From an uncultured Burkholderiales bacterium (GTDB lineage Bacteria; Pseudomonadota; Gammaproteobacteria; Burkholderiales; Casimicrobiaceae): DNA of 64,000 nucleotides. Positions within the stretch are counted from its first letter, which is position 1. Each line of letters begins with the position of its first letter. The notes beneath the pieces were generated by a model. The model saw nothing but the letters and a program-made list of their open reading frames with translations. It was not told where the DNA came from and made no database searches. A program made the translations under genes and the position numbers. This document shows, piece by piece, positions 1 through 64,000 of the stretch. The DNA lies in contig CALDYQ010000018.1 in NCBI GenBank assembly GCA_937944385.1, positions 1,832-65,831 on the forward strand. Direction: 5' to 3'.

Positions 1-910
1 CGTGCGAAGGCAGCGGGGCAGACGGCGGCACATCCTCTGCAGGCTGCGCCTGCTGCGCTCGGAGTTCGTTGAGCAACGTGCGGAACTCGAAGCGCTCGAA
101 CAGTTGTCGCAGTTCGCTCTCATCCGCAGGGCGGATCAGAAGATCGGTCACGCCGTAGGGCAGTTCCAGATCGCATTTGACGGTGAGCAGCCTGCGGCCT
201 TCCGGCAGCCAGTCGAGCGCGCGCCGAAGGTTCTCGCCGACGGCACCACCGATTTGATCGGCCGAGGCGATGATGCGGTCGAGCGAGCCGTACGCCTTGA
301 GCCACTTGGCGGCGGTCTTCGGCCCGACCTTGTCGACCCCGGGCACGTTGTCCACGTTGTCGCCGATGAGCGTGAGGTAATCGATCATCTGCTCGGGGCG
401 AACCGCAAACTTTGAGACGACGCCGGATTCATCGAGCACTTCGCCCGACATCGTGTTTTTGAGCGTGATCGTGGGTGAGACGAGCTGCGCGAGATCCTTG
501 TCACCCGTCGAGATCACGCAGGCGATGCCGTCGCGTTCCGCGGCACGGGCGAGCGTGCCGATCACGTCGTCGGCCTCGACGCCGGGCTCCACGATGAGCG
601 GCCAGCCCTGGGCGCGGATGAGCGTGTGCAGGGGCTCGATCTGGGGCCGCATGGCCTCGGGCATCGGCGCGCGGTTCGCCTTGTATTCGGGGTACCAGTC
701 CTCTCGAAAGGTCTTGCCCGGCGCATCGAACACGACGGCGAAGTAGTCGGGCGCCTCCTGTGCGACCAGTTGCCTGAGCATCGTGAATACGCCACGGATC
801 GCGCCCGTGGGCTCGCCTGCGCGCGTGCGCAGATCAGGCATCGCGTGGAAGGCGCGGTACAGGTAAGATGAGCCGTCGACCAGCACCAGTTTTTTCGAGG
901 CGTGAGCCAT
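1..910 (-). CDS. polA: DNA polymerase I, N-terminal 5'-3' exonuclease domain (partial, runs off the left edge)
   Basis: Absent from the ORF track. Manual minus-strand translation from ATG at 910 gives MAHASKKLVLVDGSSYLYRAFHAMPDLRTRAGEPTGAIRGVF...VVFDAPGKTFREDWYPEYKANR, the typical PolA N-terminus. Confidence 0.96.
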   Translation of the reverse strand, partial: MAHASKKLVLVDGSSYLYRAFHAMPDLRTRAGEPTGAIRGVFTMLRQLVAQEAPDYFAVVFDAPGKTFREDWYPEYKANRAPMPEAMRPQIEPLHTLIRAQGWPLIVEPGVEADDVIGTLARAAERDGIACVISTGDKDLAQLVSPTITLKNTMSGEVLDESGVVSKFAVRPEQMIDYLTLIGDNVDNVPGVDKVGPKTAAKWLKAYGSLDRIIASADQIGGAVGENLRRALDWLPEGRRLLTVKCDLELPYGVTDLLIRPADESELRQLFERFEFRTLLNELRAQQAQPAEDVPPSAPLPSH

Positions 911-1664
911 GGCAGTGAAAGAGCCGTCCGAGAAAGCGCGGACCCAATTGAAACACGCAGCGCGGGCCGTGGGCCGGAGCGCACTCGATCTGACGCCAGG
1001 GCAGGAGTCATGGCGCGCGCTGCAGATGATGTCGGAGTTCGTCTACGCGACCGAGAAGCTCCGGCCGGTCAAGCCCGCGGTGTCGATCTTCGGCAGCGCG
1101 CGTATTCAGCCCGGGCACCGCTGGTACGAGCGCACGGTGGAGCTCGCCCGATTGCTCTCGGACGCCGGCTTTTCGGTCATCTCGGGTGGTGGCCCGGGCA
1201 TCATGCAGGCGGCCAATCAGGGCGCTTTCGCGGGCGAGAGCCTGTCGATCGGGCTCAATATCCAGCTGCCCCACGAACAGCACGGCAATGCCTGGCAGGA
1301 CATGGGGATCTCGTTCAAATATTTCTTCAACCGCAAGCTCGCCTTCATCCGCTCGAGCATGGCGCTCGTCTGCATGCCGGGGGGCTTTGGCACGCTCGAT
1401 GAACTGTGCGAGGCGTTGACGCTCGTACAGACCGGCAAGACGCGGCGTATCCCGATCATCCTCTGCGACGGCGCGTTCTGGGGCGGGCTGCTCGAGTGGA
1501 TGCGGCGCGAGCTCGAAGGCAACCGCCTCATCTCACCCGGCGACGTCGATCTGATGCAGGTCATCGACGAGCCGCAGGCCGTCGTGGACGCGATCTTTGA
1601 TGCCTATGAGCGCGAGGGGTTTGCTCCGTCGCAGGAGGAACGGGCGCTCATGTTCAACGTCTGA
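909..1664 (+). CDS. LOG/TIGR00730-family Rossmann-fold protein (nucleotide phosphoribohydrolase-like)
   Basis: Motifs SIFGSAR, GGGPGIMQAAN and PGGFGTLDE (PGGxGTxxE LOG signature). Start could be 909 or GTG 915. Confidence 0.9.
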   Translation: MAVKEPSEKARTQLKHAARAVGRSALDLTPGQESWRALQMMSEFVYATEKLRPVKPAVSIFGSARIQPGHRWYERTVELARLLSDAGFSVISGGGPGIMQAANQGAFAGESLSIGLNIQLPHEQHGNAWQDMGISFKYFFNRKLAFIRSSMALVCMPGGFGTLDELCEALTLVQTGKTRRIPIILCDGAFWGGLLEWMRRELEGNRLISPGDVDLMQVIDEPQAVVDAIFDAYEREGFAPSQEERALMFNV

Positions 1665-1733
1665 GAGAACGCCCGCTCTTTCTTTGCTGCGCGATCGTCT
1701 TGCGCGCGCTGAGTACGCTCTGCGGGTACTCGC

Positions 1734-2372
1734 TCAGGTTGTCGTGCGAACCAGCGTGGAGAGATCCTCGGCAATCACCGCAGGCTCGGTTTCATGCTTG
1801 ATCATGAGCCGAAGGCGGCCTTGGCCGTCGAAGGCATACATCTGCGTCGAATGATCGACGAGATAGGTGTTCTCGTCCTTCACCTGCGCCTTCTGGTAGA
1901 TGATCTTCCACTCCTTCGCCGTCTCGGCGATCTGTTGCTCGCTGCCCGTCAGCGCAGCAAAGCTCGGATTGAACGCTCGGACGTAGTCGGTCAGGAGCTT
2001 GGGTTGGTCGCGCTTTGGGTCGACCGTGACGAAAACCACCTGCACCTTCGCAGCCTCTTCAGGCTTCATCTTTGCGAGGGCTTCGTTCAGCTTGGTCATG
2101 GTCGTCGGACAGAAGTCCGGGCAGAACATGTAGCCGAAGAAGAAGATCGTGACCTTGCCACGATAGCTCTCGAGCGTGCGTGGCTCGCCGGTGGCCGCGT
2201 CAGTGAGCGCGAGCGAGCGGGCGAAATTTGCCCCAGTGATGTCGGTCGTCTTGAACGAGAGTTTCGGCCCGCTGCCCTGGGAGCAGCCGGCCAGGCCCAA
2301 GACGCCGCCCAGAACGACTAGCGTTGCGCCGGCGAGCATGCCTCGCCGCGCTGGGTCAGTGCTTGTGCCCAT
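1734..2372 (-). CDS. SCO/SenC-family copper chaperone, predicted lipoprotein
   Basis: FGYMFCPDFCP (CxxxC) and conserved His in YLVDHS; RR plus hydrophobic stretch plus LAGC lipobox. Start chosen at ATG 2372 (alternatives 2339, 2384). Confidence 0.9.
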   Translation of the reverse strand: MGTSTDPARRGMLAGATLVVLGGVLGLAGCSQGSGPKLSFKTTDITGANFARSLALTDAATGEPRTLESYRGKVTIFFFGYMFCPDFCPTTMTKLNEALAKMKPEEAAKVQVVFVTVDPKRDQPKLLTDYVRAFNPSFAALTGSEQQIAETAKEWKIIYQKAQVKDENTYLVDHSTQMYAFDGQGRLRLMIKHETEPAVIAEDLSTLVRTTT

Positions 2373-2853
2373 GGTCGTGTCCATGATGGTGGTGTCCCCT
2401 CTCGGCAAGGACGTCGAGCTTCACTTCACCCGCCTTCTCGAAGCGCAGCGTGAGCGGGAAGCGGTCACCCTCCTTGAGCGGTGCCTTGAGACCGATCAGC
2501 ATGATGTGCAGCCCGCCGGGTTTGAGCTCGACCTTGCCATTGGCCGGAACGTCGAGCGCCTTGACCTCGCGCATGCGCATCACGCCCGCCTCACGCACCA
2601 TCGTGTGGATCTCGATCTTGTCGGCGACCGTGCCGCTGACCGCGAGCAGGCGGTCAGCCGCCCCCTTGTTCTCGATCGTGAAGAAAGCGGCCGAGTTCTT
2701 TATGGCTGCACTCGAAGTCGCGCGTGCCCAGGGGTGATGGATCGTGAGGCTTCCGACGACGACCTTGTCATCGTGCTTGTGGGCGTCGCCTGCGAACGCC
2801 GATGGCACAAAAGAAAGCGACGCGCTGAGGAGGAGGGCGGAAAAAAGCTTCAT
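2356..2853 (-). CDS. Copper chaperone PCu(A)C family, periplasmic
   Basis: Signal peptide; HPWARAT, EIHTM...GVMRMR, LKPGGLHIMLIGL motifs; His-rich C-terminal tail; adjacent to SCO. Confidence 0.92.
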   Translation of the reverse strand: MKLFSALLLSASLSFVPSAFAGDAHKHDDKVVVGSLTIHHPWARATSSAAIKNSAAFFTIENKGAADRLLAVSGTVADKIEIHTMVREAGVMRMREVKALDVPANGKVELKPGGLHIMLIGLKAPLKEGDRFPLTLRFEKAGEVKLDVLAERGHHHHGHDHGHKH

Positions 2854-2946
2854 GAGTGTGATTTTGTAACGGGTCGAGCGGGGATTGCTGAGACTTCACT
2901 ACGCCGATTGCGGTTCCAATGACGCGCGTCAAAACGACGCGACGTT

Positions 2947-5541
2947 TCAGGTGAGCGTTGCCAGCGCCTCGTCGAGCTTGTTCGCCTCCGTGCCGCCCGC
3001 CATGGCCATATCGGGGCGGCCGCCTCCCTTGCCGCCGACGACCGCTGCGGCACGCGCGACGATCTCGCCGGCCTTGAAGCGGCCGATCAGATCGGCCGTG
3101 ACGCCGGCGCAGAGGCTCACCTTGCCGTCGGGCGTGACGCTGCCCAGGAGGATCACGCCGCTGCCCAGGCGGTTCTTCAAATCGTCCACCATTTCGCGCA
3201 GGGACTTCGCATCCGCGGCCTCGACCCGTGCCGCAAGCAGCCGCACACCGTCGCGCTCCACGGCGCGAGAGACGAGATCTCCGCTCGATGCGGCAGCGAG
3301 TTTGCTCTTCAGGGCGGCCAGTTCCTTCTCGACCGCCTTCACGTGCTCCTGCAACTGGGCAATCTTCGTGACGACCTCAGCCGTGGGGGCCTTCACTGTT
3401 TCGGCGATGCGCGCAAGCCGCGCCTCCAGCTCCTGGGCATAGGCGACGGCGCGATCGCCAGTGACCGCCTCGATCCGTCGTACACCGGCAGCTACACCGC
3501 CTTCGGAGACGATCTTGAAGAAGCCGATATCGCCGGTGCGGGCCACGTGGGTGCCGCCGCAGAATTCCTTCGAGGTGCCGATCGTGAGCACGCGCACCTC
3601 GTCGCCATACTTCTCGCCGAAGAGCATGACCGCACCCGACGTCTTGGCCTGCTCGATGGGCATCACGCGTGCCTCGGTGCCCGTGTTGGCGAGGATTTCG
3701 GCGTTCACGCGGGCTTCGACCTCGCGGATTTGTGCCTCGGTCATCGGGGCATTGTGGGCGAAATCGAAACGGGTCTTGTCGGCATCGACGAGCGAGCCCT
3801 TCTGGGCCACGTGCCCGCCCAGCACTTCGCGCAGCGCCTTGTGCATGATGTGAGTCACCGAATGGTTGCGCATGATGCGCTCGCGGGCCTCGCGATCGAC
3901 CTGAGCGTCGATCCTCTGCCCGACCGAGAGCGTGCCCGCGGCGACTTGACCGTGGTGGCCGAACACATCCGGCATGACCTTTTGTGTGTCTTCGACCACG
4001 AAGCGGGCGCCCTCGGCCTTGAGCTCGCCACGGTCACCTACCTGACCGCCGCTCTCGGCGTAAAAAGGGGTCTGGTCGAGCACCACGACGCCGCGCTCGC
4101 CCGTGGAGAGTTTCTCGACGGGCGTACCGTCACGATAGAGCGCGACGATGCGTGCGCTTTCGGCAAGGCGCTCATAGCCGTGAAAGGCGGTCTTGGGCCC
4201 ATCGTAGGCGAGCACCTCGGCGGCCTTGAACTTGCCGGCGGCACGCGCCTGGGTGCGCTGCTTCTCCATCGCGGCCGCGAAGCGCGCCTCGTCCACCGCC
4301 ACGCCGCGTTCGCGGCAGACATCGGCGGTGAGGTCGAGCGGAAAGCCGTAGGTGTCGTAGAGCTGGAAGGCGACCGCGCCGTCGAGTGTCTTGTCGCCCT
4401 CGGCCAGCGCTCGCTCCAGGATCGCCATGCCGTGGGTGAGCGTTTCGCCGAAGCGCTCCTCCTCGGTCCTGAGCGCTTCGATCACGCGGGGCTTGGCGGC
4501 GGTGAGTTCCGGATAGGCGGCGCCCATCTCGCGGTCGAGATCCTCGACGAGCCGGTGGAAGAACGGCTGGGTCTGGCCGAGCTTGTAGCCGTGCCGAAGC
4601 GCGCGCCGGATGATGCGGCGAAGCACGTAGCCACGGCCCTCGTTCGACGGAATCACGCCGTCGGTGATGAGAAAGGCGCAGGCGCGGATGTGGTCCGCGA
4701 TCACGCGCAGGGAGGGGTTGTCGAGGTCGGTTGTAGCGGTCTCGCGCGCCGCGGCCGCGATCAGGGCCTGAAAGAGGTCGATCTCGTAGTTCGAGTGCAC
4801 GCCCTGCAGAATGGCCGCGAGGCGCTCGATGCCCATGCCGGTGTCGATCGAGGGTTTGGGCAGCGGCTTCATCGGCCCGTCCTTCACCTCGCGCTCGAAC
4901 TGCATGAAGACGAGATTCCAGATCTCGATGTAGCGGTCACCATCAGCCTCAGGCGACCCCGGTGGCCCGCCTTCGACCTCGGGGCCGTGGTCGTAGAAGA
5001 TTTCGCTGCACGGGCCGCAGGGGCCAGTGTCGCCCATCATCCAGAAGTTGTCGCTCGCGTAGCGCGCGCCCTTGTTGTCGCCGATGCGCACGATGCGCTC
5101 GACCGGCACGCCCACCTGATCGCGCCAGATCGCGTAGGCCTCGTCATCCTCGGAGTAGACGGTGACCCAGAGCTTTTCCGGCGGCAGCTTGTAGACGGTG
5201 GTGAGCAACTCCCAGGCGTACGCGATGGCGTCCTGCTTGAAATAGTCGCCAAAGGAGAAGTTGCCCAGCATCTCGAAGAACGTATGGTGCCGGGCGGTAT
5301 AGCCCACGTTCTCGAGGTCGTTGTGCTTGCCGCCGGCACGCACGCTGCGCTGCGCGGTGGTGGCGCGCACGTAAGGGCGTCGGTCGGCACCGGTGAACAC
5401 GTCCTTGAACTGCACCATGCCGGAGTTCACGAACATGAGCGTCGGATCGTTCGCGAGAAAGAGCGGCGACGAGGCCACGCGCGTGTGCCCCTTCGATTCA
5501 AAGTAGGCGAGGAACTTTTCCCGGATGTCGGCGAGTTTCAT
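2947..5541 (-). CDS. alaS: Alanine--tRNA ligase
   Basis: From ATG 5541: [52 protein letters not shown], editing-domain HSVTH and FCGGTH, C-terminal [15 protein letters not shown]. Confidence 0.99.
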
Positions 5542-5602
5542 GGCGATGGGGGTGGGTGGTGCGGTGGCAGGCGGGCAGGCGGCGCCAGGCAAGCTTGGAA
5601 GT

Positions 5603-6991
5603 TTAGTTGGCGGGTGGGGTTGGTCGGTCGCTCGCCACGACCGGGACTTCTCCTCGCGCCAGGCGCAGGCGCAGGGCGTCTCCCGGACGGACGCGCGCCG
5701 CATCGCTCACGACGCCGCCTGCGGCATTGAAGACGACGGCGTAGCCCCGCTCGAGCACGCGATCCGGATCGAGCAGAGCCAGCGCGTCCGCGGCGCGCAT
5801 GAGGCGTTGGCGTGGTCGGTCGCAGACCGTGCGGGCTGCGACGGCCATTCGCGCTTCGAGGCGGGCCAGACGCTCGGCAGCCAGGCGGGTGGCTCCGCCA
5901 TGGGCGACGAGCGCATGCCAGCGGGCATCGAGCCGCGCGTGCCGTTCACGCAAGCGCTCGGTCGCGCGCGCAAGCGCCCGGGCGAGCCGCGTGGCGAGGC
6001 CGAATGTGCGCTCGCGCCACGGTGCAAGTAGCGTTTGCGTCGAGGCGATGCGTGCCGCCGCACGATCGAGACGCTGGGCCAGTTGCTCGAGGCGTCGGCT
6101 CTGGGCGCGGGCGAGTCGTTCGCCGAGCATGGAGACGCGGGCCGCGATCTCCGAGGCATCCGGTGTCGCGAGCAGCGCTGCGGCGCTCGGCGTGGGCGCG
6201 CGCAGGTCTGCGGCGAAGTCGCACAGGGTGAAGTCCGTCTCGTGCCCGACCGCGCTGACGATGGGCAGACGCGAAGCGGCCACTGCACGCACGAGGGCCT
6301 CGTCATTGAACGCCCAGAGATCCTCCAGGCTGCCGCCGCCGCGGCCGATGATGAGCAGATCGCACTCCGCCCGCACGTTGGCCACCTCGACGGCGGCACG
6401 CAGTTCCGCCGGCGCGGCGGCGCCCTGCACCGAGGCGGGATAGAGGATCACCCGGGCGAGCGGCCAGCGGCCCCGGAGCACGCGCAGCATGTCGGCCAGT
6501 GCCGCCGCCTCGCGCGAGGTGATGATGCCGATCGAGCGCGGGAAGGCCGGCAGCGGGCGCTTTCGTGCCTCGTCGAACAGGCCTTCGGCGGTGAGCCGGG
6601 CCTTGAGGCGCAGGAAGGCTTCATACAGCTCGCCCGCACCCACGGCGCGCACCTGCTCGACGATGCATTGCAGCTGGCCGCGCGGCTCGTAGATCGCGAC
6701 CCGCACGCGGCATTCCACGGCCAGGCCATCGGCGAGCGCGAAGGGCACGAGTGCCGCGCGGTTGCGAAAAAGCACGCAGGCGATCTGCGCGCGATCGTCC
6801 TTGAGGTCGAAGTAGGCGTGGCCGGAGGCGGCGCGCTTGAAGCCCGAGATCTCGCCGCGCACCCAGAGGAGCGGGATCGCGCGATCGAGCGCCTGCGTGA
6901 TCCTCGAGAGCAGTTGCGACACGCTCCCAGCGGTCGCACCCGCGGGTGCCGCAGAGGCGCTTGTGGGATCCTCATTGCGTGGGTTTGTCAT
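5603..6991 (-). CDS. xseA: Exodeoxyribonuclease VII large subunit
   Basis: [12 protein letters not shown]-fold, [53 protein letters not shown]. Confidence 0.97.
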
Positions 6992-7178
6992 GGACAGGAT
7001 TCTGGCTCAGTCTTTCGAGGCTCGGAATGTTTCGCCCCTCTTGACACAGGCATGCAGGGCTTTGAAAACGATTCAAACCATTGATGGCAAAGCGATTTTT
7101 CCTGCCGCGGTGCTGGGCAGGACGGCAAAGGCGCAACCAGACGTCCTTTGCGCGGGGTCGAATCAGTTGTTCTCGGGC

Positions 7179-7201
7179 TTATCCACAGGTGCTGTGGACA
7201 A
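7179..7201. promoter_or_regulatory. Inverted pair of DnaA-box-like 9-mers
   Basis: TTATCCACA (7179-7187, perfect consensus) and TGTGGACAA (7193-7201, reverse complement TTGTCCACA, one mismatch), 5 bp apart, in the xseA-glnS divergent intergenic region. Confidence 0.55.
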
Positions 7202-7344
7202 TTCGGGCGCCGCTGGAAGCCTCATGACGACGGGCTTTCGCGCGGTGCCATCAGCGTTTCGCCCGTGCCGACACGATTTATGTGACATCTGTGCGACGGC
7301 TAAAATGCTGCGACTGCACAAGGGCGCGTTTGTCCAGTTTCAGC

Positions 7345-9057
7345 ATGTCCAATGTCAAAGCCGGCACCCACGTCGGCAGCCCGGCCGCGCCTGCGGCTCC
7401 CGCCGTCTCCAACTTCATCCGCCAGATCATCGAGGCCGACCTCGCGAGCGGCAAGCACGGCGGCGCGGTGGTCACGCGCTTCCCGCCAGAGCCGAATGGC
7501 TACCTGCACATCGGGCACGCCAAGTCGATCTGTGTGAATTTCGGGCTGGCCCGCGACTACGGCGGACGCTGCCACCTGCGCTTCGACGACACGAACCCGG
7601 TCAAGGAAGATGTCGAATACGAGCGTTCGATCAAGGAGATGGTCGAATGGCTCGGCTTCTCGTGGGGTGAGCATCTTCACCACGCAAGCGACTACTTCGA
7701 CACGCTGTATGCGTTCGCTGAACACTTCATCGAACGCGGCCTCGCGTATGTCGACAGCCAGAGCGCGGACGAGATGCGTGCCAATCGCGGCACCTTTGAG
7801 AAGCCGGGCGTGGACTCGCCCTTCCGCAACCGGAGCGTCGAAGAGAACCTGCGGCTCTTCCGCGAGATGCGTGATGGCAAGCACCCCGAGGGGGCGCACG
7901 TTCTCCGGCTCAAGATCGACATGGCATCGCCGAACCTCAACCTGCGCGATCCGGCGATCTACCGCATCCGCTTTGCCGAGCACCACCGCACCGGCAATCG
8001 CTGGTGCATCTATCCGCTCTACGACTACACGCACTGCATCAGCGACGCGCTCGAGGGGATCACGCACTCGATCTGCACGCTCGAGTTCGAGGCGCATCGA
8101 CCGCTCTACGACTGGATACTCGCACGGTTGATCGAAAGCGGAAAGCTCAAGCCGCCTGCGCCACAGCAGATCGAGTTCGCGCGTCTGAACGTGAGCTACA
8201 CCGTGATGAGCAAGCGCAAGCTGCTCGAACTGGTCGCAACGGGCGTGGTCTCCGGCTGGGACGATCCGCGCATGATGACCCTGGTCGGCCTGCGTCGGCG
8301 GGGCTTCACGCCGGCATCGATTCGCCTCTTCGCCGAGCGCGCCGGGGTGTCCAAGGCGCATCAGTGGATCGACATGGCCGAACTCGAGCGCGCGCTCCGC
8401 GATGACCTCGATCCGAAGGCGCCTCGCGCGATGGCGGTGACCGACCCGGTGCGCGTCATCATCGAGAACTGGCCCGAGGGGCAAGTCGAGCGCCTGTCAG
8501 CCCCGGTGCATCCGCATGACGAAAGTCGCGGCCGCCGTGAGTTCCTCATCGGGCGCGAGGTATGGATCGAGCGCGACGACTTCCGCCCCGCACCGGAGAA
8601 GGGCTTTTTCCGGCTCGTCCCCGGCGGCGAAGTGCGCCTGCGCTACGGCTACATCATCCGCTGCGAACGCTTCGAGACGGATCAGGCGGGCAAGGTGACG
8701 ACGATCCACGCCACCTACGACCCGGCCACGAAGAGCGGCACGCCCGGGGCGCGCAACGTGAAGGGGGCGATCCACTGGGTGGCGGCGGCCGATGCGCTCC
8801 CAGCGGAATTCCGGCTCTACGATCGACTGTTCCGCGTACCCGATCCGGATGCCGAGGGCGGCGACTACCGTGACCATCTCAATGCGGATTCGCTCAAGGT
8901 GCTTCGGGGCTGGGTGGAGCCGACGCTCAGCGACGCCACTCCGGAGACGAGTTTCCAGTTCGAGCGGCTCGGCTACTTCTGCGCGGATCGGGTCGACTCG
9001 CGTCCTGGCCAGCTCGTGTTCAACAAGGCCGTCGGGCTCAAGGACGGCTGGAAATAG
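7345..9057 (+). CDS. glnS: Glutamine--tRNA ligase
   Basis: TRFPPEPNGYLHIGHAKS (HIGH), RFDDTNP, VMSKR motif, FQFERLGYF. Start set at ATG 7345. Confidence 0.98.
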   Translation: MSNVKAGTHVGSPAAPAAPAVSNFIRQIIEADLASGKHGGAVVTRFPPEPNGYLHIGHAKSICVNFGLARDYGGRCHLRFDDTNPVKEDVEYERSIKEMVEWLGFSWGEHLHHASDYFDTLYAFAEHFIERGLAYVDSQSADEMRANRGTFEKPGVDSPFRNRSVEENLRLFREMRDGKHPEGAHVLRLKIDMASPNLNLRDPAIYRIRFAEHHRTGNRWCIYPLYDYTHCISDALEGITHSICTLEFEAHRPLYDWILARLIESGKLKPPAPQQIEFARLNVSYTVMSKRKLLELVATGVVSGWDDPRMMTLVGLRRRGFTPASIRLFAERAGVSKAHQWIDMAELERALRDDLDPKAPRAMAVTDPVRVIIENWPEGQVERLSAPVHPHDESRGRREFLIGREVWIERDDFRPAPEKGFFRLVPGGEVRLRYGYIIRCERFETDQAGKVTTIHATYDPATKSGTPGARNVKGAIHWVAAADALPAEFRLYDRLFRVPDPDAEGGDYRDHLNADSLKVLRGWVEPTLSDATPETSFQFERLGYFCADRVDSRPGQLVFNKAVGLKDGWK

Positions 9058-9135
9058 CCGACGCGGGCGCGAACAGGCCGTGCGGCCCGGCGGTTACACT
9101 GCCGGCCGTCTCGGCACTCTTCGACTTGCGCGCAC

Positions 9136-9744
9136 ATGTGGGAACTCATCAAGGCGGCCGGCTGGCCCATCTGGCCGCTGATCGCTGTCTCCGTCGTGGC
9201 TCTCGCTCTGATCATCGAACGCGCAGTTACCTTGCGGCGCGCGCAGGTGATTCCTCCGGGGCTCACCGATAAGGTGATCGAGGAGTACCGGAAGAAGGGG
9301 CTCTCGCAGGAACTGGTCAACCTCACCGCCGCCCAGGGGCCGCTCGGGCAGGTCCTGGCGTCGGGGCTCGCCAACATCCGCTCGCCACGGCCCGTGGTCA
9401 AGGAGGCGATCGAAGCCACCGGCGTGGTCGTGGCCCATGGCCTCGAGCGCTACCTCAACGCCCTGGCCACCATCGCCACCGCGGCGCCTCTGATGGGCCT
9501 CTTGGGCACCATCATCGGCATGATCGAGATCTTCGGTTCTCAGAACGCGGCGGGCACCGATCCGGCGCGGCTCGCGAGCGGCATCTCGGTCGCGCTCTAC
9601 AACGCGGCCATGGGCATCATCGTAGCGATCCCCGCGCTCATGTTCTACCGCTACTTCCGCGGCAAGGTCGACGCGCTCCTGATCGAAATGGAGCAGCAGG
9701 CGACCCGACTCGTGGACGTGCTGCACGGTGATCGCGCGAAGTAG
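9136..9744 (+). CDS. MotA/TolQ/ExbB proton-channel family protein
   Basis: Three TM segments; APLMGLLGTIIGMI and GISVALYNAAMGIIVAIP motifs. Confidence 0.93.
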   Translation: MWELIKAAGWPIWPLIAVSVVALALIIERAVTLRRAQVIPPGLTDKVIEEYRKKGLSQELVNLTAAQGPLGQVLASGLANIRSPRPVVKEAIEATGVVVAHGLERYLNALATIATAAPLMGLLGTIIGMIEIFGSQNAAGTDPARLASGISVALYNAAMGIIVAIPALMFYRYFRGKVDALLIEMEQQATRLVDVLHGDRAK

Positions 9745-9758
9745 CGGAGCGCCTGGCC

Positions 9759-10178
9759 ATGAATTTCCGACGGGGACGCTTCCGCGAGGAGCCGGAGATC
9801 AACCTGATTCCGTTGATCGACGTGCTGCTCGTGATCCTGATCTTCCTGATGGCGTCGACGACCTACAACAAGCTCACGGAGCTCAAGATCACGCTGCCCG
9901 AGGCGGAGGCCGAAAAGCAGGCACAGCGCCCGAAGGAGATCACCGTCGGCATCGATGCAAGTGGGCGCTTCGCGCTCAACAAGACGGTGTTCCAGTTCAG
10001 TGGCGTGCCCGCGCTGGCCCAGGCGCTCAAGGACGCTGCGCAGGGCGCGACCGATCCGGTGATCATCATCAACGCCGATGCGGCCGCGAAGCACCAGGAC
10101 GTCATCTACGTGATGGAAGCGGCGCGCACGGCGAACTTCCCGAACATCACGTTTGCGACCCAGGCCCCGTCGCGCTGA
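9759..10178 (+). CDS. ExbD/TolR family biopolymer transport protein
   Basis: EINLIPLIDVLLVILIFLM N-terminal TM motif; IINADAAAKHQDVIYVMEAAR. Confidence 0.93.
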   Translation: MNFRRGRFREEPEINLIPLIDVLLVILIFLMASTTYNKLTELKITLPEAEAEKQAQRPKEITVGIDASGRFALNKTVFQFSGVPALAQALKDAAQGATDPVIIINADAAAKHQDVIYVMEAARTANFPNITFATQAPSR

Positions 10179-10221
10179 ACGCCTTCGCCCCGAGCACGAA
10201 GCGCGAAACCCAACCGCTCGC

Positions 10222-11268
10222 ATGATCCGTCGCTGGCTCGAGCGGCAGTGGTGGCAACCGAAGCCCGGTGCCGCGTGGTTTCTCGCCCCCCTGTCATGGC
10301 TTCACGGCGTCGTCATCCGGCTACGTCGTACGCTGTATCGGCGCGGTGTCCTGGCTCGTGGTCGTGCACCGGTGCCGGTCATCGTCGTGGGCAACCTGGT
10401 CGTCGGGGGCACGGGTAAGACGCCGTTCACAGGGGCGCTGATCGACGCGCTCTCAGAGGCCGGTTTCCGTCCGGGGGTCGTGAGTCGCGGCCATCCGGTA
10501 GCGCCCGCCACACCGATCGTGGTCACGCGAGCCTCGCCGGCCGAGCACGTGGGCGACGAGCCGCTCATTCATGCAGCGCGCGGCGTGCCTGTCGTGGTCT
10601 GTCGCGACCGACTGCGCGCCGCGCGCCACCTGTGCGCGCACGATCCCGCCGTCGATGTGATCATCGCCGATGATGCGCTCCAGCATGCACGGCTCGCGCG
10701 GGACATCGAGATCGAACTCGTGAGCGCCGAGCGGGGGTACGGCAACGGTCAGCTGCTGCCCGTGGGGCCCCTGCGTGAGCCCCTCGAGCGGGCGGCGACG
10801 TGCGACTTCCGCGTGTTCGTCGGTGACGATGCGCCGGGCGTTCGGCGGGCAGGGCCGCCGGGGTCGCCCGAGCCGTGGCTTGTCCGGCGGGCGCTGGTGT
10901 ACCCCAGGCACCTGCTGACCGGGCAGACCGCCGGGTGGGACGCTTTTCAGGGGCGCCGCATCACGATCATGGCCGGCATCGCGCACCCGGAGTTGTTCGC
11001 CCGGGCGCTCGAGCGCCACGGCGTGGCGGGCACACTCGTCGCCTTGCCCGATCACCACGTCTACCGAGCGGACGATCTAGCGCGCCTCGACGACGCACCG
11101 ATCCTCGTGACCGAGAAGGATGCGGTCAAACTTGCCCGATTCGCGGACGCGCGCGTCTGGGTCGTACCGTTGCGGCTCGAGTTGCCCACGGCTTTCGTGG
11201 CTACACTCACCGGCCGCCTGCATGCGTTGCGCGGTGCGGCCACCCGGTCGCCCGCCGTCGAGTCATGA
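10222..11268 (+). CDS. lpxK: Tetraacyldisaccharide 4'-kinase
   Basis: [15 protein letters not shown]-loop, VSRG, GDEP, DDALQH, TEKDAVK. Confidence 0.96.
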
Positions 11269-11468
11269 CCATCGAAGCCAAACTCCTCGAAATCCTCGTC
11301 TGCCCGGTGACCAAGGGTCCGCTCGTGTATGACCGCGAGCGCAACGAGCTGCTTTCGCGCTCGGCGCGTCTCGCCTACCCGATCCGCGATGGCATTCCGG
11401 TGATGCTCGAAGAAGAGGCGCGACCGCTCACGGACGAAGAGATCGAGCGGCTCGCAGCCAAGCCGTGA
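11265..11468 (+). CDS. ycaR: Trm112-family protein (YcaR-like)
   Basis: [20 protein letters not shown]...[13 protein letters not shown]; ATG overlaps the lpxK stop; canonical position between lpxK and kdsB. Confidence 0.93.
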
Positions 11469-12295
11469 GCGACCTGTCGACTCACCGGGCAGAAGGCGTG
11501 CTTCACGTCGAGCAAGCGATCGCCTTCGATGTCGTGATCCCGGCGCGCTATGGCTCGAGTCGGCTTCCGGGAAAGCCTCTGCTCGACCTCGGGGGGCAGC
11601 CTGTGGTCGTGCGCGTAGCCGAGCAGGCGCGGCGCTCCGCTGCCGCGCGGGTCATCGTGGCAACCGACGACCCCCGCATCGAGGCGGCCTGCGTTGGTCA
11701 TGGGATCGATGTCGTGCGCACCGCCGCCACGCACGAGACCGGCACGGATCGTCTGGCCGAGGTCGCGGCCCGGCTGGATCTCCCTGCCGACCGGGTGGTG
11801 GTCAATGTGCAGGGCGACGAGCCCTTTCTTCCCCCCGAGATGATCGATCGGGTGGCGCGGCTTTTGGTCGCTCACCCGCAGGCGGCGCTCGCGACCCTGT
11901 GCCACCCGATTCATGCCGTGGCCGAGATCGCGAACCCGAATGTGGTCAAGGTCGTACTCTCGGGGCAGGGCGAGGCGATCTACTTCAGCCGCGCGCCGAT
12001 CCCTTGGGCGCGGGATGCGTGGCGCGATGGCATCGCCACGCTTCCGGCCGATCTGCCGATCCACCGCCACATCGGTCTGTATGCCTACCGGGCGCACTTC
12101 CTGCGGGCGTTTCCCGGACTGGCACGCCCGGCGATCGAGCGCCACGAATCGCTCGAGCAACTGCGGGCGCTCTGGAACGGCTACCGCATCGTCTGCGATG
12201 TGATCGACGCCCCGTTGCCGCCGGGCATCGACACCCGCGAGGATTACACCGCGGCGCAGGCGCGCTTCACTTCGCAGGCTCTTCGAGCACCTTGA
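11465..12295 (+). CDS. kdsB: 3-deoxy-manno-octulosonate cytidylyltransferase
   Basis: [49 protein letters not shown]. Confidence 0.97.
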
Positions 12296-12668
12296 CCCGC
12301 GTGACGTAGTACCGCGTGTCACCGAAGCACGACGTGGGCAGACCGACCTTCTCCTCGTAATGGAGCGCCACGCGGCGACCGGCCAGGCGGTTGATCTCGG
12401 AGGCGACCGCATCATCCCAGACCGTGAACGGGAACTTTTCCGGCAGACCGCCGGGCAGCACGATCATGTTCATTTCGCCCTCCCAGGTCTTGCAGATCCA
12501 GCCTTTCTTGGACAGCTTCTGGACGATGCCCACACGCTCGCCGCTGGAATAGCTCCAGTTCCACATGAGGAATCCATAGCCGATCGCGAGCAGGATCAGC
12601 ACGATCGGAAACACGACGAAGACGTAGCCGCCTTGGAGGTGTCCATGGCGCGGTGAGTAATGATTCAT
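12267..12668 (-). CDS. Conserved hypothetical single-pass membrane protein (YS-G-R-G...KKGW-CKTWEGE family)
   Basis: One N-terminal TM helix then WSYSSGERVGIVQKLSKKGWICKTWEGE; coding-like codon bias. Start set at ATG 12668. Confidence 0.75.
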   Translation of the reverse strand: MNHYSPRHGHLQGGYVFVVFPIVLILLAIGYGFLMWNWSYSSGERVGIVQKLSKKGWICKTWEGEMNMIVLPGGLPEKFPFTVWDDAVASEINRLAGRRVALHYEEKVGLPTSCFGDTRYYVTRVKVLEEPAK

Positions 12669-12688
12669 GTCGCGCTTGGGCAAGCAAC

Positions 12689-12718
12689 TTGCCGAAAAGA
12701 CCCGTTTGGAGCGATAAT
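12689..12718 (+). promoter_or_regulatory. Candidate sigma70 promoter for the 12.74-13.15 kb unit
   Basis: TTGCCG (12689-12694), 18 bp spacer, GATAAT (12713-12718). Confidence 0.35.
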
Positions 12719-12906
12719 ACGGGTTGTTCAGTATCACTGTGCTCGCAACTCCATTACGCGCACATCGGCGGCAGCCGCGGTGTCGTAGCGCGTCGGCATC
12801 TGACCGTGCCAGCGTAATGAGGGCTGTCGCCGCGTGTCGCCTGTGGGTGAAGACTCACATTGGCCTCGGGACGACGCCCGCCGCCGCGAGCTGAGTCAGG
12901 GTGACG

Positions 12907-13155
12907 ATGGATCCGAACCAGATCGCCAAGTTTCGTCAACAGACCATGACGCCGCGCAAGCGTTCCGTTGCGGGAAGCTGGACCCGCCTGTGCGGCACGT
13001 GCAAACAGCCCGCCATCATCCGCGGGGGCAAGACCCGCAAGGTCGCCGGTCGCACCGTATTCACGTGCGCTGGCTGCCTGGCCAAGCTCGCCGAAAAGGC
13101 GGCCGGAGCCTCTGAGGCAGCGGGCGCGGCAAAAACCGGCACCGGCGCAGACTGA
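12907..13155 (+). CDS. Small basic hypothetical protein with two CxxC pairs (putative Zn ribbon)
   Basis: 82 aa from ATG 12907: CGTC...CAGC, strong G/C third-position bias, AGGG 5 nt upstream of the ATG. Confidence 0.65.
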   Translation: MDPNQIAKFRQQTMTPRKRSVAGSWTRLCGTCKQPAIIRGGKTRKVAGRTVFTCAGCLAKLAEKAAGASEAAGAAKTGTGAD

Positions 13156-13256
13156 CGCCGACGGCCGCCGGGCGCGATACGCTCGCGGACTGAGCGTTCC
13201 GCCATTCGAAGTCTAGAGCAGAAACCGCTCACGATCCTTCGGCGGCATCGACCACC

Positions 13257-13287
13257 GAAACAAAGCAGGCGCCCGTGGGCGCCTGCT
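13257..13287 (-). terminator. Rho-independent terminator downstream of the Bug gene
   Basis: Perfect inverted repeat AGCAGGCGCCC-GT-GGGCGCCTGCT (13264-13287) followed on the minus strand by TTGTTTC. Confidence 0.75.
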
Positions 13288-13318
13288 CGTTCTGTCGCCA
13301 ATGACGGCTGCGGTCGAA

Positions 13319-14299
13319 TCAGTCCGCGTAGACCTTCGCTGCCTGGATGATCGGGCTCCATTTGCTCGTTTCTGCAGCGAGCAAGGCCTTTGCCCCTGCT
13401 GAGGTCTGACGCTCCGCGGGCATGATTTCCGCGCCCAGTTCCTTCATCTTGCTGGCAAACGCCGGCTCCTTGATCGCGGCCTGAAGCGCCTTCTCCAGCA
13501 CGGCGACGACGTTGGCCGGCGTGCCTTTCGGCGCGTACAGGACGTGCCAGATCCCGACTTCGAAGCCGGGGATTTCCGAAGCCATCGGCGGCAGGTCGGG
13601 GAAGTTCGCCAGTTTTCCCTTGCTCGTCACGGCGTAGGCTTTGACACGCCCGCCCTTGATTTGCCCGGTGGTGTTCGTGGTCTGGTCGCACAGGAGATCG
13701 ACCTGACCGCCCAAGAGCGCCGTCATCGCTGGTCCGGTGCCCTGGAACGGCACCGTGGTCAGTTCGGTCTTGAGGGCGCTCTGCAACAGCAATCCGCACA
13801 GGTGCGACGCCGAACCGATGCCCGCGTTGGCGAGGTTGATTTTCTCCTTGTTCGCACGGACGTAGGTCAGGAGGTCTTTGAGGTTGGCAGGCCCCATCGC
13901 AGGCTTGCTGATCAGCGTCATCGGCACGTCGACCACGGCGCCGATCGGAATCAGATCCTCCTGGGGCTTGAAGTCGAGCTTGCGATAGAGCGCGGGCGCC
14001 GTGGCCATGCCAATGTGGTGGAAGAGCAGGGTGTAGCCGTCACCGCTCGCCTGGGCTACGCGTCTCGCGCCAACGGTGCCGCCTGCGCCAGCGGTGTTTT
14101 CGACCACAACCGTGCCTTTCAAGTGCGGCGCCATCGCCTGCGCGAGGGTGCGCGCGACGACATCGGTCGGGCCACCCGCTGCAAAGGGAACGACGATCGT
14201 GACCGGCTTCTCGGGATAGGCTGACGCCGCGCCGCTCACAAGGGCCACGGTCAGCGCCGAGGCGACTGCGGCAAGGGGACGCCAGGACTTTCTGAACAT
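13319..14299 (-). CDS. Bug/TctC tripartite tricarboxylate transporter substrate-binding protein
   Basis: Signal peptide; YPEKPVTIVVPFAAGGPTDVVAR, VENTAGAGGTVGA, VPFQGTGPAMTALLGGQVD; AGGAG RBS before ATG 14299. Confidence 0.95.
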   Translation of the reverse strand: MFRKSWRPLAAVASALTVALVSGAASAYPEKPVTIVVPFAAGGPTDVVARTLAQAMAPHLKGTVVVENTAGAGGTVGARRVAQASGDGYTLLFHHIGMATAPALYRKLDFKPQEDLIPIGAVVDVPMTLISKPAMGPANLKDLLTYVRANKEKINLANAGIGSASHLCGLLLQSALKTELTTVPFQGTGPAMTALLGGQVDLLCDQTTNTTGQIKGGRVKAYAVTSKGKLANFPDLPPMASEIPGFEVGIWHVLYAPKGTPANVVAVLEKALQAAIKEPAFASKMKELGAEIMPAERQTSAGAKALLAAETSKWSPIIQAAKVYAD

Positions 14300-14451
14300 G
14301 CTCGATCTCCTGTACTTCGTTGGTATGGTTCGCATAGAGGCTGCCCCCGCTGGCTGCGGGCGCTGCTCGAGGACAATGGGTGCGAGGCTCGCTCTATTCC
14401 GCCCATCGACCACGTGAGCCGCGATTGTAGGAATCGCTGCTGTCAGCGCTC

Positions 14452-15921
14452 TCAGGGGTTGACCCGCGAGGCAGCGCGATCGGGAGCCGTGCGATCACTC
14501 AACGCCAGGGCCGCATCCAGGGACGACACGGGTTTCCACTCAAGCAACCACCCGGGCTCGCGGGCGTAGCGGGCATCGACCGCGAGACCCGCGACCGCGA
14601 TCACGTGCTCGTCGTCGCAGATCAGTGGCCAGTGCGCACGCTGCCAAGGCGGGATGGCGTGGGTCTGAAATACGTTCTTGAGCGCCACATGGCCGCTTCG
14701 TTCGTTGAGCCGGATACGGTCGCCCGGGTGACGAAGTCGCAGCCGCCAGCCTGCCCGTCCTTGCGTCGATGGCGGCGTGAGAAGCATTGGCCGAGGAGTT
14801 CGCGCCTCCCGCTCGACGAGCAAGACCCGAAGTTCCCCGTGCGTTGTGCGCCACGTCCCCGGCGCCGAGATGTGGGAGGGCAGGACGCTCTCTGCGCAGT
14901 CGGCGCCGCCGTTTGGTGGCGTAAGCGATGTTGCGATCGAGGCCCGACCGCGAAACGTGCAGAGCTCGAGCGGCCTTTCGTCATCAAGCGACGGGAGCGA
15001 TAGCCGAAGCCCGCTGCCCACGTGCTCGAGCTGTCGCGCCATTTCTTCGACCGCATGCCAGCCCGGGTTGGCTGCACCGGCATCGACGAGCCAGCGCCGG
15101 AGCGCGTTTCGCCGTCGGGAGGGTGAGAGACGTTGCCAGGCGTCGAGCACGAGCGCCCCTTCGGCGAGGCAGCAGCCCAGATCGAGTTGAGCGAGTTCCT
15201 CGATCAGCCGTGCCGCTTCTACCTGTTGTCGTGCGGCGCTCACGATCTGCGCCACGCCGTCGGGAAAGCAAGCGTGAAGCGCTGGCCAGATGTGCTCGCG
15301 CAAGCACGCTCGTGCAAGGCGCGTATCGGCATTGCTCGGGTCATTCACTCCGTCGATCGCATGGGCCTCGGCATAGCGTTTGATGGCCTTGCGGTCGAGC
15401 GCGAGCAGTGGGCGTTCGAGCGCAATCCTGCCCAGCATGCGCCGCGCTGGCATACCGGAGAGTGCGCGTGGCCCCCCGCCGCGGAGCAGTTGTAGGAGCA
15501 CGGTCTCCGCCTGATCGTTCGCGTGATGAGCCAGCACGATGCAGTCGGTCGCCAGTCGTCCGAATGAGGCGTAACGGGCCTGTCGAGCCGCTGCCTCGAC
15601 GCCGCGGCCAGAGTCGACGTCGACCTTGACCCGCTCGGTCGAGCAGGGCACGCCGAGCCCAGCACAGAGCTGCTCGACGTGTCCGAGCCAGGCATCCGCC
15701 TCGGGCAGCAGGCCATGATGGACATGGTGCGCGGCGAGTCTCAGGTCGGGGCGCATCCCCACGCGTGCTCTCGCGAGCGCGTGCAGGAGGACGCTCGAAT
15801 CGAGGCCGCCCGAGCAGCCGACCGTGATGTGTTCACCGTGGGGGCGGCCGCGAATCCACGCGGCGACGGTCAGTGCGACCGAGCAGCCGTCCCCGCGCTC
15901 AGGCTTCGGCGAAGGCGCCAT
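14452..15921 (-). CDS. tilS: tRNA(Ile)-lysidine synthetase
   Basis: [15 protein letters not shown]-loop, [25 protein letters not shown]; directly downstream of accA. Confidence 0.94.
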
Positions 15922-16864
15922 ACCGCGCCAGCCGCTCGCGGCGGTTTTTGAGCCGCTCGGTGGCGGTCATCGCCGTGAGGCGTTCGAGCTCGCCCATCAG
16001 GGCCTCCCGCAGATTGCCCATCGCGGCGACCGGATCGCGGTGCGCACCTCCGCAGGGCTCGGCGACCACGGCATCGATGAGCCCGAGCGCCTTGAGTTTC
16101 TGCGCGGTGATGCCGAGGCTCTCGGCGGCCTCCGGAGCGCGCTCGGCGCTCTTCCACAGGATCGATGCGCACCCTTCAGGTGAAATGACCGAGTAGGTCG
16201 CGTACTGGAGCATCAGCGTCACATCGCCGACCGCGAGCGCGAGCGCGCCGCCCGAGCCGCCTTCGCCGATCACCGTGGCGAGGATCGGCACCTTGAACTG
16301 CGCCATCTCGAAGAGGTTGCGGCCGATCGCTTCCGACTGCCCCCGCTCCTCGGCGCCGACGCCCGGGTAGGCACCCGGCGTGTCGATGAAGGTGAAGATC
16401 GGCAGACCGAACTTCTCGGCGAGGCGCATGAGCCGGAGTGCCTTACGGTAGCCCTCGGGGCGCGGCATGCCCCAGTTGCGCAGGACCTTCTCCTTGGTGT
16501 CGCGACCCTTCTGGTGGCCGATCACCATGCAGTTTCGGCCCTCGAAGCGTGCGAGCCCGCCGACGATGGCCGGGTCATCGGCGAAACAGCGGTCACCGTG
16601 CAGTTCGCGGAACTCCGTGAACAGCCCCTGCAGGTAATCGAGCGTGTAGGGGCGCTGCGGGTGCCGTGCCACCTGGGCGATCTGCCATGGCGTCAACTTG
16701 GCGTAGATCGAGCGGTTGAGGTCGGTGAGCTTCTTCCGGAGCTTCTTGATTTCGTCGGAGACATCGAGCTGATCGACACCCTCGTGCAGCGCTTCCAGCT
16801 CGTCGATGCGTGCCTGCAGCTCGGCGAGCGGCTGCTCGAAATCGAGGTAGGTTTGTTTGGGCAT
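15899..16864 (-). CDS. accA: Acetyl-CoA carboxylase carboxyltransferase alpha subunit
   Basis: [55 protein letters not shown]. Confidence 0.98.
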
Positions 16865-16908
16865 GGCGCGGATTGTAGGAGTGCTTCCCTCCCGTGCCCC
16901 GCGCAGCC

Positions 16909-17280
16909 TCAGGGGTGCTCGGCGTCCGATCGCTCGGACGACGGCGGCACCCTGACGGGGCGTTCGCCCGTCTCGGGCAGCGGTGCGAAGCGGGCGACGA
17001 GCATCATGAGCCCGGCGAAGATCATGAGCAGAGGAACGATCAGACGCGAGCGCCAGCCCAATTCGACGTAGCCGTACGCCGCCACGCCGAAGGCCGTGAG
17101 GAGCGGCGCGGTGACCAGGCTCTTGCGGGTGAGCCCGTCGAGCGCGAAGACCGCGCCACCGGCGACGACGAAGGCGGCTGCGATGAGCGCATCCCACTCG
17201 GGCAGCCAGCCCAGGTTCCAGGCGGAAAGTAGCAGGCCACCGGCAATTGAGGTGATGGGAACGGTGGCGTCGCGAAGCAA
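16909..17280 (-). CDS. Small hypothetical integral membrane protein (about 4 TM helices)
   Basis: The C-terminal 123 aa of ORF 16909..17703 are hydrophobic and coding-like ([19 protein letters not shown]...[18 protein letters not shown]). Start placed at TTG 17280 by inference. Confidence 0.65.
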
Positions 17281-17380
17281 CCTGCGATCTTCCGTTTTCC
17301 CTGAAACAATCGCCAGGGCGTTGCTGTTTTCCGCCCGTGTCGCCTGCGTTCCGATACCTCTTGAAGTGAAGTTCGAACCT

Positions 17381-18967
17381 ATGCCTGAACCTTCCCCTGA
17401 TGATTCAGCGCGCGTGTCGCGGCGCGACGCGCTGGGCACGCTCGTCGGCGGCTGGCCTGTGATTGCCGTGCTGCCGTCCGGGGCGGCGACGGCTACACCG
17501 CTGGCCAATACTGCTGCCGCGAGTGAGCGGCTCGCCAAGGCACCGCGGGCGCGCGGTCGAGCCTCGTTTGCCAAATGTCTGCCACACGACGACCGTGGCG
17601 ACGCGCCTGCGGAGGCACTCGATGCCCTCGAAGCGGCGACGGTCTCGATGCGCCCTGAGGACTGGGAGCGCCTGCCGACGCGCGGCGTGATCCGGCTGGC
17701 CAATCCTTGGGCGGGATACCTCTGGGATTCCCCGCTGCACAGCGACCCGCTTGCAGCTGCCGTCGAGCCTTTGCCGCCGCCACCGGCGCTCGCTTCCGAG
17801 GAACTGGCCGAGGAGATGCTCGAGTGCTACTGGGCGGCGCTCATCCGGGATGTTCCATTCGCCGACTACGAACGCTCGACGCTCGTCGCTGCCGCCGTCT
17901 CCGAGTTACGAAAAACCCGGCGCTTTGCCGAAGTATCGCCCGAGCGACTGCTACGCGGCCCGGTCGTGCGCGCGTGGCGGGGTCGGTATCTCTCGCAGCT
18001 GCTCTGGATGCCTGTGCCGTATGGGGCACAGCTCATCTGGCAGACCTACCGCGTGCCGTTTCGCGGCGTGGATTTCATGGTCACCTGGGAAGACTATCTC
18101 AAGGTCATCCGGGGCGAGTGGCCACCGGGGATCAAGAACCTTTACTCGGACACCTTCTACCTGCGTAGCGGGCGTGATGTGGCCTGCTACACGCAGATGG
18201 ATCTCGCCACCCAGGCGTTCGTCAATGCCGCGGCGATCCTCTCCTACAACCAGCATGGGCGACGGGACAATCTCGCGCCGACGCATCCCTACAAGGCGAG
18301 CCCGTCGATGGAAGGCTTCGTCACTTATGGTCCAGCGTATGCGATCAACAGCCTTGGGACGATTTCTGACATCGTGCTGCGCGCGACCTGGCACGAGAAA
18401 TGGATGCGCCATCGCGCGCTTCGGCCCGAGGAGTACGGCGCGCTTGTCGAGCGCACGCGGCGCGGCGAAAAGCTCGGCCTACCTCCCTGGCTGCTCGAGA
18501 CGGAGGCGGTCAAGCGAACGGTTGCTCGGCAGGGCAATGCGCTCTTCTCGCAAGTCTTCCCCGAGGGCTGCCCAACACACCCGGCTTATCCCGCGGGCCA
18601 TGCCGCGATCGCCGGCGCGTGTGTGACCGTCTTGAAAGCGCTCTTCGACGAGAACCAGCCGATCCGCTTCCCGATTCAGCCCACGCGCGACGGCCGCGAC
18701 TGGGAAGCGCTCGACCGCGATCAGCCGGTGCCCACGGTGGGCACCGAACTCGACAAGCTCGCGATGAACATCGCCTTTGGCCGCAACTTCGCTGGTGTGC
18801 ATTTCTGGGCGGATTCGTGGTGGGGGCTCGTGCTCGGCGAGCGGGTGGCGATCGCGTGGCTGCGTGAGCAATTGCGGACGAGCATCGAACGCCGCTTCGG
18901 TCGGCTCGCAGGATTCGAGTTCAGTGCCTTCGACGGACGCAAGATACGCATCGGTGCCGATTCGTAG
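17381..18967 (+). CDS. Vanadium-dependent haloperoxidase-like protein (PAP2/haloperoxidase superfamily) with Tat signal
   Basis: Three vanadate/phosphate-binding motifs: [31 protein letters not shown]; [13 protein letters not shown]; N-terminal SRRDALG twin-arginine motif. Start set at ATG 17381. Confidence 0.85.
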
Positions 18968-18976
18968 AATCGCGGC

Positions 18977-19525
18977 ATGGAGCACCGGGGGAATAACTAC
19001 GGCGGTCAAGGTGGCACCGGTGGTGGCGCAGTCATCGGCGTGGTCATGGGCTCATCCTCCGACTGGGAGGTCATGAAGCACGCCACTGAGATCCTCAAGC
19101 GCTTCGACGTGCCTTTCGAAGCCAAGGTCGTCTCGGCGCACCGGACGCCGGACGACATGTTCGCCTACGCCGAAGCCGCACAGGACCGCGGGCTCAAGGC
19201 GATCATCGCGGGCGCCGGCGGGGCGGCTCACTTGCCGGGGATGCTTGCAGCCAAGACGCTCGTGCCGGTACTCGGGGTGCCGATTCCGTCGAAGTACCTG
19301 CGCGGCGAGGACTCCCTGCTCTCGATCGTGCAGATGCCCAAGGGCATTCCGGTGGCCACCTTCGCGATCGGTGAAGCGGGTGCGGCCAATGCCGCGCTCT
19401 TCGCGGTCGCGATGCTCGGCATCTCGAACAAGGGCTGCATGCAGCTGCTTGACTCCTTCCGTGATGAGCAGACCGCAATGGCGCGCGCGATGATCGTGCC
19501 GCCGGTGATCGCGGACTCCCAGTAA
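18977..19525 (+). CDS. purE: N5-carboxyaminoimidazole ribonucleotide mutase
   Basis: [41 protein letters not shown]. Confidence 0.98.
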
Positions 19526-19534
19526 GCGCTTGCA

Positions 19535-20692
19535 GTGAACGCACAGACGCCGCTTGCCCCCGGGAGCTGGCTCGGCTGCCTAGGGGGCGGCCAGCTGGGT
19601 CGTATGTTCGTGCATGCAGCGCAGCGGCTCGGCTATCACGTCTGCGTGCTCGACCCGGATGGGGCGGGCCCGGCTGCACAGGCGGCGGATGACACGATCA
19701 TTGCGGCCTACGACGACGGCCACGCGCTCGACCAGCTGGCCGCCCGCGTGGCCGCGGTGACCACCGAGTTCGAGAACGTCCCCGCCGCATCGCTCGAGCG
19801 TCTCGCTGCGCGGCTGCCTGTGCGTCCGGGCGCTTCGGCCGTGGCGATCGCGCAGGACCGTCGTCGGGAGAAGCGCTTTTTCGCTGCACGCGGGCTGCCG
19901 GTGGGTGCCTTCGCAGTGATCGAGACCGAAGCCGATTTCGCCGCGCTCGATGCAGGGCTCTTCCCAGGGATTTTGAAGACTGCCACGCTGGGCTACGACG
20001 GCAAGGGGCAGGCTCACGTGGCTTCGGTTGAGGAGGTGCGCGCCGCCTGGGTCGCTTTCGGCCGTAGTCCGTGCGTGCTCGAAGCCCGCATGGTCTTCGA
20101 CTGCGAAATTTCCGTGCTCGCCGCGCGTGGAGCCGACGGTGACTGTCGCGTCTGGCCCGTGCAGGAGAACATCCACGCCGGCGGCATCCTCGCCCGAACG
20201 ATCGTTCCGGCACGCATCCCGCCGGCCGTGGCCGAGGCGGCGAAAACGGCAGTGGAGCGGCTCATCGCTGCGCTCGATTACGTCGGCGTGCTCGCGGTTG
20301 AGCTCTTTGTCGTCGGCGGGCAGGTGTTTCTCAATGAGATCGCGCCGCGGCCCCACAACAGCGGGCACTACACGATCGAGGCGTGCCAGACCTCGCAGTT
20401 TGAACAGCAACTCCGGGTGCTCGGTGGGTTGCCGCTCGGCGACCCATCCCTCATCCGACCGGCGGTCATGGTCAACCTGCTTGGCGACGTCTGGTTCGAT
20501 GCGGCCACACCGATCGAGCCCGACTGGTCGCGCCTGCTCGCTCTGCCGGGCGCGCATCTGCACCTCTACGGCAAGGCCGAGCCGCGGCGCGGCCGCAAGA
20601 TGGGGCATGTCACCTGCACGGCCGAGACGCTCGAAGAGGCGCTTGCCACCGCGGCCGAGGTCGAGCGTGTGCTGCGTATCGGTGGGCGCTAG
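19535..20692 (+). CDS. purK: N5-carboxyaminoimidazole ribonucleotide synthase
   Basis: GGGQLGRM, TTEFENVP, GYDGKGQ, NEIAPRPHNSGH, YGKAEPRRGRKMGH. Confidence 0.97.
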   Translation: MNAQTPLAPGSWLGCLGGGQLGRMFVHAAQRLGYHVCVLDPDGAGPAAQAADDTIIAAYDDGHALDQLAARVAAVTTEFENVPAASLERLAARLPVRPGASAVAIAQDRRREKRFFAARGLPVGAFAVIETEADFAALDAGLFPGILKTATLGYDGKGQAHVASVEEVRAAWVAFGRSPCVLEARMVFDCEISVLAARGADGDCRVWPVQENIHAGGILARTIVPARIPPAVAEAAKTAVERLIAALDYVGVLAVELFVVGGQVFLNEIAPRPHNSGHYTIEACQTSQFEQQLRVLGGLPLGDPSLIRPAVMVNLLGDVWFDAATPIEPDWSRLLALPGAHLHLYGKAEPRRGRKMGHVTCTAETLEEALATAAEVERVLRIGGR

Positions 20693-20712
20693 GGCGGCAA
20701 AGGCAGAAGAGC

Positions 20713-21135
20713 ATGGAAAAGTGGATCGTCTTCGCCTTCATTTCCATGTTCTTCGCTGGCTTCACCTCGGTCATTGCCAAGGCCGGGCTTGCTGGCATCT
20801 CGGGCGAACTCGGCCTGGCGGTGCGGACCGTGTTCGTCTTCGGCTTCGTGATTCTGTTTGCGCTCTACGCCGTCCCGCGTGAGGAGGTCGGCCGGCTCAG
20901 TTCACACAACCTGCTTTGGCTCGGCGCCTCGGGTGCGACGACCGCAGCCTCCTGGGTCTTCTATTACAAGGCGCTCAAGGCAGGAGACGTAGCCACGGTC
21001 GCGCTCATCGACAAAGGCAGCGTCGTCGTGGCGATGCTGCTCGCCTGGCTCGTGCTCGGGGAGGCGATCACGTGGCGCTTGATCGCCGGGGCGAGCTTGA
21101 TCGTTGCAGGGCTGCTCGTGATTGCCAAGCGCTGA
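20713..21135 (+). CDS. Single-domain EamA/DMT-family membrane protein
   Basis: 140 aa with about 5 TM helices; TSVIAKAGL, SWVFYYKALKAGDVATVALIDKGS. Confidence 0.85.
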   Translation: MEKWIVFAFISMFFAGFTSVIAKAGLAGISGELGLAVRTVFVFGFVILFALYAVPREEVGRLSSHNLLWLGASGATTAASWVFYYKALKAGDVATVALIDKGSVVVAMLLAWLVLGEAITWRLIAGASLIVAGLLVIAKR

Positions 21136-21233
21136 GCCTCCACCTCCATGGACCCAGCGCGGTGTGCAGTCACTAAGCGCGCGGTGCCGTGCCCGATCTG
21201 GTGCTCTGCCGAGCGCCCCAAGGCCGGGCCCGG

Positions 21234-22163
21234 TCATGTTTGCTTTGGTTTCGCTTGAAGGCGCGAGCGATCCTGCGTGCGCGCGACCGATGAGGCGAGC
21301 GCGACGAAGGCTTCGAGGTAAGCAAGGCCGCGGTCGGCTCGGCGCAAGCCGAGATGAATCTGCTTGATGATGCCGCGTTCGCCAAGACGCAGGCATCTGA
21401 GCTCGGTCCGTTGACGTGTGCCGCTCACGAGCCAGCGCGGCAGCGCCGTGACCGCGCGCCCGCTTGCGACCCACTCGAGGAGCACTTCGGTGTCTTCGAC
21501 CGTGCGGTGCCGCCGCGGCAGAACGCCTGCGGGCTGGAGGAAATGGGTGAAGATATCGAGCCGTTCCCGCGGCACGGGGTAGGTGAGTAACTCTTCGCTC
21601 GCCAGATCGATTGGCAGCACCCGCCGACGGGATGCGAGGGGGTGGGCGCTTGCGACCACGAGCATGTGCTCGTAGTCGAACACATCGATGAACTCGAGTT
21701 GCGCGTGAACGATCGGGTCGGGCGTGATGAGCACGTCGATCTCGCCGGCCAACAGCGCGGCAATGCCGCCAAACTGAAAGCGCTGCCGGATGTCGAGCTC
21801 GACCCGAGGCCAGGCCGCAATGAACGGACGCACCAGCGGCTTGAGCCACTGGTAGCAGGGATGACACTCGATGCCGATGCGCAGCAACCCGGCATGGCCC
21901 TCGGCGATCGAGGCGAGGCGCTCCTCGGCCTGTTCGAGCTGGGGCAGGACGCGCTCAGCGAGGGCGAGCAGTTGGCATCCTGCCGCGGTGGGTGTGAGCC
22001 GTCGACCTTCGCGCGACCAAATGGCCGTCCGGAGTCGGTCCTCGAGCCGCGACATGGTGTGACTGAGCGCCGATTGGGTCAAGCAAAGCACTTCGGCCGC
22101 GGCAGTGAGCGTGCCGCGACGCGCAACTTCCCGAACGATCTCGAGATGAATTCGTTCTATCAT
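21234..22163 (-). CDS. metR: LysR-family regulator MetR
   Basis: MIERIHLEIV HTH, TQSALSH, LRIGIECHPCYQWL, LLTYPVPRERLDIF; divergent from metE. Confidence 0.92.
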   Translation of the reverse strand: MIERIHLEIVREVARRGTLTAAAEVLCLTQSALSHTMSRLEDRLRTAIWSREGRRLTPTAAGCQLLALAERVLPQLEQAEERLASIAEGHAGLLRIGIECHPCYQWLKPLVRPFIAAWPRVELDIRQRFQFGGIAALLAGEIDVLITPDPIVHAQLEFIDVFDYEHMLVVASAHPLASRRRVLPIDLASEELLTYPVPRERLDIFTHFLQPAGVLPRRHRTVEDTEVLLEWVASGRAVTALPRWLVSGTRQRTELRCLRLGERGIIKQIHLGLRRADRGLAYLEAFVALASSVARTQDRSRLQAKPKQT

Positions 22164-22183
22164 GAATGAAATAGATGCTCGCG

Positions 22184-22196
22184 TGAAAAATGATCA
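22184..22196. promoter_or_regulatory. Candidate MetR-binding site
   Basis: TGAAAAATGATCA matches TGAA-N5-TTCA with one mismatch, in the 95-bp metR-metE intergenic region. Confidence 0.5.
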
Positions 22197-22258
22197 ATTT
22201 ACTGCATGGATTGTTCGCTGGATGATTCGCTTCGTGTTCAGTCAACGATGCCTGTTTC

Positions 22259-24580
22259 ATGATTCGTATTCATTCCCTCGGCTACCCCCGCATCGGCCCG
22301 AAACGTGAGCTCAAGTTCGCGCTCGAAGGCTACTGGTCGGGCTCCATAACGCGCAGTGAGCTGTTGCGCTGTGCAGCCGATTTGCGCGCGCGGCACTGGC
22401 GCGACCAAAGCGCTCTCGACTGGGTTCCGGTGGGTGATTTTTCGCTCTACGACTCCATGCTCGACATGTCCGTCACGTTGGGTGTCTGGCCGGCGCGGGT
22501 TGCGGCTACCTCGCGCGGGGATCGCTTTGATGATTACTTCCGTGCAGCGCGTGGCCGCAGCACGCCCGCGAGCGAGGCGCCGCCAGTGGCAGCGCTCGAG
22601 ATGACCAAATGGTTCGACACCAACTACCACTACCTTGTGCCCGAACTCGACCGTCGCACGGTCTTTCGGCTCGATGACCAGCGCCTGCGCGAGCAATGGT
22701 CAGAGGCGTTCATCCAGTCGGTTGCAGCCAAGCCGGTGCTCATCGGCCCGATCACCTGGCTGCGCCTGGCCAAGATGCGCGACGGTGGAGATCCGCTCGA
22801 ACTGCTCGATGCGCTGCTCGAGGTGTATGCCGAGCTTCTGCGCCGACTTGGCCAGTGGGGCGCGAGCTGGGTGCAGATGGACGAACCTGCGCTCGTTCTC
22901 GATCTGTCGCCCGCGTGGTTGGCAGCCGTGGCGCGTGCCTACCGGCTGCTCGGCCACGTGGGCCCTCGGTTGCTCGTTGCGACCTATTTCGGGGACCTTG
23001 GCGAGGCAGAGACCCTCGTGACCGAGCTGCCGGTGGCCGGCTGGCATTTCGATCTCACCCGTGGCGGCAACGATTCGCTCGCACTTGCGCGGTCGATCAA
23101 GCGTGCCGACCCAGAACGTGTGCTGTCGTTGGGCATCATCGATGGCCGCAACATTTGGCGTGCAGACCTCGATCGCTGTCTCGACCTGCTCGAGCCGGTG
23201 GCGGCCGAGCTGGGCGAGCGACTGTGGCTTGCGCCTTCGTGTTCGCTTCTGCATGTGCCCTATGAGGCCGCATCCGAAACCCGGCTCGCGCCGCACGTTC
23301 GTCACATGCTTGCTTTCGCGCAAGAGAAACTCGGCGAGCTGGTCACGCTTCGGCGGGCGCTGGGCGAGGGGAGAATGAGCGTTGCCGAGGAGCTCGAATC
23401 AGCGCGCGCCGCCCGTCAGGCATGGCTGAATTCGCCCGATGTGCGGCGAGAGGACGTGCGCAGAGCGCTTGCGGCCTGGGACGAGGGGAAAGCTTCGCGC
23501 CAGAGTCCTCACGCCATTCGAGCGGACAAGCAGCGCCGACGCCTGGGGCTTCCGCTGCTGCCGACGACGACGATTGGCTCGTTCCCGCAGACACAAACCA
23601 TTCGGAAAATCCGTCGCGAGCACCGCGAAGGCGCGCTCAGCACCGAGGCGTACGAGGCGGCGATGCGTGAGGAGATCGCGCGTTGCGTAGCCGAGCAGGA
23701 ATCGATCGGCCTCGATGTGCTGGTGCATGGCGAGCCCGAGCGCGCCGACATGGTCGAGTACTTCGCCGGGCTGCTCTCTGGCTATGCCTGCACCGAGAAC
23801 GGTTGGGTGCAATCCTATGGATCTCGGTGTGTCAAGCCACCCATCCTCTACGGCGACGTCGAACGCGTCAAACCGATGACCATCGCGTGGGCACGCTACG
23901 CCCAGTCTCTCACCCAGCGGCCAGTCAAGGGCATGCTGACTGGGCCGGTGACCATGCTGAACTGGTCATTCGTGCGTGATGACCAGGCGCGGGAAGTGAG
24001 TTGTCGCCAGCTGGCGCTTGCGCTTCGAGCCGAGGTCTGTGACCTCGAAGCCGCGGGAATCGGCGTCATTCAGATCGACGAGCCCGCATTTCGCGAAGGC
24101 TTGCCGCTTCGAACCGCGGCGCAGGCCGACTATTTGCGCTGGGCGGTGGCGTGCTTTCGGATGGCGGCCAACGGCGTGCGGGACGAGACGCAGATTCACA
24201 CCCACATGTGTTATTCGGAGTTCAACGACATCATCGAATGGATTGCTGCACTCGATGCCGATGTGATCACGATCGAGACCGCGCGCTCGGCGATGGACTT
24301 GCTCGATGCCTTCGAGCGCTTCGATTACCCAAACGAAATCGGTCCGGGTGTCTATGACGTGCACTCGCCTGTGGTGCCCGAGGTCGGACGCATGGTGAAG
24401 CTGCTCGAACGAGCGGGTCAGCGCCTTCCGTGGTCGCGGCTCTGGGTCAACCCCGACTGCGGTTTGAAGACCCGGGGCTGGTCCGAGGTGCGCGCAGCGC
24501 TCGCCAACATGGTGGCAGCGGCGCGGGAGTTGCGTAAGCAGCTCGAGACCCCGCTGCCAGTGGCCGGTGTCAGACGTTGA
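22259..24580 (+). CDS. metE: Cobalamin-independent methionine synthase
   Basis: [46 protein letters not shown] and NPDCGLKTR (Zn ligands). Confidence 0.98.
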
Positions 24581-25667
24581 ACAGGAAGTGAATGACGTCG
24601 CCGTCCTGTACGACGTAATCCTTGCCTTCGGCCCGCATCCTGCCCGCTTCCTTGGCACCCGCTTCGCCCTTGTGGCGGATGAAGTCGTCGAAGGCGATCG
24701 TGTTGGCGCGGATGAACCCGCGCTCGAAGTCGCTGTGGATGACGCCAGCGGCCTGCGGCGCGGTCGAGCCCCGGCGGATGGTCCAGGCGCGCACTTCCTT
24801 CTCGCCCGCGGTGAAGTAGGTCTGCAGGCCAAGCAGTTCGTACCCGGCGCGGATCACGCGATTCAAGCCCGGCTCGGATAGCCCGAGGTCCTTCAGGAAT
24901 TCCATCTTGTCGGCGTCGTCCATGTCGGCGATTTCTGCTTCCATCGCGGCGCAGACGGGAACCACAGGCGCCTGCTCCTTCGCGGCATGGGCGAGCAGGG
25001 CCTGGTAGTGCGGGTTGCCGTCGAGGTCGTTCGCGTCCGCCACGTTGGCCACATACATCGTGGGCTTGGCGGTGATGAGCGCGAGGGGTCTCAGAATGGC
25101 AAGTTCCTCGGCGTAGAACTCGATCGAGCGAACTGGCCGGCCTTCGGCAAGCGCAGCGTGACATTTCTCGAGCACACCCATCAGGCGCTGAGCTTCCTTG
25201 TCTCCACCCGCCTTGGCGAGCTTCGAGTTCTTCGCGATCTGCTTCTCCACGCTCGCGAGGTCGGCGAGCGCGAGCTCGGTGTTGATGATCTCGATGTCGT
25301 CGATCGGTGAGACGCGGCCTGCCACATGCACTACGTTGTCGTCCTCGAAGCAGCGCACCACATGGGCCGTGGCATCACAGTTGCGGATGTTGGCGAGGAA
25401 CTGGTTGCCCAGGCCCTCGCCCTGAGAGGCACCCTTGACGAGACCGGCGATGTCGACGAACTCCACGGTTGCCGGAATGACTTTCTGCGGCTTGACGATC
25501 GCGGCCAGCTGCGCGAGCCGAGCGTCGGGCACTTCGACGATACCGCTGTTGGGCTCGATCGTGCAGAAGGGGTAGTTCTCGGCGGCGATGCCGGCCTTGG
25601 TGAGGGCGTTGAAGAGGGTGGATTTGCCGACATTGGGCAAGCCGACGATGCCGCATTGCAGGGCCAT
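24570..25667 (-). CDS. ychF: Redox-regulated ribosome-binding ATPase YchF
   Basis: [54 protein letters not shown]. Confidence 0.98.
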
Positions 25668-25722
25668 GGTTGAATTCCGGGCGCAGGAAAACCCGCAATT
25701 ATCGTCCTCCGGATCGCTTCCC

Positions 25723-26307
25723 ATGAACGTGCTCTACCTCCACGGCTTCCGCTCGTCGCCGCAGTCGATGAAGGCCAAACTGCTGCGTGAGCGCTTCGCA
25801 AAGACGCCGCATCGCTTCGTCTGTCCGCAGTTGCCCGCGCGTCCCGCCGCAGCGATCACGCTCGCTTCGGAACTGATCGAAGACCGCGACGACCCGGCGC
25901 GCGACTGGGCGCTCGTGGGCTCTTCGCTCGGCGGTTATTACGCGACCCATCTCGCCGAGCGCTACGGCTGTCGCGCAGCACTACTCAATCCGGCCATCGT
26001 GCCGATGCTCGATCTGTCCGCCTACGTGGGCAAGCAGACGATGTTCCACAGTGACGCGCCGTTCGTTTGGCGAGAGGAATACCTCAACGAGCTGGCCGAA
26101 CTATCAGTCGAGCGCATCACCCGCCCCGAGCGTTATCTGCTGATCGCAGCGAAGGGCGACGAGGTGCTCGACTGGCGGCAGATGGTGGCGCACTACCCGG
26201 GCGCGCGGCAGATCGTGCTCGAAGGCGGCGATCACGCGCTCAGCCTGTTTACCGATTACGTCGAGGTGGTCGCGTCGTTCTGTACCGGGGGCACTGTAGC
26301 CGGCTGA
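25723..26307 (+). CDS. YqiA/YcfP-family alpha/beta hydrolase (esterase)
   Basis: [18 protein letters not shown] nucleophile elbow, GDEVLD, GGDHAL. Confidence 0.9.
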
Positions 26308-27977
26308 GTCGCGTCATCCGGGGCAAGCACGACGCGGTTGCGGCCCTGCGCCTTTGCGGCGTACAGCGCCCGGTCGGCGCGCGCAAAGAGCGTTTCGAGA
26401 TCGGTGGGAGCCGTGGCGAAGGCGATGCCGATGCTCGTCGTCACGCGCAGGGCGGGGGCGAGCGCGGTCCAGTCCGTGTCGATGGCGCGGCGGATGCGCT
26501 CGGCGACCTCGATGGCCGCCTCGAGCGCGACCTCTTCGGCGAGCAGCACGAATTCTTCGCCGCCCCATCGGCCTGCACAGTCCGTATTGCTACGACAGTG
26601 CTGTTTGAGGAGTTGAGCGAACCGTTCGAGCACACGGTCGCCAACGGTGTGGCCGTAGCGGTCGTTGATCGCCTTGAAATGGTCGATGTCGAGCGCGAGG
26701 AGGGCAACCCTGCGGCGGGTAGCTGCGTGGTGCAGAAAAAACGTCTCGATCCCCCGACGGTTGGCGAGCCCAGTGAGCGGATCGGTGACTGCAAGCTGCG
26801 TCAACGAGCGCTTTTCGGCGTCGAGCAGTTCGCGCTCGACGCGGCTTGCCTCGAGCACCCGTTCGTAGTGCAGCCGCTGACAGCGGCGGAGCACCTCTCC
26901 GGTGCGCAGCGCCTGCTCGAGCGCCCGGGCACGTTTGAGCCACTTGAGCGCGGCGGCCGTATCCCCGCTCGCTTCCAAACACTCAGCGAGCGCGAGGTAG
27001 GCGTCCCGCTCGACGGGCCGGAGGCCGTGCGACCGGGCAAGGTGTAGCGACATCATCGCGCAGCGGATGGCCTCCGGCGAGTCGTCCGCAGCGAGGTGCG
27101 CACGCGCAAGCACGCAGAGCGCTTGACCTTCGCTGCGCGGTGCAGGCAGCGCACGAAAAATCGTGATCGCACGGCAGGCAGCATTCACTGCCTCCGACAC
27201 TCGTCCATCGAGGGTCTCGATTCGGGCCAGCTCGATCAGGCAGAGGCCTTCGATACGTCGCCGACCCGCGCGGAGTGCGATGGCATAGGCCTGCTCGATC
27301 TCCTCGCGCGCCCGCGTGAGCCACGGCGATGCGCCCAGTGGGGACGGCGGTGACGCGGCTGCCGCGTCCACCGAGGTGGCGTCGGCAGCATCCGTGTCGA
27401 ACACTGAGGTGGCGCGCGCCCTCTCTTCGCGGGCGATCGACACCTGGGCTAGACGATACAGCGGATGGGCAAGGGCGCTTTCCTGGCCCGAAACCCGCGC
27501 GAGCTCGACCGACTCGCGCAGCAGACTCTCCGCCTGGTCGAAATCCTCGGCATAGCAGATCGCAGTGCCCAGGCTACGCAACAAACGGGAACGCACGAGC
27601 GGAGTGTCCTGTCTCGCCAAAACGCTGAGCCCATCCAAGGCAGATTCGACCGCCTCATCGAAGGCGCCTAGGTCGAGACTGACTGCCGACAGTTGATGCG
27701 CGACATTGGCATAGCCGACCAGATCGCCTTGACTGGTGAACAGACCGGCGGCTTGTTGGAGCGAATCGCGCGCCTCGGTGAATCGCCCTGAGATGCGTTC
27801 GAAGGCGCCGCGCAGCAGCAAGAGTCGGGCCTCGAGCGCGGTGTCCCCTTCTGTCTGGGCCTTGGGCAAAAGCGCGTGGAGTGCAATGAGTCCTTCCGCC
27901 GCATGGCCAGCGTGGGCGAGCGCCTCGAGCCCAGCGACCAGATCGTTTGCTGCAGGCGTGCTGGGGGAGACCTTCAT
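26256..27977 (-). CDS. Diguanylate cyclase with N-terminal TPR-like helical repeats
   Basis: TDPLTGLANRR, DIDHFKAINDRYGHTVGD, RWGGEEF, ADRALYAAKAQGRN; N-terminal 400 aa of TPR-like helices with no TM segment. Confidence 0.92.
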   Translation of the reverse strand: MKVSPSTPAANDLVAGLEALAHAGHAAEGLIALHALLPKAQTEGDTALEARLLLLRGAFERISGRFTEARDSLQQAAGLFTSQGDLVGYANVAHQLSAVSLDLGAFDEAVESALDGLSVLARQDTPLVRSRLLRSLGTAICYAEDFDQAESLLRESVELARVSGQESALAHPLYRLAQVSIAREERARATSVFDTDAADATSVDAAAASPPSPLGASPWLTRAREEIEQAYAIALRAGRRRIEGLCLIELARIETLDGRVSEAVNAACRAITIFRALPAPRSEGQALCVLARAHLAADDSPEAIRCAMMSLHLARSHGLRPVERDAYLALAECLEASGDTAAALKWLKRARALEQALRTGEVLRRCQRLHYERVLEASRVERELLDAEKRSLTQLAVTDPLTGLANRRGIETFFLHHAATRRRVALLALDIDHFKAINDRYGHTVGDRVLERFAQLLKQHCRSNTDCAGRWGGEEFVLLAEEVALEAAIEVAERIRRAIDTDWTALAPALRVTTSIGIAFATAPTDLETLFARADRALYAAKAQGRNRVVLAPDDATQPATVPPVQNDATTST

Positions 27978-29677
27978 GCCGCGCTCGCGATCCATCGGGC
28001 CGCCTTTTCGGCAATGGCAAGGGTCGGGCTCGCGGTGTTGCCGCTCGTGATCGTGGGCATGACGCCCGCATCGACCACACGCAGACCCGCCACACCGATC
28101 ACGTGCAGATGCGGATCGACCACGGTCTCGGGATCGTCCGCGCGCCCCATGCGCGTCGTTCCCACCGGGTGGAAGATGGTCGTCCCGATGTCGCCTGCGG
28201 CGCGGACGAGCTCATCGTCGCCACGGAGATGCGCACCCGGCCGAACCTCCTCCGGCGCGAAGGGCGCAAGCGCCGGCTGCGTGACGATGCGGCGCGTGAG
28301 CCGAAGGCTGTCCACCGCCACGCGCCGGTCCTCCTCGGTGGCGAGGTAGTTGGGCTGGATCGCCGGCGCAGCCTCGGGATCGGGCGAGACGATATGCACC
28401 GAGCCGCGGCTCGTCGGATTCAGGTTGCAGACGCTCGCGGTGAAGGCGTCGAACGGCTCGAGCGGCTCGCCAAACGCCGGCAGCGACAACGGCTGCACGT
28501 GGTATTCGATGTTCGGATGCGGCTGCTCGGGGCTACTTCGGGTGAAGGCGCCGAGCTGGCTCGGGGCCATGGCCATCGGCCCGCGACGATGGAGCAGGTA
28601 TTCGAGGCCGATTGCGAGCTTGCCGAGCGCGGTGGCCGCCCGGGTGTTGAGCGTGCGCGTGCCGCGGACGCGCCAGACGGCACGCAGCTGCAAGTGGTCC
28701 TGCAGGTTCTCTCCGACGCCGGGCCGATCCGCCACGGGCGTGATGCCGAGTTGCATCAGCCGATCGGCGGCCCCGATCCCCGAGCGCTCGAGGATCTGCA
28801 CGCTGCCGATCGCACCGGCGGCGAGGATCACCTCCCGCGCCGCGGCGATCGTGACGCGCTCATGGCGTCCCGCGGAACTGCGTCGGAGCACGACACCGCT
28901 CACGCGCGGCGGCTGGCAGCCGTCGGACGGTGTGATCTGCAGGCGTTCGACGAGACCATCGAGCCAAACGGTGAGATTGGGTCGCCCGACCGCTCCACGT
29001 AGAAACGCCTTGCTCGCATTCCAGCGCACCCCCGCGCGCTGGTTGACCTCGAAGTAGGCCACGCCTTCGTTGTCGCCGCCATTGAAGTCCTCGGTCGGCG
29101 GAATGCCGGCCTCGATCGCGGCTGCGCGGAAGGCCTCGAGGATCGGCCAGTGGAGGCGCTGCCGCTCCACACGCCACTCGCCCGTACTGCCGAGTCGGAA
29201 ATGCCCATGCAGCGCGGCAAACGCCGGATCGTCCGCACGGTCGCCCGCGGCATCGAGCCGCCAGTGCTGCTCATGGGCCCGAAACTCGGACAGCATGTTC
29301 GTCCAGCGCCAGGCATCGTCGCCGGTGAGCTCGGCCCAACGGTCGTAATCCCGCGCCTGGCCGCGCATGTAGATCATGCCGTTGATGCTCGAGGAACCGC
29401 CGAGCGTGCGCCCGCGCGGGTAGCGCAGGCGGCGACCGTTCAGGCCGGGCACGGACTCGGTCTGGAAACACCAGTCGCTGCGCGGATTGCCGATGCAGTA
29501 GAGGTATCCGACGGGGATGTGAATCCACGGATGGCTGTCACGGCCCCCGGCTTCGATCAGGAGCACCCGCCGGTTCGGGTCGCGTGACAGACGATTGGCG
29601 AGCAGGCAGCCTGCGGTGCCACCACCGATCACGATCCAGTCGAAGGCAAGCGTTTCCTGATCTGGAGTGCCATTCAT
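27974..29677 (-). CDS. GMC-family (choline dehydrogenase-like) FAD oxidoreductase
   Basis: GGGTAG dinucleotide-binding motif, PRGRTLGGSSSINGMIYMRG, GENLQDH, TIFHPVGT, SGNT. Confidence 0.93.
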   Translation of the reverse strand: MNGTPDQETLAFDWIVIGGGTAGCLLANRLSRDPNRRVLLIEAGGRDSHPWIHIPVGYLYCIGNPRSDWCFQTESVPGLNGRRLRYPRGRTLGGSSSINGMIYMRGQARDYDRWAELTGDDAWRWTNMLSEFRAHEQHWRLDAAGDRADDPAFAALHGHFRLGSTGEWRVERQRLHWPILEAFRAAAIEAGIPPTEDFNGGDNEGVAYFEVNQRAGVRWNASKAFLRGAVGRPNLTVWLDGLVERLQITPSDGCQPPRVSGVVLRRSSAGRHERVTIAAAREVILAAGAIGSVQILERSGIGAADRLMQLGITPVADRPGVGENLQDHLQLRAVWRVRGTRTLNTRAATALGKLAIGLEYLLHRRGPMAMAPSQLGAFTRSSPEQPHPNIEYHVQPLSLPAFGEPLEPFDAFTASVCNLNPTSRGSVHIVSPDPEAAPAIQPNYLATEEDRRVAVDSLRLTRRIVTQPALAPFAPEEVRPGAHLRGDDELVRAAGDIGTTIFHPVGTTRMGRADDPETVVDPHLHVIGVAGLRVVDAGVMPTITSGNTASPTLAIAEKAARWIASAA

Positions 29678-30543
29678 GGACGCCAATTGTCCACCGCCTT
29701 GCGGCAGATTGTCACCCGGGGCAAGCCAGCGAGATCACGACGGCCCTCGAGCTCGACGAGTCGGGCTGCGGCGAAGATCGCCTGCACGGCTGGGCCCTGG
29801 TCATGACCGTGCTCGACGATGAGGTGACCGCCGGGTGCGAGATGGTCCGCAACCGCCTGGGCCAGCACCCGGTAGGCGGTCAGGCCGTCGGCCCGGTCGG
29901 TGAGCGCGACCCACGGCTCGAAGCGCAGATCGCCTTCGACGAGATGCGGGTCCCCTTGGGCGATGTAGGGCGGATTGCTCACGATCAGGTCGAACAGAGG
30001 CTCACCGGCCAGGGCTGCAAGCCAGTCGCTCTTGAGAAAGCGCACGCCCGTAGCGCCATTTGCGCCGAGCGCATGCGCGTTTCGCTCTGCGAGTGCCAGT
30101 GCATCCTCCGAGATGTCGACGGCCGTGACCTCGAGCCCCGGGCGTTCGAGCGCAAGCGTGATCGCGATCGCGCCCGTGCCGGTGCCCACGTCGAGCACAC
30201 GGGCGTGCCGACCCAGCGGAAGTCGCTCGAGCGCGGCTTCGACCACGTGCTCCGTCTCCGGCCGTGGAATCAGGGCGGCGGGGGTGCACAGGAAGTCCCG
30301 CCCCCAGAACTCGCGATGCCCGATCAGATAGGCGATCGGTTCACCCGCGCGGCGGCGGGCCACGGCGAGTTCGAAGCGGTCGCGGGCCTCGGCGGGCACC
30401 AAGTCCCAGTCGTGCGCGAGCAGCCAGGCGTGGGCATGTGCTGGGCGTGGATGCCCCAGGGCATGGGCGAGGAGCAGGCGGATTTCGAGGGTAGGCAGGC
30501 GGCGGTCGGCGAGCAGCGCTGCGACCCTGATTTCGCCCCTCAC
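29674..30543 (-). CDS. prmC: Release factor glutamine methyltransferase
   Basis: RRRAGEPIAYLIG, ALIPRPETE, LDVGTGTGAIA, VSNPPY. Start set at GTG 30543. Confidence 0.95.
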   Translation of the reverse strand: MRGEIRVAALLADRRLPTLEIRLLLAHALGHPRPAHAHAWLLAHDWDLVPAEARDRFELAVARRRAGEPIAYLIGHREFWGRDFLCTPAALIPRPETEHVVEAALERLPLGRHARVLDVGTGTGAIAITLALERPGLEVTAVDISEDALALAERNAHALGANGATGVRFLKSDWLAALAGEPLFDLIVSNPPYIAQGDPHLVEGDLRFEPWVALTDRADGLTAYRVLAQAVADHLAPGGHLIVEHGHDQGPAVQAIFAAARLVELEGRRDLAGLPRVTICRKAVDNWRP

Positions 30544-30548
30544 TGTGC

Positions 30549-31370
30549 TCAGCTCGGCTCGACGCGGGCACCCTGCGCGATCATCGTCTCCACCACGCCG
30601 CGCGCGGCGAGGGCGAAGTCCGGGCCGCTCGAAGCGTAGAGGATGGAGCGCGAGGCGTTCACGATGAGCCCCGCCCCGTGACGGTCGCGCCCGAGGGCGA
30701 CCGTGGCGGCCAGATCGCCCCCTTGGACGCCCACGCCCGGCACAAGGAGCGGCATGTCCCCGACGAGCCCGCGGACGTCGGCAATCACGCTCGGGACTGT
30801 CGCGCCGACCACGAGGCCCACGTTGCCATTCGCGTTCCACGTCCCGGCGGCGGCTCGGGCGATGACGCGGTAGAGCGGCTCGCCCTCGATCAATCGCTCC
30901 TGAAGGTCTGCCCCACCCGGATTCGAGGTGCGGCAGAGCAGGATCGTGCCGCGGTCCGCGTAGGCCGTGAAGGGTGCGATCGAGTCGCCGCCGAGATACG
31001 GATTCACCGTGACCGCGTCTGCGCCGTAGCGCTCGAAGGCCTCGCGGGCATAGAACGCCGCGGTCGAGCCGACATCGCCTCGTTTGGCATCGAGGATGAC
31101 CGGGATGTGCGGATAGGTCTCGCGCAGGTAGTCGATGACCGTGGCGAGTTGCTCCTCGGCCCCCACCGCGGCGAAATGTGCGAACTGCGGCTTGTAGGCG
31201 CACACGCGGTCGTGGGTGGCATCGATGATCGCACGGCAGAAGGCGGCGATTGCAGCACCGGGGGTGCTGAGCACCGCGGGCAGTCGGTCGCACTCCGGGT
31301 CGAGTCCTACGCAGACGAGCGAGCCGGTTCGCGCCCACTGGGCGCGGAGCTTGTCGATGAACGCAATCAT
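30549..31370 (-). CDS. pyrF: Orotidine-5'-phosphate decarboxylase (subfamily 2)
   Basis: [54 protein letters not shown]. Confidence 0.96.
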
Positions 31371-32455
31371 TGGGTGGCGGCCTCCATGCTGGCCATCTGC
31401 TCGGCTTGATGTTCGCTCGAAAGGGCTTCGATCACCTCATCGAGATCGCCCTCCATGATCGCATCCAGCTTGTAGAGCGTAAGGTTGATCCGATGATCGG
31501 TCATCCGTCCCTGCGGAAAGTTGTAGGTACGGATGCGCTCGCTCCGGTCCCCCGAGCCGACGAGCGAGCGGCGCAAGCCCGCCTCCTTGGCTTGCGCGGC
31601 TTCCCGTTCACGTTCGAGCAGGCGCGCGGCGAGCACCTCCATCGCCCGCGCTTTGTTCGCGTGCTGGCTGCGGCCGTCCTGGCACTCGACGACGAGTCCC
31701 GTGGGCAGGTGCGTGATGCGAACCGCCGAGTCGGTCTTGTTGATGTGCTGACCGCCCGCGCCCGAGGCGCGGAAGGTGTCGATGCGCAGCTCGGATGGGT
31801 TGATCTGGATGTCGCGCACAGGATCAGCCTCGGGCAGCACGGCCACCGTGCAGGCGCTCGTGTGGATACGTCCCTGCGACTCGGTTTCGGGCACGCGCTG
31901 CACGCGATGGGTGCCGGACTCGAACTTGAGCTTCGAATAGGCGCCTACGCCGGCCACGCGCGCGATCACCTCCTTGTAGCCGCCGAGATCGCTCTCGCTG
32001 GCCGAGACGATCTCCACCTGCCAGCGCTGCCGCTCGGCGTAGCGGCTGTACATGCGGAAGAGGTCGCCCGCGAAGAGGGCCGACTCATCCCCGCCCGTCC
32101 CGGCGCGGATCTCCAGAAAGACGTTGCGCTCGTCATTCGGGTCCTTCGGCAGGAGCGCCCGGGTGAGCTCGCGTTCCAGCCGGTCGAGGTCCGCCTTCGC
32201 TTCGCTCATCTCCTCCTCGGCCATCGCCCTCATCTCCGGGTCGGAGAGCAGCGACTGCGCGGTAGAGAGATCCGCCTCGCGCTCGCGATAGGTCTTGAAG
32301 AGCGCCGCCACGGGCTCGAGTTCGCTCCGCTCCTTGCCGAGCGCGCGAAAGCGGTTCATGTCGCCGACGGTGCCCGGATCGGAGAGGAGCGTCTCCACCT
32401 CCACGAGGCGCCGGTCGAGCTGTTCGAGCTTCTGGCGGAGGCTGTCCTTGAGCAT
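31367..32455 (-). CDS. prfA: Peptide chain release factor 1
   Basis: RVQRVPETE (PxT), [14 protein letters not shown] (GGQ), [12 protein letters not shown]. Confidence 0.98.
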
Positions 32456-32651
32456 CTGGAAGGCTGCGATGACGCCGGGCGCATCGCTGGAGGAAAAAAC
32501 GAAAAAGCCACGCGGAACCACCTCGGCGCAAGAGATGCGCTCGAGGGACGGCTTGGCGTGGCTAGGCGGGCATGCTCATGATTTTATTCGCGCACAGCGG
32601 CTCCGGAGTCCCTGCGACGCATCGACACGGCGACCCTGGTCGATGCATGGC

Positions 32652-34850
32652 TCAGCCCTTGGCGTAGTCGAGTCCCTCGCGCACCCAGCGCGCGAGCAGC
32701 GCCTCGGCATCGAAGCCAGGGTTGGACTCGATTTCGCTGCGTAGATTGCGTGCGGCCTCGAGCAGATCGAGATCGGTCTCGAGGTCGGCATAGCGCAGGC
32801 ACGGCAGCCCCGATTGCCGTGGACCGAGGAGCTCACCCGGCCCGCGGATGCGCAAATCTTCGCGCGCAATCTCGAAGCCGTCGGTCGACTCGTAGACCAC
32901 CTTGAGGCGTGCCTTGGCGGTCTCCGACAGCGGTTCGTGATATACGAGTACGCAGGTCGATGCCGCGCTGCCGCGCCCCACGCGGCCACGCAGCTGGTGC
33001 AGTTGCGCAAGCCCAAAGCGCTCGGCGTGCTCGATCACCATCCAGCTCGCGTTGGGCACATCGACGCCGACCTCGATCACGGTGGTCGCGACGAGAAGCT
33101 GCACCCGCCCCGCAATGAAGGCCTGCATGATCGCCTCTTTTTCGGCGGGCGGGAGGCGACCGTGGAGGAGCGCGATCGTGACTTCGGGCAGCGCTTCGTG
33201 CAGCTCGGCGGCGAGCGCGGTCGCATCCTTGAGCGCGACCTCGAGCGCCTCGCTCTCCTCGATGAGTGGGCAGACCCAGTAAGCCTGCGCGCCCGCGGCC
33301 AGTGCGCGTCCGACATGACCGATCAGCTCATCGCGGCGCGCGGCCGAGACGAGCCGCGTGCGGATCGGCTGCCGCCCGGAGGGCAGCTCATCGATGACGG
33401 AGACGTCGAGGTCGGCGTAGTAGCTCATCGCGAGCGAGCGCGGGATCGGTGTGGCGCTCATCATGAGCGTGTGTGGCACGAGCTCGCCCTCGCCCCGTTC
33501 GCGCAGGGAAAGCCGCTGGGCGACGCCGAAGCGGTGCTGCTCGTCGACCACGATCAGGCCGAGCTGCGCAAAGCGTACGCCCTTCTGGAAGAGCGCATGC
33601 GTGCCCACTGCGATCTGCGCATGGCCCTCGGCGCAGGCCGCGCGTGCGACACGTTTCTGCGCTGCGGTCTGGCTGCCCGAGAGCCAGACGAGATTGACCG
33701 GCGCGTGCGTCCCCGACAAGAGCGCAGCAAGCCAATGGGCGAGTTTGCGGTAGTGCTGCTCGGCGAGGAGCTCGGTCGGCGCCATGAAGGCGACCTGCGC
33801 GCCGGCCTCGACCGCCGTGAGCGCAGCGAGTGCGGCTACGATCGTCTTCCCGCTGCCGACGTCGCCCTGGAGCAGCCGAGACATGGGGGTCGGGCGCTCG
33901 AGATCGCGGCGAATCTCGGCCACCGCGCGCACTTGCGGGGCAGTCAGCCGAAATGGCAGCGCCGTGGTCAGCGTCTCGACGAGCCGCCCGTTCGCGCGAA
34001 GGGCGGGTGCTCGCTCGCGCGCGCGCTCGCGGCGAACGCGGGCGAGGGCCACCTGTTGGGCGAGCAGTTCCTCGAACTTGACCCGTCGCCATGCCGAATG
34101 CGCGCGCGATTCGAGTGCCGCGACGTCGATGTCGGCTGGCGGGGAGTGCAGCGTGGCGAGGGTCGTCGCCCAATCGGGCAGGCCGAGGACCCGTCGCACC
34201 TGCTCGGGCAGAAGCTCGCGCTGCCACGCGGGCACCTTGCGTGCCTTCGCGACGAGCGTGCGCAGCGCCTGCTGTGGTAGCCCGGCTGTGCTCGGGTAGA
34301 TCGGCGTGAGCTCGCCTACGGTGCGCGCGGGACCGGTGGTGGCTGTGTCGCCGTCCTGCACATCGGTGGGTTGCGCGGCGCTTTGCGCGCGGGGGAGGCG
34401 GGGTGCGGGCGGCAGAAGCTTCGGGTGGATCATCTCGAGGCCCGAGCGCCCCTCACGCACTTCACCGAAGACGCGCACCTCGCGGCCGATCGCATAGGCG
34501 CTCGCAATACCCGGCCATGTGTTGAAGAAGCGAAGCGACAACGTCGGCGCGAGCCCCGCGCCAGCGGTGGCCGCGGTCGGCATGAGCCGGACCTCGAACA
34601 TTCGCCGCGGCTTGAAACGGAACTCCGCCGCCGCAACACGCCCGGTGACCGCGACCGATTCGCCGGGGATCAGCCCATCGAGCGTCTTTTCGCGTGTCTC
34701 ATCGACATAGCGCAGCGGAAAGTGGGTCAGGCAGTCCGCGAGGCGATGAATGCCGAGCCTGGCGAGCTGCGGGCGCAGTCCGGGCGGCAGATCCGTCTGC
34801 GCCTCGGGTTCTGCGTTGTCGGTCGTCGGGTCGACGGGCGATCTGGTCAC
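32652..34850 (-). CDS. recG: ATP-dependent DNA helicase RecG
   Basis: QGDVGSGKT, DEQHRFG, MSATPIPRSL, AERFGLAQLHQLRGRVGRG, DLRIRGPGE. Confidence 0.97.
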   Translation of the reverse strand: MTRSPVDPTTDNAEPEAQTDLPPGLRPQLARLGIHRLADCLTHFPLRYVDETREKTLDGLIPGESVAVTGRVAAAEFRFKPRRMFEVRLMPTAATAGAGLAPTLSLRFFNTWPGIASAYAIGREVRVFGEVREGRSGLEMIHPKLLPPAPRLPRAQSAAQPTDVQDGDTATTGPARTVGELTPIYPSTAGLPQQALRTLVAKARKVPAWQRELLPEQVRRVLGLPDWATTLATLHSPPADIDVAALESRAHSAWRRVKFEELLAQQVALARVRRERARERAPALRANGRLVETLTTALPFRLTAPQVRAVAEIRRDLERPTPMSRLLQGDVGSGKTIVAALAALTAVEAGAQVAFMAPTELLAEQHYRKLAHWLAALLSGTHAPVNLVWLSGSQTAAQKRVARAACAEGHAQIAVGTHALFQKGVRFAQLGLIVVDEQHRFGVAQRLSLRERGEGELVPHTLMMSATPIPRSLAMSYYADLDVSVIDELPSGRQPIRTRLVSAARRDELIGHVGRALAAGAQAYWVCPLIEESEALEVALKDATALAAELHEALPEVTIALLHGRLPPAEKEAIMQAFIAGRVQLLVATTVIEVGVDVPNASWMVIEHAERFGLAQLHQLRGRVGRGSAASTCVLVYHEPLSETAKARLKVVYESTDGFEIAREDLRIRGPGELLGPRQSGLPCLRYADLETDLDLLEAARNLRSEIESNPGFDAEALLARWVREGLDYAKG

Positions 34851-34939
34851 TGGCCCAATTTATCAGTAACGTTTCCCCCATCGATCGCTTCGGGATCCCT
34901 GTCAGGGCGAACTCCACCCACACATCCCCCCAAGCCACG

Positions 34940-37900
34940 ATGTTCGACCTTGACCGTCTCCCGCGCGCAGCATGGCATCGCTTGCTGCTCGTTCTCCCTG
35001 CCGCCCTGGGCATTTCGCTACCCGCGCTCTCAGTTGCCCAGAACCGCCTGCCAGCGCTCGCCGAATCGCGTCCCGTCTCGGAGAGCCGAGACATCGATGA
35101 GGCGCAGGTGTTCCTCGTGCGCGCAAACGGGGCCGTCACGGCGAAGCTCGTGACCGAGCGCGTGTTCTGCGACGTCGAGGGTGTGCGCTCGGCCGACACG
35201 GTGCGTGTGATCGGCGGGCAGCGCAAGGCGGAGCTTCTCGCCGCCGCTGGCATTTCCAACCCCGAGAACTGGATTGCGTTCCGATGCACGCAGACGTTTC
35301 CCCAGGGAGCGGATGTGATCATCCGCTGGGATGCGGCCTCGCCGGCCAGCTTTGCCGCGGCGGATTACCTCCGCTACAAGGTGCGCTCGGGCGATTGGCT
35401 GGAATTCGCCTGCGAACGCGAAAACAAGGCGGCCGACTGCAACCCGCTCGCACCGGTCACCGTGACGATCCGCGACCGCGCCCTGGCCGAGGCCGACTTG
35501 AAGCGCTTTGCGCTGCGCGATGCGAACGGCAGGCTCGTGCGACCCCTTCCCGACGAGCTCGGCCTTGGCCAGCTGCGCTGGCGGCCACTCACACCCGAGA
35601 CGACCTACACGCTTGTGGTGCCACCGGGACTCAAGGAGGAGGGTACCGGCACGCCGCTGCCACCCGCCCGCCCGGTGAGCTTCAAGACCGCGCCCTATCC
35701 GCCGCTCGTCAAATTCGCGCGCAGCTTCGGCATCTTAGAGCGCAACGCCGAGCCGGCCTTGCCGATCACGCTGCGCAATGTCGAACCCGCCCCGGGCAGC
35801 GCGACCGGCACGGCGGCGCAAGTGCGTCGCCTGCGCGTGACGGGCGAGGCCGAGATGATCCGCTGGTATGCCCGTGCGCTCGGCTTCATGGCGCGCGACC
35901 GCTCGATGGATGATGACGAAGCGGACTACACGAACTTCGGCGAGGAGGTGAAGGCGGGCGACGGCGAGGATCTGCGGGGGCGTTCGCTTTTGCGCGGGGC
36001 GACTGGCGTGCAGACACTCCCCATCCCGAAGACGCTCGGGCCGAAGGCGTTCGAGGTCGTCGGTCTGCCGCTCGCTGAGCCCGGCCTGCACGTGGTCGAG
36101 GCGGAGTCCGCCGCGCTCGGCGCCTCGCAGCTCGAGAAGAAGGGCCCGATGTTCGTGCGCGCCTTGGCGCTCGTGACCAATCTCGCGGTGCATGTGAAGT
36201 CCGGCCAGGGCACTGCCTTCGTCTGGGTCACCCGGCTCGACACCGCCCAGCCCGTGGCCGATGCGCAGGTGCGCGTGCGCGACTGCAAGGGCGGCGAACT
36301 CGCCTCCGCGCGCACCTCGCCCGAGGGCCTCGCACGCGTGGGCTATCGCGTGCCCAAGGCCCAGCGCGACTGCCCGCTCTTCGTCTTCGCGACCCTCGGG
36401 GATGACACCGCCTTCACGCGCAGCGACTGGACGCGCGGCATCGAGTGGTGGCGTTTCAATCTGCCGTTCGATGATGCGGGCTGGGACGACGCAAGCGGAA
36501 AGCGCGTGCTGCACACGGTTCTTGCACGCAATCTGGTTCGTCCGGGAGAGACGGTGCACATGAAGCATTTCGCGCGGCAGCTCAAGCGCTTCGGCACGGG
36601 CGCCTCTGACATCACCAAGCTGCCGAAAAGCGCGAGCATCGTCAACGAAGGCACGAACGAGCGGAGCTCACTCCCGCTCACCTGGTCCTCACGCGGCAAT
36701 GCGGTGAGCGAGCTGCGCCTGCCGCCCAACGCGAAGCGCGGGCAGTACACGGTGCACATCGGAGACGTGGTCACTGGCCGCTTCACGGTCGCGGACTTCC
36801 GGCTTCCGGTCTACAAGGCGGAGGTCGCGCTGCCACGCGTGAACATCGCCTCGGGGGATGCGGCGGCGGTCGATGTGCGGCTCTCCTTCCTCGCCGGAGG
36901 ACCGGCCTCGGGGGATGCGATCACCGTGCGCAGCCGGGTCGATGCGCGCACATGGCGCGGCTTCGAGCAGCATTCGGAGCACAGTTTTGCCCTCGACGCC
37001 GAGCCCGAGATCCTGAAGGTGGCGGCCATCGATGTGCCCAAGTCGCGTGAGCCCGAAGGTGAGGAGATGACGCTTACGCTCGATGGGGCGGGAAGTGCGC
37101 GGATCGGCCTGCCCACACCCAAGGTGCTTGCCCCGGCGAGCTTGATCGCCGACATCGAGTACCGCGATCCGAACGGCGAGATCTACACCGCACAGGCCCG
37201 TGGCACGGTCTGGCCGGCCGAGCGACTGGTCGGCATCCGGGTCGCCGACTGGGCGATGGCCCGCGAGCGGCTCGAATGGGAGCTCCTCACCACGGACGTC
37301 GAGGGTCGACTGGTTGGGGACACGCCATTTGTCGTGCGTGGCATCCACCGCAGCTGGGATCACTACCGGCGGCGCAACATCGGTGGTTTCTACAGCTACG
37401 AATCGAACGAGAGCCTCAAGGACCTCGGTGTGCTCTGCCAGGGCCGGAGCGACCGCACGGGGCGAGCGCGCTGCACGGCGAGCGTGGCCGTGTCCGGCGA
37501 GGTGGTGTTGATCGCCGCGGTCGCCGATGCCAAGGGACGCACTGCGCGAGCGAGCGCCTCGCTCTGGGCGGCGAATGGCGATGATTGGATGTTTCGCTTC
37601 GCGGCCTCCGACCGCATCGATCTCCTGCCCGAGAAGAAGCGCTACGAGCCCGGCGAGCGCGCGCGCTTTCAGGTGCGGATGCCCTTCCGCGAGGCCACCG
37701 CGCTCGTGACCGTCGAACGCGAGGGGCAGGTGCTCTGGAGCACGGTGACGCAGCTCTCGGGCAAGGCGGCTGTGGTCGAGGTACCGATCCGCGAGGAGTG
37801 GGCGCCAAACGTCTACGTCTCTGCGCTCCTCGTGCGCGGGCGCGTGGGCGAGCCCGCCCCCACGGCCACCGTGGACCTCGGGCGGCCGGCGTTCAAGCTC

Positions 37901-40339
37901 GGCATCGCAAATGTCGATATCGGGTGGAAGCGCTACCAGCTCGACGTGGCCGTGACCACCGAGAAGCCAGAGTACCGAACGCGTGATCGCGTGCCGGTGA
38001 AGATCCGCGTCGAGCGGGCGAACAACCGCCAGCCAGCCGACGGCAGCGAAGTCGCAGTGTTCGCGATCGACGAGGCACTGCTCGAGCTGCAGCCGAACCC
38101 GAGCTGGAAGCTGCTCGAAGCGATGATGAAGCGGCGTGACTACGGGGTGACCACCGCTACCGCGCAGATGCAGGTGATCGGCAAGCGGCACTATGGCAGG
38201 AAGGCGCTGCCGCCGGGCGGCTCGGGCGGGCGGGGTGCCGGCACGCGCGAGCTCTTTGACACACTCGTCCTCTGGAAGGCCGATGTGGTGACCGATGCGC
38301 GGGGTGAGGCGACCGTCGAGGTGCCGCTCAATGACTCGTTCACGCGCTTTCGCATCGTTGCCGTGGCCGAGCGGGCCGATCCGGCGGGCGATCGCTTCGG
38401 CACTGGCGAGACGTCGGTGCGCACGACGCGCGACCTGCAGCTCTTTGCCGGCATTCCGGCCACCGTACGGCATGACGATGCCTACCGCGCCTCGGTGAGT
38501 GTGCGCAACACGACGCAGCGACCGATCGTGGCCGAGGTCGAAGCGAAGCAGGATGAGCGGCACCTGCCCCGACGTGAGGTGAGCCTCGCCCCTGGGCAGA
38601 GCGCGCTCGTCACCTGGGAGACGACCGCGCCGGCAAGCGGCCTCGAGACCGTCTGGCAATGGGAGGCCCGCGAGAAAGGCACCTCGGCCGCGGACCGCGG
38701 CGGCGACAGCCTGCGAATCCGGCAGACCCTCTCGACACCCGTGCCGTCGCGCCTCGTTGCGGCAGCCGAGGCCGAAGTGAAGCAGGGTCGCGCGAACCTC
38801 TCGCTGGCCGGAGAGGCGAGCGCGCGCGCCGCGGCCGTACCCGGGGCCGAGATCGCCGTGACGGTTGCACGCACCTACGGCACCGATACCTCGGGCATCC
38901 GCCGCTACTTCGAGAGCTATCCCTTCGCCTGCCTCGAGCAGCGCATGGTCAAGGCCCTGGGCACGAAGCGCGAGGATCTCTGGCAGCGGATCGTCGAGGA
39001 ATTGCCTGGCTACCTGAGTTCGGGCGGTCTGGCGCACTACTACCCCGGCGCAAGCGGCGAAGGCCATGCCGTGCTCACCGCTTTCTTGCTCGCTGGGGCC
39101 CATGAGGTCGGCTGGGCGCTGCCGGGAGATTTGCGTGAGCCTATGCTCGCCGGGCTCGAAGGCTACGTGACCGGCCGGATCAAAACGGCGCGCGAATGGT
39201 TGCCCCAGGATGTGATTACGCTCACCTCGGAGAAGCTGATCGCGCTCGAAGCGCTGTCGCGCCATGGGCGCGTCACGCGGGCGCTGATCGACAGCCTCGT
39301 CCTCTTGCCTGTCGACCCAAGCGCGACCGCGCGTCCTGCCGCTGGGGTGCCAGGCCGGACTCCCCTGGCGCGGCTGACGGCTGCTTCGGTCGCCGACTGG
39401 GTCGACGTGCTCGGTCGCGTGAAGGACCTGCCGAACGCCGCGGCGCTGCGTGCGCAGGCGATTGCCGAGCTGCGCGATACGGTGCGCGTACAGGGAGGGC
39501 TCGCGAGCGTCGCGCGCAACGACGATCGCTGGTACTTCATGCGTGGCTCGGATTACACGCTCGCGCGGATGCTCAGGCTTGCCCTCGAACTGCCCGAGCT
39601 CTCGGCGTATCGCATCCCCCTCGTGCGCACGCTCAACGACCGGCTGCAGCGGGCGGGTCATCTCTTGGGCACCCAGGCCAATCTGTGGGCGGCCTATGCG
39701 CTCGAACGCCATGCGGCCACGGCGTCGGCGGAGGGACGCACACGCATCAGCTACCGCGGACAGACGCGCGAAATCGCCTGGAACCCCGGTATGACCGAGG
39801 CCACCGTCACCTTCACGCCCGCAGCCGACGGGCCGTCCGTCTTGCAGATCGAGCACGCGGGCCGCGGTGAGCCCTGGGCGCGCGCGGTGCTGCGCGCGCC
39901 GGTGCCGCTCGTCGGCGCCCAGAACAACGGCATCGCCGTGACCCGGACGCTCCGGCCGGTGCAGCAGCAGACACCGGGCCGCTGGCGCGTGGGCGATGTG
40001 GTTGCGGTCACCGTGACCGCAACCGCAGGTGCCGACATCGGCTGGCTCGCGATCGATGACCCGGTTCCGGCCGGTGCCACCGTTCTCGGTGGCCTCGCGC
40101 GCCTCGGCACGCAGGAGAGCGAAGCCGTGACCTGGCGCGGCCAGCGAGCGATCGAGCGCACCTTCACGAACGTGCGGGCGGCTTTCGAATGGGCGCCCAA
40201 GGGCGTACACCGGTTCACCTACCAGATTCGCCTCACGACCCCTGGACGGTTTGCGCTGCCGCCCACGCATGCCGAGGCGATGTATGCGCCCGAGATCAAC
40301 GGGCAGCTGGGCAATGAGACCTTCGTCATCGAGCCATGA
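34940..40339 (+). CDS. Bacterial alpha-2-macroglobulin family protein
   Basis: 1799 aa; LVTNLAVHVK, RPGETVHMK, DRIDLLPEKKRYEPGE, VPLNDSFTRFRIVA, thioester motif YPFACLEQ, PTHAEAMYAPE; followed by pbpC. Confidence 0.94.
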   Translation: MFDLDRLPRAAWHRLLLVLPAALGISLPALSVAQNRLPALAESRPVSESRDIDEAQVFLVRANGAVTAKLVTERVFCDVEGVRSADTVRVIGGQRKAELLAAAGISNPENWIAFRCTQTFPQGADVIIRWDAASPASFAAADYLRYKVRSGDWLEFACERENKAADCNPLAPVTVTIRDRALAEADLKRFALRDANGRLVRPLPDELGLGQLRWRPLTPETTYTLVVPPGLKEEGTGTPLPPARPVSFKTAPYPPLVKFARSFGILERNAEPALPITLRNVEPAPGSATGTAAQVRRLRVTGEAEMIRWYARALGFMARDRSMDDDEADYTNFGEEVKAGDGEDLRGRSLLRGATGVQTLPIPKTLGPKAFEVVGLPLAEPGLHVVEAESAALGASQLEKKGPMFVRALALVTNLAVHVKSGQGTAFVWVTRLDTAQPVADAQVRVRDCKGGELASARTSPEGLARVGYRVPKAQRDCPLFVFATLGDDTAFTRSDWTRGIEWWRFNLPFDDAGWDDASGKRVLHTVLARNLVRPGETVHMKHFARQLKRFGTGASDITKLPKSASIVNEGTNERSSLPLTWSSRGNAVSELRLPPNAKRGQYTVHIGDVVTGRFTVADFRLPVYKAEVALPRVNIASGDAAAVDVRLSFLAGGPASGDAITVRSRVDARTWRGFEQHSEHSFALDAEPEILKVAAIDVPKSREPEGEEMTLTLDGAGSARIGLPTPKVLAPASLIADIEYRDPNGEIYTAQARGTVWPAERLVGIRVADWAMARERLEWELLTTDVEGRLVGDTPFVVRGIHRSWDHYRRRNIGGFYSYESNESLKDLGVLCQGRSDRTGRARCTASVAVSGEVVLIAAVADAKGRTARASASLWAANGDDWMFRFAASDRIDLLPEKKRYEPGERARFQVRMPFREATALVTVEREGQVLWSTVTQLSGKAAVVEVPIREEWAPNVYVSALLVRGRVGEPAPTATVDLGRPAFKLGIANVDIGWKRYQLDVAVTTEKPEYRTRDRVPVKIRVERANNRQPADGSEVAVFAIDEALLELQPNPSWKLLEAMMKRRDYGVTTATAQMQVIGKRHYGRKALPPGGSGGRGAGTRELFDTLVLWKADVVTDARGEATVEVPLNDSFTRFRIVAVAERADPAGDRFGTGETSVRTTRDLQLFAGIPATVRHDDAYRASVSVRNTTQRPIVAEVEAKQDERHLPRREVSLAPGQSALVTWETTAPASGLETVWQWEAREKGTSAADRGGDSLRIRQTLSTPVPSRLVAAAEAEVKQGRANLSLAGEASARAAAVPGAEIAVTVARTYGTDTSGIRRYFESYPFACLEQRMVKALGTKREDLWQRIVEELPGYLSSGGLAHYYPGASGEGHAVLTAFLLAGAHEVGWALPGDLREPMLAGLEGYVTGRIKTAREWLPQDVITLTSEKLIALEALSRHGRVTRALIDSLVLLPVDPSATARPAAGVPGRTPLARLTAASVADWVDVLGRVKDLPNAAALRAQAIAELRDTVRVQGGLASVARNDDRWYFMRGSDYTLARMLRLALELPELSAYRIPLVRTLNDRLQRAGHLLGTQANLWAAYALERHAATASAEGRTRISYRGQTREIAWNPGMTEATVTFTPAADGPSVLQIEHAGRGEPWARAVLRAPVPLVGAQNNGIAVTRTLRPVQQQTPGRWRVGDVVAVTVTATAGADIGWLAIDDPVPAGATVLGGLARLGTQESEAVTWRGQRAIERTFTNVRAAFEWAPKGVHRFTYQIRLTTPGRFALPPTHAEAMYAPEINGQLGNETFVIEP

Positions 40340-42525
40340 GTCGCGTCCATCGACCGCGCAGGTGCGTTGCGCTGCTCGTCGGTATGCTGGCCTGTGTCGC
40401 CATGGCTGCACCGAGTTTCGATGCGGTGCGGCAAGCCTATGCGCCCAGTGAACGCCGCGTGCTCGACCGCCACGGCGAGGTGATCCATGTGCTCCGCACC
40501 GATCCGGCCGTGCGGCGCGGGCCGTGGACACCGCTCGAGCGGGTCTCGCCGGCATTGATCGAGGCGGTCGTGCGATCCGAGGATCAGCGCTTCTTCGCGC
40601 ATGGGGGTGTCGATGCGCTTGCGGTAGCGGCCGCGGGCGCGGAACACCTCCGCCGCCGAATCGCGGGCGACACGCGCGCCGCCCGCGGCGCAAGCGGCAT
40701 CACGATGCAGGTGGCGGCCCTGCTCGACCCATCACTCGTCCGGCCCGGGGGCGGGCGCGGTCTCGATCTCAAGTGGCAGCAGATGCAGGCGGCCAGGGTG
40801 CTCGAGTCCGGCTGGTCGAAGGCGCAGATCCTCGAGGTCCATCTCAACCGCGTGCCGTTCCGCGGCGAGCTCGTGGGCATCGCCGCGGCGAGCGAACGGC
40901 TTTTCGGCAAGGCCCCGCACGGGCTGGATGCCGCGGAATCGGCGCTGCTTGCGGCATTGATCCGCGCGCCGCAGGCCCCGCGGCAGGTCGTCGAGCGTCG
41001 TGCCTGCGGACTTCTCGCGCAGCTCGGACGGGCTGAAGAATGCGCGCGGCTGCCGTTTCTCGTCGACCGCTGGGCGCTGCCCGAATCGGCGCGGGCGCTC
41101 AGCGCGGCCGAGCGCATCGCGCCGCATGCGGCGCGCCTGCTCGCCCAGCGGCTGCCCGGCGACTCCTCCATTCGCTCGACCCTCGACGCTCGACTCCAGC
41201 GCGAGGCGTTGGCCGCGATCCGGCGGCATCTCACCCAGCTCGCCAATCGCAACGCGCATGATGCGGCCGTGGTCGTGCTCGACAACGCGACCGGCGAGGT
41301 GCTTGCCTACGTTGGTTCCTCCGGTGCGCTCTCCGAGGCGGGCGCGGTCGATGCCGCGCGCGCGCCGCGGCAGGCGGGCTCGACCTTGAAGCCCTTCATC
41401 TACGGGCTCGCGATCGAGAGGAAGCTCGTGACGGCCGCCACGTTGCTCGATGATGCGCCACTCGCAGTGGATGTGGGGGGTGGGGCCTATGCACCGCAGA
41501 ACTACGCCGAGGACTACGTCGGTCCGGTCAGCGTGCGCACGGCGCTTGCGAGTTCCCTCAATATCCCGGCGATCCGCGCGCTCTCGCTCGTGGGGGTGGC
41601 CTCGGTGCATCGCGTGTTGCGCGAGGCCGGGCTCAGCACACTCGCTGCCGACCCCGAGCACTACGGGCACTCGCTCGCGCTGGGGAGTGCCGACGTCACT
41701 CTCCTCGAGCTCACGAACGCCTATCGCGCGCTTGCCCGGGGCGGGTTGGCGTCGCCCGTCCGTTGGTTTCCGGGGGAAGCCGCGAGCCAGACCAAGCGGG
41801 TGCTTTCGCCGGGTGCGGCATGGATCGTCGGCGACATCCTCGCCGACCGCGGCGCGCGCTATCTGACCTTCGGCTTCGACAATCCGCTCGCGGTCAACCA
41901 CTGGGCTGCGGTCAAGACCGGCACGAGCAAGGACATGCGCGACAACTGGGCCGTCGGCTGGAACGCCCGGGTGACCGTAGGCGTCTGGGTCGGCAATGCG
42001 CAGGGTCGGCCGATGCACGGGGTGACGGGTATTTCGGGTGCCGGGCCGATCTGGGGCGAGGTCATCGAAGCTGCGGCCAGACGTCTGGGCGCCGGGCCGC
42101 CGCCCACGCCGCCCGCGGAGGTGGTCTTCGCCGCGGTCGGGGCAACGGGACCAAGCCCAGTGAAGGCGACCCCGCGTGCTCGCCCGCGGCGGGAAGGTTT
42201 TCTTGCAGGCACCGTGCCCGCGCACGGCGTCGTGGCAGCTCGCGAGGCGCCCGAGGTCGGTGCCCGCATCGTCTCTCCAGTCGACGGCACGATCATCGCG
42301 CTCGACCCGGATCTTCCGGAGGCGCATCAGCGCGTCCCGCTCGTTGCAGGCGCGCCGGCGCTTGCCAACTGCTTTCGCCTCGACACCCCGCCCGCCAGGA
42401 CATTCCCGCTCGGTTGCGCCGAGAGATTGCTCTGGCGTCCCGAGCCGGGCGAACACGCGCTCGTTTTGCTGGATGCCGAGGGCCGGGAGCGGGACCGGAT
42501 CCGGTTGGTCGTTCGCGGTCGGTGA
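40336..42525 (+). CDS. pbpC: Penicillin-binding protein 1C
   Basis: SEDQRFFAHGGVD transglycosylase, RQAGSTLKPF (SxxK), SLN, KTGTS, C-terminal PBP1C domain; ATG overlaps the A2M stop. Confidence 0.93.
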   Translation: MSRVHRPRRCVALLVGMLACVAMAAPSFDAVRQAYAPSERRVLDRHGEVIHVLRTDPAVRRGPWTPLERVSPALIEAVVRSEDQRFFAHGGVDALAVAAAGAEHLRRRIAGDTRAARGASGITMQVAALLDPSLVRPGGGRGLDLKWQQMQAARVLESGWSKAQILEVHLNRVPFRGELVGIAAASERLFGKAPHGLDAAESALLAALIRAPQAPRQVVERRACGLLAQLGRAEECARLPFLVDRWALPESARALSAAERIAPHAARLLAQRLPGDSSIRSTLDARLQREALAAIRRHLTQLANRNAHDAAVVVLDNATGEVLAYVGSSGALSEAGAVDAARAPRQAGSTLKPFIYGLAIERKLVTAATLLDDAPLAVDVGGGAYAPQNYAEDYVGPVSVRTALASSLNIPAIRALSLVGVASVHRVLREAGLSTLAADPEHYGHSLALGSADVTLLELTNAYRALARGGLASPVRWFPGEAASQTKRVLSPGAAWIVGDILADRGARYLTFGFDNPLAVNHWAAVKTGTSKDMRDNWAVGWNARVTVGVWVGNAQGRPMHGVTGISGAGPIWGEVIEAAARRLGAGPPPTPPAEVVFAAVGATGPSPVKATPRARPRREGFLAGTVPAHGVVAAREAPEVGARIVSPVDGTIIALDPDLPEAHQRVPLVAGAPALANCFRLDTPPARTFPLGCAERLLWRPEPGEHALVLLDAEGRERDRIRLVVRGR

Positions 42526-42557
42526 GCCTTCTGCGCGCGAGCGGACGTGGGTGAGGC

Positions 42558-43856
42558 TCAGCGCGCAACGATCGGGATCACCGCCGCTTCGCGTACTTCG
42601 GCCGCGGCGCGCGGCACGTCCCGCCCACCGTAGGTGCGTTCGACGTAGGCGTCGATGAGGGCCTGGAATTCTTCGGCGATGTGCTCGCCTTTCAACGTGA
42701 CCGTCTTCTTGCCGTCTTCGTAGACCGGTGCGACCGGCAGTTCGCCGGTGCCGGGCAGGCTGATGCCGATGTTGGCGAGCTTGGATTCGCCCGGGCCGTT
42801 GACCACGCAGCCCATGACGGCCACCGACATCGATTCCACGCCCGGGTAGCGCTCACGCCACTCGGGCATCATCGCGCGCAGGTAGCTTTGCGTCTTCGCC
42901 GCGAGCTCCTGGAAGAACGTACTCGTCGTGCGGCCGCAGCCGGGGCAGGCGGTGACGAGCGGCGTGAACTGGCGGATGCCCATCGTCTGCAGGATCTCCT
43001 GTGCGACCGTGACTTCCTGCGTGCGGTCGCCGCCCGGCTCGGGCGTCAGCGAGACGCGGATCGTGTCACCGATGCCCTGCTCGAGCAGGATCGCAAGCGC
43101 AGCCGTCGAGGCGACGATGCCCTTCGAGCCCATGCCGGCCTCGGTGAGCCCGAGATGAAGCGGGTAGTCGCAACGCGCGGCGAGATCGGTGTAGACGGCG
43201 ACGAGATCCTGTACGTCGGAGACCTTGCAGGAGAGGCAGATTCGGTCGCCAGGGAGGCCCACGCGCTCGGCAAGGGCAGCGGATTCGAGCGCCGAGGTGA
43301 CGAGCGCGCGCCGCATGACGGCCTGGGCGGGCAGCGGGTTGGCGAGCCGTGCGTTCTCGTCCATCAGGCGGCCCAGAACCTCCTGGTCGAGGCTGCCCCA
43401 GTTGACACCGATCCGCACCGGCTTGTCCTCGCGGATCGCGATTTCGATCATCTGCGTGAACTGCGCGTCGTGCTTCTCTCCGCGGCCGACGTTGCCGGGG
43501 TTGATGCGGTACTTGGCGAGTGCCTGCGCGCATTCCGGGTAGTCGCGCAAGAGCTTGTGACCGTTGAAGTGGAAGTCGCCCACGAGCGGCACGTTGCAGT
43601 GCCTGCGGTCGAGCCCTTCACGGATCGCAGGCACGGCGGCGGCCGCCTCCGGGGAATTCACGGTGATGCGCACGACCTCGCTGCCCGCCTGGGCGAGCGC
43701 GAACACCTGCTCGACCGTTGCCGCCACATCGGCCGTGTCGGTGTTGGTCATCGACTGCACCATCACGGGCGCATCGCCGCCCACGCGCACGGGGCCGATG
43801 CGCATTTGCCGTGAACGGCGGCGCGACGCGCGCCCGGAGAGGTAGAGGATCGACAT
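42558..43856 (-). CDS. ispG: 4-hydroxy-3-methylbut-2-en-1-yl diphosphate synthase
   Basis: [38 protein letters not shown] and GCVVNGPGE. Confidence 0.98.
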
Positions 43857-44809
43857 CAGGGGATCTGGAAGCGGGCGACGTCGCTACGTGTCGAGGGCGT
43901 GAAGTCGTACGGCTTGCCGTCGATTTCGAGTTTGACCGCGCTCGCGTTGCCAATGATGAAGCTCAGCGGCCGCGCGGCGGTGAACTCGCGCGTGCCGGGT
44001 TGAGCAGTCTCGGAGAAGACGACTTCCCCCTTGCTGCGCACCTCCGTCCAGGAGCGGCCGCTCAAGGTGAGGCGAACGACGGATTCGCCCTCGCGCGGTT
44101 TGGTGCTGCCGAGCACGTTTTGGCCCTCGGCCGGCGTCGCTGGGTTGGGCACGGAGGCTGCGGGAGCGGTGGTGTCGGACGGTCCTGTCGCCGAGGGCGT
44201 GCTGGCAGCACCCGCCGCAGATGCGGGCGGGGCCGCGGTTTCGGTTGAACCGGCGGTCACCGTCTGGGCCGTCGCCGCCGAGGATGCAGCGGTCGCTGCC
44301 ACGCTTGTCGAGGATGCAGCCGGTGGCGTGGGCGCGGGCCAGACGGTCTGCGGTCGCACCGAGGAGGTCGTATCCGACTGATACAGGTAGATGACGCCCG
44401 CGATGAGGATCACGGCAAGCGTGATTGGAATCAGCCAGGGCGCGCGCCGATGGCCCGAAGTCCGCAGGGGTTCGCTGGTCGCAGCGTGGCTTTCGAGCTG
44501 CGTGCCGGCGTCGAGCGTCGATGGCCTCACCACTGCAGGGCTTTTGTCGGCCGGTGTGTCGAGACCGAGGGAGTCCGGATCGATGGATACGAGTCGCGCG
44601 TAGTTCCGGAAGAACCCGCGCGCGAACGGCCGCTCCGGGAGGGCGGACCAGTCATTTGCCTCGATCGCCTCGACCTGACGCACCGAGAGCTTGAGCTTGG
44701 CGGCCACCTCGGCGGTACCGAGACCGAGCGCTTCACGCGCGGCGCGCAGGCGCTGCCCTGGCGACGGCTTGGCGGTTGGTGGCGTGGGGCTCTCGTCCTC
44801 TGTGGTCAC
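43856..44809 (-). CDS. rodZ: Cytoskeleton protein RodZ
   Basis: N-terminal HTH ([14 protein letters not shown]...[11 protein letters not shown]), single TM, Ala/Pro/Thr linker, C-terminal domain (SWTEVRS...IGNASAV). Confidence 0.9.
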
Positions 44810-45624
44810 ACGCAGCCTCCGCGGTTGATGGTGTCGATCAGCGGGGAGTCGGGAAAGCGCGTCTTCAACTGGCGTATGTACTCGGCTTCCTGCTCACGTG
44901 CGCCGCGGGCGCGCTCGGCACAGACGCCGAGAAAGAGCAACTCAGGGGTGATCGGTTCGGCCCGCATGCCGCGCTCCACGTGGCGGAGGACGTCGTCCCA
45001 GCGCGAGGTCTTCATGGCGATGGCTGCCAGGCCCTGGTAGCCGCGCGAGTTGAACGGCTGCAACTGGATCAGGCGGTTGTAGTAGCCCTCCGCCACACGC
45101 AGCTGGCCCGCTGTCAGGGCGCAGTTGCCCGCGTTCTCGAGGGCCAGTTGCGGCGTTTGATAGAGCGGCAGGGCGAGCGCGGCCTCAAGCTCGCGCAGGC
45201 CGGCTTCGGTGCGGTTCTGCCGGCAGAGGAAGGCCCCGTAGTTGTTGCGGATGTCGCCCTCGTTGGGCGCGGCCGCCACGGCGCGCTGGAAGGCCGCCTC
45301 CGCACGGGCGACATCGTTCATCTCGGCATAGACGAGCCCCAGGATGCTGTGCGCAAGGCCGTAACGCGGATCGAGCCGGATCGCTTCGTTCAACTCCTCG
45401 AGCGCCACCGCGAGTTGCCCGCGCTGGAAGTAGTTGGCACCCAACTCGGCGTGAACCCGTGCCCGGAATCGCAGCGGGTCTTCGTTGGCGGCTTGCGTCG
45501 TCTCCTGAGGAGCCGACGACGTGTCTCGACCCACCTGGGGCGACGCCGTGCAGCCCGCGAGAAACAGCGCAAGCAGCAGGCAGGCGACCGCAGTGTGCGT
45601 GTGACGGATGATGTCGAAGCTCAT
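44806..45624 (-). CDS. pilW: Type IV pilus biogenesis/stability lipoprotein PilW (PilF)
   Basis: LAGC lipobox, TPR repeats, NNYGAFLC; canonical position between rlmN and rodZ. Confidence 0.9.
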
Positions 45625-46772
45625 GCAGTGACCTTCCCTCCCGAGGCAGAGCCGGGTGTGGCAATTCGCAGAGGAATGCTACGGCCTTGGGTGCGTCGTG
45701 TGCGATCCTGAATTGCCCCTGCAAGCTGACCGCAGGCGGCATCGATGTCGCTGCCACGCGTCTTCCGGATCGTGGTGACGAAGCCCGCATCGGCGAGCCG
45801 CCGCTGGAAGTCGAGCACGCGCGCGCGCGGGCTCGTACGGAAGTGCGACCCCGGGAACGGGTTGAACGGGATCAGGTTGAACTTGCACGGCACCTGCCGT
45901 CCGATGGCGGCGAGCGCCTGCGCGTGCTCGGGTTGATCGTTCACACCGTCGAGCATCACGTATTCGAAGGTGATGAAGTCGCGCGGGGCGAATTCGAGGT
46001 AGCGGTTGCAGGCCGCGAGCAGCTCGGCCAGCGGGTAGCGCTTGTTGATCGGCACGAGTTCATCGCGCAGGGTGTCCGTGGGCGCGTGCAGGCTCACCGC
46101 GAGCGCGACCGGACAGTAGCGCGCGAGGTCATCGATCTGGGGGACGAGTCCCGAGGTCGACACCGTCACGCGGCGGCGCGACAGGCCGTAGGCGTGATCG
46201 TCGAGCATCAGCTCGAGCGCGGGCACGACCTGGGCGAAGTTCGCGAGCGGCTCGCCCATGCCCATCATGACCACGTTGGTCACCGGCTGGACGCCGTCGC
46301 CCGTGCGGCCCGTGATGCCCTGATCTGCCTTGAGTGCGCGGTTGGCGTAGCGAAGCTGCGCAATGATCTCGCCGGTGGTCAGGTTGCGATTGAAGCCCTG
46401 CTTGCCCGTCGAGCAGAAGGCGCAGTCGAGCGCGCAGCCCGCTTGGGAGGAGATGCAGAGCGTGCCGCGGTCAACCTCGGGGATGAATACGGCCTCGACT
46501 GCGCTCGTGCCGACATCGAACAGCCACTTGCGCGTGCCGTCCGATGCGACGCAGTCGCGTACAGCGACGAGATCGCGGATGACCGCATGAGCGGCAAGTG
46601 TCTCGCGGGTGCTGCGCGAGATGTCGGTCATGGCGTTCCAGTCGGACACCTGCGCCTGATGCAGCCACTTGAGCGCCTGCCGCGCACGCATGCGGCAGGC
46701 AGAGGGCTTTTCTCCGAGGGCGGCGAAGAATTCGGTCAGGCCACGCTGGTTGAGTTCGAGCAGGTTTTGCAC
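45621..46772 (-). CDS. rlmN: Dual-specificity RNA methyltransferase RlmN
   Basis: [18 protein letters not shown] radical-SAM motif, [16 protein letters not shown]. Confidence 0.97.
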
Positions 46773-46826
46773 GGTTGCCGCACCTCCCGATGACGCATCA
46801 ACCGATCCGGTTGCTTGGCCGAATCC

Positions 46827-47252
46827 TCAGCGGCTGAAGATCTGCGACTGCGCAAAGAAGTACGCGATCTCCTGCGCCGCGGTTTCCGGCGCGTCGGAGC
46901 CATGCACTGCGTTCGCATCGATCGACTGCGCGAAGTCGGCGCGGATCGTGCCGGGCGCGGCCTTCTTCGGATCGGTGGCGCCCATCAGCTCGCGGTTCTT
47001 CGCGATTGCACCTTCACCCTCCAGCACCTGGAGCACGACCGGCCCGGAAACCATGAAGTCGACCAGATCCTTGAAAAACGGACGGTCCTTGTGCACGGCG
47101 TAGAAACCTTCGGCTTCGGCGCGGGAGAGGTGGGCCATGCGCTGGGCCACGATCTTGAGCCCCGCCGCCTCGAAGCGGGCGTTGATTTGGCCGGTCACGT
47201 TCTTGGCGACGGCGTCGGGTTTGATGATGGAAAAAGTGCGCTCGATAGCCAT
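46827..47252 (-). CDS. ndk: Nucleoside diphosphate kinase
   Basis: [30 protein letters not shown]. Confidence 0.98.
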
Positions 47253-47476
47253 GAGAGAAAGACTCCGGTGATGCGGTCTGTGCCCGGGCGCCATGGCCCC
47301 TGCATGTCACGGCCCCTGCGTCAAAAGCAGCGGGAGCAACAGGGCGCGAAACGGCGTGGCAGCAGAAAAACGCTTGAAAAACAAAGCCCTAGAGTTTAGC
47401 ACGTCGACCGAAGACGCTCGAGTGGAGAAAGCGTGCGCAATCGAGGGCGCGGAAACGGCGTGCAGAACCGGGGTGC

Positions 47477-47508
47477 AAAAACGAGAGCGGCACCCAGAAG
47501 GGTGCCGC
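47477..47508 (-). terminator. Rho-independent terminator downstream of erpA
   Basis: GCGGCACCC-AGAA-GGGTGCCGC hairpin (47487-47508) followed on the minus strand by TCTCGTTTTT. Confidence 0.7.
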
Positions 47509-47530
47509 CGCCCGAACCGATCGAGGGGGC

Positions 47531-47881
47531 TTACACGCTGAAGGAATTGCCGCAGCCGCAGGTCGACGTCGCGTTCGGGTTCTTGATCACGAACTGCGCA
47601 CCTTCGAGGCCATCCGTGTAGTCGATCTCGGCCCCGACGAGGTACTGGTAGCTCATCGCATCGATGAGCAGGGTCACATCGTTCTTGACCATCGTGGTGT
47701 CGTCCTCGTTGACTTCCTCGTCGAAGGTGAAGCCATACTGGAAGCCAGAGCAGCCGCCACCCGTCACGAAGACGCGCAGCTTGAGGTTCGGGTTGTTTTC
47801 CTCGAGGATCAACTCGCGCACCTTGTTGGCGGCCGCGTCGGTGAAGTTGAGTGGGGCGGGAAGTTCGGTCATGGCGTTCAT
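47531..47881 (-). CDS. erpA: Iron-sulfur cluster insertion protein ErpA
   Basis: [31 protein letters not shown]. Confidence 0.96.
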
Positions 47882-47992
47882 CGAGAGGCTCCAAACATCG
47901 ACTCAGGTGGCGTTGGTTCAGCTCACATTATTGGGCGCCACCGCCCAGGAAACAACCCCGACGCAAGGCGGGGTATGCGTTCCCGCGGCGCG

Positions 47993-48400
47993 TCAGGTGT
48001 TACCGATCCGCTTGATGTCCACCACCTCGGCGCGCTCCTGCTCCATGTGGAGCAGACAGCCATCGACCACGGCGCCCACATGCATTTCGAGCGTCTTGTA
48101 GGTCACGTCACCTTGCACGCGCGCCGTCGCGAGCAGTTCGAGGTACTCGGTCGCGACGACCGGACCGTCGACATGCCCGTGAACCACGACGTGCGAGGCG
48201 CGGATCTCGCCCTCGACCTTGCCGGACTCGCCAATGACCAAGGTGCTGGTGGTGTCGACGCCGCCATGGATATGGCCACGCACCTTGCCATCGACACGAA
48301 GGCCACCGTCGAAGTCGACGTCCCCGCTGATCGTGGTCGACGAGCCGATCAGGCTGTCGATCTGCTTTTGCGGCATGTGCCGCTTCTTCTTCCCGAACAT
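47993..48400 (-). CDS. Bactofilin (polymer-forming cytoskeletal protein)
   Basis: SLIGSSTTISGDVDFDGGLRVDGKVRG beta-helix repeats; ARVQGDVTYKTLEM. Confidence 0.92.
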   Translation of the reverse strand: MFGKKKRHMPQKQIDSLIGSSTTISGDVDFDGGLRVDGKVRGHIHGGVDTTSTLVIGESGKVEGEIRASHVVVHGHVDGPVVATEYLELLATARVQGDVTYKTLEMHVGAVVDGCLLHMEQERAEVVDIKRIGNT

Positions 48401-48477
48401 GACGGCGCGCTCCTGACGAAGGGGAGACCCGATTGTAGCTCGGCTTCGACCCGGGAGAAGGGCGACCGCTGCGCCGC

Positions 48478-49242
48478 TCAGAGATGCAGCGTCTGCTGAA
48501 CGCGCGGTGCGGTGTTGCCGCTGCTGGCATGGACGCGAACTTGGACGGTTTTCAGCTCGGCCCCGGCTGGGACGCGAAAGGCGAAGTCGGCGCGTTGGTA
48601 GGTCTTGAAGTCGAGTGCGAGGGCGGGTGCGAGCTCCGGCTGTTCGTCTGGCAGGTTGAGCGTGATACGGCGCGAGCCGTCCTGCACGGTGGCGAGCACG
48701 GTCAACCGCCCCTTGAAGGGCTGTTCGTTGGCGCCTTGAACGACCAAGGCGCGCAGGCGATAGGTCGTGGGCGAATCCCGCTCGGCCTGGAGCCGCTGCA
48801 CCGCAAGCCCCCCCTTGCCGCCCCCCGCGGCGCTGCCTAGCAGCTTCTCGAAGAACGAGATTTCTTCCTTGAGCTGCGTATTTTCCTGCTGGAGCTGCGT
48901 GATCTGCTTCGCGAGCACGTCACGTGCCCCGAGCGCGATCTGTGAGCTGTTGCCCAACTCGACGTTCTCGCGCAGCAGGCGCTCGTTGTCGCTGCGCAGA
49001 CGGGCCAGCTCCGCGATCATCTGCTTCCTCTCTTCCTCGACCCGGCCGACGTTGAAGCCCGCGACGAGTCGCCCGGCATCGAAGCCACTGTAGAACAGGC
49101 CCGCCAGGACCAGGAGGGTCACGCCCGCGACCGTGGCACGCATGCGCCACGACCAGTGCGTGCGCACCGACAGCCGCGGGGCCGAGATGCCGAAGCGGCG
49201 GCGGAGGCTGGAGAGAATGCGGTCGGAGCGGATGAGGGGCAT
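48478..49242 (-). CDS. Hypothetical membrane-anchored coiled-coil protein (DUF6776-like)
   Basis: RRRFGISAPRLSVRTH N-terminus, one TM, coiled coil (LQQENTQLKEEISFF); position just upstream of the bactofilin gene. Confidence 0.7.
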   Translation of the reverse strand: MPLIRSDRILSSLRRRFGISAPRLSVRTHWSWRMRATVAGVTLLVLAGLFYSGFDAGRLVAGFNVGRVEEERKQMIAELARLRSDNERLLRENVELGNSSQIALGARDVLAKQITQLQQENTQLKEEISFFEKLLGSAAGGGKGGLAVQRLQAERDSPTTYRLRALVVQGANEQPFKGRLTVLATVQDGSRRITLNLPDEQPELAPALALDFKTYQRADFAFRVPAGAELKTVQVRVHASSGNTAPRVQQTLHL

Positions 49243-49282
49243 GCGGTGCCTGGCTGCGCTCGAGGGGCAGTGTCGCCGTCCC

Positions 49283-50353
49283 TTAGGGACTGAGCGGCAG
49301 TTGCGTGAGACCTGCGGTCTCGGGCAGTCCGAACATCACGTTCATCGACTGGATCGCCGCGCCCGCCGCACCCTTGACGAGGTTGTCCTGGGCCACGAGG
49401 ACCATGACCGTGTCCCCTTGGCCATCGGGTCCAGGCGGTCGATGCAGCGCGATGCGGAGGACGTTGCTGCCGCGCGTGGAGCGGGTCTCCGGATAGCTAC
49501 CCCAGGGCATCACATCGATGAAGGGCTCCCCGCGGTAGGCGTCTTCGAACAGCGCCTGGAGCGCGTCGTTGCTCATCACCATGCCCCGCGCGTTGAGTCG
49601 CGCGTAGAGCGTCGAGTGCATGCCGCGGATCATCGGTGCGAGGTGCGGCGCGAAGATCAGCCCCACTGGCGTGCCCGCGATTTCGGCGAGTCGGGCTGCG
49701 GTTTCCGACTGGTGCCGATGCCCACTCACGTTGTAGGCCTTGAAGTTGTCACCCGCCTCGCAGAGCAGGTAGTCGACCTCGGCCTTCTTGCCGGCGCCCG
49801 AGAGCCCCGAGGCACAGTTGGCGATCAGGTGCAAAGGATCGACGATGCCGGCCCGCAAGAGGGGGGCAAAACCGAGCTGCATGGTCGTTGGGTAGCAGCC
49901 CGGATTGCCGACGATGCGTGCCCGTGCGATTTCGTCGCGATTCAGCTCGACCAGCCCGTATGCGGCTTCCTGATTGAGCGTGGGGCAGGCGTGCGGCATC
50001 TTGTAGACCCGCTCGAAGATCGTATGATCGCGGTAGCGGAAGTCCGCGGCCAGATCGATGATGCGCACGCCCACCGAGGTCAGTCGCTCGGCGTCGGCCA
50101 TCGCCACGCCGTGCGGGGTGGCATAAAACACGACGTCGCAGTCGGCCAAGTCGGCGGTGGCCGTGTCGCTGAACATCAGATCGCACCGCCCACGCAACGA
50201 GGGGAACATCTGGTCGAGTCGCGTGCCAGCTTCCTTGCGCGACGTGATCCGCGTGAGCTTGACCGATGGGTGGGTCGAGAGCATGCGGATCAGTTCGACA
50301 CCGGTGTATCCGGTGCCGCCGACGATGCCCGCCTTGATGGGGGAAAAGTTCAT
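49283..50353 (-). CDS. argC: N-acetyl-gamma-glutamyl-phosphate reductase
   Basis: [38 protein letters not shown]. Confidence 0.98.
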
Positions 50354-50475
50354 TCGCGCGCTCGCTGATCGAGGAGGGTTCGGCCCCGCGCAAGGGTGTC
50401 CCGCGGGAGGCTCTTTGAAAAGACCGCGCCCATCGGGCCGGGTTCCTCCCAGGACGCGATCGTCGAGACGTCATC

Positions 50476-50509
50476 CGAAACGACAAAGGCTGCATTGAAG
50501 CAGCCTTTG
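50476..50509 (-). terminator. Rho-independent terminator after rplM-rpsI
   Basis: CAAAGGCTGC-ATTGAA-GCAGCCTTTG 10-bp stem (50484-50509), followed on the minus strand by TCGTTTC. Confidence 0.65.
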
Positions 50510-50569
50510 CATCGCTCGCCAAGCGCGCGGTTCATTCGCACGCCGGACCGACGGGGAGGAGCGTCGCGG

Positions 50570-50962
50570 TCAGCGCTTCGAGAACTGCTTGCGACGGCGC
50601 GCCTTCCGGAGACCGACCTTCTTGCGCTCCACCTCGCGCGCATCACGCGTCACGAGGCCGGCCTGCTTGAGCGTGGGCTTGAGCGCGGCGTCGAATTCGA
50701 TCAGGGCACGCGTGATGCCATGGCGAACGGCACCGGCCTGACCCGTCTCGCCCCCGCCAAACACGTTGACCATGATGTCGAGGCTGTCGAGGTTGTTGGT
50801 CAGCGCGAGCGGCTGACGCACCACCATGCGACCCGTCTCGCGCGAGAAGTACTCGTCCACCGGCTTGCCGTTGACGACGAACGCGCCTTTGCCCGGCTTG
50901 ATGAACACACGGGCAACCGCGCTCTTGCGCCGACCCGTACCGTAGTTGTAATTGCCAATCAT
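50570..50962 (-). CDS. rpsI: 30S ribosomal protein S9
   Basis: [42 protein letters not shown]. Confidence 0.99.
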
Positions 50963-50983
50963 GATTGCGTTCTTCCGGGCGGG

Positions 50984-51412
50984 TTAGAGGTCGAGAGCCT
51001 TGGGCTGCTGTGCTGCGTGCGGATGTTCTGCACCGGTGTAGCACTTGAGCTTCTTGAGCATCGCGTAGCCGAGCGGTCCCTTGGGCAGCATGCCCTTGAC
51101 AGCCTGCTTGAGCACGCGATCCGGGTGCTTGGCCTGGAGCTTCTCGAAGTTCGTCTCGTAGATGCCGCCCGGGTAGCCCGAGTGACGGAAATAGGTCTTC
51201 TGATGCGCCTTGTTGCCGGTGACGCGGACCTTCTCCACGTTGGTCACGATGATGAAGTCACCGGTGTCCATGTGGGGCGTGAACGTGGGCTTGTGCTTGC
51301 CGCGCAGGCGCGTGGCGATCTGGCTTGCGAGGCGACCGAGCACTTTGTCGGTGCCATCGACCACGAACCAGTCCTGCTTGATGTCGGACGGTTTGGCGGA
51401 GTAGGTTTTCAT
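50984..51412 (-). CDS. rplM: 50S ribosomal protein L13
   Basis: [41 protein letters not shown]. Confidence 0.99.
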
Positions 51413-51660
51413 GCTGAGCTCGATTGGTGTTTTGCCAGGGCCGGTGCCCGCGGCCGCAGGGTGCGGTTGGACGGGCTGTCGGTCGAGGCTTTGTGAGACA
51501 GTTCGCCGGAAGGCCGGGGGGCGGATTGGGGCCGAGGGCCGCGCGCCGTCCAGACGAAGCTCAAAAGTATAGCGCGGACGCGGTGGGTTCGGATGGCAGG
51601 CAACAACCGAGAGCGCGATCAGACGGCGCAGTCCGCCAAGCACCGCTCAGATGGGCTCTG

Positions 51661-51772
51661 AAAAAAGAAAGGGCGGGTGGAGCATGGCCCACACCCGCCA
51701 GAAGAGAATGTCACACCCAAGGAGGAGGAAGGAGGACATTCATCGCCCGGGAAGGAGGAGACCCGACCGACG
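51661..51772 (-). ncRNA. Putative trans-acting sRNA with CU-rich anti-SD loops (resembles the betaproteobacterial toxic sRNA family)
   Basis: Minus strand: two stem-loops presenting UCUCCUCCUU and UUCCUCCUCCUU, then GGCGGGUG/CACCCGCC terminator and CUUUCUUUUUU tail; own -35/-10 upstream. Family similarity is from memory, not from an Rfam search. Confidence 0.75.
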
Positions 51773-51777
51773 ACGAA

Positions 51778-51806
51778 ATTTGATCATGTTGCGGCGCACA
51801 AGTCAA
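51778..51806 (-). promoter_or_regulatory. Candidate sigma70 promoter of the sRNA
   Basis: Minus strand TTGACT (51806-51801), 17 bp, TCAAAT (51783-51778). Confidence 0.55.
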
Positions 51807-51964
51807 CAGTCAGATGCGTGGGGCGCCGCGTATTCAATAGGGAATCCGCTCTACTCGTAAGCGCAGCAGGCAACGCCGTTCATGCTGCTCAAGAGAAATC
51901 AAAGTGTTTGTTTTTCAGAGACTTACGTAAAACAAGCGTGTGTTTCTGATGGCCGGCAGGATTG

Positions 51965-51982
51965 AAAATGAATATTGATTTT
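51965..51982. promoter_or_regulatory. AT-rich near-palindrome upstream of the OsmC-family gene
   Basis: AAAATGAATATTGATTTT is self-complementary except for one pair and lies in a conspicuously AT-rich 120-bp patch. Confidence 0.4.
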
Positions 51983-52026
51983 TGCGTAGATTCAAATTTT
52001 GCACTTGCACAAAACGGAGATCTCCG

Positions 52027-52443
52027 ATGAGGACGAGTGTTCGGTGGGTAAGCGGTGTGCAGTTCGTCGCTGAGACGGGATCGGGGCATGCAATGGTGGT
52101 CGATGGGGCGCCAGAATACGGAGGGCGGAACACGGGTGCTCGACCGATGGAACTGGTGCTCGCGGGGGCGGCGACGTGCACGGCATTCGACGTGATCCTG
52201 ATGCTGGCAAAGGCGCGCCAGAAGGTCACGGGATTCTCGGTCGAGGCCGAGGCGGCCCGGGCAGAGACCGATCCGAAGGTCTTCACCGCGATCAAACTGA
52301 CCTACCGCGTTGCCGGTCCCACCATCGATCCCAAGGCGGTCGAGCGCGCAGTCAAACTCTCGAAGGAGAAGTACTGCTCGGCCACGGCGATGCTCGGCCG
52401 GACGGCCGAGATCGCAACCGAGATCGTCATCGAGGATGTCTGA
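52027..52443 (+). CDS. OsmC/YhfA-family protein
   Basis: GARPMELVLAGAATCTAFDV and SKEKYCSAT (two conserved Cys); GGAG RBS before ATG 52027. Confidence 0.92.
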   Translation: MRTSVRWVSGVQFVAETGSGHAMVVDGAPEYGGRNTGARPMELVLAGAATCTAFDVILMLAKARQKVTGFSVEAEAARAETDPKVFTAIKLTYRVAGPTIDPKAVERAVKLSKEKYCSATAMLGRTAEIATEIVIEDV

Positions 52444-52460
52444 ATGGCCCGACTGCCCAG

Positions 52461-52943
52461 TCAAAACGGGATGTCATCGTCGAAGTCGTCGGGCCTCTTC
52501 TTCGGGCCGGCGGCCGACGCGCCGGCAGCCATGGGCTGCCCCATCGAGCGGGGTGTCGTGCCGCCGCGATCGGATGCGCCGTCATCCGCGTCCGACGACG
52601 GGCCGCCGCCACCGCGGCCGCCCAGCATTTGCATGCGGTCGCCGCGGATCTTGGTCAGCGTCTTCTCGACGCCTTCCTTGTCGGTCCACTTGTCGTATTG
52701 GATCCGACCTTCGATGTAGACCGGCATGCCCTTCTTGAGGTACTCGCCGCAGATCTCGGCCGTGCGACCGATGAATTCGATCCGATGCCAATCCGTGCGC
52801 TCCTGTTTGTTGCCGTTTTTGTCCTTCCACTGCTCAGTGGTGGCGATCGAAAAACTCGCGACTGCCTCGCCGCTCGGCAGGTAGCGAATTTCCGGGTCCC
52901 GGCCCAGGTTGCCGATCAGGGTGACGCGATTGACTGAGGCCAT
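52461..52943 (-). CDS. ssb: Single-stranded DNA-binding protein
   Basis: MASVNRVTLIGNLGRDPE, Gly-rich linker, acidic DDDIPF tail. Confidence 0.99.
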   Translation of the reverse strand: MASVNRVTLIGNLGRDPEIRYLPSGEAVASFSIATTEQWKDKNGNKQERTDWHRIEFIGRTAEICGEYLKKGMPVYIEGRIQYDKWTDKEGVEKTLTKIRGDRMQMLGGRGGGGPSSDADDGASDRGGTTPRSMGQPMAAGASAAGPKKRPDDFDDDIPF

Positions 52944-52946
52944 GAT

Positions 52947-54149
52947 TCACTCCATCTTTCTTGCCAGTGGCGGTTTCATTGACCAGGCCGCCACGAACCA
53001 AAGCGCGGCCAGGGCCGCGCAGACGTAGAACACCGCTTCGTTGCCGTAACGCTTGGCCAGTGTACCGCCGACGATGCCACCGGCGAAGAGCCCGAGGGAC
53101 ATCGTGGTGTTGTACACGCCCAAGGCGAAGCCCTTCAGATGCACCGGGGCGATGCGCGACACGAGCGAGGGTTGCATCGCTTCGAGCAGATTGAAGGCAA
53201 CGAAGAAGGCGAGCAGGAAGGCGATGATGCCCTTGAAGGCGAGGGACGACAGTTGCGGCGCCGCAACGAGCGTGAGCACCAGGAGTCCGATGGCGGCGAG
53301 GAAGACCTCCCGCAGCTTTCCGCGTCGCTCGGCCGCGATCATGGGCGGCACCATGAGCGCAAACGACAACAGGATCACCGGCAGATACGCCATCCAGTGT
53401 GATGCCGCGGCGAGGCCCCCGCGCTCGACCAGCAGCGTCGGGACGACGACGAACAGCGCCGTCTGGCAGAGGTGCAACACGAACACGCCGATGTTGAGGC
53501 GCAGGAGTTGTGGGTTGAACAGCACGTCGCCATGCCGTACGGGCTCCGGCGTCTCCTCCCGGAGCACTGCAGCGGGCACGCCCCAGATGACGACCGCGCA
53601 GCCGACCAGCGCGAGCAGCGCCGTGATCCAGAACAGTCCGGCGAGCCCGACGGCGGCTGCGAGCGGCGGCGCGATCACGAGCGAGACGGCGAAGGACAGC
53701 CCGATCGTGGCGCCGACGATGGCCATCGCCTTGGTGCGCACTTCGTCGCGAGTCGAATCGGCCACGAAGGCCGAGACGGCGGCGCTCACGGCGCCTGCGC
53801 CCTGGAGCGCGCGGCCGACGATGACGCCCGTGATCGTCGCCGCTGTCGCGCCCAATGCGGCGATCGCGCTGCCGGCGGCAAAGACGAGCAGCCCGAGCAC
53901 GATCACCGGCTTCCGGCCGAAGCGGTCGGAAGCCGCACCGAGGGGAATCTGGAACATGGCCTGGGTGAGACCATAGACCGAGATGGCGAGCCCGATCAGG
54001 TAGGCCTCCTGGCCGCCTGCGAGCGCGCGACCGTAGATCGCGAACACCGGCAGGATCAGGAACAGGCCGAACATACGCAGGCCGTAGATGCTCGCGAGCC
54101 AGAGGCTCGCGCGGCGCTCGGCCGGGGTCATCGCGTGGGGAGAACTCAT
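52947..54149 (-). CDS. MFS transporter (YajR-like)
   Basis: LRMFGLFLILPV, GAASDRFGRKPV, 12 TM helices; canonical neighbour of ssb. Confidence 0.92.
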   Translation of the reverse strand: MSSPHAMTPAERRASLWLASIYGLRMFGLFLILPVFAIYGRALAGGQEAYLIGLAISVYGLTQAMFQIPLGAASDRFGRKPVIVLGLLVFAAGSAIAALGATAATITGVIVGRALQGAGAVSAAVSAFVADSTRDEVRTKAMAIVGATIGLSFAVSLVIAPPLAAAVGLAGLFWITALLALVGCAVVIWGVPAAVLREETPEPVRHGDVLFNPQLLRLNIGVFVLHLCQTALFVVVPTLLVERGGLAAASHWMAYLPVILLSFALMVPPMIAAERRGKLREVFLAAIGLLVLTLVAAPQLSSLAFKGIIAFLLAFFVAFNLLEAMQPSLVSRIAPVHLKGFALGVYNTTMSLGLFAGGIVGGTLAKRYGNEAVFYVCAALAALWFVAAWSMKPPLARKME

Positions 54150-54277
54150 CGAAGGGAAGCGGGTAGGCAGGACAAAGCGCGGCGCATTGTGTCATTGCCG
54201 CGTGTGCCTTGCTCTGCCCCTGTGCCGCGGCACAAGGGCCGCGGAATATTCGTTGCCCCGTTCGACGCCGCGGCGGA

Positions 54278-57200
54278 CTATTCCGCTGCGACCCGATCCG
54301 CGACCGTCGCCTGGGCGATGCCGATCACCGGCTTCGCGGCATCGAAGGCCGCTTTCAGCCGCGCCTCCTTTTCCTTCGCCGCCTTCACGTGCCGCTCCTT
54401 GACATGCCCGTAGCCGCGGATTTCCTCCGGGATGGAGGCGAGTTCGACGGCGAGCGCATGATTGTGCGGACCGAGCTTGGCGAGCAGCGCCTCGATCAAC
54501 GCGCGGTAGTCGTGCTTCAACTGCTGTTCGAGCTTGCGCTCCGGGTTGAAGCGGAAGATGTCGAGTGCCGTGCCACGCAGTCCCTTGCGTGCAGCGAGGA
54601 AGCGGAAGGCACGCATCATCCACGGTCCGTAGGGGCGCTTGAGGAGTTGGCCGGTCACCGGGTCCTTCTTCGCGAAGAGGGGTGGGGCGAGATGGAAGAC
54701 GAGCTTGTAGTCGCCCTCGAACTCGCGCGCGATCCGGGCCTCGAACTCGCCGTTCGAGTGAAGACGGGCGACTTCGTACTCGTCCTTCACGGCGAGCAGC
54801 TTGAAGTAGTAGCGCGCCACAGCCTCGGTGAGCCCGGTTTTTCCGGGCACCCTGGCCTGCTCGCTTTTGCGTACGAGTTCGACGAAATCGGTATAGATCT
54901 TTGCGTAGGCGGCGTCTTGATAGTCGATGAGGTAGGCGGCACGCCGCGCGATGATTTCCTCGAGCGAGCTCGACAGGCGGGTCGAGAAGCCCGGGTTGTC
55001 GCTCGCAGCGGACACCGGTTTGGGCTCGGCGACGGCGGTCACCGCCTTCAGGTCATGCGCGGCCCGGCGTCCCCACAGGAACGCGTTCTTGTTCATCTCG
55101 ATCGCGGCGCCGTTGAGCTCGATCGCGCGCGAGATCGTCGCTTCCCTGAGCGGAATCAATCCTTTTTGCCAGGCGTAGCCGAGCAGGAAGAGGTTCGTGG
55201 CGATCGAGTCCCCCATCAGGCGGGTGGCCAGGCGGGTCGCGTCGAGCAGATCGACCGCATCCTTGCCGCAGGCCTCGATGATCTCGCGCTCCATGCTGCC
55301 GAGCGGAAACTGCAGATTCGGGTTCTGCGTGAAGCCGGCCGGCATGACGACTGCGCTGTTGACCACGGCGCGTGTGACGCCGACGGCCATCTTTGCGAGC
55401 GAGTCCTCGGCAGTGGTGGTGAGCACGTCGCAGGCCAGCACGAGGTCAGCCTCGCCCGCTGCAACGCGCGTGGCGTGCAGCTGATCTTGCGACGGCGCGA
55501 TGCGCACATGGCTCATCACGCTGCCGTTCTTCTGTGCAAGGCCCGACATGTCGAGGATGGTGAGCCCCTTGCCTTCGAGGAACGCGGCCATGCCGAGCAC
55601 CTGGCCCACGGTGAGCACACCGGTGCCGCCGATGCCCGTGACCAAAATGTTGTACGGGCGATCGACCGTGGGCACGGTCGGGGCTGGAATGGCTGGGAAG
55701 TCGACGTCACCGGCCTTCTTCGGCTTGCGCAGTGCGCCCCCTTCGACCGTGACGAAGCTCGGGCAGAAGCCATTGATACACGAGAAGTCCTTGTTGCAGT
55801 TCGACTGGTCGATGGTCCGCTTGCGGCCGAGCTCGGTCTCGAGGGGCATGACCGAGACGCAGTTTGACTTGACGCCGCAGTCGCCGCAGCCTTCGCACAC
55901 GGCCTCGTTGATCATGACACGCTTGGCCGGGTCGGGGAACTTACCGACCTTGCGCCGCCGGCGCTTCTCGGCAGCGCAGGTCTGGTCGTAGATGATCACG
56001 GTGACCCCGGGCGTCTCGCGATATGCACGCTGAATTTCGTCGAGCTTCGAGCGATGATGCACTGGGACGTTGGGCGGCAGGGGCACGCCGTGATATTTCT
56101 CCGGCTCGTCGGTGACCACGCACATCGTCTGCACGCCTTCGGCACGCATCTGGTTGGCGATCGCGAGCGGCGAGAGCGGTCCGTCGTGGGGCTGGCCCCC
56201 GGTCATCGCGACCGCATCGTTGTAGAGGATCTTGTAGGTGATGTTGACCTTCGCGGCGATCGAGGCCCGCACGGCGAGGATGCCCGAGTGATAGTACGTG
56301 CCATCGCCGAGATTGGCGAAGATGTGCTTTGTCTCGGTGAACGGCGCCTGCCCGATCCAGGGCACGCCTTCGCCGCCCATCTGGGTGAAGGTCTCGGCGC
56401 GGTCCATCCATACTGCCATGTAATGGCAACCGATGCCTGCGACGGCGCGTGAGCCCTCGGGCACGCGGGTCGAGGTGTTGTGTGGACACCCTGAGCAGAA
56501 GTAGGGTTGCCGCTGGATCGGGATCCTGTGCGTCTGGAGTTCACGTTCCTTGTTGTTGATCCACTCCACACGCTGCTTGATGCGGTCGCTCACGTAGAAC
56601 TTGGCGATCCGATCGGCGATCACGCGCGCGATCATGGCCGGCGTGAGTTCGTAGGGCGCCGGCAGCAGCCAGTCGCCATGCGGGCGCACCCATTCGCCCT
56701 TGGTGTCGAACTTGCCGACGATGCGCGGACGCACGTCCTCGCGCCAGTTGTAGAGCTGCTCCTTCAACTGGTACTCGAGGACCTGACGCTTCTCTTCGAC
56801 CACGAGGATCTCTTCCAGCCCTTCGGCAAAGTGCCGCACGCCCTCGGGCTCGAGCGGCCAGACCATGCCGACCTTATAGAGCCGAAGTCCGATCGCGCGC
56901 GCGAGGTCGTCATCGATTCCGAGGTCTTCGAGGGCCTGCCGGGTGTCGAGATAAGCCTTGCCGGCGGCGATGATGCCCAGGCGCGGCCGCGGTGAATCGA
57001 TCACGATCCGGTTCAGCTGGTTGACCCGGGCGTAATGGATCGCCATGTAGATCTTGTAGTCGTGCATGAGCCGCTCCTGCTCGAGCGGCGTGTGCGGCCA
57101 GCGGATGTTGACGCCCCCCTCGGGCAGCGGGAAGTCCGTGGGGACGATCGGCTGGATGCGCTCCGGATCGACGATGACCGCCGCGGTCGACTCCACCGTA

Positions 57201-57859
57201 TCGGTGACCGCTTTCATGCCCACGTAGCATCCGCTGTAGCGACTCATCGCGTAGCCGTGGATGCCGAGATCGAGGTATTCCTGAACGCCTGCGGGGTAGA
57301 GCACCGGGATCACGGCGGAGATGAACTCGTGGTCCGACTGGTGCGGCAGCGTCGAGGACTTGGCGCCGTGATCGTCACCAGCGATCAGGAGCACGCCGCC
57401 GTGCTTGCTGGTGCCCGCGTGGTTGGCGTGCTTGAACACGTCCCCGCAACGATCGACGCCCGGGCCTTTGCCGTACCACATGGCAAACACGCCGTCGTAT
57501 CGGCTGCCTGGATAGAGCGCGTTCTGCTGCGTGCCCCAGACCGCGGTAGCCGCAAGTTCCTCGTTCACTCCCGGAACGAACTTGATATGGTGCGCTTCCA
57601 GATGCTTTCGAATCTTCCAGGCGTTTTGGTCGATCGCACCTAGCGGGGAGCCTCGGTAGCCCGAGAGGAAGCCGGCGGTATTGAGCCCGGCGAGCACATC
57701 TTTCTGCCGCTGCAGCATCAAGAGGCGGAGCAGGGCATGGGCCCCGTTCATGTAGACGCGCCCGGCGGGCAGCGTCCAGCGATCGTCGAGCGTGACCTCG
57801 GCGATCGCCTTGCGGATTGCTTCAGGAAGTTCGGAGGTAGGCAGGGGGGCTTGTGACAC
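54278..57859 (-). CDS. Fused indolepyruvate:ferredoxin oxidoreductase family protein
   Basis: GFLSGYRGSPLG, WYGKGPGVDR, FCSGCPHN, GDGTYYHSG (TPP), CEGCGDC (Fe-S), GLAQKNGSV, KDEYEVARL. GTG 57859 has a GAGGAG RBS. Confidence 0.95.
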   Translation of the reverse strand: MSQAPLPTSELPEAIRKAIAEVTLDDRWTLPAGRVYMNGAHALLRLLMLQRQKDVLAGLNTAGFLSGYRGSPLGAIDQNAWKIRKHLEAHHIKFVPGVNEELAATAVWGTQQNALYPGSRYDGVFAMWYGKGPGVDRCGDVFKHANHAGTSKHGGVLLIAGDDHGAKSSTLPHQSDHEFISAVIPVLYPAGVQEYLDLGIHGYAMSRYSGCYVGMKAVTDTVESTAAVIVDPERIQPIVPTDFPLPEGGVNIRWPHTPLEQERLMHDYKIYMAIHYARVNQLNRIVIDSPRPRLGIIAAGKAYLDTRQALEDLGIDDDLARAIGLRLYKVGMVWPLEPEGVRHFAEGLEEILVVEEKRQVLEYQLKEQLYNWREDVRPRIVGKFDTKGEWVRPHGDWLLPAPYELTPAMIARVIADRIAKFYVSDRIKQRVEWINNKERELQTHRIPIQRQPYFCSGCPHNTSTRVPEGSRAVAGIGCHYMAVWMDRAETFTQMGGEGVPWIGQAPFTETKHIFANLGDGTYYHSGILAVRASIAAKVNITYKILYNDAVAMTGGQPHDGPLSPLAIANQMRAEGVQTMCVVTDEPEKYHGVPLPPNVPVHHRSKLDEIQRAYRETPGVTVIIYDQTCAAEKRRRRKVGKFPDPAKRVMINEAVCEGCGDCGVKSNCVSVMPLETELGRKRTIDQSNCNKDFSCINGFCPSFVTVEGGALRKPKKAGDVDFPAIPAPTVPTVDRPYNILVTGIGGTGVLTVGQVLGMAAFLEGKGLTILDMSGLAQKNGSVMSHVRIAPSQDQLHATRVAAGEADLVLACDVLTTTAEDSLAKMAVGVTRAVVNSAVVMPAGFTQNPNLQFPLGSMEREIIEACGKDAVDLLDATRLATRLMGDSIATNLFLLGYAWQKGLIPLREATISRAIELNGAAIEMNKNAFLWGRRAAHDLKAVTAVAEPKPVSAASDNPGFSTRLSSSLEEIIARRAAYLIDYQDAAYAKIYTDFVELVRKSEQARVPGKTGLTEAVARYYFKLLAVKDEYEVARLHSNGEFEARIAREFEGDYKLVFHLAPPLFAKKDPVTGQLLKRPYGPWMMRAFRFLAARKGLRGTALDIFRFNPERKLEQQLKHDYRALIEALLAKLGPHNHALAVELASIPEEIRGYGHVKERHVKAAKEKEARLKAAFDAAKPVIGIAQATVADRVAAE

Positions 57860-57964
57860 GGTGCGGCTCCTCGTTCGTCGTTGTCGGGTGTCCTCGGGAT
57901 CTCCTAGGCACGCGATGGATTGCACGTCGCTGATTTGGCGAAGTCACGCCAATCAGTACAGATC

Positions 57965-57989
57965 AATAGGTCAATTTTGTTGACCTATT
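57965..57989. promoter_or_regulatory. Perfect inverted repeat, candidate transcription-factor operator
   Basis: AATAGGTCAA-TTTTG-TTGACCTATT, between the divergent IOR and thioesterase genes. Confidence 0.6.
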
Positions 57990-58146
57990 AAACAGCCGCG
58001 ATTCTGTCTGTTTTTCCGGCGTTTGTCTCGTAGGGACGCTCCGGAGTGAGCCCACACCGGCGGCCGAGGCCATGCAGGCTGGAGAATCGTGTTCGACCGC
58101 AGCGACCGGCTTGCGGACGTGCACTCAACCTTCCGTGGGCTTCGAC

Positions 58147-58626
58147 ATGACAAGGATGACCCCAAGCGAATCAGCCCCTGACCGCAGCGCGACTCCGGCG
58201 TTCGCCCATCGGCTGCGCGTGCGCTGGGCCGAGGTCGACCTGCAGCAGGTGGTGTTCTTCGGCAACTACGCCGAGTATTGCGACATCGCGTTCACCGAGT
58301 TCATCCGCGCGCTCGGCCTGCCCGACCCGATTGCGCAGCAGCGCGCCGGGCGGGAGCTGTTCGTGCGCAAGATGCAGGTCGAGTACCACGCCTCGGCGCG
58401 CTTCGATGACTGGCTCGACATCTCCGTGCGCTGCGAGCGCATCGGCCGATCGAGCATGACCATCCGCTTCGGCATCGATCGCGCGGGCGAGCGGCTGGCC
58501 GATGCCGAGTTCGTCTACGTCTACGCGGAACCGGCAACCGGCCGGAGTGTTGACATCCCGGCGGATTGGCGTCACCGCCTGCTTGGGGCATCCGAGCCGA
58601 CGCAGCCGGGTGGCACAGGTCCCTAG
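58147..58626 (+). CDS. YbgC/FadM-family acyl-CoA thioesterase
   Basis: LRVRWAEVDLQQVVFFGNY hot-dog motif, YHASARFDD, IGRSS. Confidence 0.88.
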   Translation: MTRMTPSESAPDRSATPAFAHRLRVRWAEVDLQQVVFFGNYAEYCDIAFTEFIRALGLPDPIAQQRAGRELFVRKMQVEYHASARFDDWLDISVRCERIGRSSMTIRFGIDRAGERLADAEFVYVYAEPATGRSVDIPADWRHRLLGASEPTQPGGTGP

Positions 58627-58663
58627 AATCCACGGTGCTCACCCGCCCCCCCTCGAATCCCCC

Positions 58664-59323
58664 GTGCTCGACGCCATCACGCTCGAACCGCCGCGCCCCG
58701 CCACCTCGGCCATTCTGTGGATGCACGGCCTCGGTGCCGACGCCAATGATTTCGTGCCGATCGTGCCCGAGTTGAGGTTGCCCGAAGACCATGCGATCCG
58801 TTTCGTCTTTCCAAACGCGCCGATGCAGCCCGTCACGATCAACGGCGGCTACCTCATGCGCGCCTGGTACGACATCGTCTCCCCCGACCTCGAGCGACGT
58901 GTCGACGAGCAGGGCGTGCGGGCGAGTCAGCGCGAAATCGAATCGCTCATCGAGGACCAGGTGGCCCGCGGGATCGCAAGCGAGCGCATCCTGCTTGCGG
59001 GCTTTTCGCAGGGCGGCGTGATCGCGCTGCAGACCGCGCTGCGACACCGGGCGCGACTTGCCGGCGTGATGGCGTTGTCGACCTACCTCGCCTGCGCCGA
59101 CTCGTTGGGCGCCGAGGCTGCCACTGCCAATCGCGAGATTCCGATCTTCATGGCCCACGGCACACTCGACCCGGTGGTGCCGCTCGCACTCGGGCGACTG
59201 TCCAAGGCGCGCCTCGAGACCCACGGCTATCGGGTGGAGTGGCACGAGTACGGCATGCCCCATGCGGTCTGCGCCGAGGAAGTCGCCGACATCGGTACGT
59301 TCATCCGACGGGTCTTGCCCTGA
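58664..59323 (+). CDS. Phospholipase/carboxylesterase (EstB/YpfH-like)
   Basis: WMHGLGAD, MRAWYDI, GFSQGG, HGTLDPVVP, MPHAVC. Start set at GTG 58664. Confidence 0.92.
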   Translation: MLDAITLEPPRPATSAILWMHGLGADANDFVPIVPELRLPEDHAIRFVFPNAPMQPVTINGGYLMRAWYDIVSPDLERRVDEQGVRASQREIESLIEDQVARGIASERILLAGFSQGGVIALQTALRHRARLAGVMALSTYLACADSLGAEAATANREIPIFMAHGTLDPVVPLALGRLSKARLETHGYRVEWHEYGMPHAVCAEEVADIGTFIRRVLP

Positions 59324-60255
59324 ACCTGCTCGACGACCTGCTCGCACGCCTCACCCACCGGGATGTGCGGGCGCTCGCCTGGACGATCGGCTCGCCGACC
59401 CTCTTCGAACCCGCACACCCTCGGTGGGATGGCGCGCTTCGAGATGATGCGTGGGCCGCGGCTCAACTCGCGACCCACGCAGAGCGGCTCTTGGCGCTCG
59501 ATCGCGCGCCGGCCCGTCTTGCCGAAGCGCTTGGGGACCCGCGCGAGGCCGTGCCGCTCGGGCACACATTCGAGAAGCTGGTGCTGTCCTGGCAAGGCCT
59601 GCGCCCCGAGGTACGGGCGGCCACGCGCGGGCTGCATGTCCGCCGCGGCGGGCGCACTTTGGGCGAGTTCGATGTCGTGGCGCTCCGGCACGATGGCGTC
59701 ATCGAGACCTTGGAGGTCACGGTCAAGTTCTACCTGAACTTGAACCCCGCGCTCGGCATGGCGGGCGTGCTCGGGCCGCGCGCCTTCGACCGCATGGACG
59801 AGAAGTGGGCCAAGATGACCACCCGACAGCGGCTGCTCGGCACGACGGACGCAGGGCGGGAGGCGATTGCCGCGTGGCTCGCAACCGCCTGCGACGACAT
59901 GCGCCCGGCTGATAGCCTGGTCATCGAGAACCACGCGATCTCGCGCGGCTACGTGTTTCACTCGAATGCGTCATGCACGTATCCAGCCGAGTTGTCGCCC
60001 ACCCATCTGCGCGGGCTCTGGCAGACCGACCGAAGGCGTCTCCCCGCAGGTGATTGGCGTGCGCTCGCCGGGCGGGAGTGGCTCGGTCCGTATCGTGGCC
60101 CACGCGCCGAGAGCGACTGGCCGCTCGATCCGCGCATGCCGAAGATGCTGGCCCGCGGCATGTTTGCTCACGACGGCAGCTGGACGGAGGCCGAGCGCAT
60201 CTTCGTCTTGCGTTCCGATTCGGGGTTGCTGGCGGCGAGCGGGTTGCCCGGGTAA
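59320..60255 (+). CDS. DUF1853-family protein
   Basis: RDVRALAWTIGSP, PLGHTFEKL, RTLGEFDVV, LEVTVKFYL, GYVF. Start uncertain; CTG at 59320 overlaps the upstream stop. Confidence 0.75.
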   Translation: MNLLDDLLARLTHRDVRALAWTIGSPTLFEPAHPRWDGALRDDAWAAAQLATHAERLLALDRAPARLAEALGDPREAVPLGHTFEKLVLSWQGLRPEVRAATRGLHVRRGGRTLGEFDVVALRHDGVIETLEVTVKFYLNLNPALGMAGVLGPRAFDRMDEKWAKMTTRQRLLGTTDAGREAIAAWLATACDDMRPADSLVIENHAISRGYVFHSNASCTYPAELSPTHLRGLWQTDRRRLPAGDWRALAGREWLGPYRGPRAESDWPLDPRMPKMLARGMFAHDGSWTEAERIFVLRSDSGLLAASGLPG

Positions 60256-60717
60256 GTCCAAACCTCGGGGAGAAGACCCGCGCAAGACTCGTCTTCGCGG
60301 CCTCGTTCTGCAAATCCCACAGGGCGTCGAACGCGTAGTTGATCCTCTCGGCGTGGTCGAGCTCAAGGCTAATTGGCCTGAAAGGGGTTCAGAGACGTCG
60401 AACGCGCAGTTGATTCTCTCGGCGTGGTCGAGCGCGTCGCGGCGGTACGGTTGCTGCTGTCTCGCATGATCTCTCGTCGCGGCCGAACCCCTCTGCATCC
60501 TCGCACGCAGGGTACCGTTGGGCTCCGCGAGTGCAACCCAGACGAAGCTGCCGGGCGCGGGATCGCTCTGCATGAAGTCACTGACGGCATTGATTTCGAG
60601 CGGCCTCTCACCGTGTCGGGGGTGGCGCAGACAACGCCGTCCGTTCCTACAGGCCGCACCGATCGTGTGCTCGAAACGGGAAGGCGCCAGCGTGCGACTC
60701 AAGGTGGTGGGGCGCAT
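60256..60717 (-). pseudogene. corA: Degenerate corA-like Mg/Co transporter remnant
   Basis: N-terminal AACRNGRR...INAVSDF...SFVWVALAEP resembles the CorA N-terminus. PYRRDALDHAERIN(Y/C)AFDALWDL resembles the CorA YFRDxxDHxxRI helix. The middle is missing, the frame breaks at a duplication, and no GMN/TM part follows. Confidence 0.6.
60325..60433. repeat. 38-bp direct repeat (36/38 identical) flanking a 33-bp unique insert
   Basis: CGTCGAACGCG(T/C)AGTTGAT(C/T)CTCTCGGCGTGGTCGAGC at 60325-60362 and 60396-60433. Confidence 0.9.
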
Positions 60718-60791
60718 TACGCTCGTTCGAGCTCTCGCCCCTACGGTCTGCGGCCGGGCATCCCGGTGCAGGCCTCGTGCAAAATCGGTCC

Positions 60792-62594
60792 ATGGCCGTC
60801 GTGCAGACCTCCGTCCCGCCCAAGTCGCCCACCGGCGATCGTCCGCTCACGCTCGATCTCGTGCTCGATGAGCTGGCCAAGTCCGGCCTGGTCGAATTGC
60901 GCCAGATCGACGAGCTGCGCTCGACGTCCAAGTTCCGTAGCTACGACCATCCGCTGGTCCTGATCGCCGAGCAGAAATGGCGCGGCGCCCTGCCGCCGCA
61001 TCGCATGCTCACGCTCGAGGCGCTCACCGAGTGGCTGGCCCGGCGGCTCGATGTGCCGTATGTGCACATCGACCCGCTCAAGGTGGATTTCTCGGCGGTG
61101 AGTTCGGTGATGAGCTCGAGCTACGCCCAGCGCTATCGCATCCTGCCGATCGAGGTGACCGGCGACCGGGTGGTGGTCGCCACCTCCGAGCCATTCGTGC
61201 GCTCCTGGGTACCGGAGATCTCCCAACTGCTCCGGCGCCGGATCGAGCTCGTCTTTGCCAATCCGCTCGACGTCAAGCGCTACGTGGCAGAGTTCTTCTC
61301 GTTGGCCCAGTCGGTGAAACGGGCGAGCGAGACGGCGGTCGACGACAAGGCAGCGGTCTCATCGTTCGAGCAGTTGGTGCAGTTCGGCGCCCAAGGCGGC
61401 ACGCAGGGTGGCACGCCGGACGCCAATGATCGGCATATCGTGCGCATCGTCGACTGGCTCTGGCAGTACGCCTTCGAGCAGCGGGCGAGCGACATCCACA
61501 TCGAGCCCCGGCGCGACCAGGGCATCGTGCGCTTCCGCATCGACGGCGTGCTGCATCAGGTCTACCAGATCCCGATCCCGGTGATGACCGCGATGGTTTC
61601 GCGCATCAAGCTTTTGGCGCGCATGGAGATCGTCGAGAAGCGTCGCCCGCAGGATGGCCGCATCAAGACTCAGTCGGCCGAGGGGCAGGAGGTCGAGCTG
61701 CGCGTGGCCACCATGCCCACGGCCTTTGGCGAGAAGATCGTGATGCGCATCTTCGACCCCGATGTGTTGATGCGTGACTTTCGCGAGCTCGGCTTCACCG
61801 AGGATGATCTCGCGCGCTGGAACGACATGATCAACCGCCCCAATGGCATCGTGCTCGTCACAGGGCCGACGGGTTCGGGCAAGACGACCACGCTTTACTC
61901 TACGCTCAAGCAACTGGCTACGCCGGAGGTGAACGTCTGCACGGTCGAGGACCCGATCGAGATGGTCGAGCCTGCGTTCAACCAGATGCAGGTGCAGCCG
62001 CAGATCGGAGTCGATTTCGAAAGCGGCGTGCGCACACTGCTTCGGCAGGACCCGGACATCATCATGGTGGGCGAGATCCGGGACCTGCCCACGGCCGAGA
62101 TGGCCATTCAGGCGGCACTGACCGGGCACCTCGTGCTCTCGACGCTGCACACGAACGATGCACCGGGCGCGATCACGCGGCTGATCGATCTCGGCGTGCC
62201 GCCCTACCTTGTCAATTCCACGCTGATTGGCGTGATGGCGCAGCGGCTGGTGCGCACGCTGTGCCCAAAGTGCAAGCAGGCGAGCGATGACCTCGACGAG
62301 GAGACCTGGGGCACGCTCACGCGTCCGTATCGCGCGCAGAAACCCGCGCAGGTCTATCGACCCGTGGGTTGCCTCGAGTGCCGCATGACCGGCTTCCAGG
62401 GCCGCATCGGCCTCTACGAGGTGATGCTCATGACACCGGAACTGCGCAAGATCGTCCTTCGCGGCGGCGATCTCGAGCAGATCCGCGAGCAGGCGTTTCG
62501 CGACGGCATGAAGCCCTTGAGGACGTCAGGGGCACACAAGATCGCACTCGGGCTCACCTCCGTGGAGGAGGTGGAGAAGGTCGCGCCGCCTTGA
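60792..62594 (+). CDS. GspE/PulE/PilB-family secretion ATPase (orphan)
   Basis: ASDIHIEP, PQDGR, GPTGSGKTTT Walker A, TVEDPIE, LRQDPDIIMVGEIRD, STLHTND, CPKC...CLEC Zn motif. Confidence 0.93.
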   Translation: MAVVQTSVPPKSPTGDRPLTLDLVLDELAKSGLVELRQIDELRSTSKFRSYDHPLVLIAEQKWRGALPPHRMLTLEALTEWLARRLDVPYVHIDPLKVDFSAVSSVMSSSYAQRYRILPIEVTGDRVVVATSEPFVRSWVPEISQLLRRRIELVFANPLDVKRYVAEFFSLAQSVKRASETAVDDKAAVSSFEQLVQFGAQGGTQGGTPDANDRHIVRIVDWLWQYAFEQRASDIHIEPRRDQGIVRFRIDGVLHQVYQIPIPVMTAMVSRIKLLARMEIVEKRRPQDGRIKTQSAEGQEVELRVATMPTAFGEKIVMRIFDPDVLMRDFRELGFTEDDLARWNDMINRPNGIVLVTGPTGSGKTTTLYSTLKQLATPEVNVCTVEDPIEMVEPAFNQMQVQPQIGVDFESGVRTLLRQDPDIIMVGEIRDLPTAEMAIQAALTGHLVLSTLHTNDAPGAITRLIDLGVPPYLVNSTLIGVMAQRLVRTLCPKCKQASDDLDEETWGTLTRPYRAQKPAQVYRPVGCLECRMTGFQGRIGLYEVMLMTPELRKIVLRGGDLEQIREQAFRDGMKPLRTSGAHKIALGLTSVEEVEKVAPP

Positions 62595-62614
62595 GTGACG
62601 GTTCAGCGCAGGCG

Positions 62615-63586
62615 CTAGCCCAAGCGACGTCGCGCGCGCGGCTTGGGTGATGTGGCCGATGACGTGCGCGCCGTTCCCGCGCGACGACGGGCTGCGGGTA
62701 CCCCGCCCCGCGGTACAAAACCCCGCGGCTTGCCGGTGAACTCGTCACGCTGGCCACCGGCGGCCGGGGCCGCCCGCCGACGGCTCTCGGTCTTTCCCTC
62801 GGTCAGCGCATCCTCCCGCGGACGACGCTCACCCCATCGGCTGCGCTCGCCGGTCTTGGAGCCGGCGCTTCCCGTCGTGCCGCGTGGCGCGCGAGGCACC
62901 CGCGGAGCAAAGCCGCTGTCCGCATCGTCAACCCGGCGATTGGTCCACCGCCCGCGCTGTGCATTCGACCCGAAGGCAGCGCCTCCGGGGTCGCGGCCAC
63001 TCGGGGCGCGTCCGGCGCGTCTGCCTTCATCGCCTCTGAATACGCGGGCAGTGTCCTCACCCCTTCCATCGGCGCCCCGACCTCCCGCGCGGGCGGCACC
63101 GCGCCGGTCCCTCGGTGCCCAGCCCTCGCGGCGGGCGGGCTCGATCGAGTCGGACTCGCGCCACGGGTATCCGCTGCCCGGCTCGCGTCGGCGTGATTGC
63201 GATCCGGTCCGCGCCGCGGGGCCTTTTGCAGGCAGAGCCTTGCGCGGACCACGCCCCGGCTTGCGCGGCGCGTCCTCGATCGGGGTTGCCGCCTCGGCCT
63301 CATCCCCTTCCCGGTTTCGCCAGAGGACGAGCAGCTTGCCCAGATGCTGTACCGGCTCGCAGCGCAGTTGCTTGCAGACATGCGCGAGGTGCGCCTCCCG
63401 CTCTGCGCGGTCGTCGGAACTCACGCGGACCTTGATCAGGGCGTGCGCGGCGAGCGCCACGTCGATCTCATGCAGCACCGCCGGCGTAAGCCCGGCCTGC
63501 CCGATCGTGACGACCGGGTCGAGGTGGTGGGCGGCAGCACGCAGTGCACGGCGGGCACTGCCAGAGAGGTTGGAGTTCGGCGTCAT
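62615..63586 (-). CDS. yhbY: YhbY/CRM-domain RNA-binding protein with long Arg/Gly/Pro-rich tail
   Basis: [41 protein letters not shown]; divergent from rlmE as is typical. Confidence 0.88.
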
Positions 63587-63641
63587 GGCGCGCGTAGGCA
63601 AGTTCAACGGCGCAATTGTCCCACCTCGGGATAATCGCAGG

Positions 63642-64000
63642 ATGCTGAATCCAGGCGGCAAGCGCCACAAATCGAAAAAGGGCTGGCTCACCGAGCACGT
63701 CAACGACGTCTACGTCCAGCGGGCGCAGAAGGAAGGTTACCGCTCGCGCGCTGCCTACAAACTGCTCGAAATCGACGCCAAGGATCGTCTCTTTGCGCCC
63801 GGGCAGGTCATCGTAGATCTGGGCGCGGCCCCCGGAAGCTGGTGCCAAGTTGCCCTGCGGCGGACGGGCGGTAATGCGCAGATCATTGCGATCGATCTCT
63901 TGCCGATGCAGGGGCTGGCCAAGGTCGACTTCATCCAGGGCGACTTCTCCGAGCCGCAGCCGCTCGCCGAGCTGGAGGCACGCCTGGCCGGGCGCAAGGT
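63642..64000 (+). CDS. rlmE: 23S rRNA Um2552 methyltransferase RlmE (partial, runs off the right edge)
   Basis: Manual translation from ATG 63642: [27 protein letters not shown]...[10 protein letters not shown]...AIDLLPM...IQGDF. Confidence 0.96.

Follow-up and report, generated by a model that had tools for sequence, protein, structure and literature searches.

A vanadium haloperoxidase homolog of the algal bromoperoxidase type with a predicted Tat signal peptide in an uncultured Burkholderiales bacterium

The protein encoded immediately upstream of purEK in the analyzed window (the whole stretch of 64,000 nucleotides of the uncultured Burkholderiales bacterium) is a homolog of the vanadium haloperoxidases of the algal/cyanobacterial bromoperoxidase (VBPO) type, and the sequence and structural comparisons support this assignment over that of a PAP2 acid phosphatase. 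It has the fold, the conserved active site and the arrangement of domains in common with the VBPOs, while its activity as an enzyme, the halide it prefers and its role in the organism are inferred: a periplasmic, H2O2-dependent oxidation of halides by a VBPO-type vanadium haloperoxidase is considered the likely function.

The gene is a genuine, intact member of a large bacterial vanadium haloperoxidase family that is already annotated. Its boundaries in the first-pass annotation (Table 1) proved correct by open reading frame, translation and comparison with relatives: the coding sequence starts with the ATG at 17381 and ends with the stop codon at 18965-18967 of the plus strand. The open frame extends back to position 17096, with 17381 being the first ATG 5' of the conserved part; the start was assigned to this ATG because the extension from 17096 overlaps a conserved gene of the opposite strand and is not conserved in the relatives.

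Table 1. Features of the haloperoxidase gene and its surroundings (positions refer to the window).
Feature	Position	Strand	Description
Haloperoxidase CDS	17381..18967	+	528 aa, stop included; vanadium-dependent haloperoxidase homolog, bromoperoxidase (VBPO) type
Predicted Tat signal peptide	17381..17494	+	residues 1-38: n-region, SRRDALG, uncharged h-region, candidate A-T-A site
Twin-arginine codons R14, R15	17420..17425	+	from sequence and homolog alignment
D274	18200..18202	+	active-site Asp, aligned to Asp278 of A. nodosum V-BPO; invariant column
Motif 1	18389..18430	+	K340-x7-R348, vanadate ligands; W337, Trp three before Lys
Motif 2	18563..18604	+	H400, VBPO-type extra His; A405 for canonical Ser; G406; H407, acid-base
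Motif 3	18779..18814	+	R468, vanadate ligand; H474, vanadate-bonded His; D478
accA	15899..16864	-	acetyl-CoA carboxylase carboxyltransferase alpha; Pfam ACCA, E 8.5e-144; starts MPKQTYL
Membrane ORF, hypothetical, 123 aa	16909..17280	-	TTG start, divergent; from hydropathy; between accA and haloperoxidase gene
purE	18977-19525	+	9 nt after haloperoxidase stop; Pfam AIRC
purK	19535-20692	+	Pfam ATP-grasp, PurK_C
metR	21234-22163	-	name from reading of translation
metE	22259-24580	+	name from reading of translation

In a phmmer search of all solved structures, the bromoperoxidase I of Ascophyllum nodosum (A. nodosum V-BPO I; PDB 1qi9) was matched with an E value of 8.3e-54, residues 61-526 of the query being aligned to residues 52-533 of the enzyme at about 30-33% identity. 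The bromoperoxidases of Corallina and Acaryochloris marina as well as the second one of A. nodosum followed at 1e-43 to 1e-35, and this single-sequence search returned no match under E 1 beyond the VBPOs. The resemblance to the VBPOs is thus far above chance, given the phmmer E value and the invariant catalytic columns in 116 homologs (see below). A family profile of 52 relatives, on whose alignment the AlphaFold model was also built, recovered all solved VBPOs at E 5.7e-115 to 1.5e-97 (Acaryochloris marina 5lpc and Corallina 1qhb/1up8: 1e-100 to 1e-107), the Zobellia VIPO merely at 9.5e-5 and the VCPO of C. inaequalis (Curvularia) at 0.08; acid phosphatases were absent from this profile search of solved structures up to E 10. 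The Pfam scan yielded PF01569 (PAP2) alone, at residues 391-494 with 30.5 bits (cut-off 27.2), whereas precomputed annotations add PF22778 (VCPO_2nd); the NCBIfam scan of the protein gave no match even at E 1. The PF01569 superfamily model covers haloperoxidases as well.

The sole Pfam match above threshold, the designation of relatives as “phosphatase PAP2 family protein” in several databases and the fact that class A acid phosphatases are likewise exported enzymes would be compatible with a periplasmic phosphatase that uses a PAP2-type site to act on phosphate esters, e.g. in phosphate scavenging; moreover, the apo-form of chloroperoxidase dephosphorylates, according to the title of PDB entry 3bb0. 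Indeed, class A acid phosphatases such as that of Escherichia blattae (1d2t) share the motifs KxxxxxxRP, (S/A)GH and (S/G)RxxxxxHxxxD and the core helical bundle with the query; in contrast to the latter, they are single-bundle proteins of approximately 230 residues, and there was no detectable sequence match between them and the query. The AlphaFold2 model of the query (pLDDT 90.8, pTM 0.89) adopts the complete two-helical-bundle VBPO fold of approximately 500 residues. In the Foldseek comparison, the model reached a TMq of 0.81 to 1qi9 and of 0.73-0.81 across the VBPOs (5lpc and 1qhb/1up8: 0.73-0.79) versus 0.12-0.19 to the acid phosphatases, while values of about 0.2 were obtained for the Zobellia VIPO and CiVCPO as well as for NapH1, NapH3 and XhnO11 (3w36, 8cxl, 9l8x). 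In addition, His400 and Trp337, situated on the halide/peroxide side and outside the phosphatase motifs, are nevertheless invariant in the 116 homologs. A phosphatase is therefore regarded as unlikely. Clustering with the PAP2 phosphatases, the outcome that the first-pass annotation had named as contradicting its reading, did not occur by sequence, by profile or in Foldseek; instead, the vanadium haloperoxidase-like identity proposed there is backed concordantly by the match over the full length of 1qi9, the profile, the fold and a neighbor-joining (NJ) tree.

For the analysis of the active site, the numbering of 1qi9 was reconstructed from a printed alignment and conservation was scored in 116 full-length homologs. 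Residues D274, W337, K340, R348 and H400 of the query align to D278, W338, K341, R349 and H411 of A. nodosum V-BPO I, and A405, G406, H407, R468 and H474 to S416, G417, H418, R480 and H486. The residues D274, W337, K340, R348, H400, H407, R468 and H474 are found in 116 of 116 homologs, P349 is likewise unchanged in all of them, and position 406 is occupied by Gly in 114. According to this alignment, the vanadate-bonded His together with the Lys, the two Arg, the Gly and the acid-base His of the cofactor site are all present. Besides the fold and the homology over the full length, the query hence has the Asp, Trp, Lys, Arg, extra His, Gly, His, Arg and His of A. nodosum V-BPO I in common, both proteins having Trp, and not Arg, at the third position ahead of the catalytic Lys; it differs from this enzyme in its bacterial origin, the Tat signal peptide, the Ala in place of Ser416 and the sequence that follows the vanadate His (HFWAD versus HYRFD). 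The Trp at position 476 within this stretch is confined to the subclade of the query, most relatives carrying Arg. The bromoperoxidase-type His in PTHP recognized in the first-pass annotation was confirmed, since H400 aligns to H411 of A. nodosum V-BPO I and is invariant; according to the established literature, its position corresponds to Phe397 of the fungal chloroperoxidase.

The three vanadate-site motifs reported in the same annotation are all located at their checked coordinates, but the ligand set is not fully canonical: the serine that forms a hydrogen bond to vanadate (Ser416 in A. nodosum, Ser402 in the C. inaequalis enzyme) is replaced by Ala405 (PAGH), a substitution concealed by the “x” of the PxGH motif. 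As a result, one hydrogen bond to vanadate is lost. Of the 116 homologs, 63 have Ser at position 405, 49 have Ala and 4 have Gly, and the Ser/Ala distribution is patchy: members of the query subclade (72-100% identity) have Ala, those of the Burkholderiales sister group (51-57%) Ser, and the group at 39-44% identity again mainly Ala. The same change has been described for the iodoperoxidase of the kelp Laminaria digitata, by that description an active, brown-algal-type vanadium haloperoxidase, and was proposed to favor iodide (PMC4227530, summarizing Pacios and Galvez 2010); in consequence, Ala405 does not exclude the query from the VBPOs.

The Trp/Arg site three residues before the Lys influences the halide preference as well, and alteration of the Arg changes chlorination (PMC11871015). 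The Trp of the query represents the state of the A. nodosum and the fungal enzyme, whereas the cyanobacterial (Acaryochloris) and red-algal VBPOs, which share the family, the fold and the extra His with the query, carry Arg at this position and further differ from it in their size (about 600-660 residues) and dodecameric assembly; the published cyanobacterial and red-algal enzymes have no signal peptide (PMC11312541). With Trp337 and His400 as in A. nodosum V-BPO I and Ala405 as in the kelp iodoperoxidase, bromide and/or iodide would most likely be the preferred halides, as judged from these aligned residues. Due to the repeated switching between Ser and Ala inside the bacterial family, however, the Ser/Ala state may not decide the specificity.

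The exchanges of Ser for Ala at position 405 and of Arg for Trp at position 476, both near the cofactor motifs and either specific to or enriched in the subclade, might also be read as marks of a decayed or repurposed homolog comparable to NapH3 (an isomerase), which would serve a structural or other role and perform no vanadate chemistry. This explanation is very improbable: the remaining ligands are invariant and under clear purifying selection, and Ala occurs at position 405 not only in 49 of the 116 homologs but also in the active kelp iodoperoxidase (PMC4227530).

Export of the haloperoxidase homolog by the Tat pathway is a well-supported prediction. The N-terminus contains the sequence S13-R-R-D-A-L-G19, followed by an uncharged run of 32 residues with A36-T-A38 as candidate cleavage site (from sequence and hydropathy), and residues 1-40 of the structural model were disordered or of low pLDDT, as expected of a signal peptide. 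The twin-arginine signal SRRDALG noted in the first-pass annotation thus stands, with the Arg pair at residues 14-15 and a Tat-type signal that is conserved family-wide: by alignment columns, the pair is kept in 111-112 of the 116 homologs (about 96%) within the consensus [SAT]-R-R-x-[LF]-L, and a Tat-like pattern applied to the first 90 residues was passed by 107. The motif of the query is weaker than this consensus, as it has Ala where 97 of the 116 homologs have Leu or Phe and is devoid of Lys. No signal was present in members from Bacillota, while the copy of the haloarchaeon Halovenus reads SRRQFLG. A search of the 64-kb window with an approximate E. coli TatA query revealed no tatA-like gene; tat genes may lie anywhere in a genome. 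Cleavage of the precursor is presumed at about residue 38 (A-T-A site), which would place the mature enzyme in the periplasm or beyond.

The first-pass annotation had described the gene as inserted between accA and purE. These flanking genes were found as named, but on the accA side the gene is directly adjoined by the 123-aa membrane ORF, which has no Pfam match; its TTG start lines up with an ATG of the relatives, and it occurs beside the haloperoxidase gene only in loci L001 and L081-L084, i.e. in the query subclade. An insertion, by contrast, is not demonstrated, given the conserved gene order and the lack of its usual marks. The order accA, membrane ORF, haloperoxidase gene and purEK is kept in the 84% relative (L001) and on three contigs of the 81% relative, and the spacing to purE is unchanged in the relatives; in the 72% relative, the order is kept as far as the haloperoxidase gene, and no purE is present downstream. 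No shift in G+C content was seen across the gene, and no long direct or inverted repeats or marks of mobile elements flank it, the only repeats being matches of 14-24 nt at chance level.

Between the haloperoxidase gene and purE, no terminator-like site was found, so that co-transcription with purEK is probable by position only; a promoter scan at the haloperoxidase gene detected no sigma-70-like site. The purE and purK genes are not functionally related to the haloperoxidase. Beyond accA, the minus strand encodes tilS and a TctC-family binding protein, and beyond purK, a gene for a small EamA-type transporter is followed by the metR/metE region; the annotated remainder of the window is core chromosome (alaS, glnS, exbBD, lpxK, ychF, pyrF, a release factor and ispG; the names alaS, glnS, lpxK, ychF, pyrF and ispG were derived from Pfam domains). 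In the Burkholderiales relatives of 53-57% identity, the copy is located after serC-pheA-tyrA-aroA and beside iron ABC transporter genes, as named by reading of their translations. The gene occupies different housekeeping neighborhoods in different Burkholderiales lineages, and no conserved functional partner gene was found across the relatives. With housekeeping genes as neighbors, the absence of a biosynthetic cluster claimed in the first-pass annotation was verified.

The query groups with the algal-type VBPOs and apart from the solved NapH-type enzymes; the AQ-VHPOs, which we take to belong with the NapH-type selective enzymes, are set apart from it on this assumption. The AQ-VHPOs (from Microbulbifer HZ11, Enhygromyxa salina, Rubrivivax albus and others) are, like the query, bacterial, exported and cluster-free, and they occur in Proteobacteria including a betaproteobacterium; their signals are mostly of the Sec type, some homologs having Tat-type signals, and signal peptides in the family are chiefly bacterial (PMC11312541). 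Such secreted enzymes have been assayed as active bromoperoxidases and brominate exogenous quinolones, the betaproteobacterial Rubrivivax albus enzyme among them (PMC11312541). With its export signal and lack of a cluster, the query might accordingly be a site-selective halogenase of one substrate, e.g. the alkyl-quinolone signals of neighbors, that operates like the secreted AQ-VHPOs or NapH/Mcl and releases no free hypohalous acid. To this possibility we assign little probability: the query has the structure of an algal-type VBPO, its model matches NapH1, NapH3 and XhnO11, the selective enzymes with solved structures, only at a TMq of about 0.2 (see above), and the neighboring genes, among which no substrate pathway adjoins the haloperoxidase gene, give no hint of a substrate.

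The family of the query is widespread in bacteria. Among the scored candidates of the protein database, 1824 relatives were found at E 1e-5, some of which carry the NCBI or JGI designation “vanadium-dependent haloperoxidase” or “phosphatase PAP2 family protein”, and a library of representatives at 50% identity contained 730 clusters at E 1e-30 and 1572 at 1e-10. Relatives are encoded in no fewer than 498 genomes at the species level, and these genomes belong to Burkholderiales (including Casimicrobium), Acidobacteriota, Chloroflexota, Myxococcota, Gammaproteobacteria, cultured Bacillaceae and one Streptomyces. Given this distribution, the names in use at NCBI and the published secreted, cluster-free bacterial enzymes (PMC11312541), the rarity implied by the first-pass annotation has to be rejected; its attribution to a betaproteobacterium agrees with the closest relatives, which are metagenome-assembled genomes of Burkholderiales. 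The source organism is present in sequencing runs labeled as marine, hot-spring and soil metagenomes. One contig of 212 nt (depth 2.4) came from a run whose RNA label was guessed, and it was not counted as evidence.

In the NJ tree, which contained two characterized anchors only, both taken from printed alignments, and carries no support values, the query was placed in a Burkholderiales subclade within the bacterial radiation, with A. nodosum V-BPO I (AnVBPO1) as sister and the Corallina enzyme as outgroup. This placement agrees with a recent study in which the brown-algal vanadium haloperoxidases were nearest to bacterial ones, notably of Acidobacteriota and Bacillota (PMC11765636, 2025). In the literature, no assay was found for an enzyme from the bacterial clade of algal type that includes the query. 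The protein is consequently a new, uncharacterized member of its family; the annotation is sound, but routine in public databases and no surprise.

If the haloperoxidase homolog acts as proposed, the precursor would be folded in the cytoplasm and exported by the Tat system prior to removal of the signal peptide. His474 would form the bond to vanadate, and Lys340, Arg348, Arg468, the backbone of Gly406 and, where present, residue 405 would keep the cofactor in place; the reaction of vanadate with H2O2 would yield peroxovanadate, with His407 serving as acid-base catalyst and Lys340 polarizing the peroxide. Attack of a halide on the peroxovanadate would then give hypohalous acid or an equivalent, which might either halogenate organic nucleophiles nearby or react with a second H2O2 to O2. 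As an exported enzyme without partner genes, it would have products that take effect either in the periplasm or extracellularly, and the removal of environmental H2O2 or an attack by released HOBr/HOI on competing organisms or on their signal molecules are candidate physiological roles. Some points weigh against this explanation: Ala405 costs a hydrogen bond to vanadate, the Tat motif of the query is weak, many of the non-marine habitats in which relatives occur offer little bromide and iodide, the active-site residues are common to PAP2 phosphatases, and entry 3bb0, with its apo-haloperoxidase phosphatase activity, was among the Foldseek matches.

The gene leaves the current understanding unchanged; it is a further well-supported representative of a family that occurs frequently in genomes, yet has received little study except in algae, cyanobacteria, Streptomyces and some few bacteria of marine origin. 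A more far-reaching idea, which we consider rather doubtful, is that the Gram-negative VBPO-type enzymes with Tat signals constitute a large, biochemically untouched clade beside the brown-algal enzymes, acting as periplasmic halide oxidases in soils, fresh waters, hot springs and sludge, with the Ala405 subclade, to which the query belongs, being iodide-selective in the manner of the kelp iodoperoxidase; if true, this would represent a vanadium route of bacterial iodide oxidation or organo-iodine formation distinct from the known multicopper iodide oxidases. If active, the exported bacterial clade would be a source of new biocatalysts and could have a share in the halogenation that organic matter undergoes naturally and in the cycling of H2O2, bromide and iodide outside the sea, while the Ser/Ala switch, toggling repeatedly within one clade, offers a natural experiment on halide preference.

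In the hmmscan comparison with Pfam, the haloperoxidase homologue (17381-18964) matched PAP2 alone (30.5 bits), and its search against NCBIfam gave zero matches, and PF22778 (VCPO_2nd) is assigned to it and to its relatives in the precomputed annotations; the naming of family members by automatic pipelines (haloperoxidase, PAP2 phosphatase, phospholipid phosphatase, hypothetical) is therefore inconsistent. The residues from the vanadate-bonded histidine onward (474-478; window 18800-18814) read H-F-W-A-D in the subclade of the query and H-W-R-S-D in 107 of the 116 relatives; the exchange of Arg476 for Trp was limited to the five closest sequences and two others among these homologues.

Between accA and the haloperoxidase gene lies a hypothetical protein of 123 amino acids without a Pfam match (see table), which is divergently transcribed across a gap of 100 bp. 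This ORF was kept, at 57-84% identity, in the locus of the 84% relative (L001) and in the subclade loci L081-L084, and was not detected next to the more distant haloperoxidase genes in the searched neighborhoods of relatives. On the opposite side, the haloperoxidase stop and the start of the purE ORF are 9 nt apart (window 18965-19060), and no terminator-like site was found between the two genes. In the purE ORF, the usual AIR carboxylase start VIGVVMGS is preceded by an N-terminal extension rich in Gly ([17 protein letters not shown]); the real start of purE may be positioned further downstream than that of the ORF. A 212-nt contig from a 2023 sequencing run (X6; single-organism label, RNA guessed) matched window 17808-18019 with one mismatch and is too small to serve as expression evidence.

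Further features of the window
Feature	Position	Strand	Remark
ORF	6035-7084	+	sizeable, coding-like third-position G+C
ORF	11375-12415	-	sizeable, coding-like third-position G+C
Hypothetical protein, 123 aa	16909-17280	-	several hydrophobic segments, TTG start
TPR-GGDEF protein	26256-27995		adjoins GMC oxidoreductase
GMC-family FAD oxidoreductase	27974-29686	-	~9 kb from haloperoxidase gene
ORF	32814-34280	+	sizeable, coding-like third-position G+C
Bacterial alpha-2-macroglobulin (1881 aa), then PbpC-type penicillin-binding protein	34694-42525	+

GMC-family FAD oxidoreductases often yield H2O2 as their product; among the relatives, no linkage of such a gene with the haloperoxidase gene was seen. 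The alpha-2-macroglobulin and the PbpC-type protein are the known periplasmic defence pair. None of the three sizeable ORFs matched a Pfam family at E 1e-4.

In the Burkholderiales relatives of 53-57% identity (loci L002, L003, L004 and L006, about 1-7400), the haloperoxidase gene immediately follows, on the same strand, the housekeeping aromatic amino-acid genes serC-pheA-tyrA-aroA; downstream of it, two of these four loci encode an ABC permease and ATPase of the iron(III) type. The copy of the haloarchaeon Halovenus amylolytica (L023) contains an SRRQFLG motif. The copies of Peribacillus, Metabacillus, Filobacillus and other cultured Bacillota (L022, L024, L054, L055, L060, L061) possess no twin-arginine signal and look cytoplasmic.

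Follow-up and report, generated by a model that had tools for sequence, protein, structure and literature searches.

A predicted anti-Shine-Dalgarno small RNA of the betaproteobacterial toxic-sRNA family upstream of rplM-rpsI, with a PhaR-type box in its promoter

The window analysed here (the whole stretch of DNA, 64,000 nt) carries the ribosomal protein genes rplM and rpsI on its minus strand, followed on the downstream side by argC, which lies on the same strand and is likewise assigned by Pfam. On the other side of rplM is an OsmC-like gene, the true start of which is probably the ATG at 52027, and beyond it come ssb and then an MFS transporter gene (Pfam annotation). A 219-codon open reading frame at 50984-51643 was rejected as a separate gene, since it is merely an in-frame upstream extension of rplM. 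Within a species-level genome collection, the RplM protein of the window reaches at most 81% identity, its top matches being uncultured Betaproteobacteria, and the window sequence was found in marine and hot-spring metagenomes. The best RNA run for the locus was one metatranscriptome with 5% of the locus's sampled words; none was higher.

Between rplM and the OsmC-like gene, the initial annotation had placed a small minus-strand transcription unit complete with a promoter, two hairpins, a GC-rich terminator and a U-tract, and all of these parts were found where it had put them (Table 1). The promoter consists of TTGACT, a 17-nt spacer and TCAAAT, with TG preceding the second hexamer by one base. 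This -10 hexamer has C, not the near-universal A, at position 2, which is a caveat on the promoter; the call is supported by the conserved TG (an extended -10) and by an identical register in 14 related loci. The predicted RNA would start 4-7 nt past the -10 and run to the end of the terminator U-tract. Its minimum free energy structure (ViennaRNA) comprises exactly three hairpins (-47 kcal/mol, z = -3.7), a stability that none of 200 shuffled sequences matched. In hairpin 2 the first CCUCC is base-paired inside the stem of the predicted fold, and the terminator stem carries a bulge. A consensus promoter/terminator scanner listed neither a promoter nor a terminator at 51661-51806, because of the C at position 2 of the -10 and the bulged terminator stem. 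Both hairpin loops contain CCUCCUU, the heptamer of the 16S rRNA 3' tail (the window itself is without an rRNA gene).

Table 1. Positions of the predicted sRNA gene, its component features and the neighbouring genes in the window; group A and L081 are homologous loci described in the text.
Feature	Position	Strand	Evidence and remarks
OsmC-like gene	51982-52443	plus	Pfam OsmC 3e-18; divergent upstream neighbour
-35 hexamer, TTGACT	51801-51806	minus	Reads 51806-51801; TTGnnT at this place in 13 group A loci, TTGACT in L081
PhaR/AniA-like palindrome TTGTGCGCCGCAACA, 15 bp	51787-51801	minus	In the promoter spacer; PWM and motif match
Extended -10, TG-A-TCAAAT	51778-51786	minus	TCAAAT at 51783-51778; TGn-nAnnAT register common to group A; TG-A-TTGAAT in L081
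Predicted sRNA gene, ~110 nt	51661-51774	minus	Fold, leave-one-out covariance model, blastn against L081; start inferred
Hairpin 1, anti-SD site A	51742-51771	minus	Predicted fold; 10-nt loop UCUCCUCCUU at 51752-51761; inner stem CGGG 51765-51762 / CCCG 51751-51748; outer stem 51771-51768 / 51745-51742
Hairpin 2, anti-SD site B, conserved family core	51706-51741	minus	11-nt loop UCCUCCUCCUU at 51719-51729; 7-bp closing stem GAAUGUC 51741-51735 / GACAUUC 51712-51706
Rho-independent terminator	51661-51699	minus	GC-rich stem GGCGGGUG...CACCCGCC at 51699-51672, then CUUUCUUUUUU at 51671-51661
rplM (L13)	50984-51412	minus	Pfam Ribosomal_L13 2e-47; downstream neighbour on the strand of the sRNA
rpsI	50570-50962	minus	Pfam Ribosomal_S9 3e-49; next after rplM

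The same arrangement recurs in other genomes. In 30 betaproteobacterial rplM loci, the strand of rplM carries, 90-306 nt ahead of the gene, CCTCC motifs and then a GC hairpin with about 5-9 T's after it (T7-9 in the canonical form). Thirteen of these (group A, from Casimicrobiaceae and several soil MAGs) resemble the window in displaying two loops with CUCCUCCU. The other 17 (group B, from Thauera, Azonexus, Dechloromonas, Tepidiphilus and others) have a variable 5' hairpin and then an invariant UGUCUCCUCCACCCUCCUCCUUUGGUGUGGAUUU. With the window and L081, a single contig from a metagenome scan for the window-specific core, this gives 32 homologous loci. A covariance model (R1), trained without the window on the 13 group A elements, all from other betaproteobacteria, matches the window at full length (51664-51784, minus strand; 37.2 bits, E~8e-8). 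Over the whole 64 kb it finds no second copy of the sRNA element. It also detects all 17 syntenic group B elements (27-35 bits) and L081 (28.5 bits). Extra R1 matches in L027, L026, L018 (near position 5500) and L057 were set aside, those in L027 and L057 being plain terminators after erpA and rpsI, as was a covariance-model match at 53003-53020 of the window, which is a GC hairpin. A BLAST query for paralogues, with the core against the plasmids and chromids of PLSDB, gave no match, an outcome probably due to low-complexity filtering.

The conserved entity behaves as a structured RNA. For the window and the 13 group A elements, RNAalifold returns the three hairpins with double substitutions in 8 of 21 pairs, and the inner stem of hairpin 1 covaries across group A. 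In a 30-sequence, model-guided alignment, pairing takes in 90.6% of the cells and both sides have changed in 20 of 27 pairs, a level that 0 of 500 shuffles attain; slid-partner controls pair at only 26-52%, and the terminator helix is 99% paired with double changes in seven of its nine pairs. These 30-sequence statistics lean towards structure because the alignment was fitted to the model. Comparing the window with L081 is independent of that alignment. The two share their gene order (identities of 90% for RplM, 95% for RpsI and 83% for ArgC), and blastn of their OsmC-rplM intergenic regions aligns only ~145 nt (51663-51807), the flanks being unalignable. Within this segment hairpin 2 is identical (36 of 36 nt), as is the loop of hairpin 1, while the stem of hairpin 1 has been wholly rebuilt (UCAAUCGAA/UUCGAUUGA in L081 versus GUCGGUCGGG/CCCGGGCGAU in the window). 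The L081 terminator shows compensatory changes relative to the window, and the predicted dot-bracket structure of L081 has the same three-hairpin layout. The initial annotation had made its reading depend on conservation of the loops at homologous loci, and the loops are invariant over all 32 while the stems covary.

These results bear directly on the idea that the element is a chance CT-rich intergenic stretch beside a terminator, without function. The silence of the promoter/terminator scanner would agree with this, as would Rfam, which at gathering score gave no match anywhere in the window. The conservation data in effect rule it out: the leave-one-out model matches at E~1e-7, 32 loci over several betaproteobacterial orders keep the element with covariation, and nothing else in the intergenic region can be aligned between L081 and the window. 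It is also highly improbable that the element encodes a tiny protein. Open reading frames are present on the RNA strand (10 codons from 51743, MNVLLPPPWV; 30 codons at 51647-51739), the shorter survives in L081 by virtue of the identical RNA sequence, and Bordetella S17L also has a putative 32-aa ORF. Yet neither ATG is preceded by an SD-like sequence, the ATG is missing in the group A and group B homologues, the 30-codon frame crosses the terminator, which differs in L081, and the sequences are conserved in the manner of RNA stems, through compensatory changes, and not codon by codon.

If the element is an RNA, the question is of which kind. Loops of this type had initially been likened to those of the betaproteobacterial toxic sRNAs (RF02278) and of the alphaproteobacterial cuckoo RNAs. 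For the toxic sRNAs, the Rfam search that had been proposed gave a divided answer. The RF02278 model, with a gathering score of 50 bits, is silent on region 51400-52100 of the window (701 nt) even at E<=10, while all nine group B elements run with Rfam, which are syntenic counterparts of the window element in nine other genomes, pass it at 55-66 bits. The two-loop subfamily as a whole escapes the model, which misses the window, L081 and 11 group A loci (of the 13, 11 were run). Because RF02278 itself does not report the window, membership is argued from R1 as an intermediate model, from synteny and from the common core. The core columns CC.CC...CUCCUCCU..GGUG are invariant in NcS27, Thauera, Azonexus, Tepidiphilus, group A and the window, and the hallmark of RF02278, a CU-rich core in a hairpin loop with an intrinsic terminator directly after it, is present in the window. 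Synteny points the same way. The order OsmC-like gene, sRNA, rplM-rpsI is found in the window, in Azonexus (L018) and in L081, and in B. cenocepacia ncS27 lies between BCAL3348a and the OsmC-like BCAL3349, BCAL3348 being L13 (PMC5688073, supplementary table). The window element is the positional counterpart of NcS27, since both sit between an OsmC-like gene and rplM. The nine RF02278 passes, the NcS27 position and the core thus bear out the proposed likeness, and on these sequence grounds we regard the element as a new, divergent member of the experimentally characterised toxic-sRNA family (NcS27, Bordetella S17). By itself, the window element adds such a member to a known sRNA family.

Much is known about this family. 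RF02278 RNAs were discovered through their toxicity on cloning in E. coli. In B. cenocepacia, ncS03, ncS05, ncS27 (also NcS27/BdhR1) and ncS62 are described as 'double-hairpin' sRNAs, whose unpaired CU-rich regions are predicted to mask ribosome-binding sites; ncS27 is shortened by processing, its overexpression slows growth and an antisense to its CU-rich region speeds growth (PMC4603805, PMC5688073). NcS27 has been confirmed through dRNA-seq, 3'-RACE and qPCR (PMC5688073, PMC10987360), and it accumulates on growth arrest and affects carbon-source use (PMC10987360). In B. pertussis, S17 binds Hfq, is cut by RNase E from 190 nt to 67 nt, directly represses BP2158 by pairing with its ribosome-binding site and probably represses many transporters likewise (PMC11722255).

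Compared with NcS27, the window element has the same core, ...GUC(U)CCUCC-NN-CCUCCUCCU-NN-GGUG..., then a GC-rich intrinsic terminator, a betaproteobacterial host and loops complementary to ribosome-binding sites. The differences concern the presentation of these parts. The canonical RNA has its first CU-rich stretch ('site 1') single-stranded and its second in a loop, whereas in the window and group A the first is locked in a longer closing stem, of 7 bp in the window. The 5' hairpin is nondescript and processed off in NcS27 and S17, whereas in the window and group A it bears a second anti-SD loop. The terminator stem of the window is bulged and longer than in the canonical RF02278 form. S17 likewise shares the family core, a sigma-A-type promoter and an intrinsic terminator with the window element; the window core departs at several positions from the 27-nt stretch that the S17 authors report as 100% conserved across Betaproteobacteria (PMC11722255). 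The position of S17 beside coq7 (PMC11722255) is reminiscent of Azonexus (L018), where coq7 flanks the OsmC-sRNA-rplM cluster. Across several betaproteobacterial orders, the OsmC-rplM slot looks like the place where the toxic-sRNA family had its ancestral home, and it thereby offers a simple route to orthologues that sequence models miss.

Membership of the cuckoo/ar14 class did not hold up. In E-value mode the best Rfam match of the region is ar14 (RF02344), which aligns over its entire model (positions 1-123; E = 0.074) but, with 21.8 bits, falls far short of its gathering score of 58.8. The layout is similar, in that ar14/cuckoo RNAs (NfeR1) have 2-4 tandem hairpins with CCUCCUCC-type loops and then a terminator. 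However, every hairpin loop of a cuckoo RNA carries CCUCCUCCC (PMC4615179), whereas both window loops end in UU and are without CCUCCUCCC; CCUCCUCC occurs once in them, the next base being U rather than C. Moreover, cuckoo hosts are alphaproteobacterial and the window host is betaproteobacterial, and the paper that defines the cuckoo RNAs nowhere mentions Betaproteobacteria. Homology to another alphaproteobacterial RNA, MmgR/alpha-r8 (suhB, RF00519), could not be demonstrated, the score being 14.4 bits (E = 3.6) where gathering requires 41.

Taken on its fold, conservation and family relationship, the element is very probably a stand-alone gene for a trans-acting sRNA of ~110 nt that belongs to the RF02278 toxic-sRNA/double-hairpin family (BdhR, S17) and would act by blocking ribosome-binding sites. 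The proximity to rplM could also be read in another way, with the element as a cis-acting leader or attenuator of rplM-rpsI (e.g. an L13 or S9 autoregulation site) in which the terminator is regulated and the CU-rich loops mimic rRNA. The element directly precedes rplM, in the same orientation, in all 32 loci, a search from the terminator to rplM recognised no promoter for rplM in either the window or L081, and one metatranscriptome contig of a Dechloromonas-like relative spans the sRNA and rplM. On the other hand, the distance between the element and rplM varies from 90 to ~650 nt with unalignable spacers, and in most relatives a consensus promoter, TTGACA-N17-TAnAAT, follows the terminator ahead of rplM. 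B. cenocepacia has a gene on the opposite strand between ncS27 and rplM, and its rplM has a mapped 113-nt 5' UTR of its own. Family members also occur at loci unrelated to rplM, from which they act in trans, and the element has a conserved promoter of its own with a regulator-type box. We consequently give a cis-acting leader little credence. Some read-through from the sRNA into rplM is possible, given the lack of a recognisable rplM promoter in the window and L081 and the one spanning contig in the relative. The metatranscriptome contigs on this Dechloromonas-like orthologue, which as contigs rather than reads are weak evidence, begin 13-17 nt past the predicted start; none covers the upstream spacer, and one runs through into rplM.

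As a trans-acting sRNA, the window RNA would be transcribed from its sigma-70-type extended -10 promoter and end at the intrinsic terminator ~250 nt before rplM. Since both loops show the 16S-tail heptamer CCUCCUU, the sRNA could pair with GGAGG-type ribosome-binding sites, and it would in this way block translation initiation on a subset of mRNAs. Hfq probably assists the pairing, and RNase E may trim the RNA to a short form. In the characterised relatives the targets are mostly transporter and catabolic genes. The initial annotation had proposed that, if many local mRNAs are leaderless, such an RNA would selectively repress those led by a Shine-Dalgarno sequence. Among the six neighbouring genes with clear starts, ssb alone has a clear GGAG and the rest have mostly weak or absent Shine-Dalgarno sequences; this small set hints that strong Shine-Dalgarno sequences are possibly a minority near the locus, which concerns their strength and not leaderless mRNAs.

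The part of the finding most worth follow-up is a conserved palindrome in the promoter spacer, which resembles binding sites of PhaR (AniA/PhbF), a regulator that responds to stored carbon. PhaR sites validated by EMSA in S. meliloti include those of phaP1 (TTGTGCACTGCACAA) and mmgR (TTGTGCACCGCAGCA) (PMC12542648), the footprint consensus of PhbF in H. seropedicae is TG[N]TGC[N]3GCAA (PMC3206438) and the PhaR palindrome of R. eutropha is YTKNTGCRNYGCANMAR (PMC12849132). The window palindrome fits all three of these independently derived motifs. With a PWM built solely from 14 S. meliloti PhaR sites, its score is 17.5 bits, and nowhere else in the 64 kb does a site reach 11 bits (99th percentile of the background 9.9 bits, n = 969 windows). 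From the R. eutropha motif it differs at one position, and no other site in the 64-kb window comes as close. As in promoters of the PhaR regulon, a TGC-N3-GCA core with T/A-rich arms is located at the -35/-10 region. A loose palindrome pattern is not enriched in the window alone (11 matches versus 18 expected), so the palindrome owes its significance solely to the independent PWM and to conservation.

Conservation of the box is extensive. The S. meliloti PWM gives 10.3-22.5 bits for 30 of the 31 promoter zones of the sRNA loci and 16.8 bits for L081, which makes 31 of 32; the exception is the promoter of L001, which is without a PhaR-type box. The 14 two-loop loci (13 group A and the window) have the promoter layout TTGnnT-N17-(TGn)nAnnAT with TTGTGCnnnGCAAyA in the spacer, an arrangement repeated in L081. 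The group B palindrome, TGTGCnnnGCACAAA, lies 7-10 nt upstream of a TTGCnn-N17-cAtAAT promoter, so that the box is upstream of the -35 there and inside the spacer in the window. Many loci carry a second copy of the palindrome, and the boxes then flank the -35, as they do in phasin promoters. The conserved bases are the critical TGC-N3-GCA triplets, and the centre of the palindrome varies.

The match to PhaR/AniA sites and its retention in 31 of 32 promoters suggest control that responds to PHB, as for MmgR, and on this sequence evidence we lean slightly towards reading the palindrome as a PhaR box that places the sRNA under PhaR/PHB control. A trans-acting anti-SD sRNA is also compatible with a palindrome that binds another regulator (e.g. 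NtrC or some other dimeric factor) or that is a mere conserved spacer. The equivalent dyad in the S. meliloti mmgR promoter has been tied to AniA and NtrC control alike (PMC8401924), S17 of B. pertussis is controlled through BvgA, with no PhaR link reported, and L001 manages without the box. In addition, the partly annotated 64-kb window yielded neither phaR nor phaC nor any phasin gene. We nevertheless find a non-PhaR reading of the palindrome rather doubtful, as three independently derived PhaR motifs match the site, conservation falls on the critical triplets and leaves the centre free, and in many loci two boxes flank the -35 in the style of phasin promoters. The broader proposal, that the rplM-linked toxic-sRNA/NcS27/S17 family is an ancestral member of the PhaR regulon and the betaproteobacterial counterpart of the PhaR-MmgR circuit, seems to us evenly poised between true and false.

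Were the palindrome a PhaR box, PhaR bound in the promoter spacer would block RNA polymerase and keep the sRNA repressed while PHB granules are absent. Titration of PhaR onto PHB granules would then release the promoter, and the sRNA would tie the repression of nutrient uptake and catabolism to carbon-storage status, as MmgR does in Sinorhizobium. The likeness to MmgR is one of function alone, both being short sRNAs that expose a CU-rich anti-SD motif and end in an intrinsic terminator. MmgR belongs to another bacterial class, has another hairpin layout and targets phasin expression. Its promoter has an AniA-repressed dyad between the -35 and the -10 (PMC8401924), at which PhaR binding is documented by EMSA, and the predicted box of the window is in the same place.

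A PhaR-type box would supply a concrete candidate regulator for a family with a trigger so far described only as 'growth arrest / nutrient deprivation'. Our literature search found no paper that joins PhaR to NcS27, toxic sRNAs or S17, an earlier mention being possible, and a 2021 review describes the riboregulation of PHB metabolism in C. necator as undeciphered. If true, the PhaR-sRNA circuit would provide the missing riboregulator of PHB physiology in Betaproteobacteria. In bacteria that serve bioplastic production and wastewater treatment, among them Cupriavidus, Dechloromonas, Azonexus and Thauera, translational control would thereby be coupled to PHB storage. Sass 2017 describes a motif, left unnamed there, that is common to the upstream regions of ncS03, ncS05 and ncS27. 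Separately, the Burkholderia homologues are up 4-8-fold in glucose medium; such a rise fits release from PhaR (as a fit, not a test), and the circuit, if it exists, would explain it.

The promoter of the predicted sRNA carries a 15-bp palindrome that fits, as a sequence match, the experimentally defined boxes of PhaR/AniA/PhbF, a regulator responsive to stored carbon (PHB). This palindrome is kept in 31 of 32 homologous sRNA promoters and is the sole strong PhaR-type site within the 64-kb window. Rhodocyclales-type loci have another strong box, about 150 nt farther upstream. In the Azonexus locus (L018), the only one in which the OsmC-like gene was mapped, roughly 30 nt separate this second box from the divergent OsmC-like gene, which, given this proximity to a candidate PhaR-type box, may share a regulon with the sRNA. 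Adjoining the window's OsmC-like gene, no equivalent PhaR-type site of at least 10 bits was found.

Coordinates of regulatory boxes, genes and RNA-derived contigs (window positions or homologous rplM loci, L-numbers)
Feature	Locus	Position	Strand
PhaR-type palindrome, sRNA promoter	window	51787-51801	
same	L081	5494-5508	
same (example)	L018	2727-2741	
same (example)	L021	2753-2767	
Second PhaR-type box	L018	2569-2583	
same	L014	2567-2581	
same	L006	2557-2571	
same	L012	2593-2607	
same	L027	2566-2580	
coq7	L018	1461-2084	
OsmC-like gene	L018	2086-2541	
sRNA	L018	about 2782-2892	
rplM	L018	3001 onward	
Metatranscriptome contigs (runs X30 and X25)	L014	2795-2986 and 2799-3500	
rplM start codon	window	51412	minus
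rpsI start codon	window	50962	minus
argC start codon	window	50353	minus
MFS transporter gene start codon	window	54149	minus
DUF6776 gene start codon	window	49242	minus
10-codon ORF (MNVLLPPPWV) within sRNA	window	51743-51711	minus

The gene order coq7, OsmC-like, sRNA, rplM-rpsI is conserved. The reported neighbour of S17 in B. pertussis is coq7, and those of ncS27 in B. cenocepacia are OsmC and L13. Since the conserved cluster contains the neighbours of both, one ancestral locus probably lies behind all three characterised or predicted RNAs (S17, ncS27 and the sRNA of the coq7-OsmC-rplM cluster).

At the orthologous Dechloromonas-like locus (L014), RNA-derived contigs start 13-17 nt past the predicted sRNA start. 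One of them crosses the sRNA terminator and reaches rplM, a hint of either a degree of read-through or DNA carry-over. Around the window sRNA, Shine-Dalgarno sequences are weak or unrecognisable within 20 nt of the starts of rplM, rpsI, argC and the MFS transporter and DUF6776 genes; of the six genes compared, a clear GGAG is present only at ssb (52943).

Between the sRNA and rplM, the closely related metagenome contig L081 has about 650 nt of purine-rich sequence (5640-6280) packed with GAAGCG/GAACG-like repeats. This stretch, possibly an insertion or repeat element, has no counterpart in the window. The final ~25 nt ahead of the rplM start (GGCAnAACAnCnATCGAGCTCAnCATG) are common to the window (51410-51440) and L081 (6260-6290); the remaining rplM 5' region is not conserved between the two, and neither has a recognisable sigma-70 promoter for rplM. 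The small ORF inside the sRNA has no Shine-Dalgarno sequence and is missing from homologues other than L081, where identity of the RNA sequence is the sole reason for its retention.
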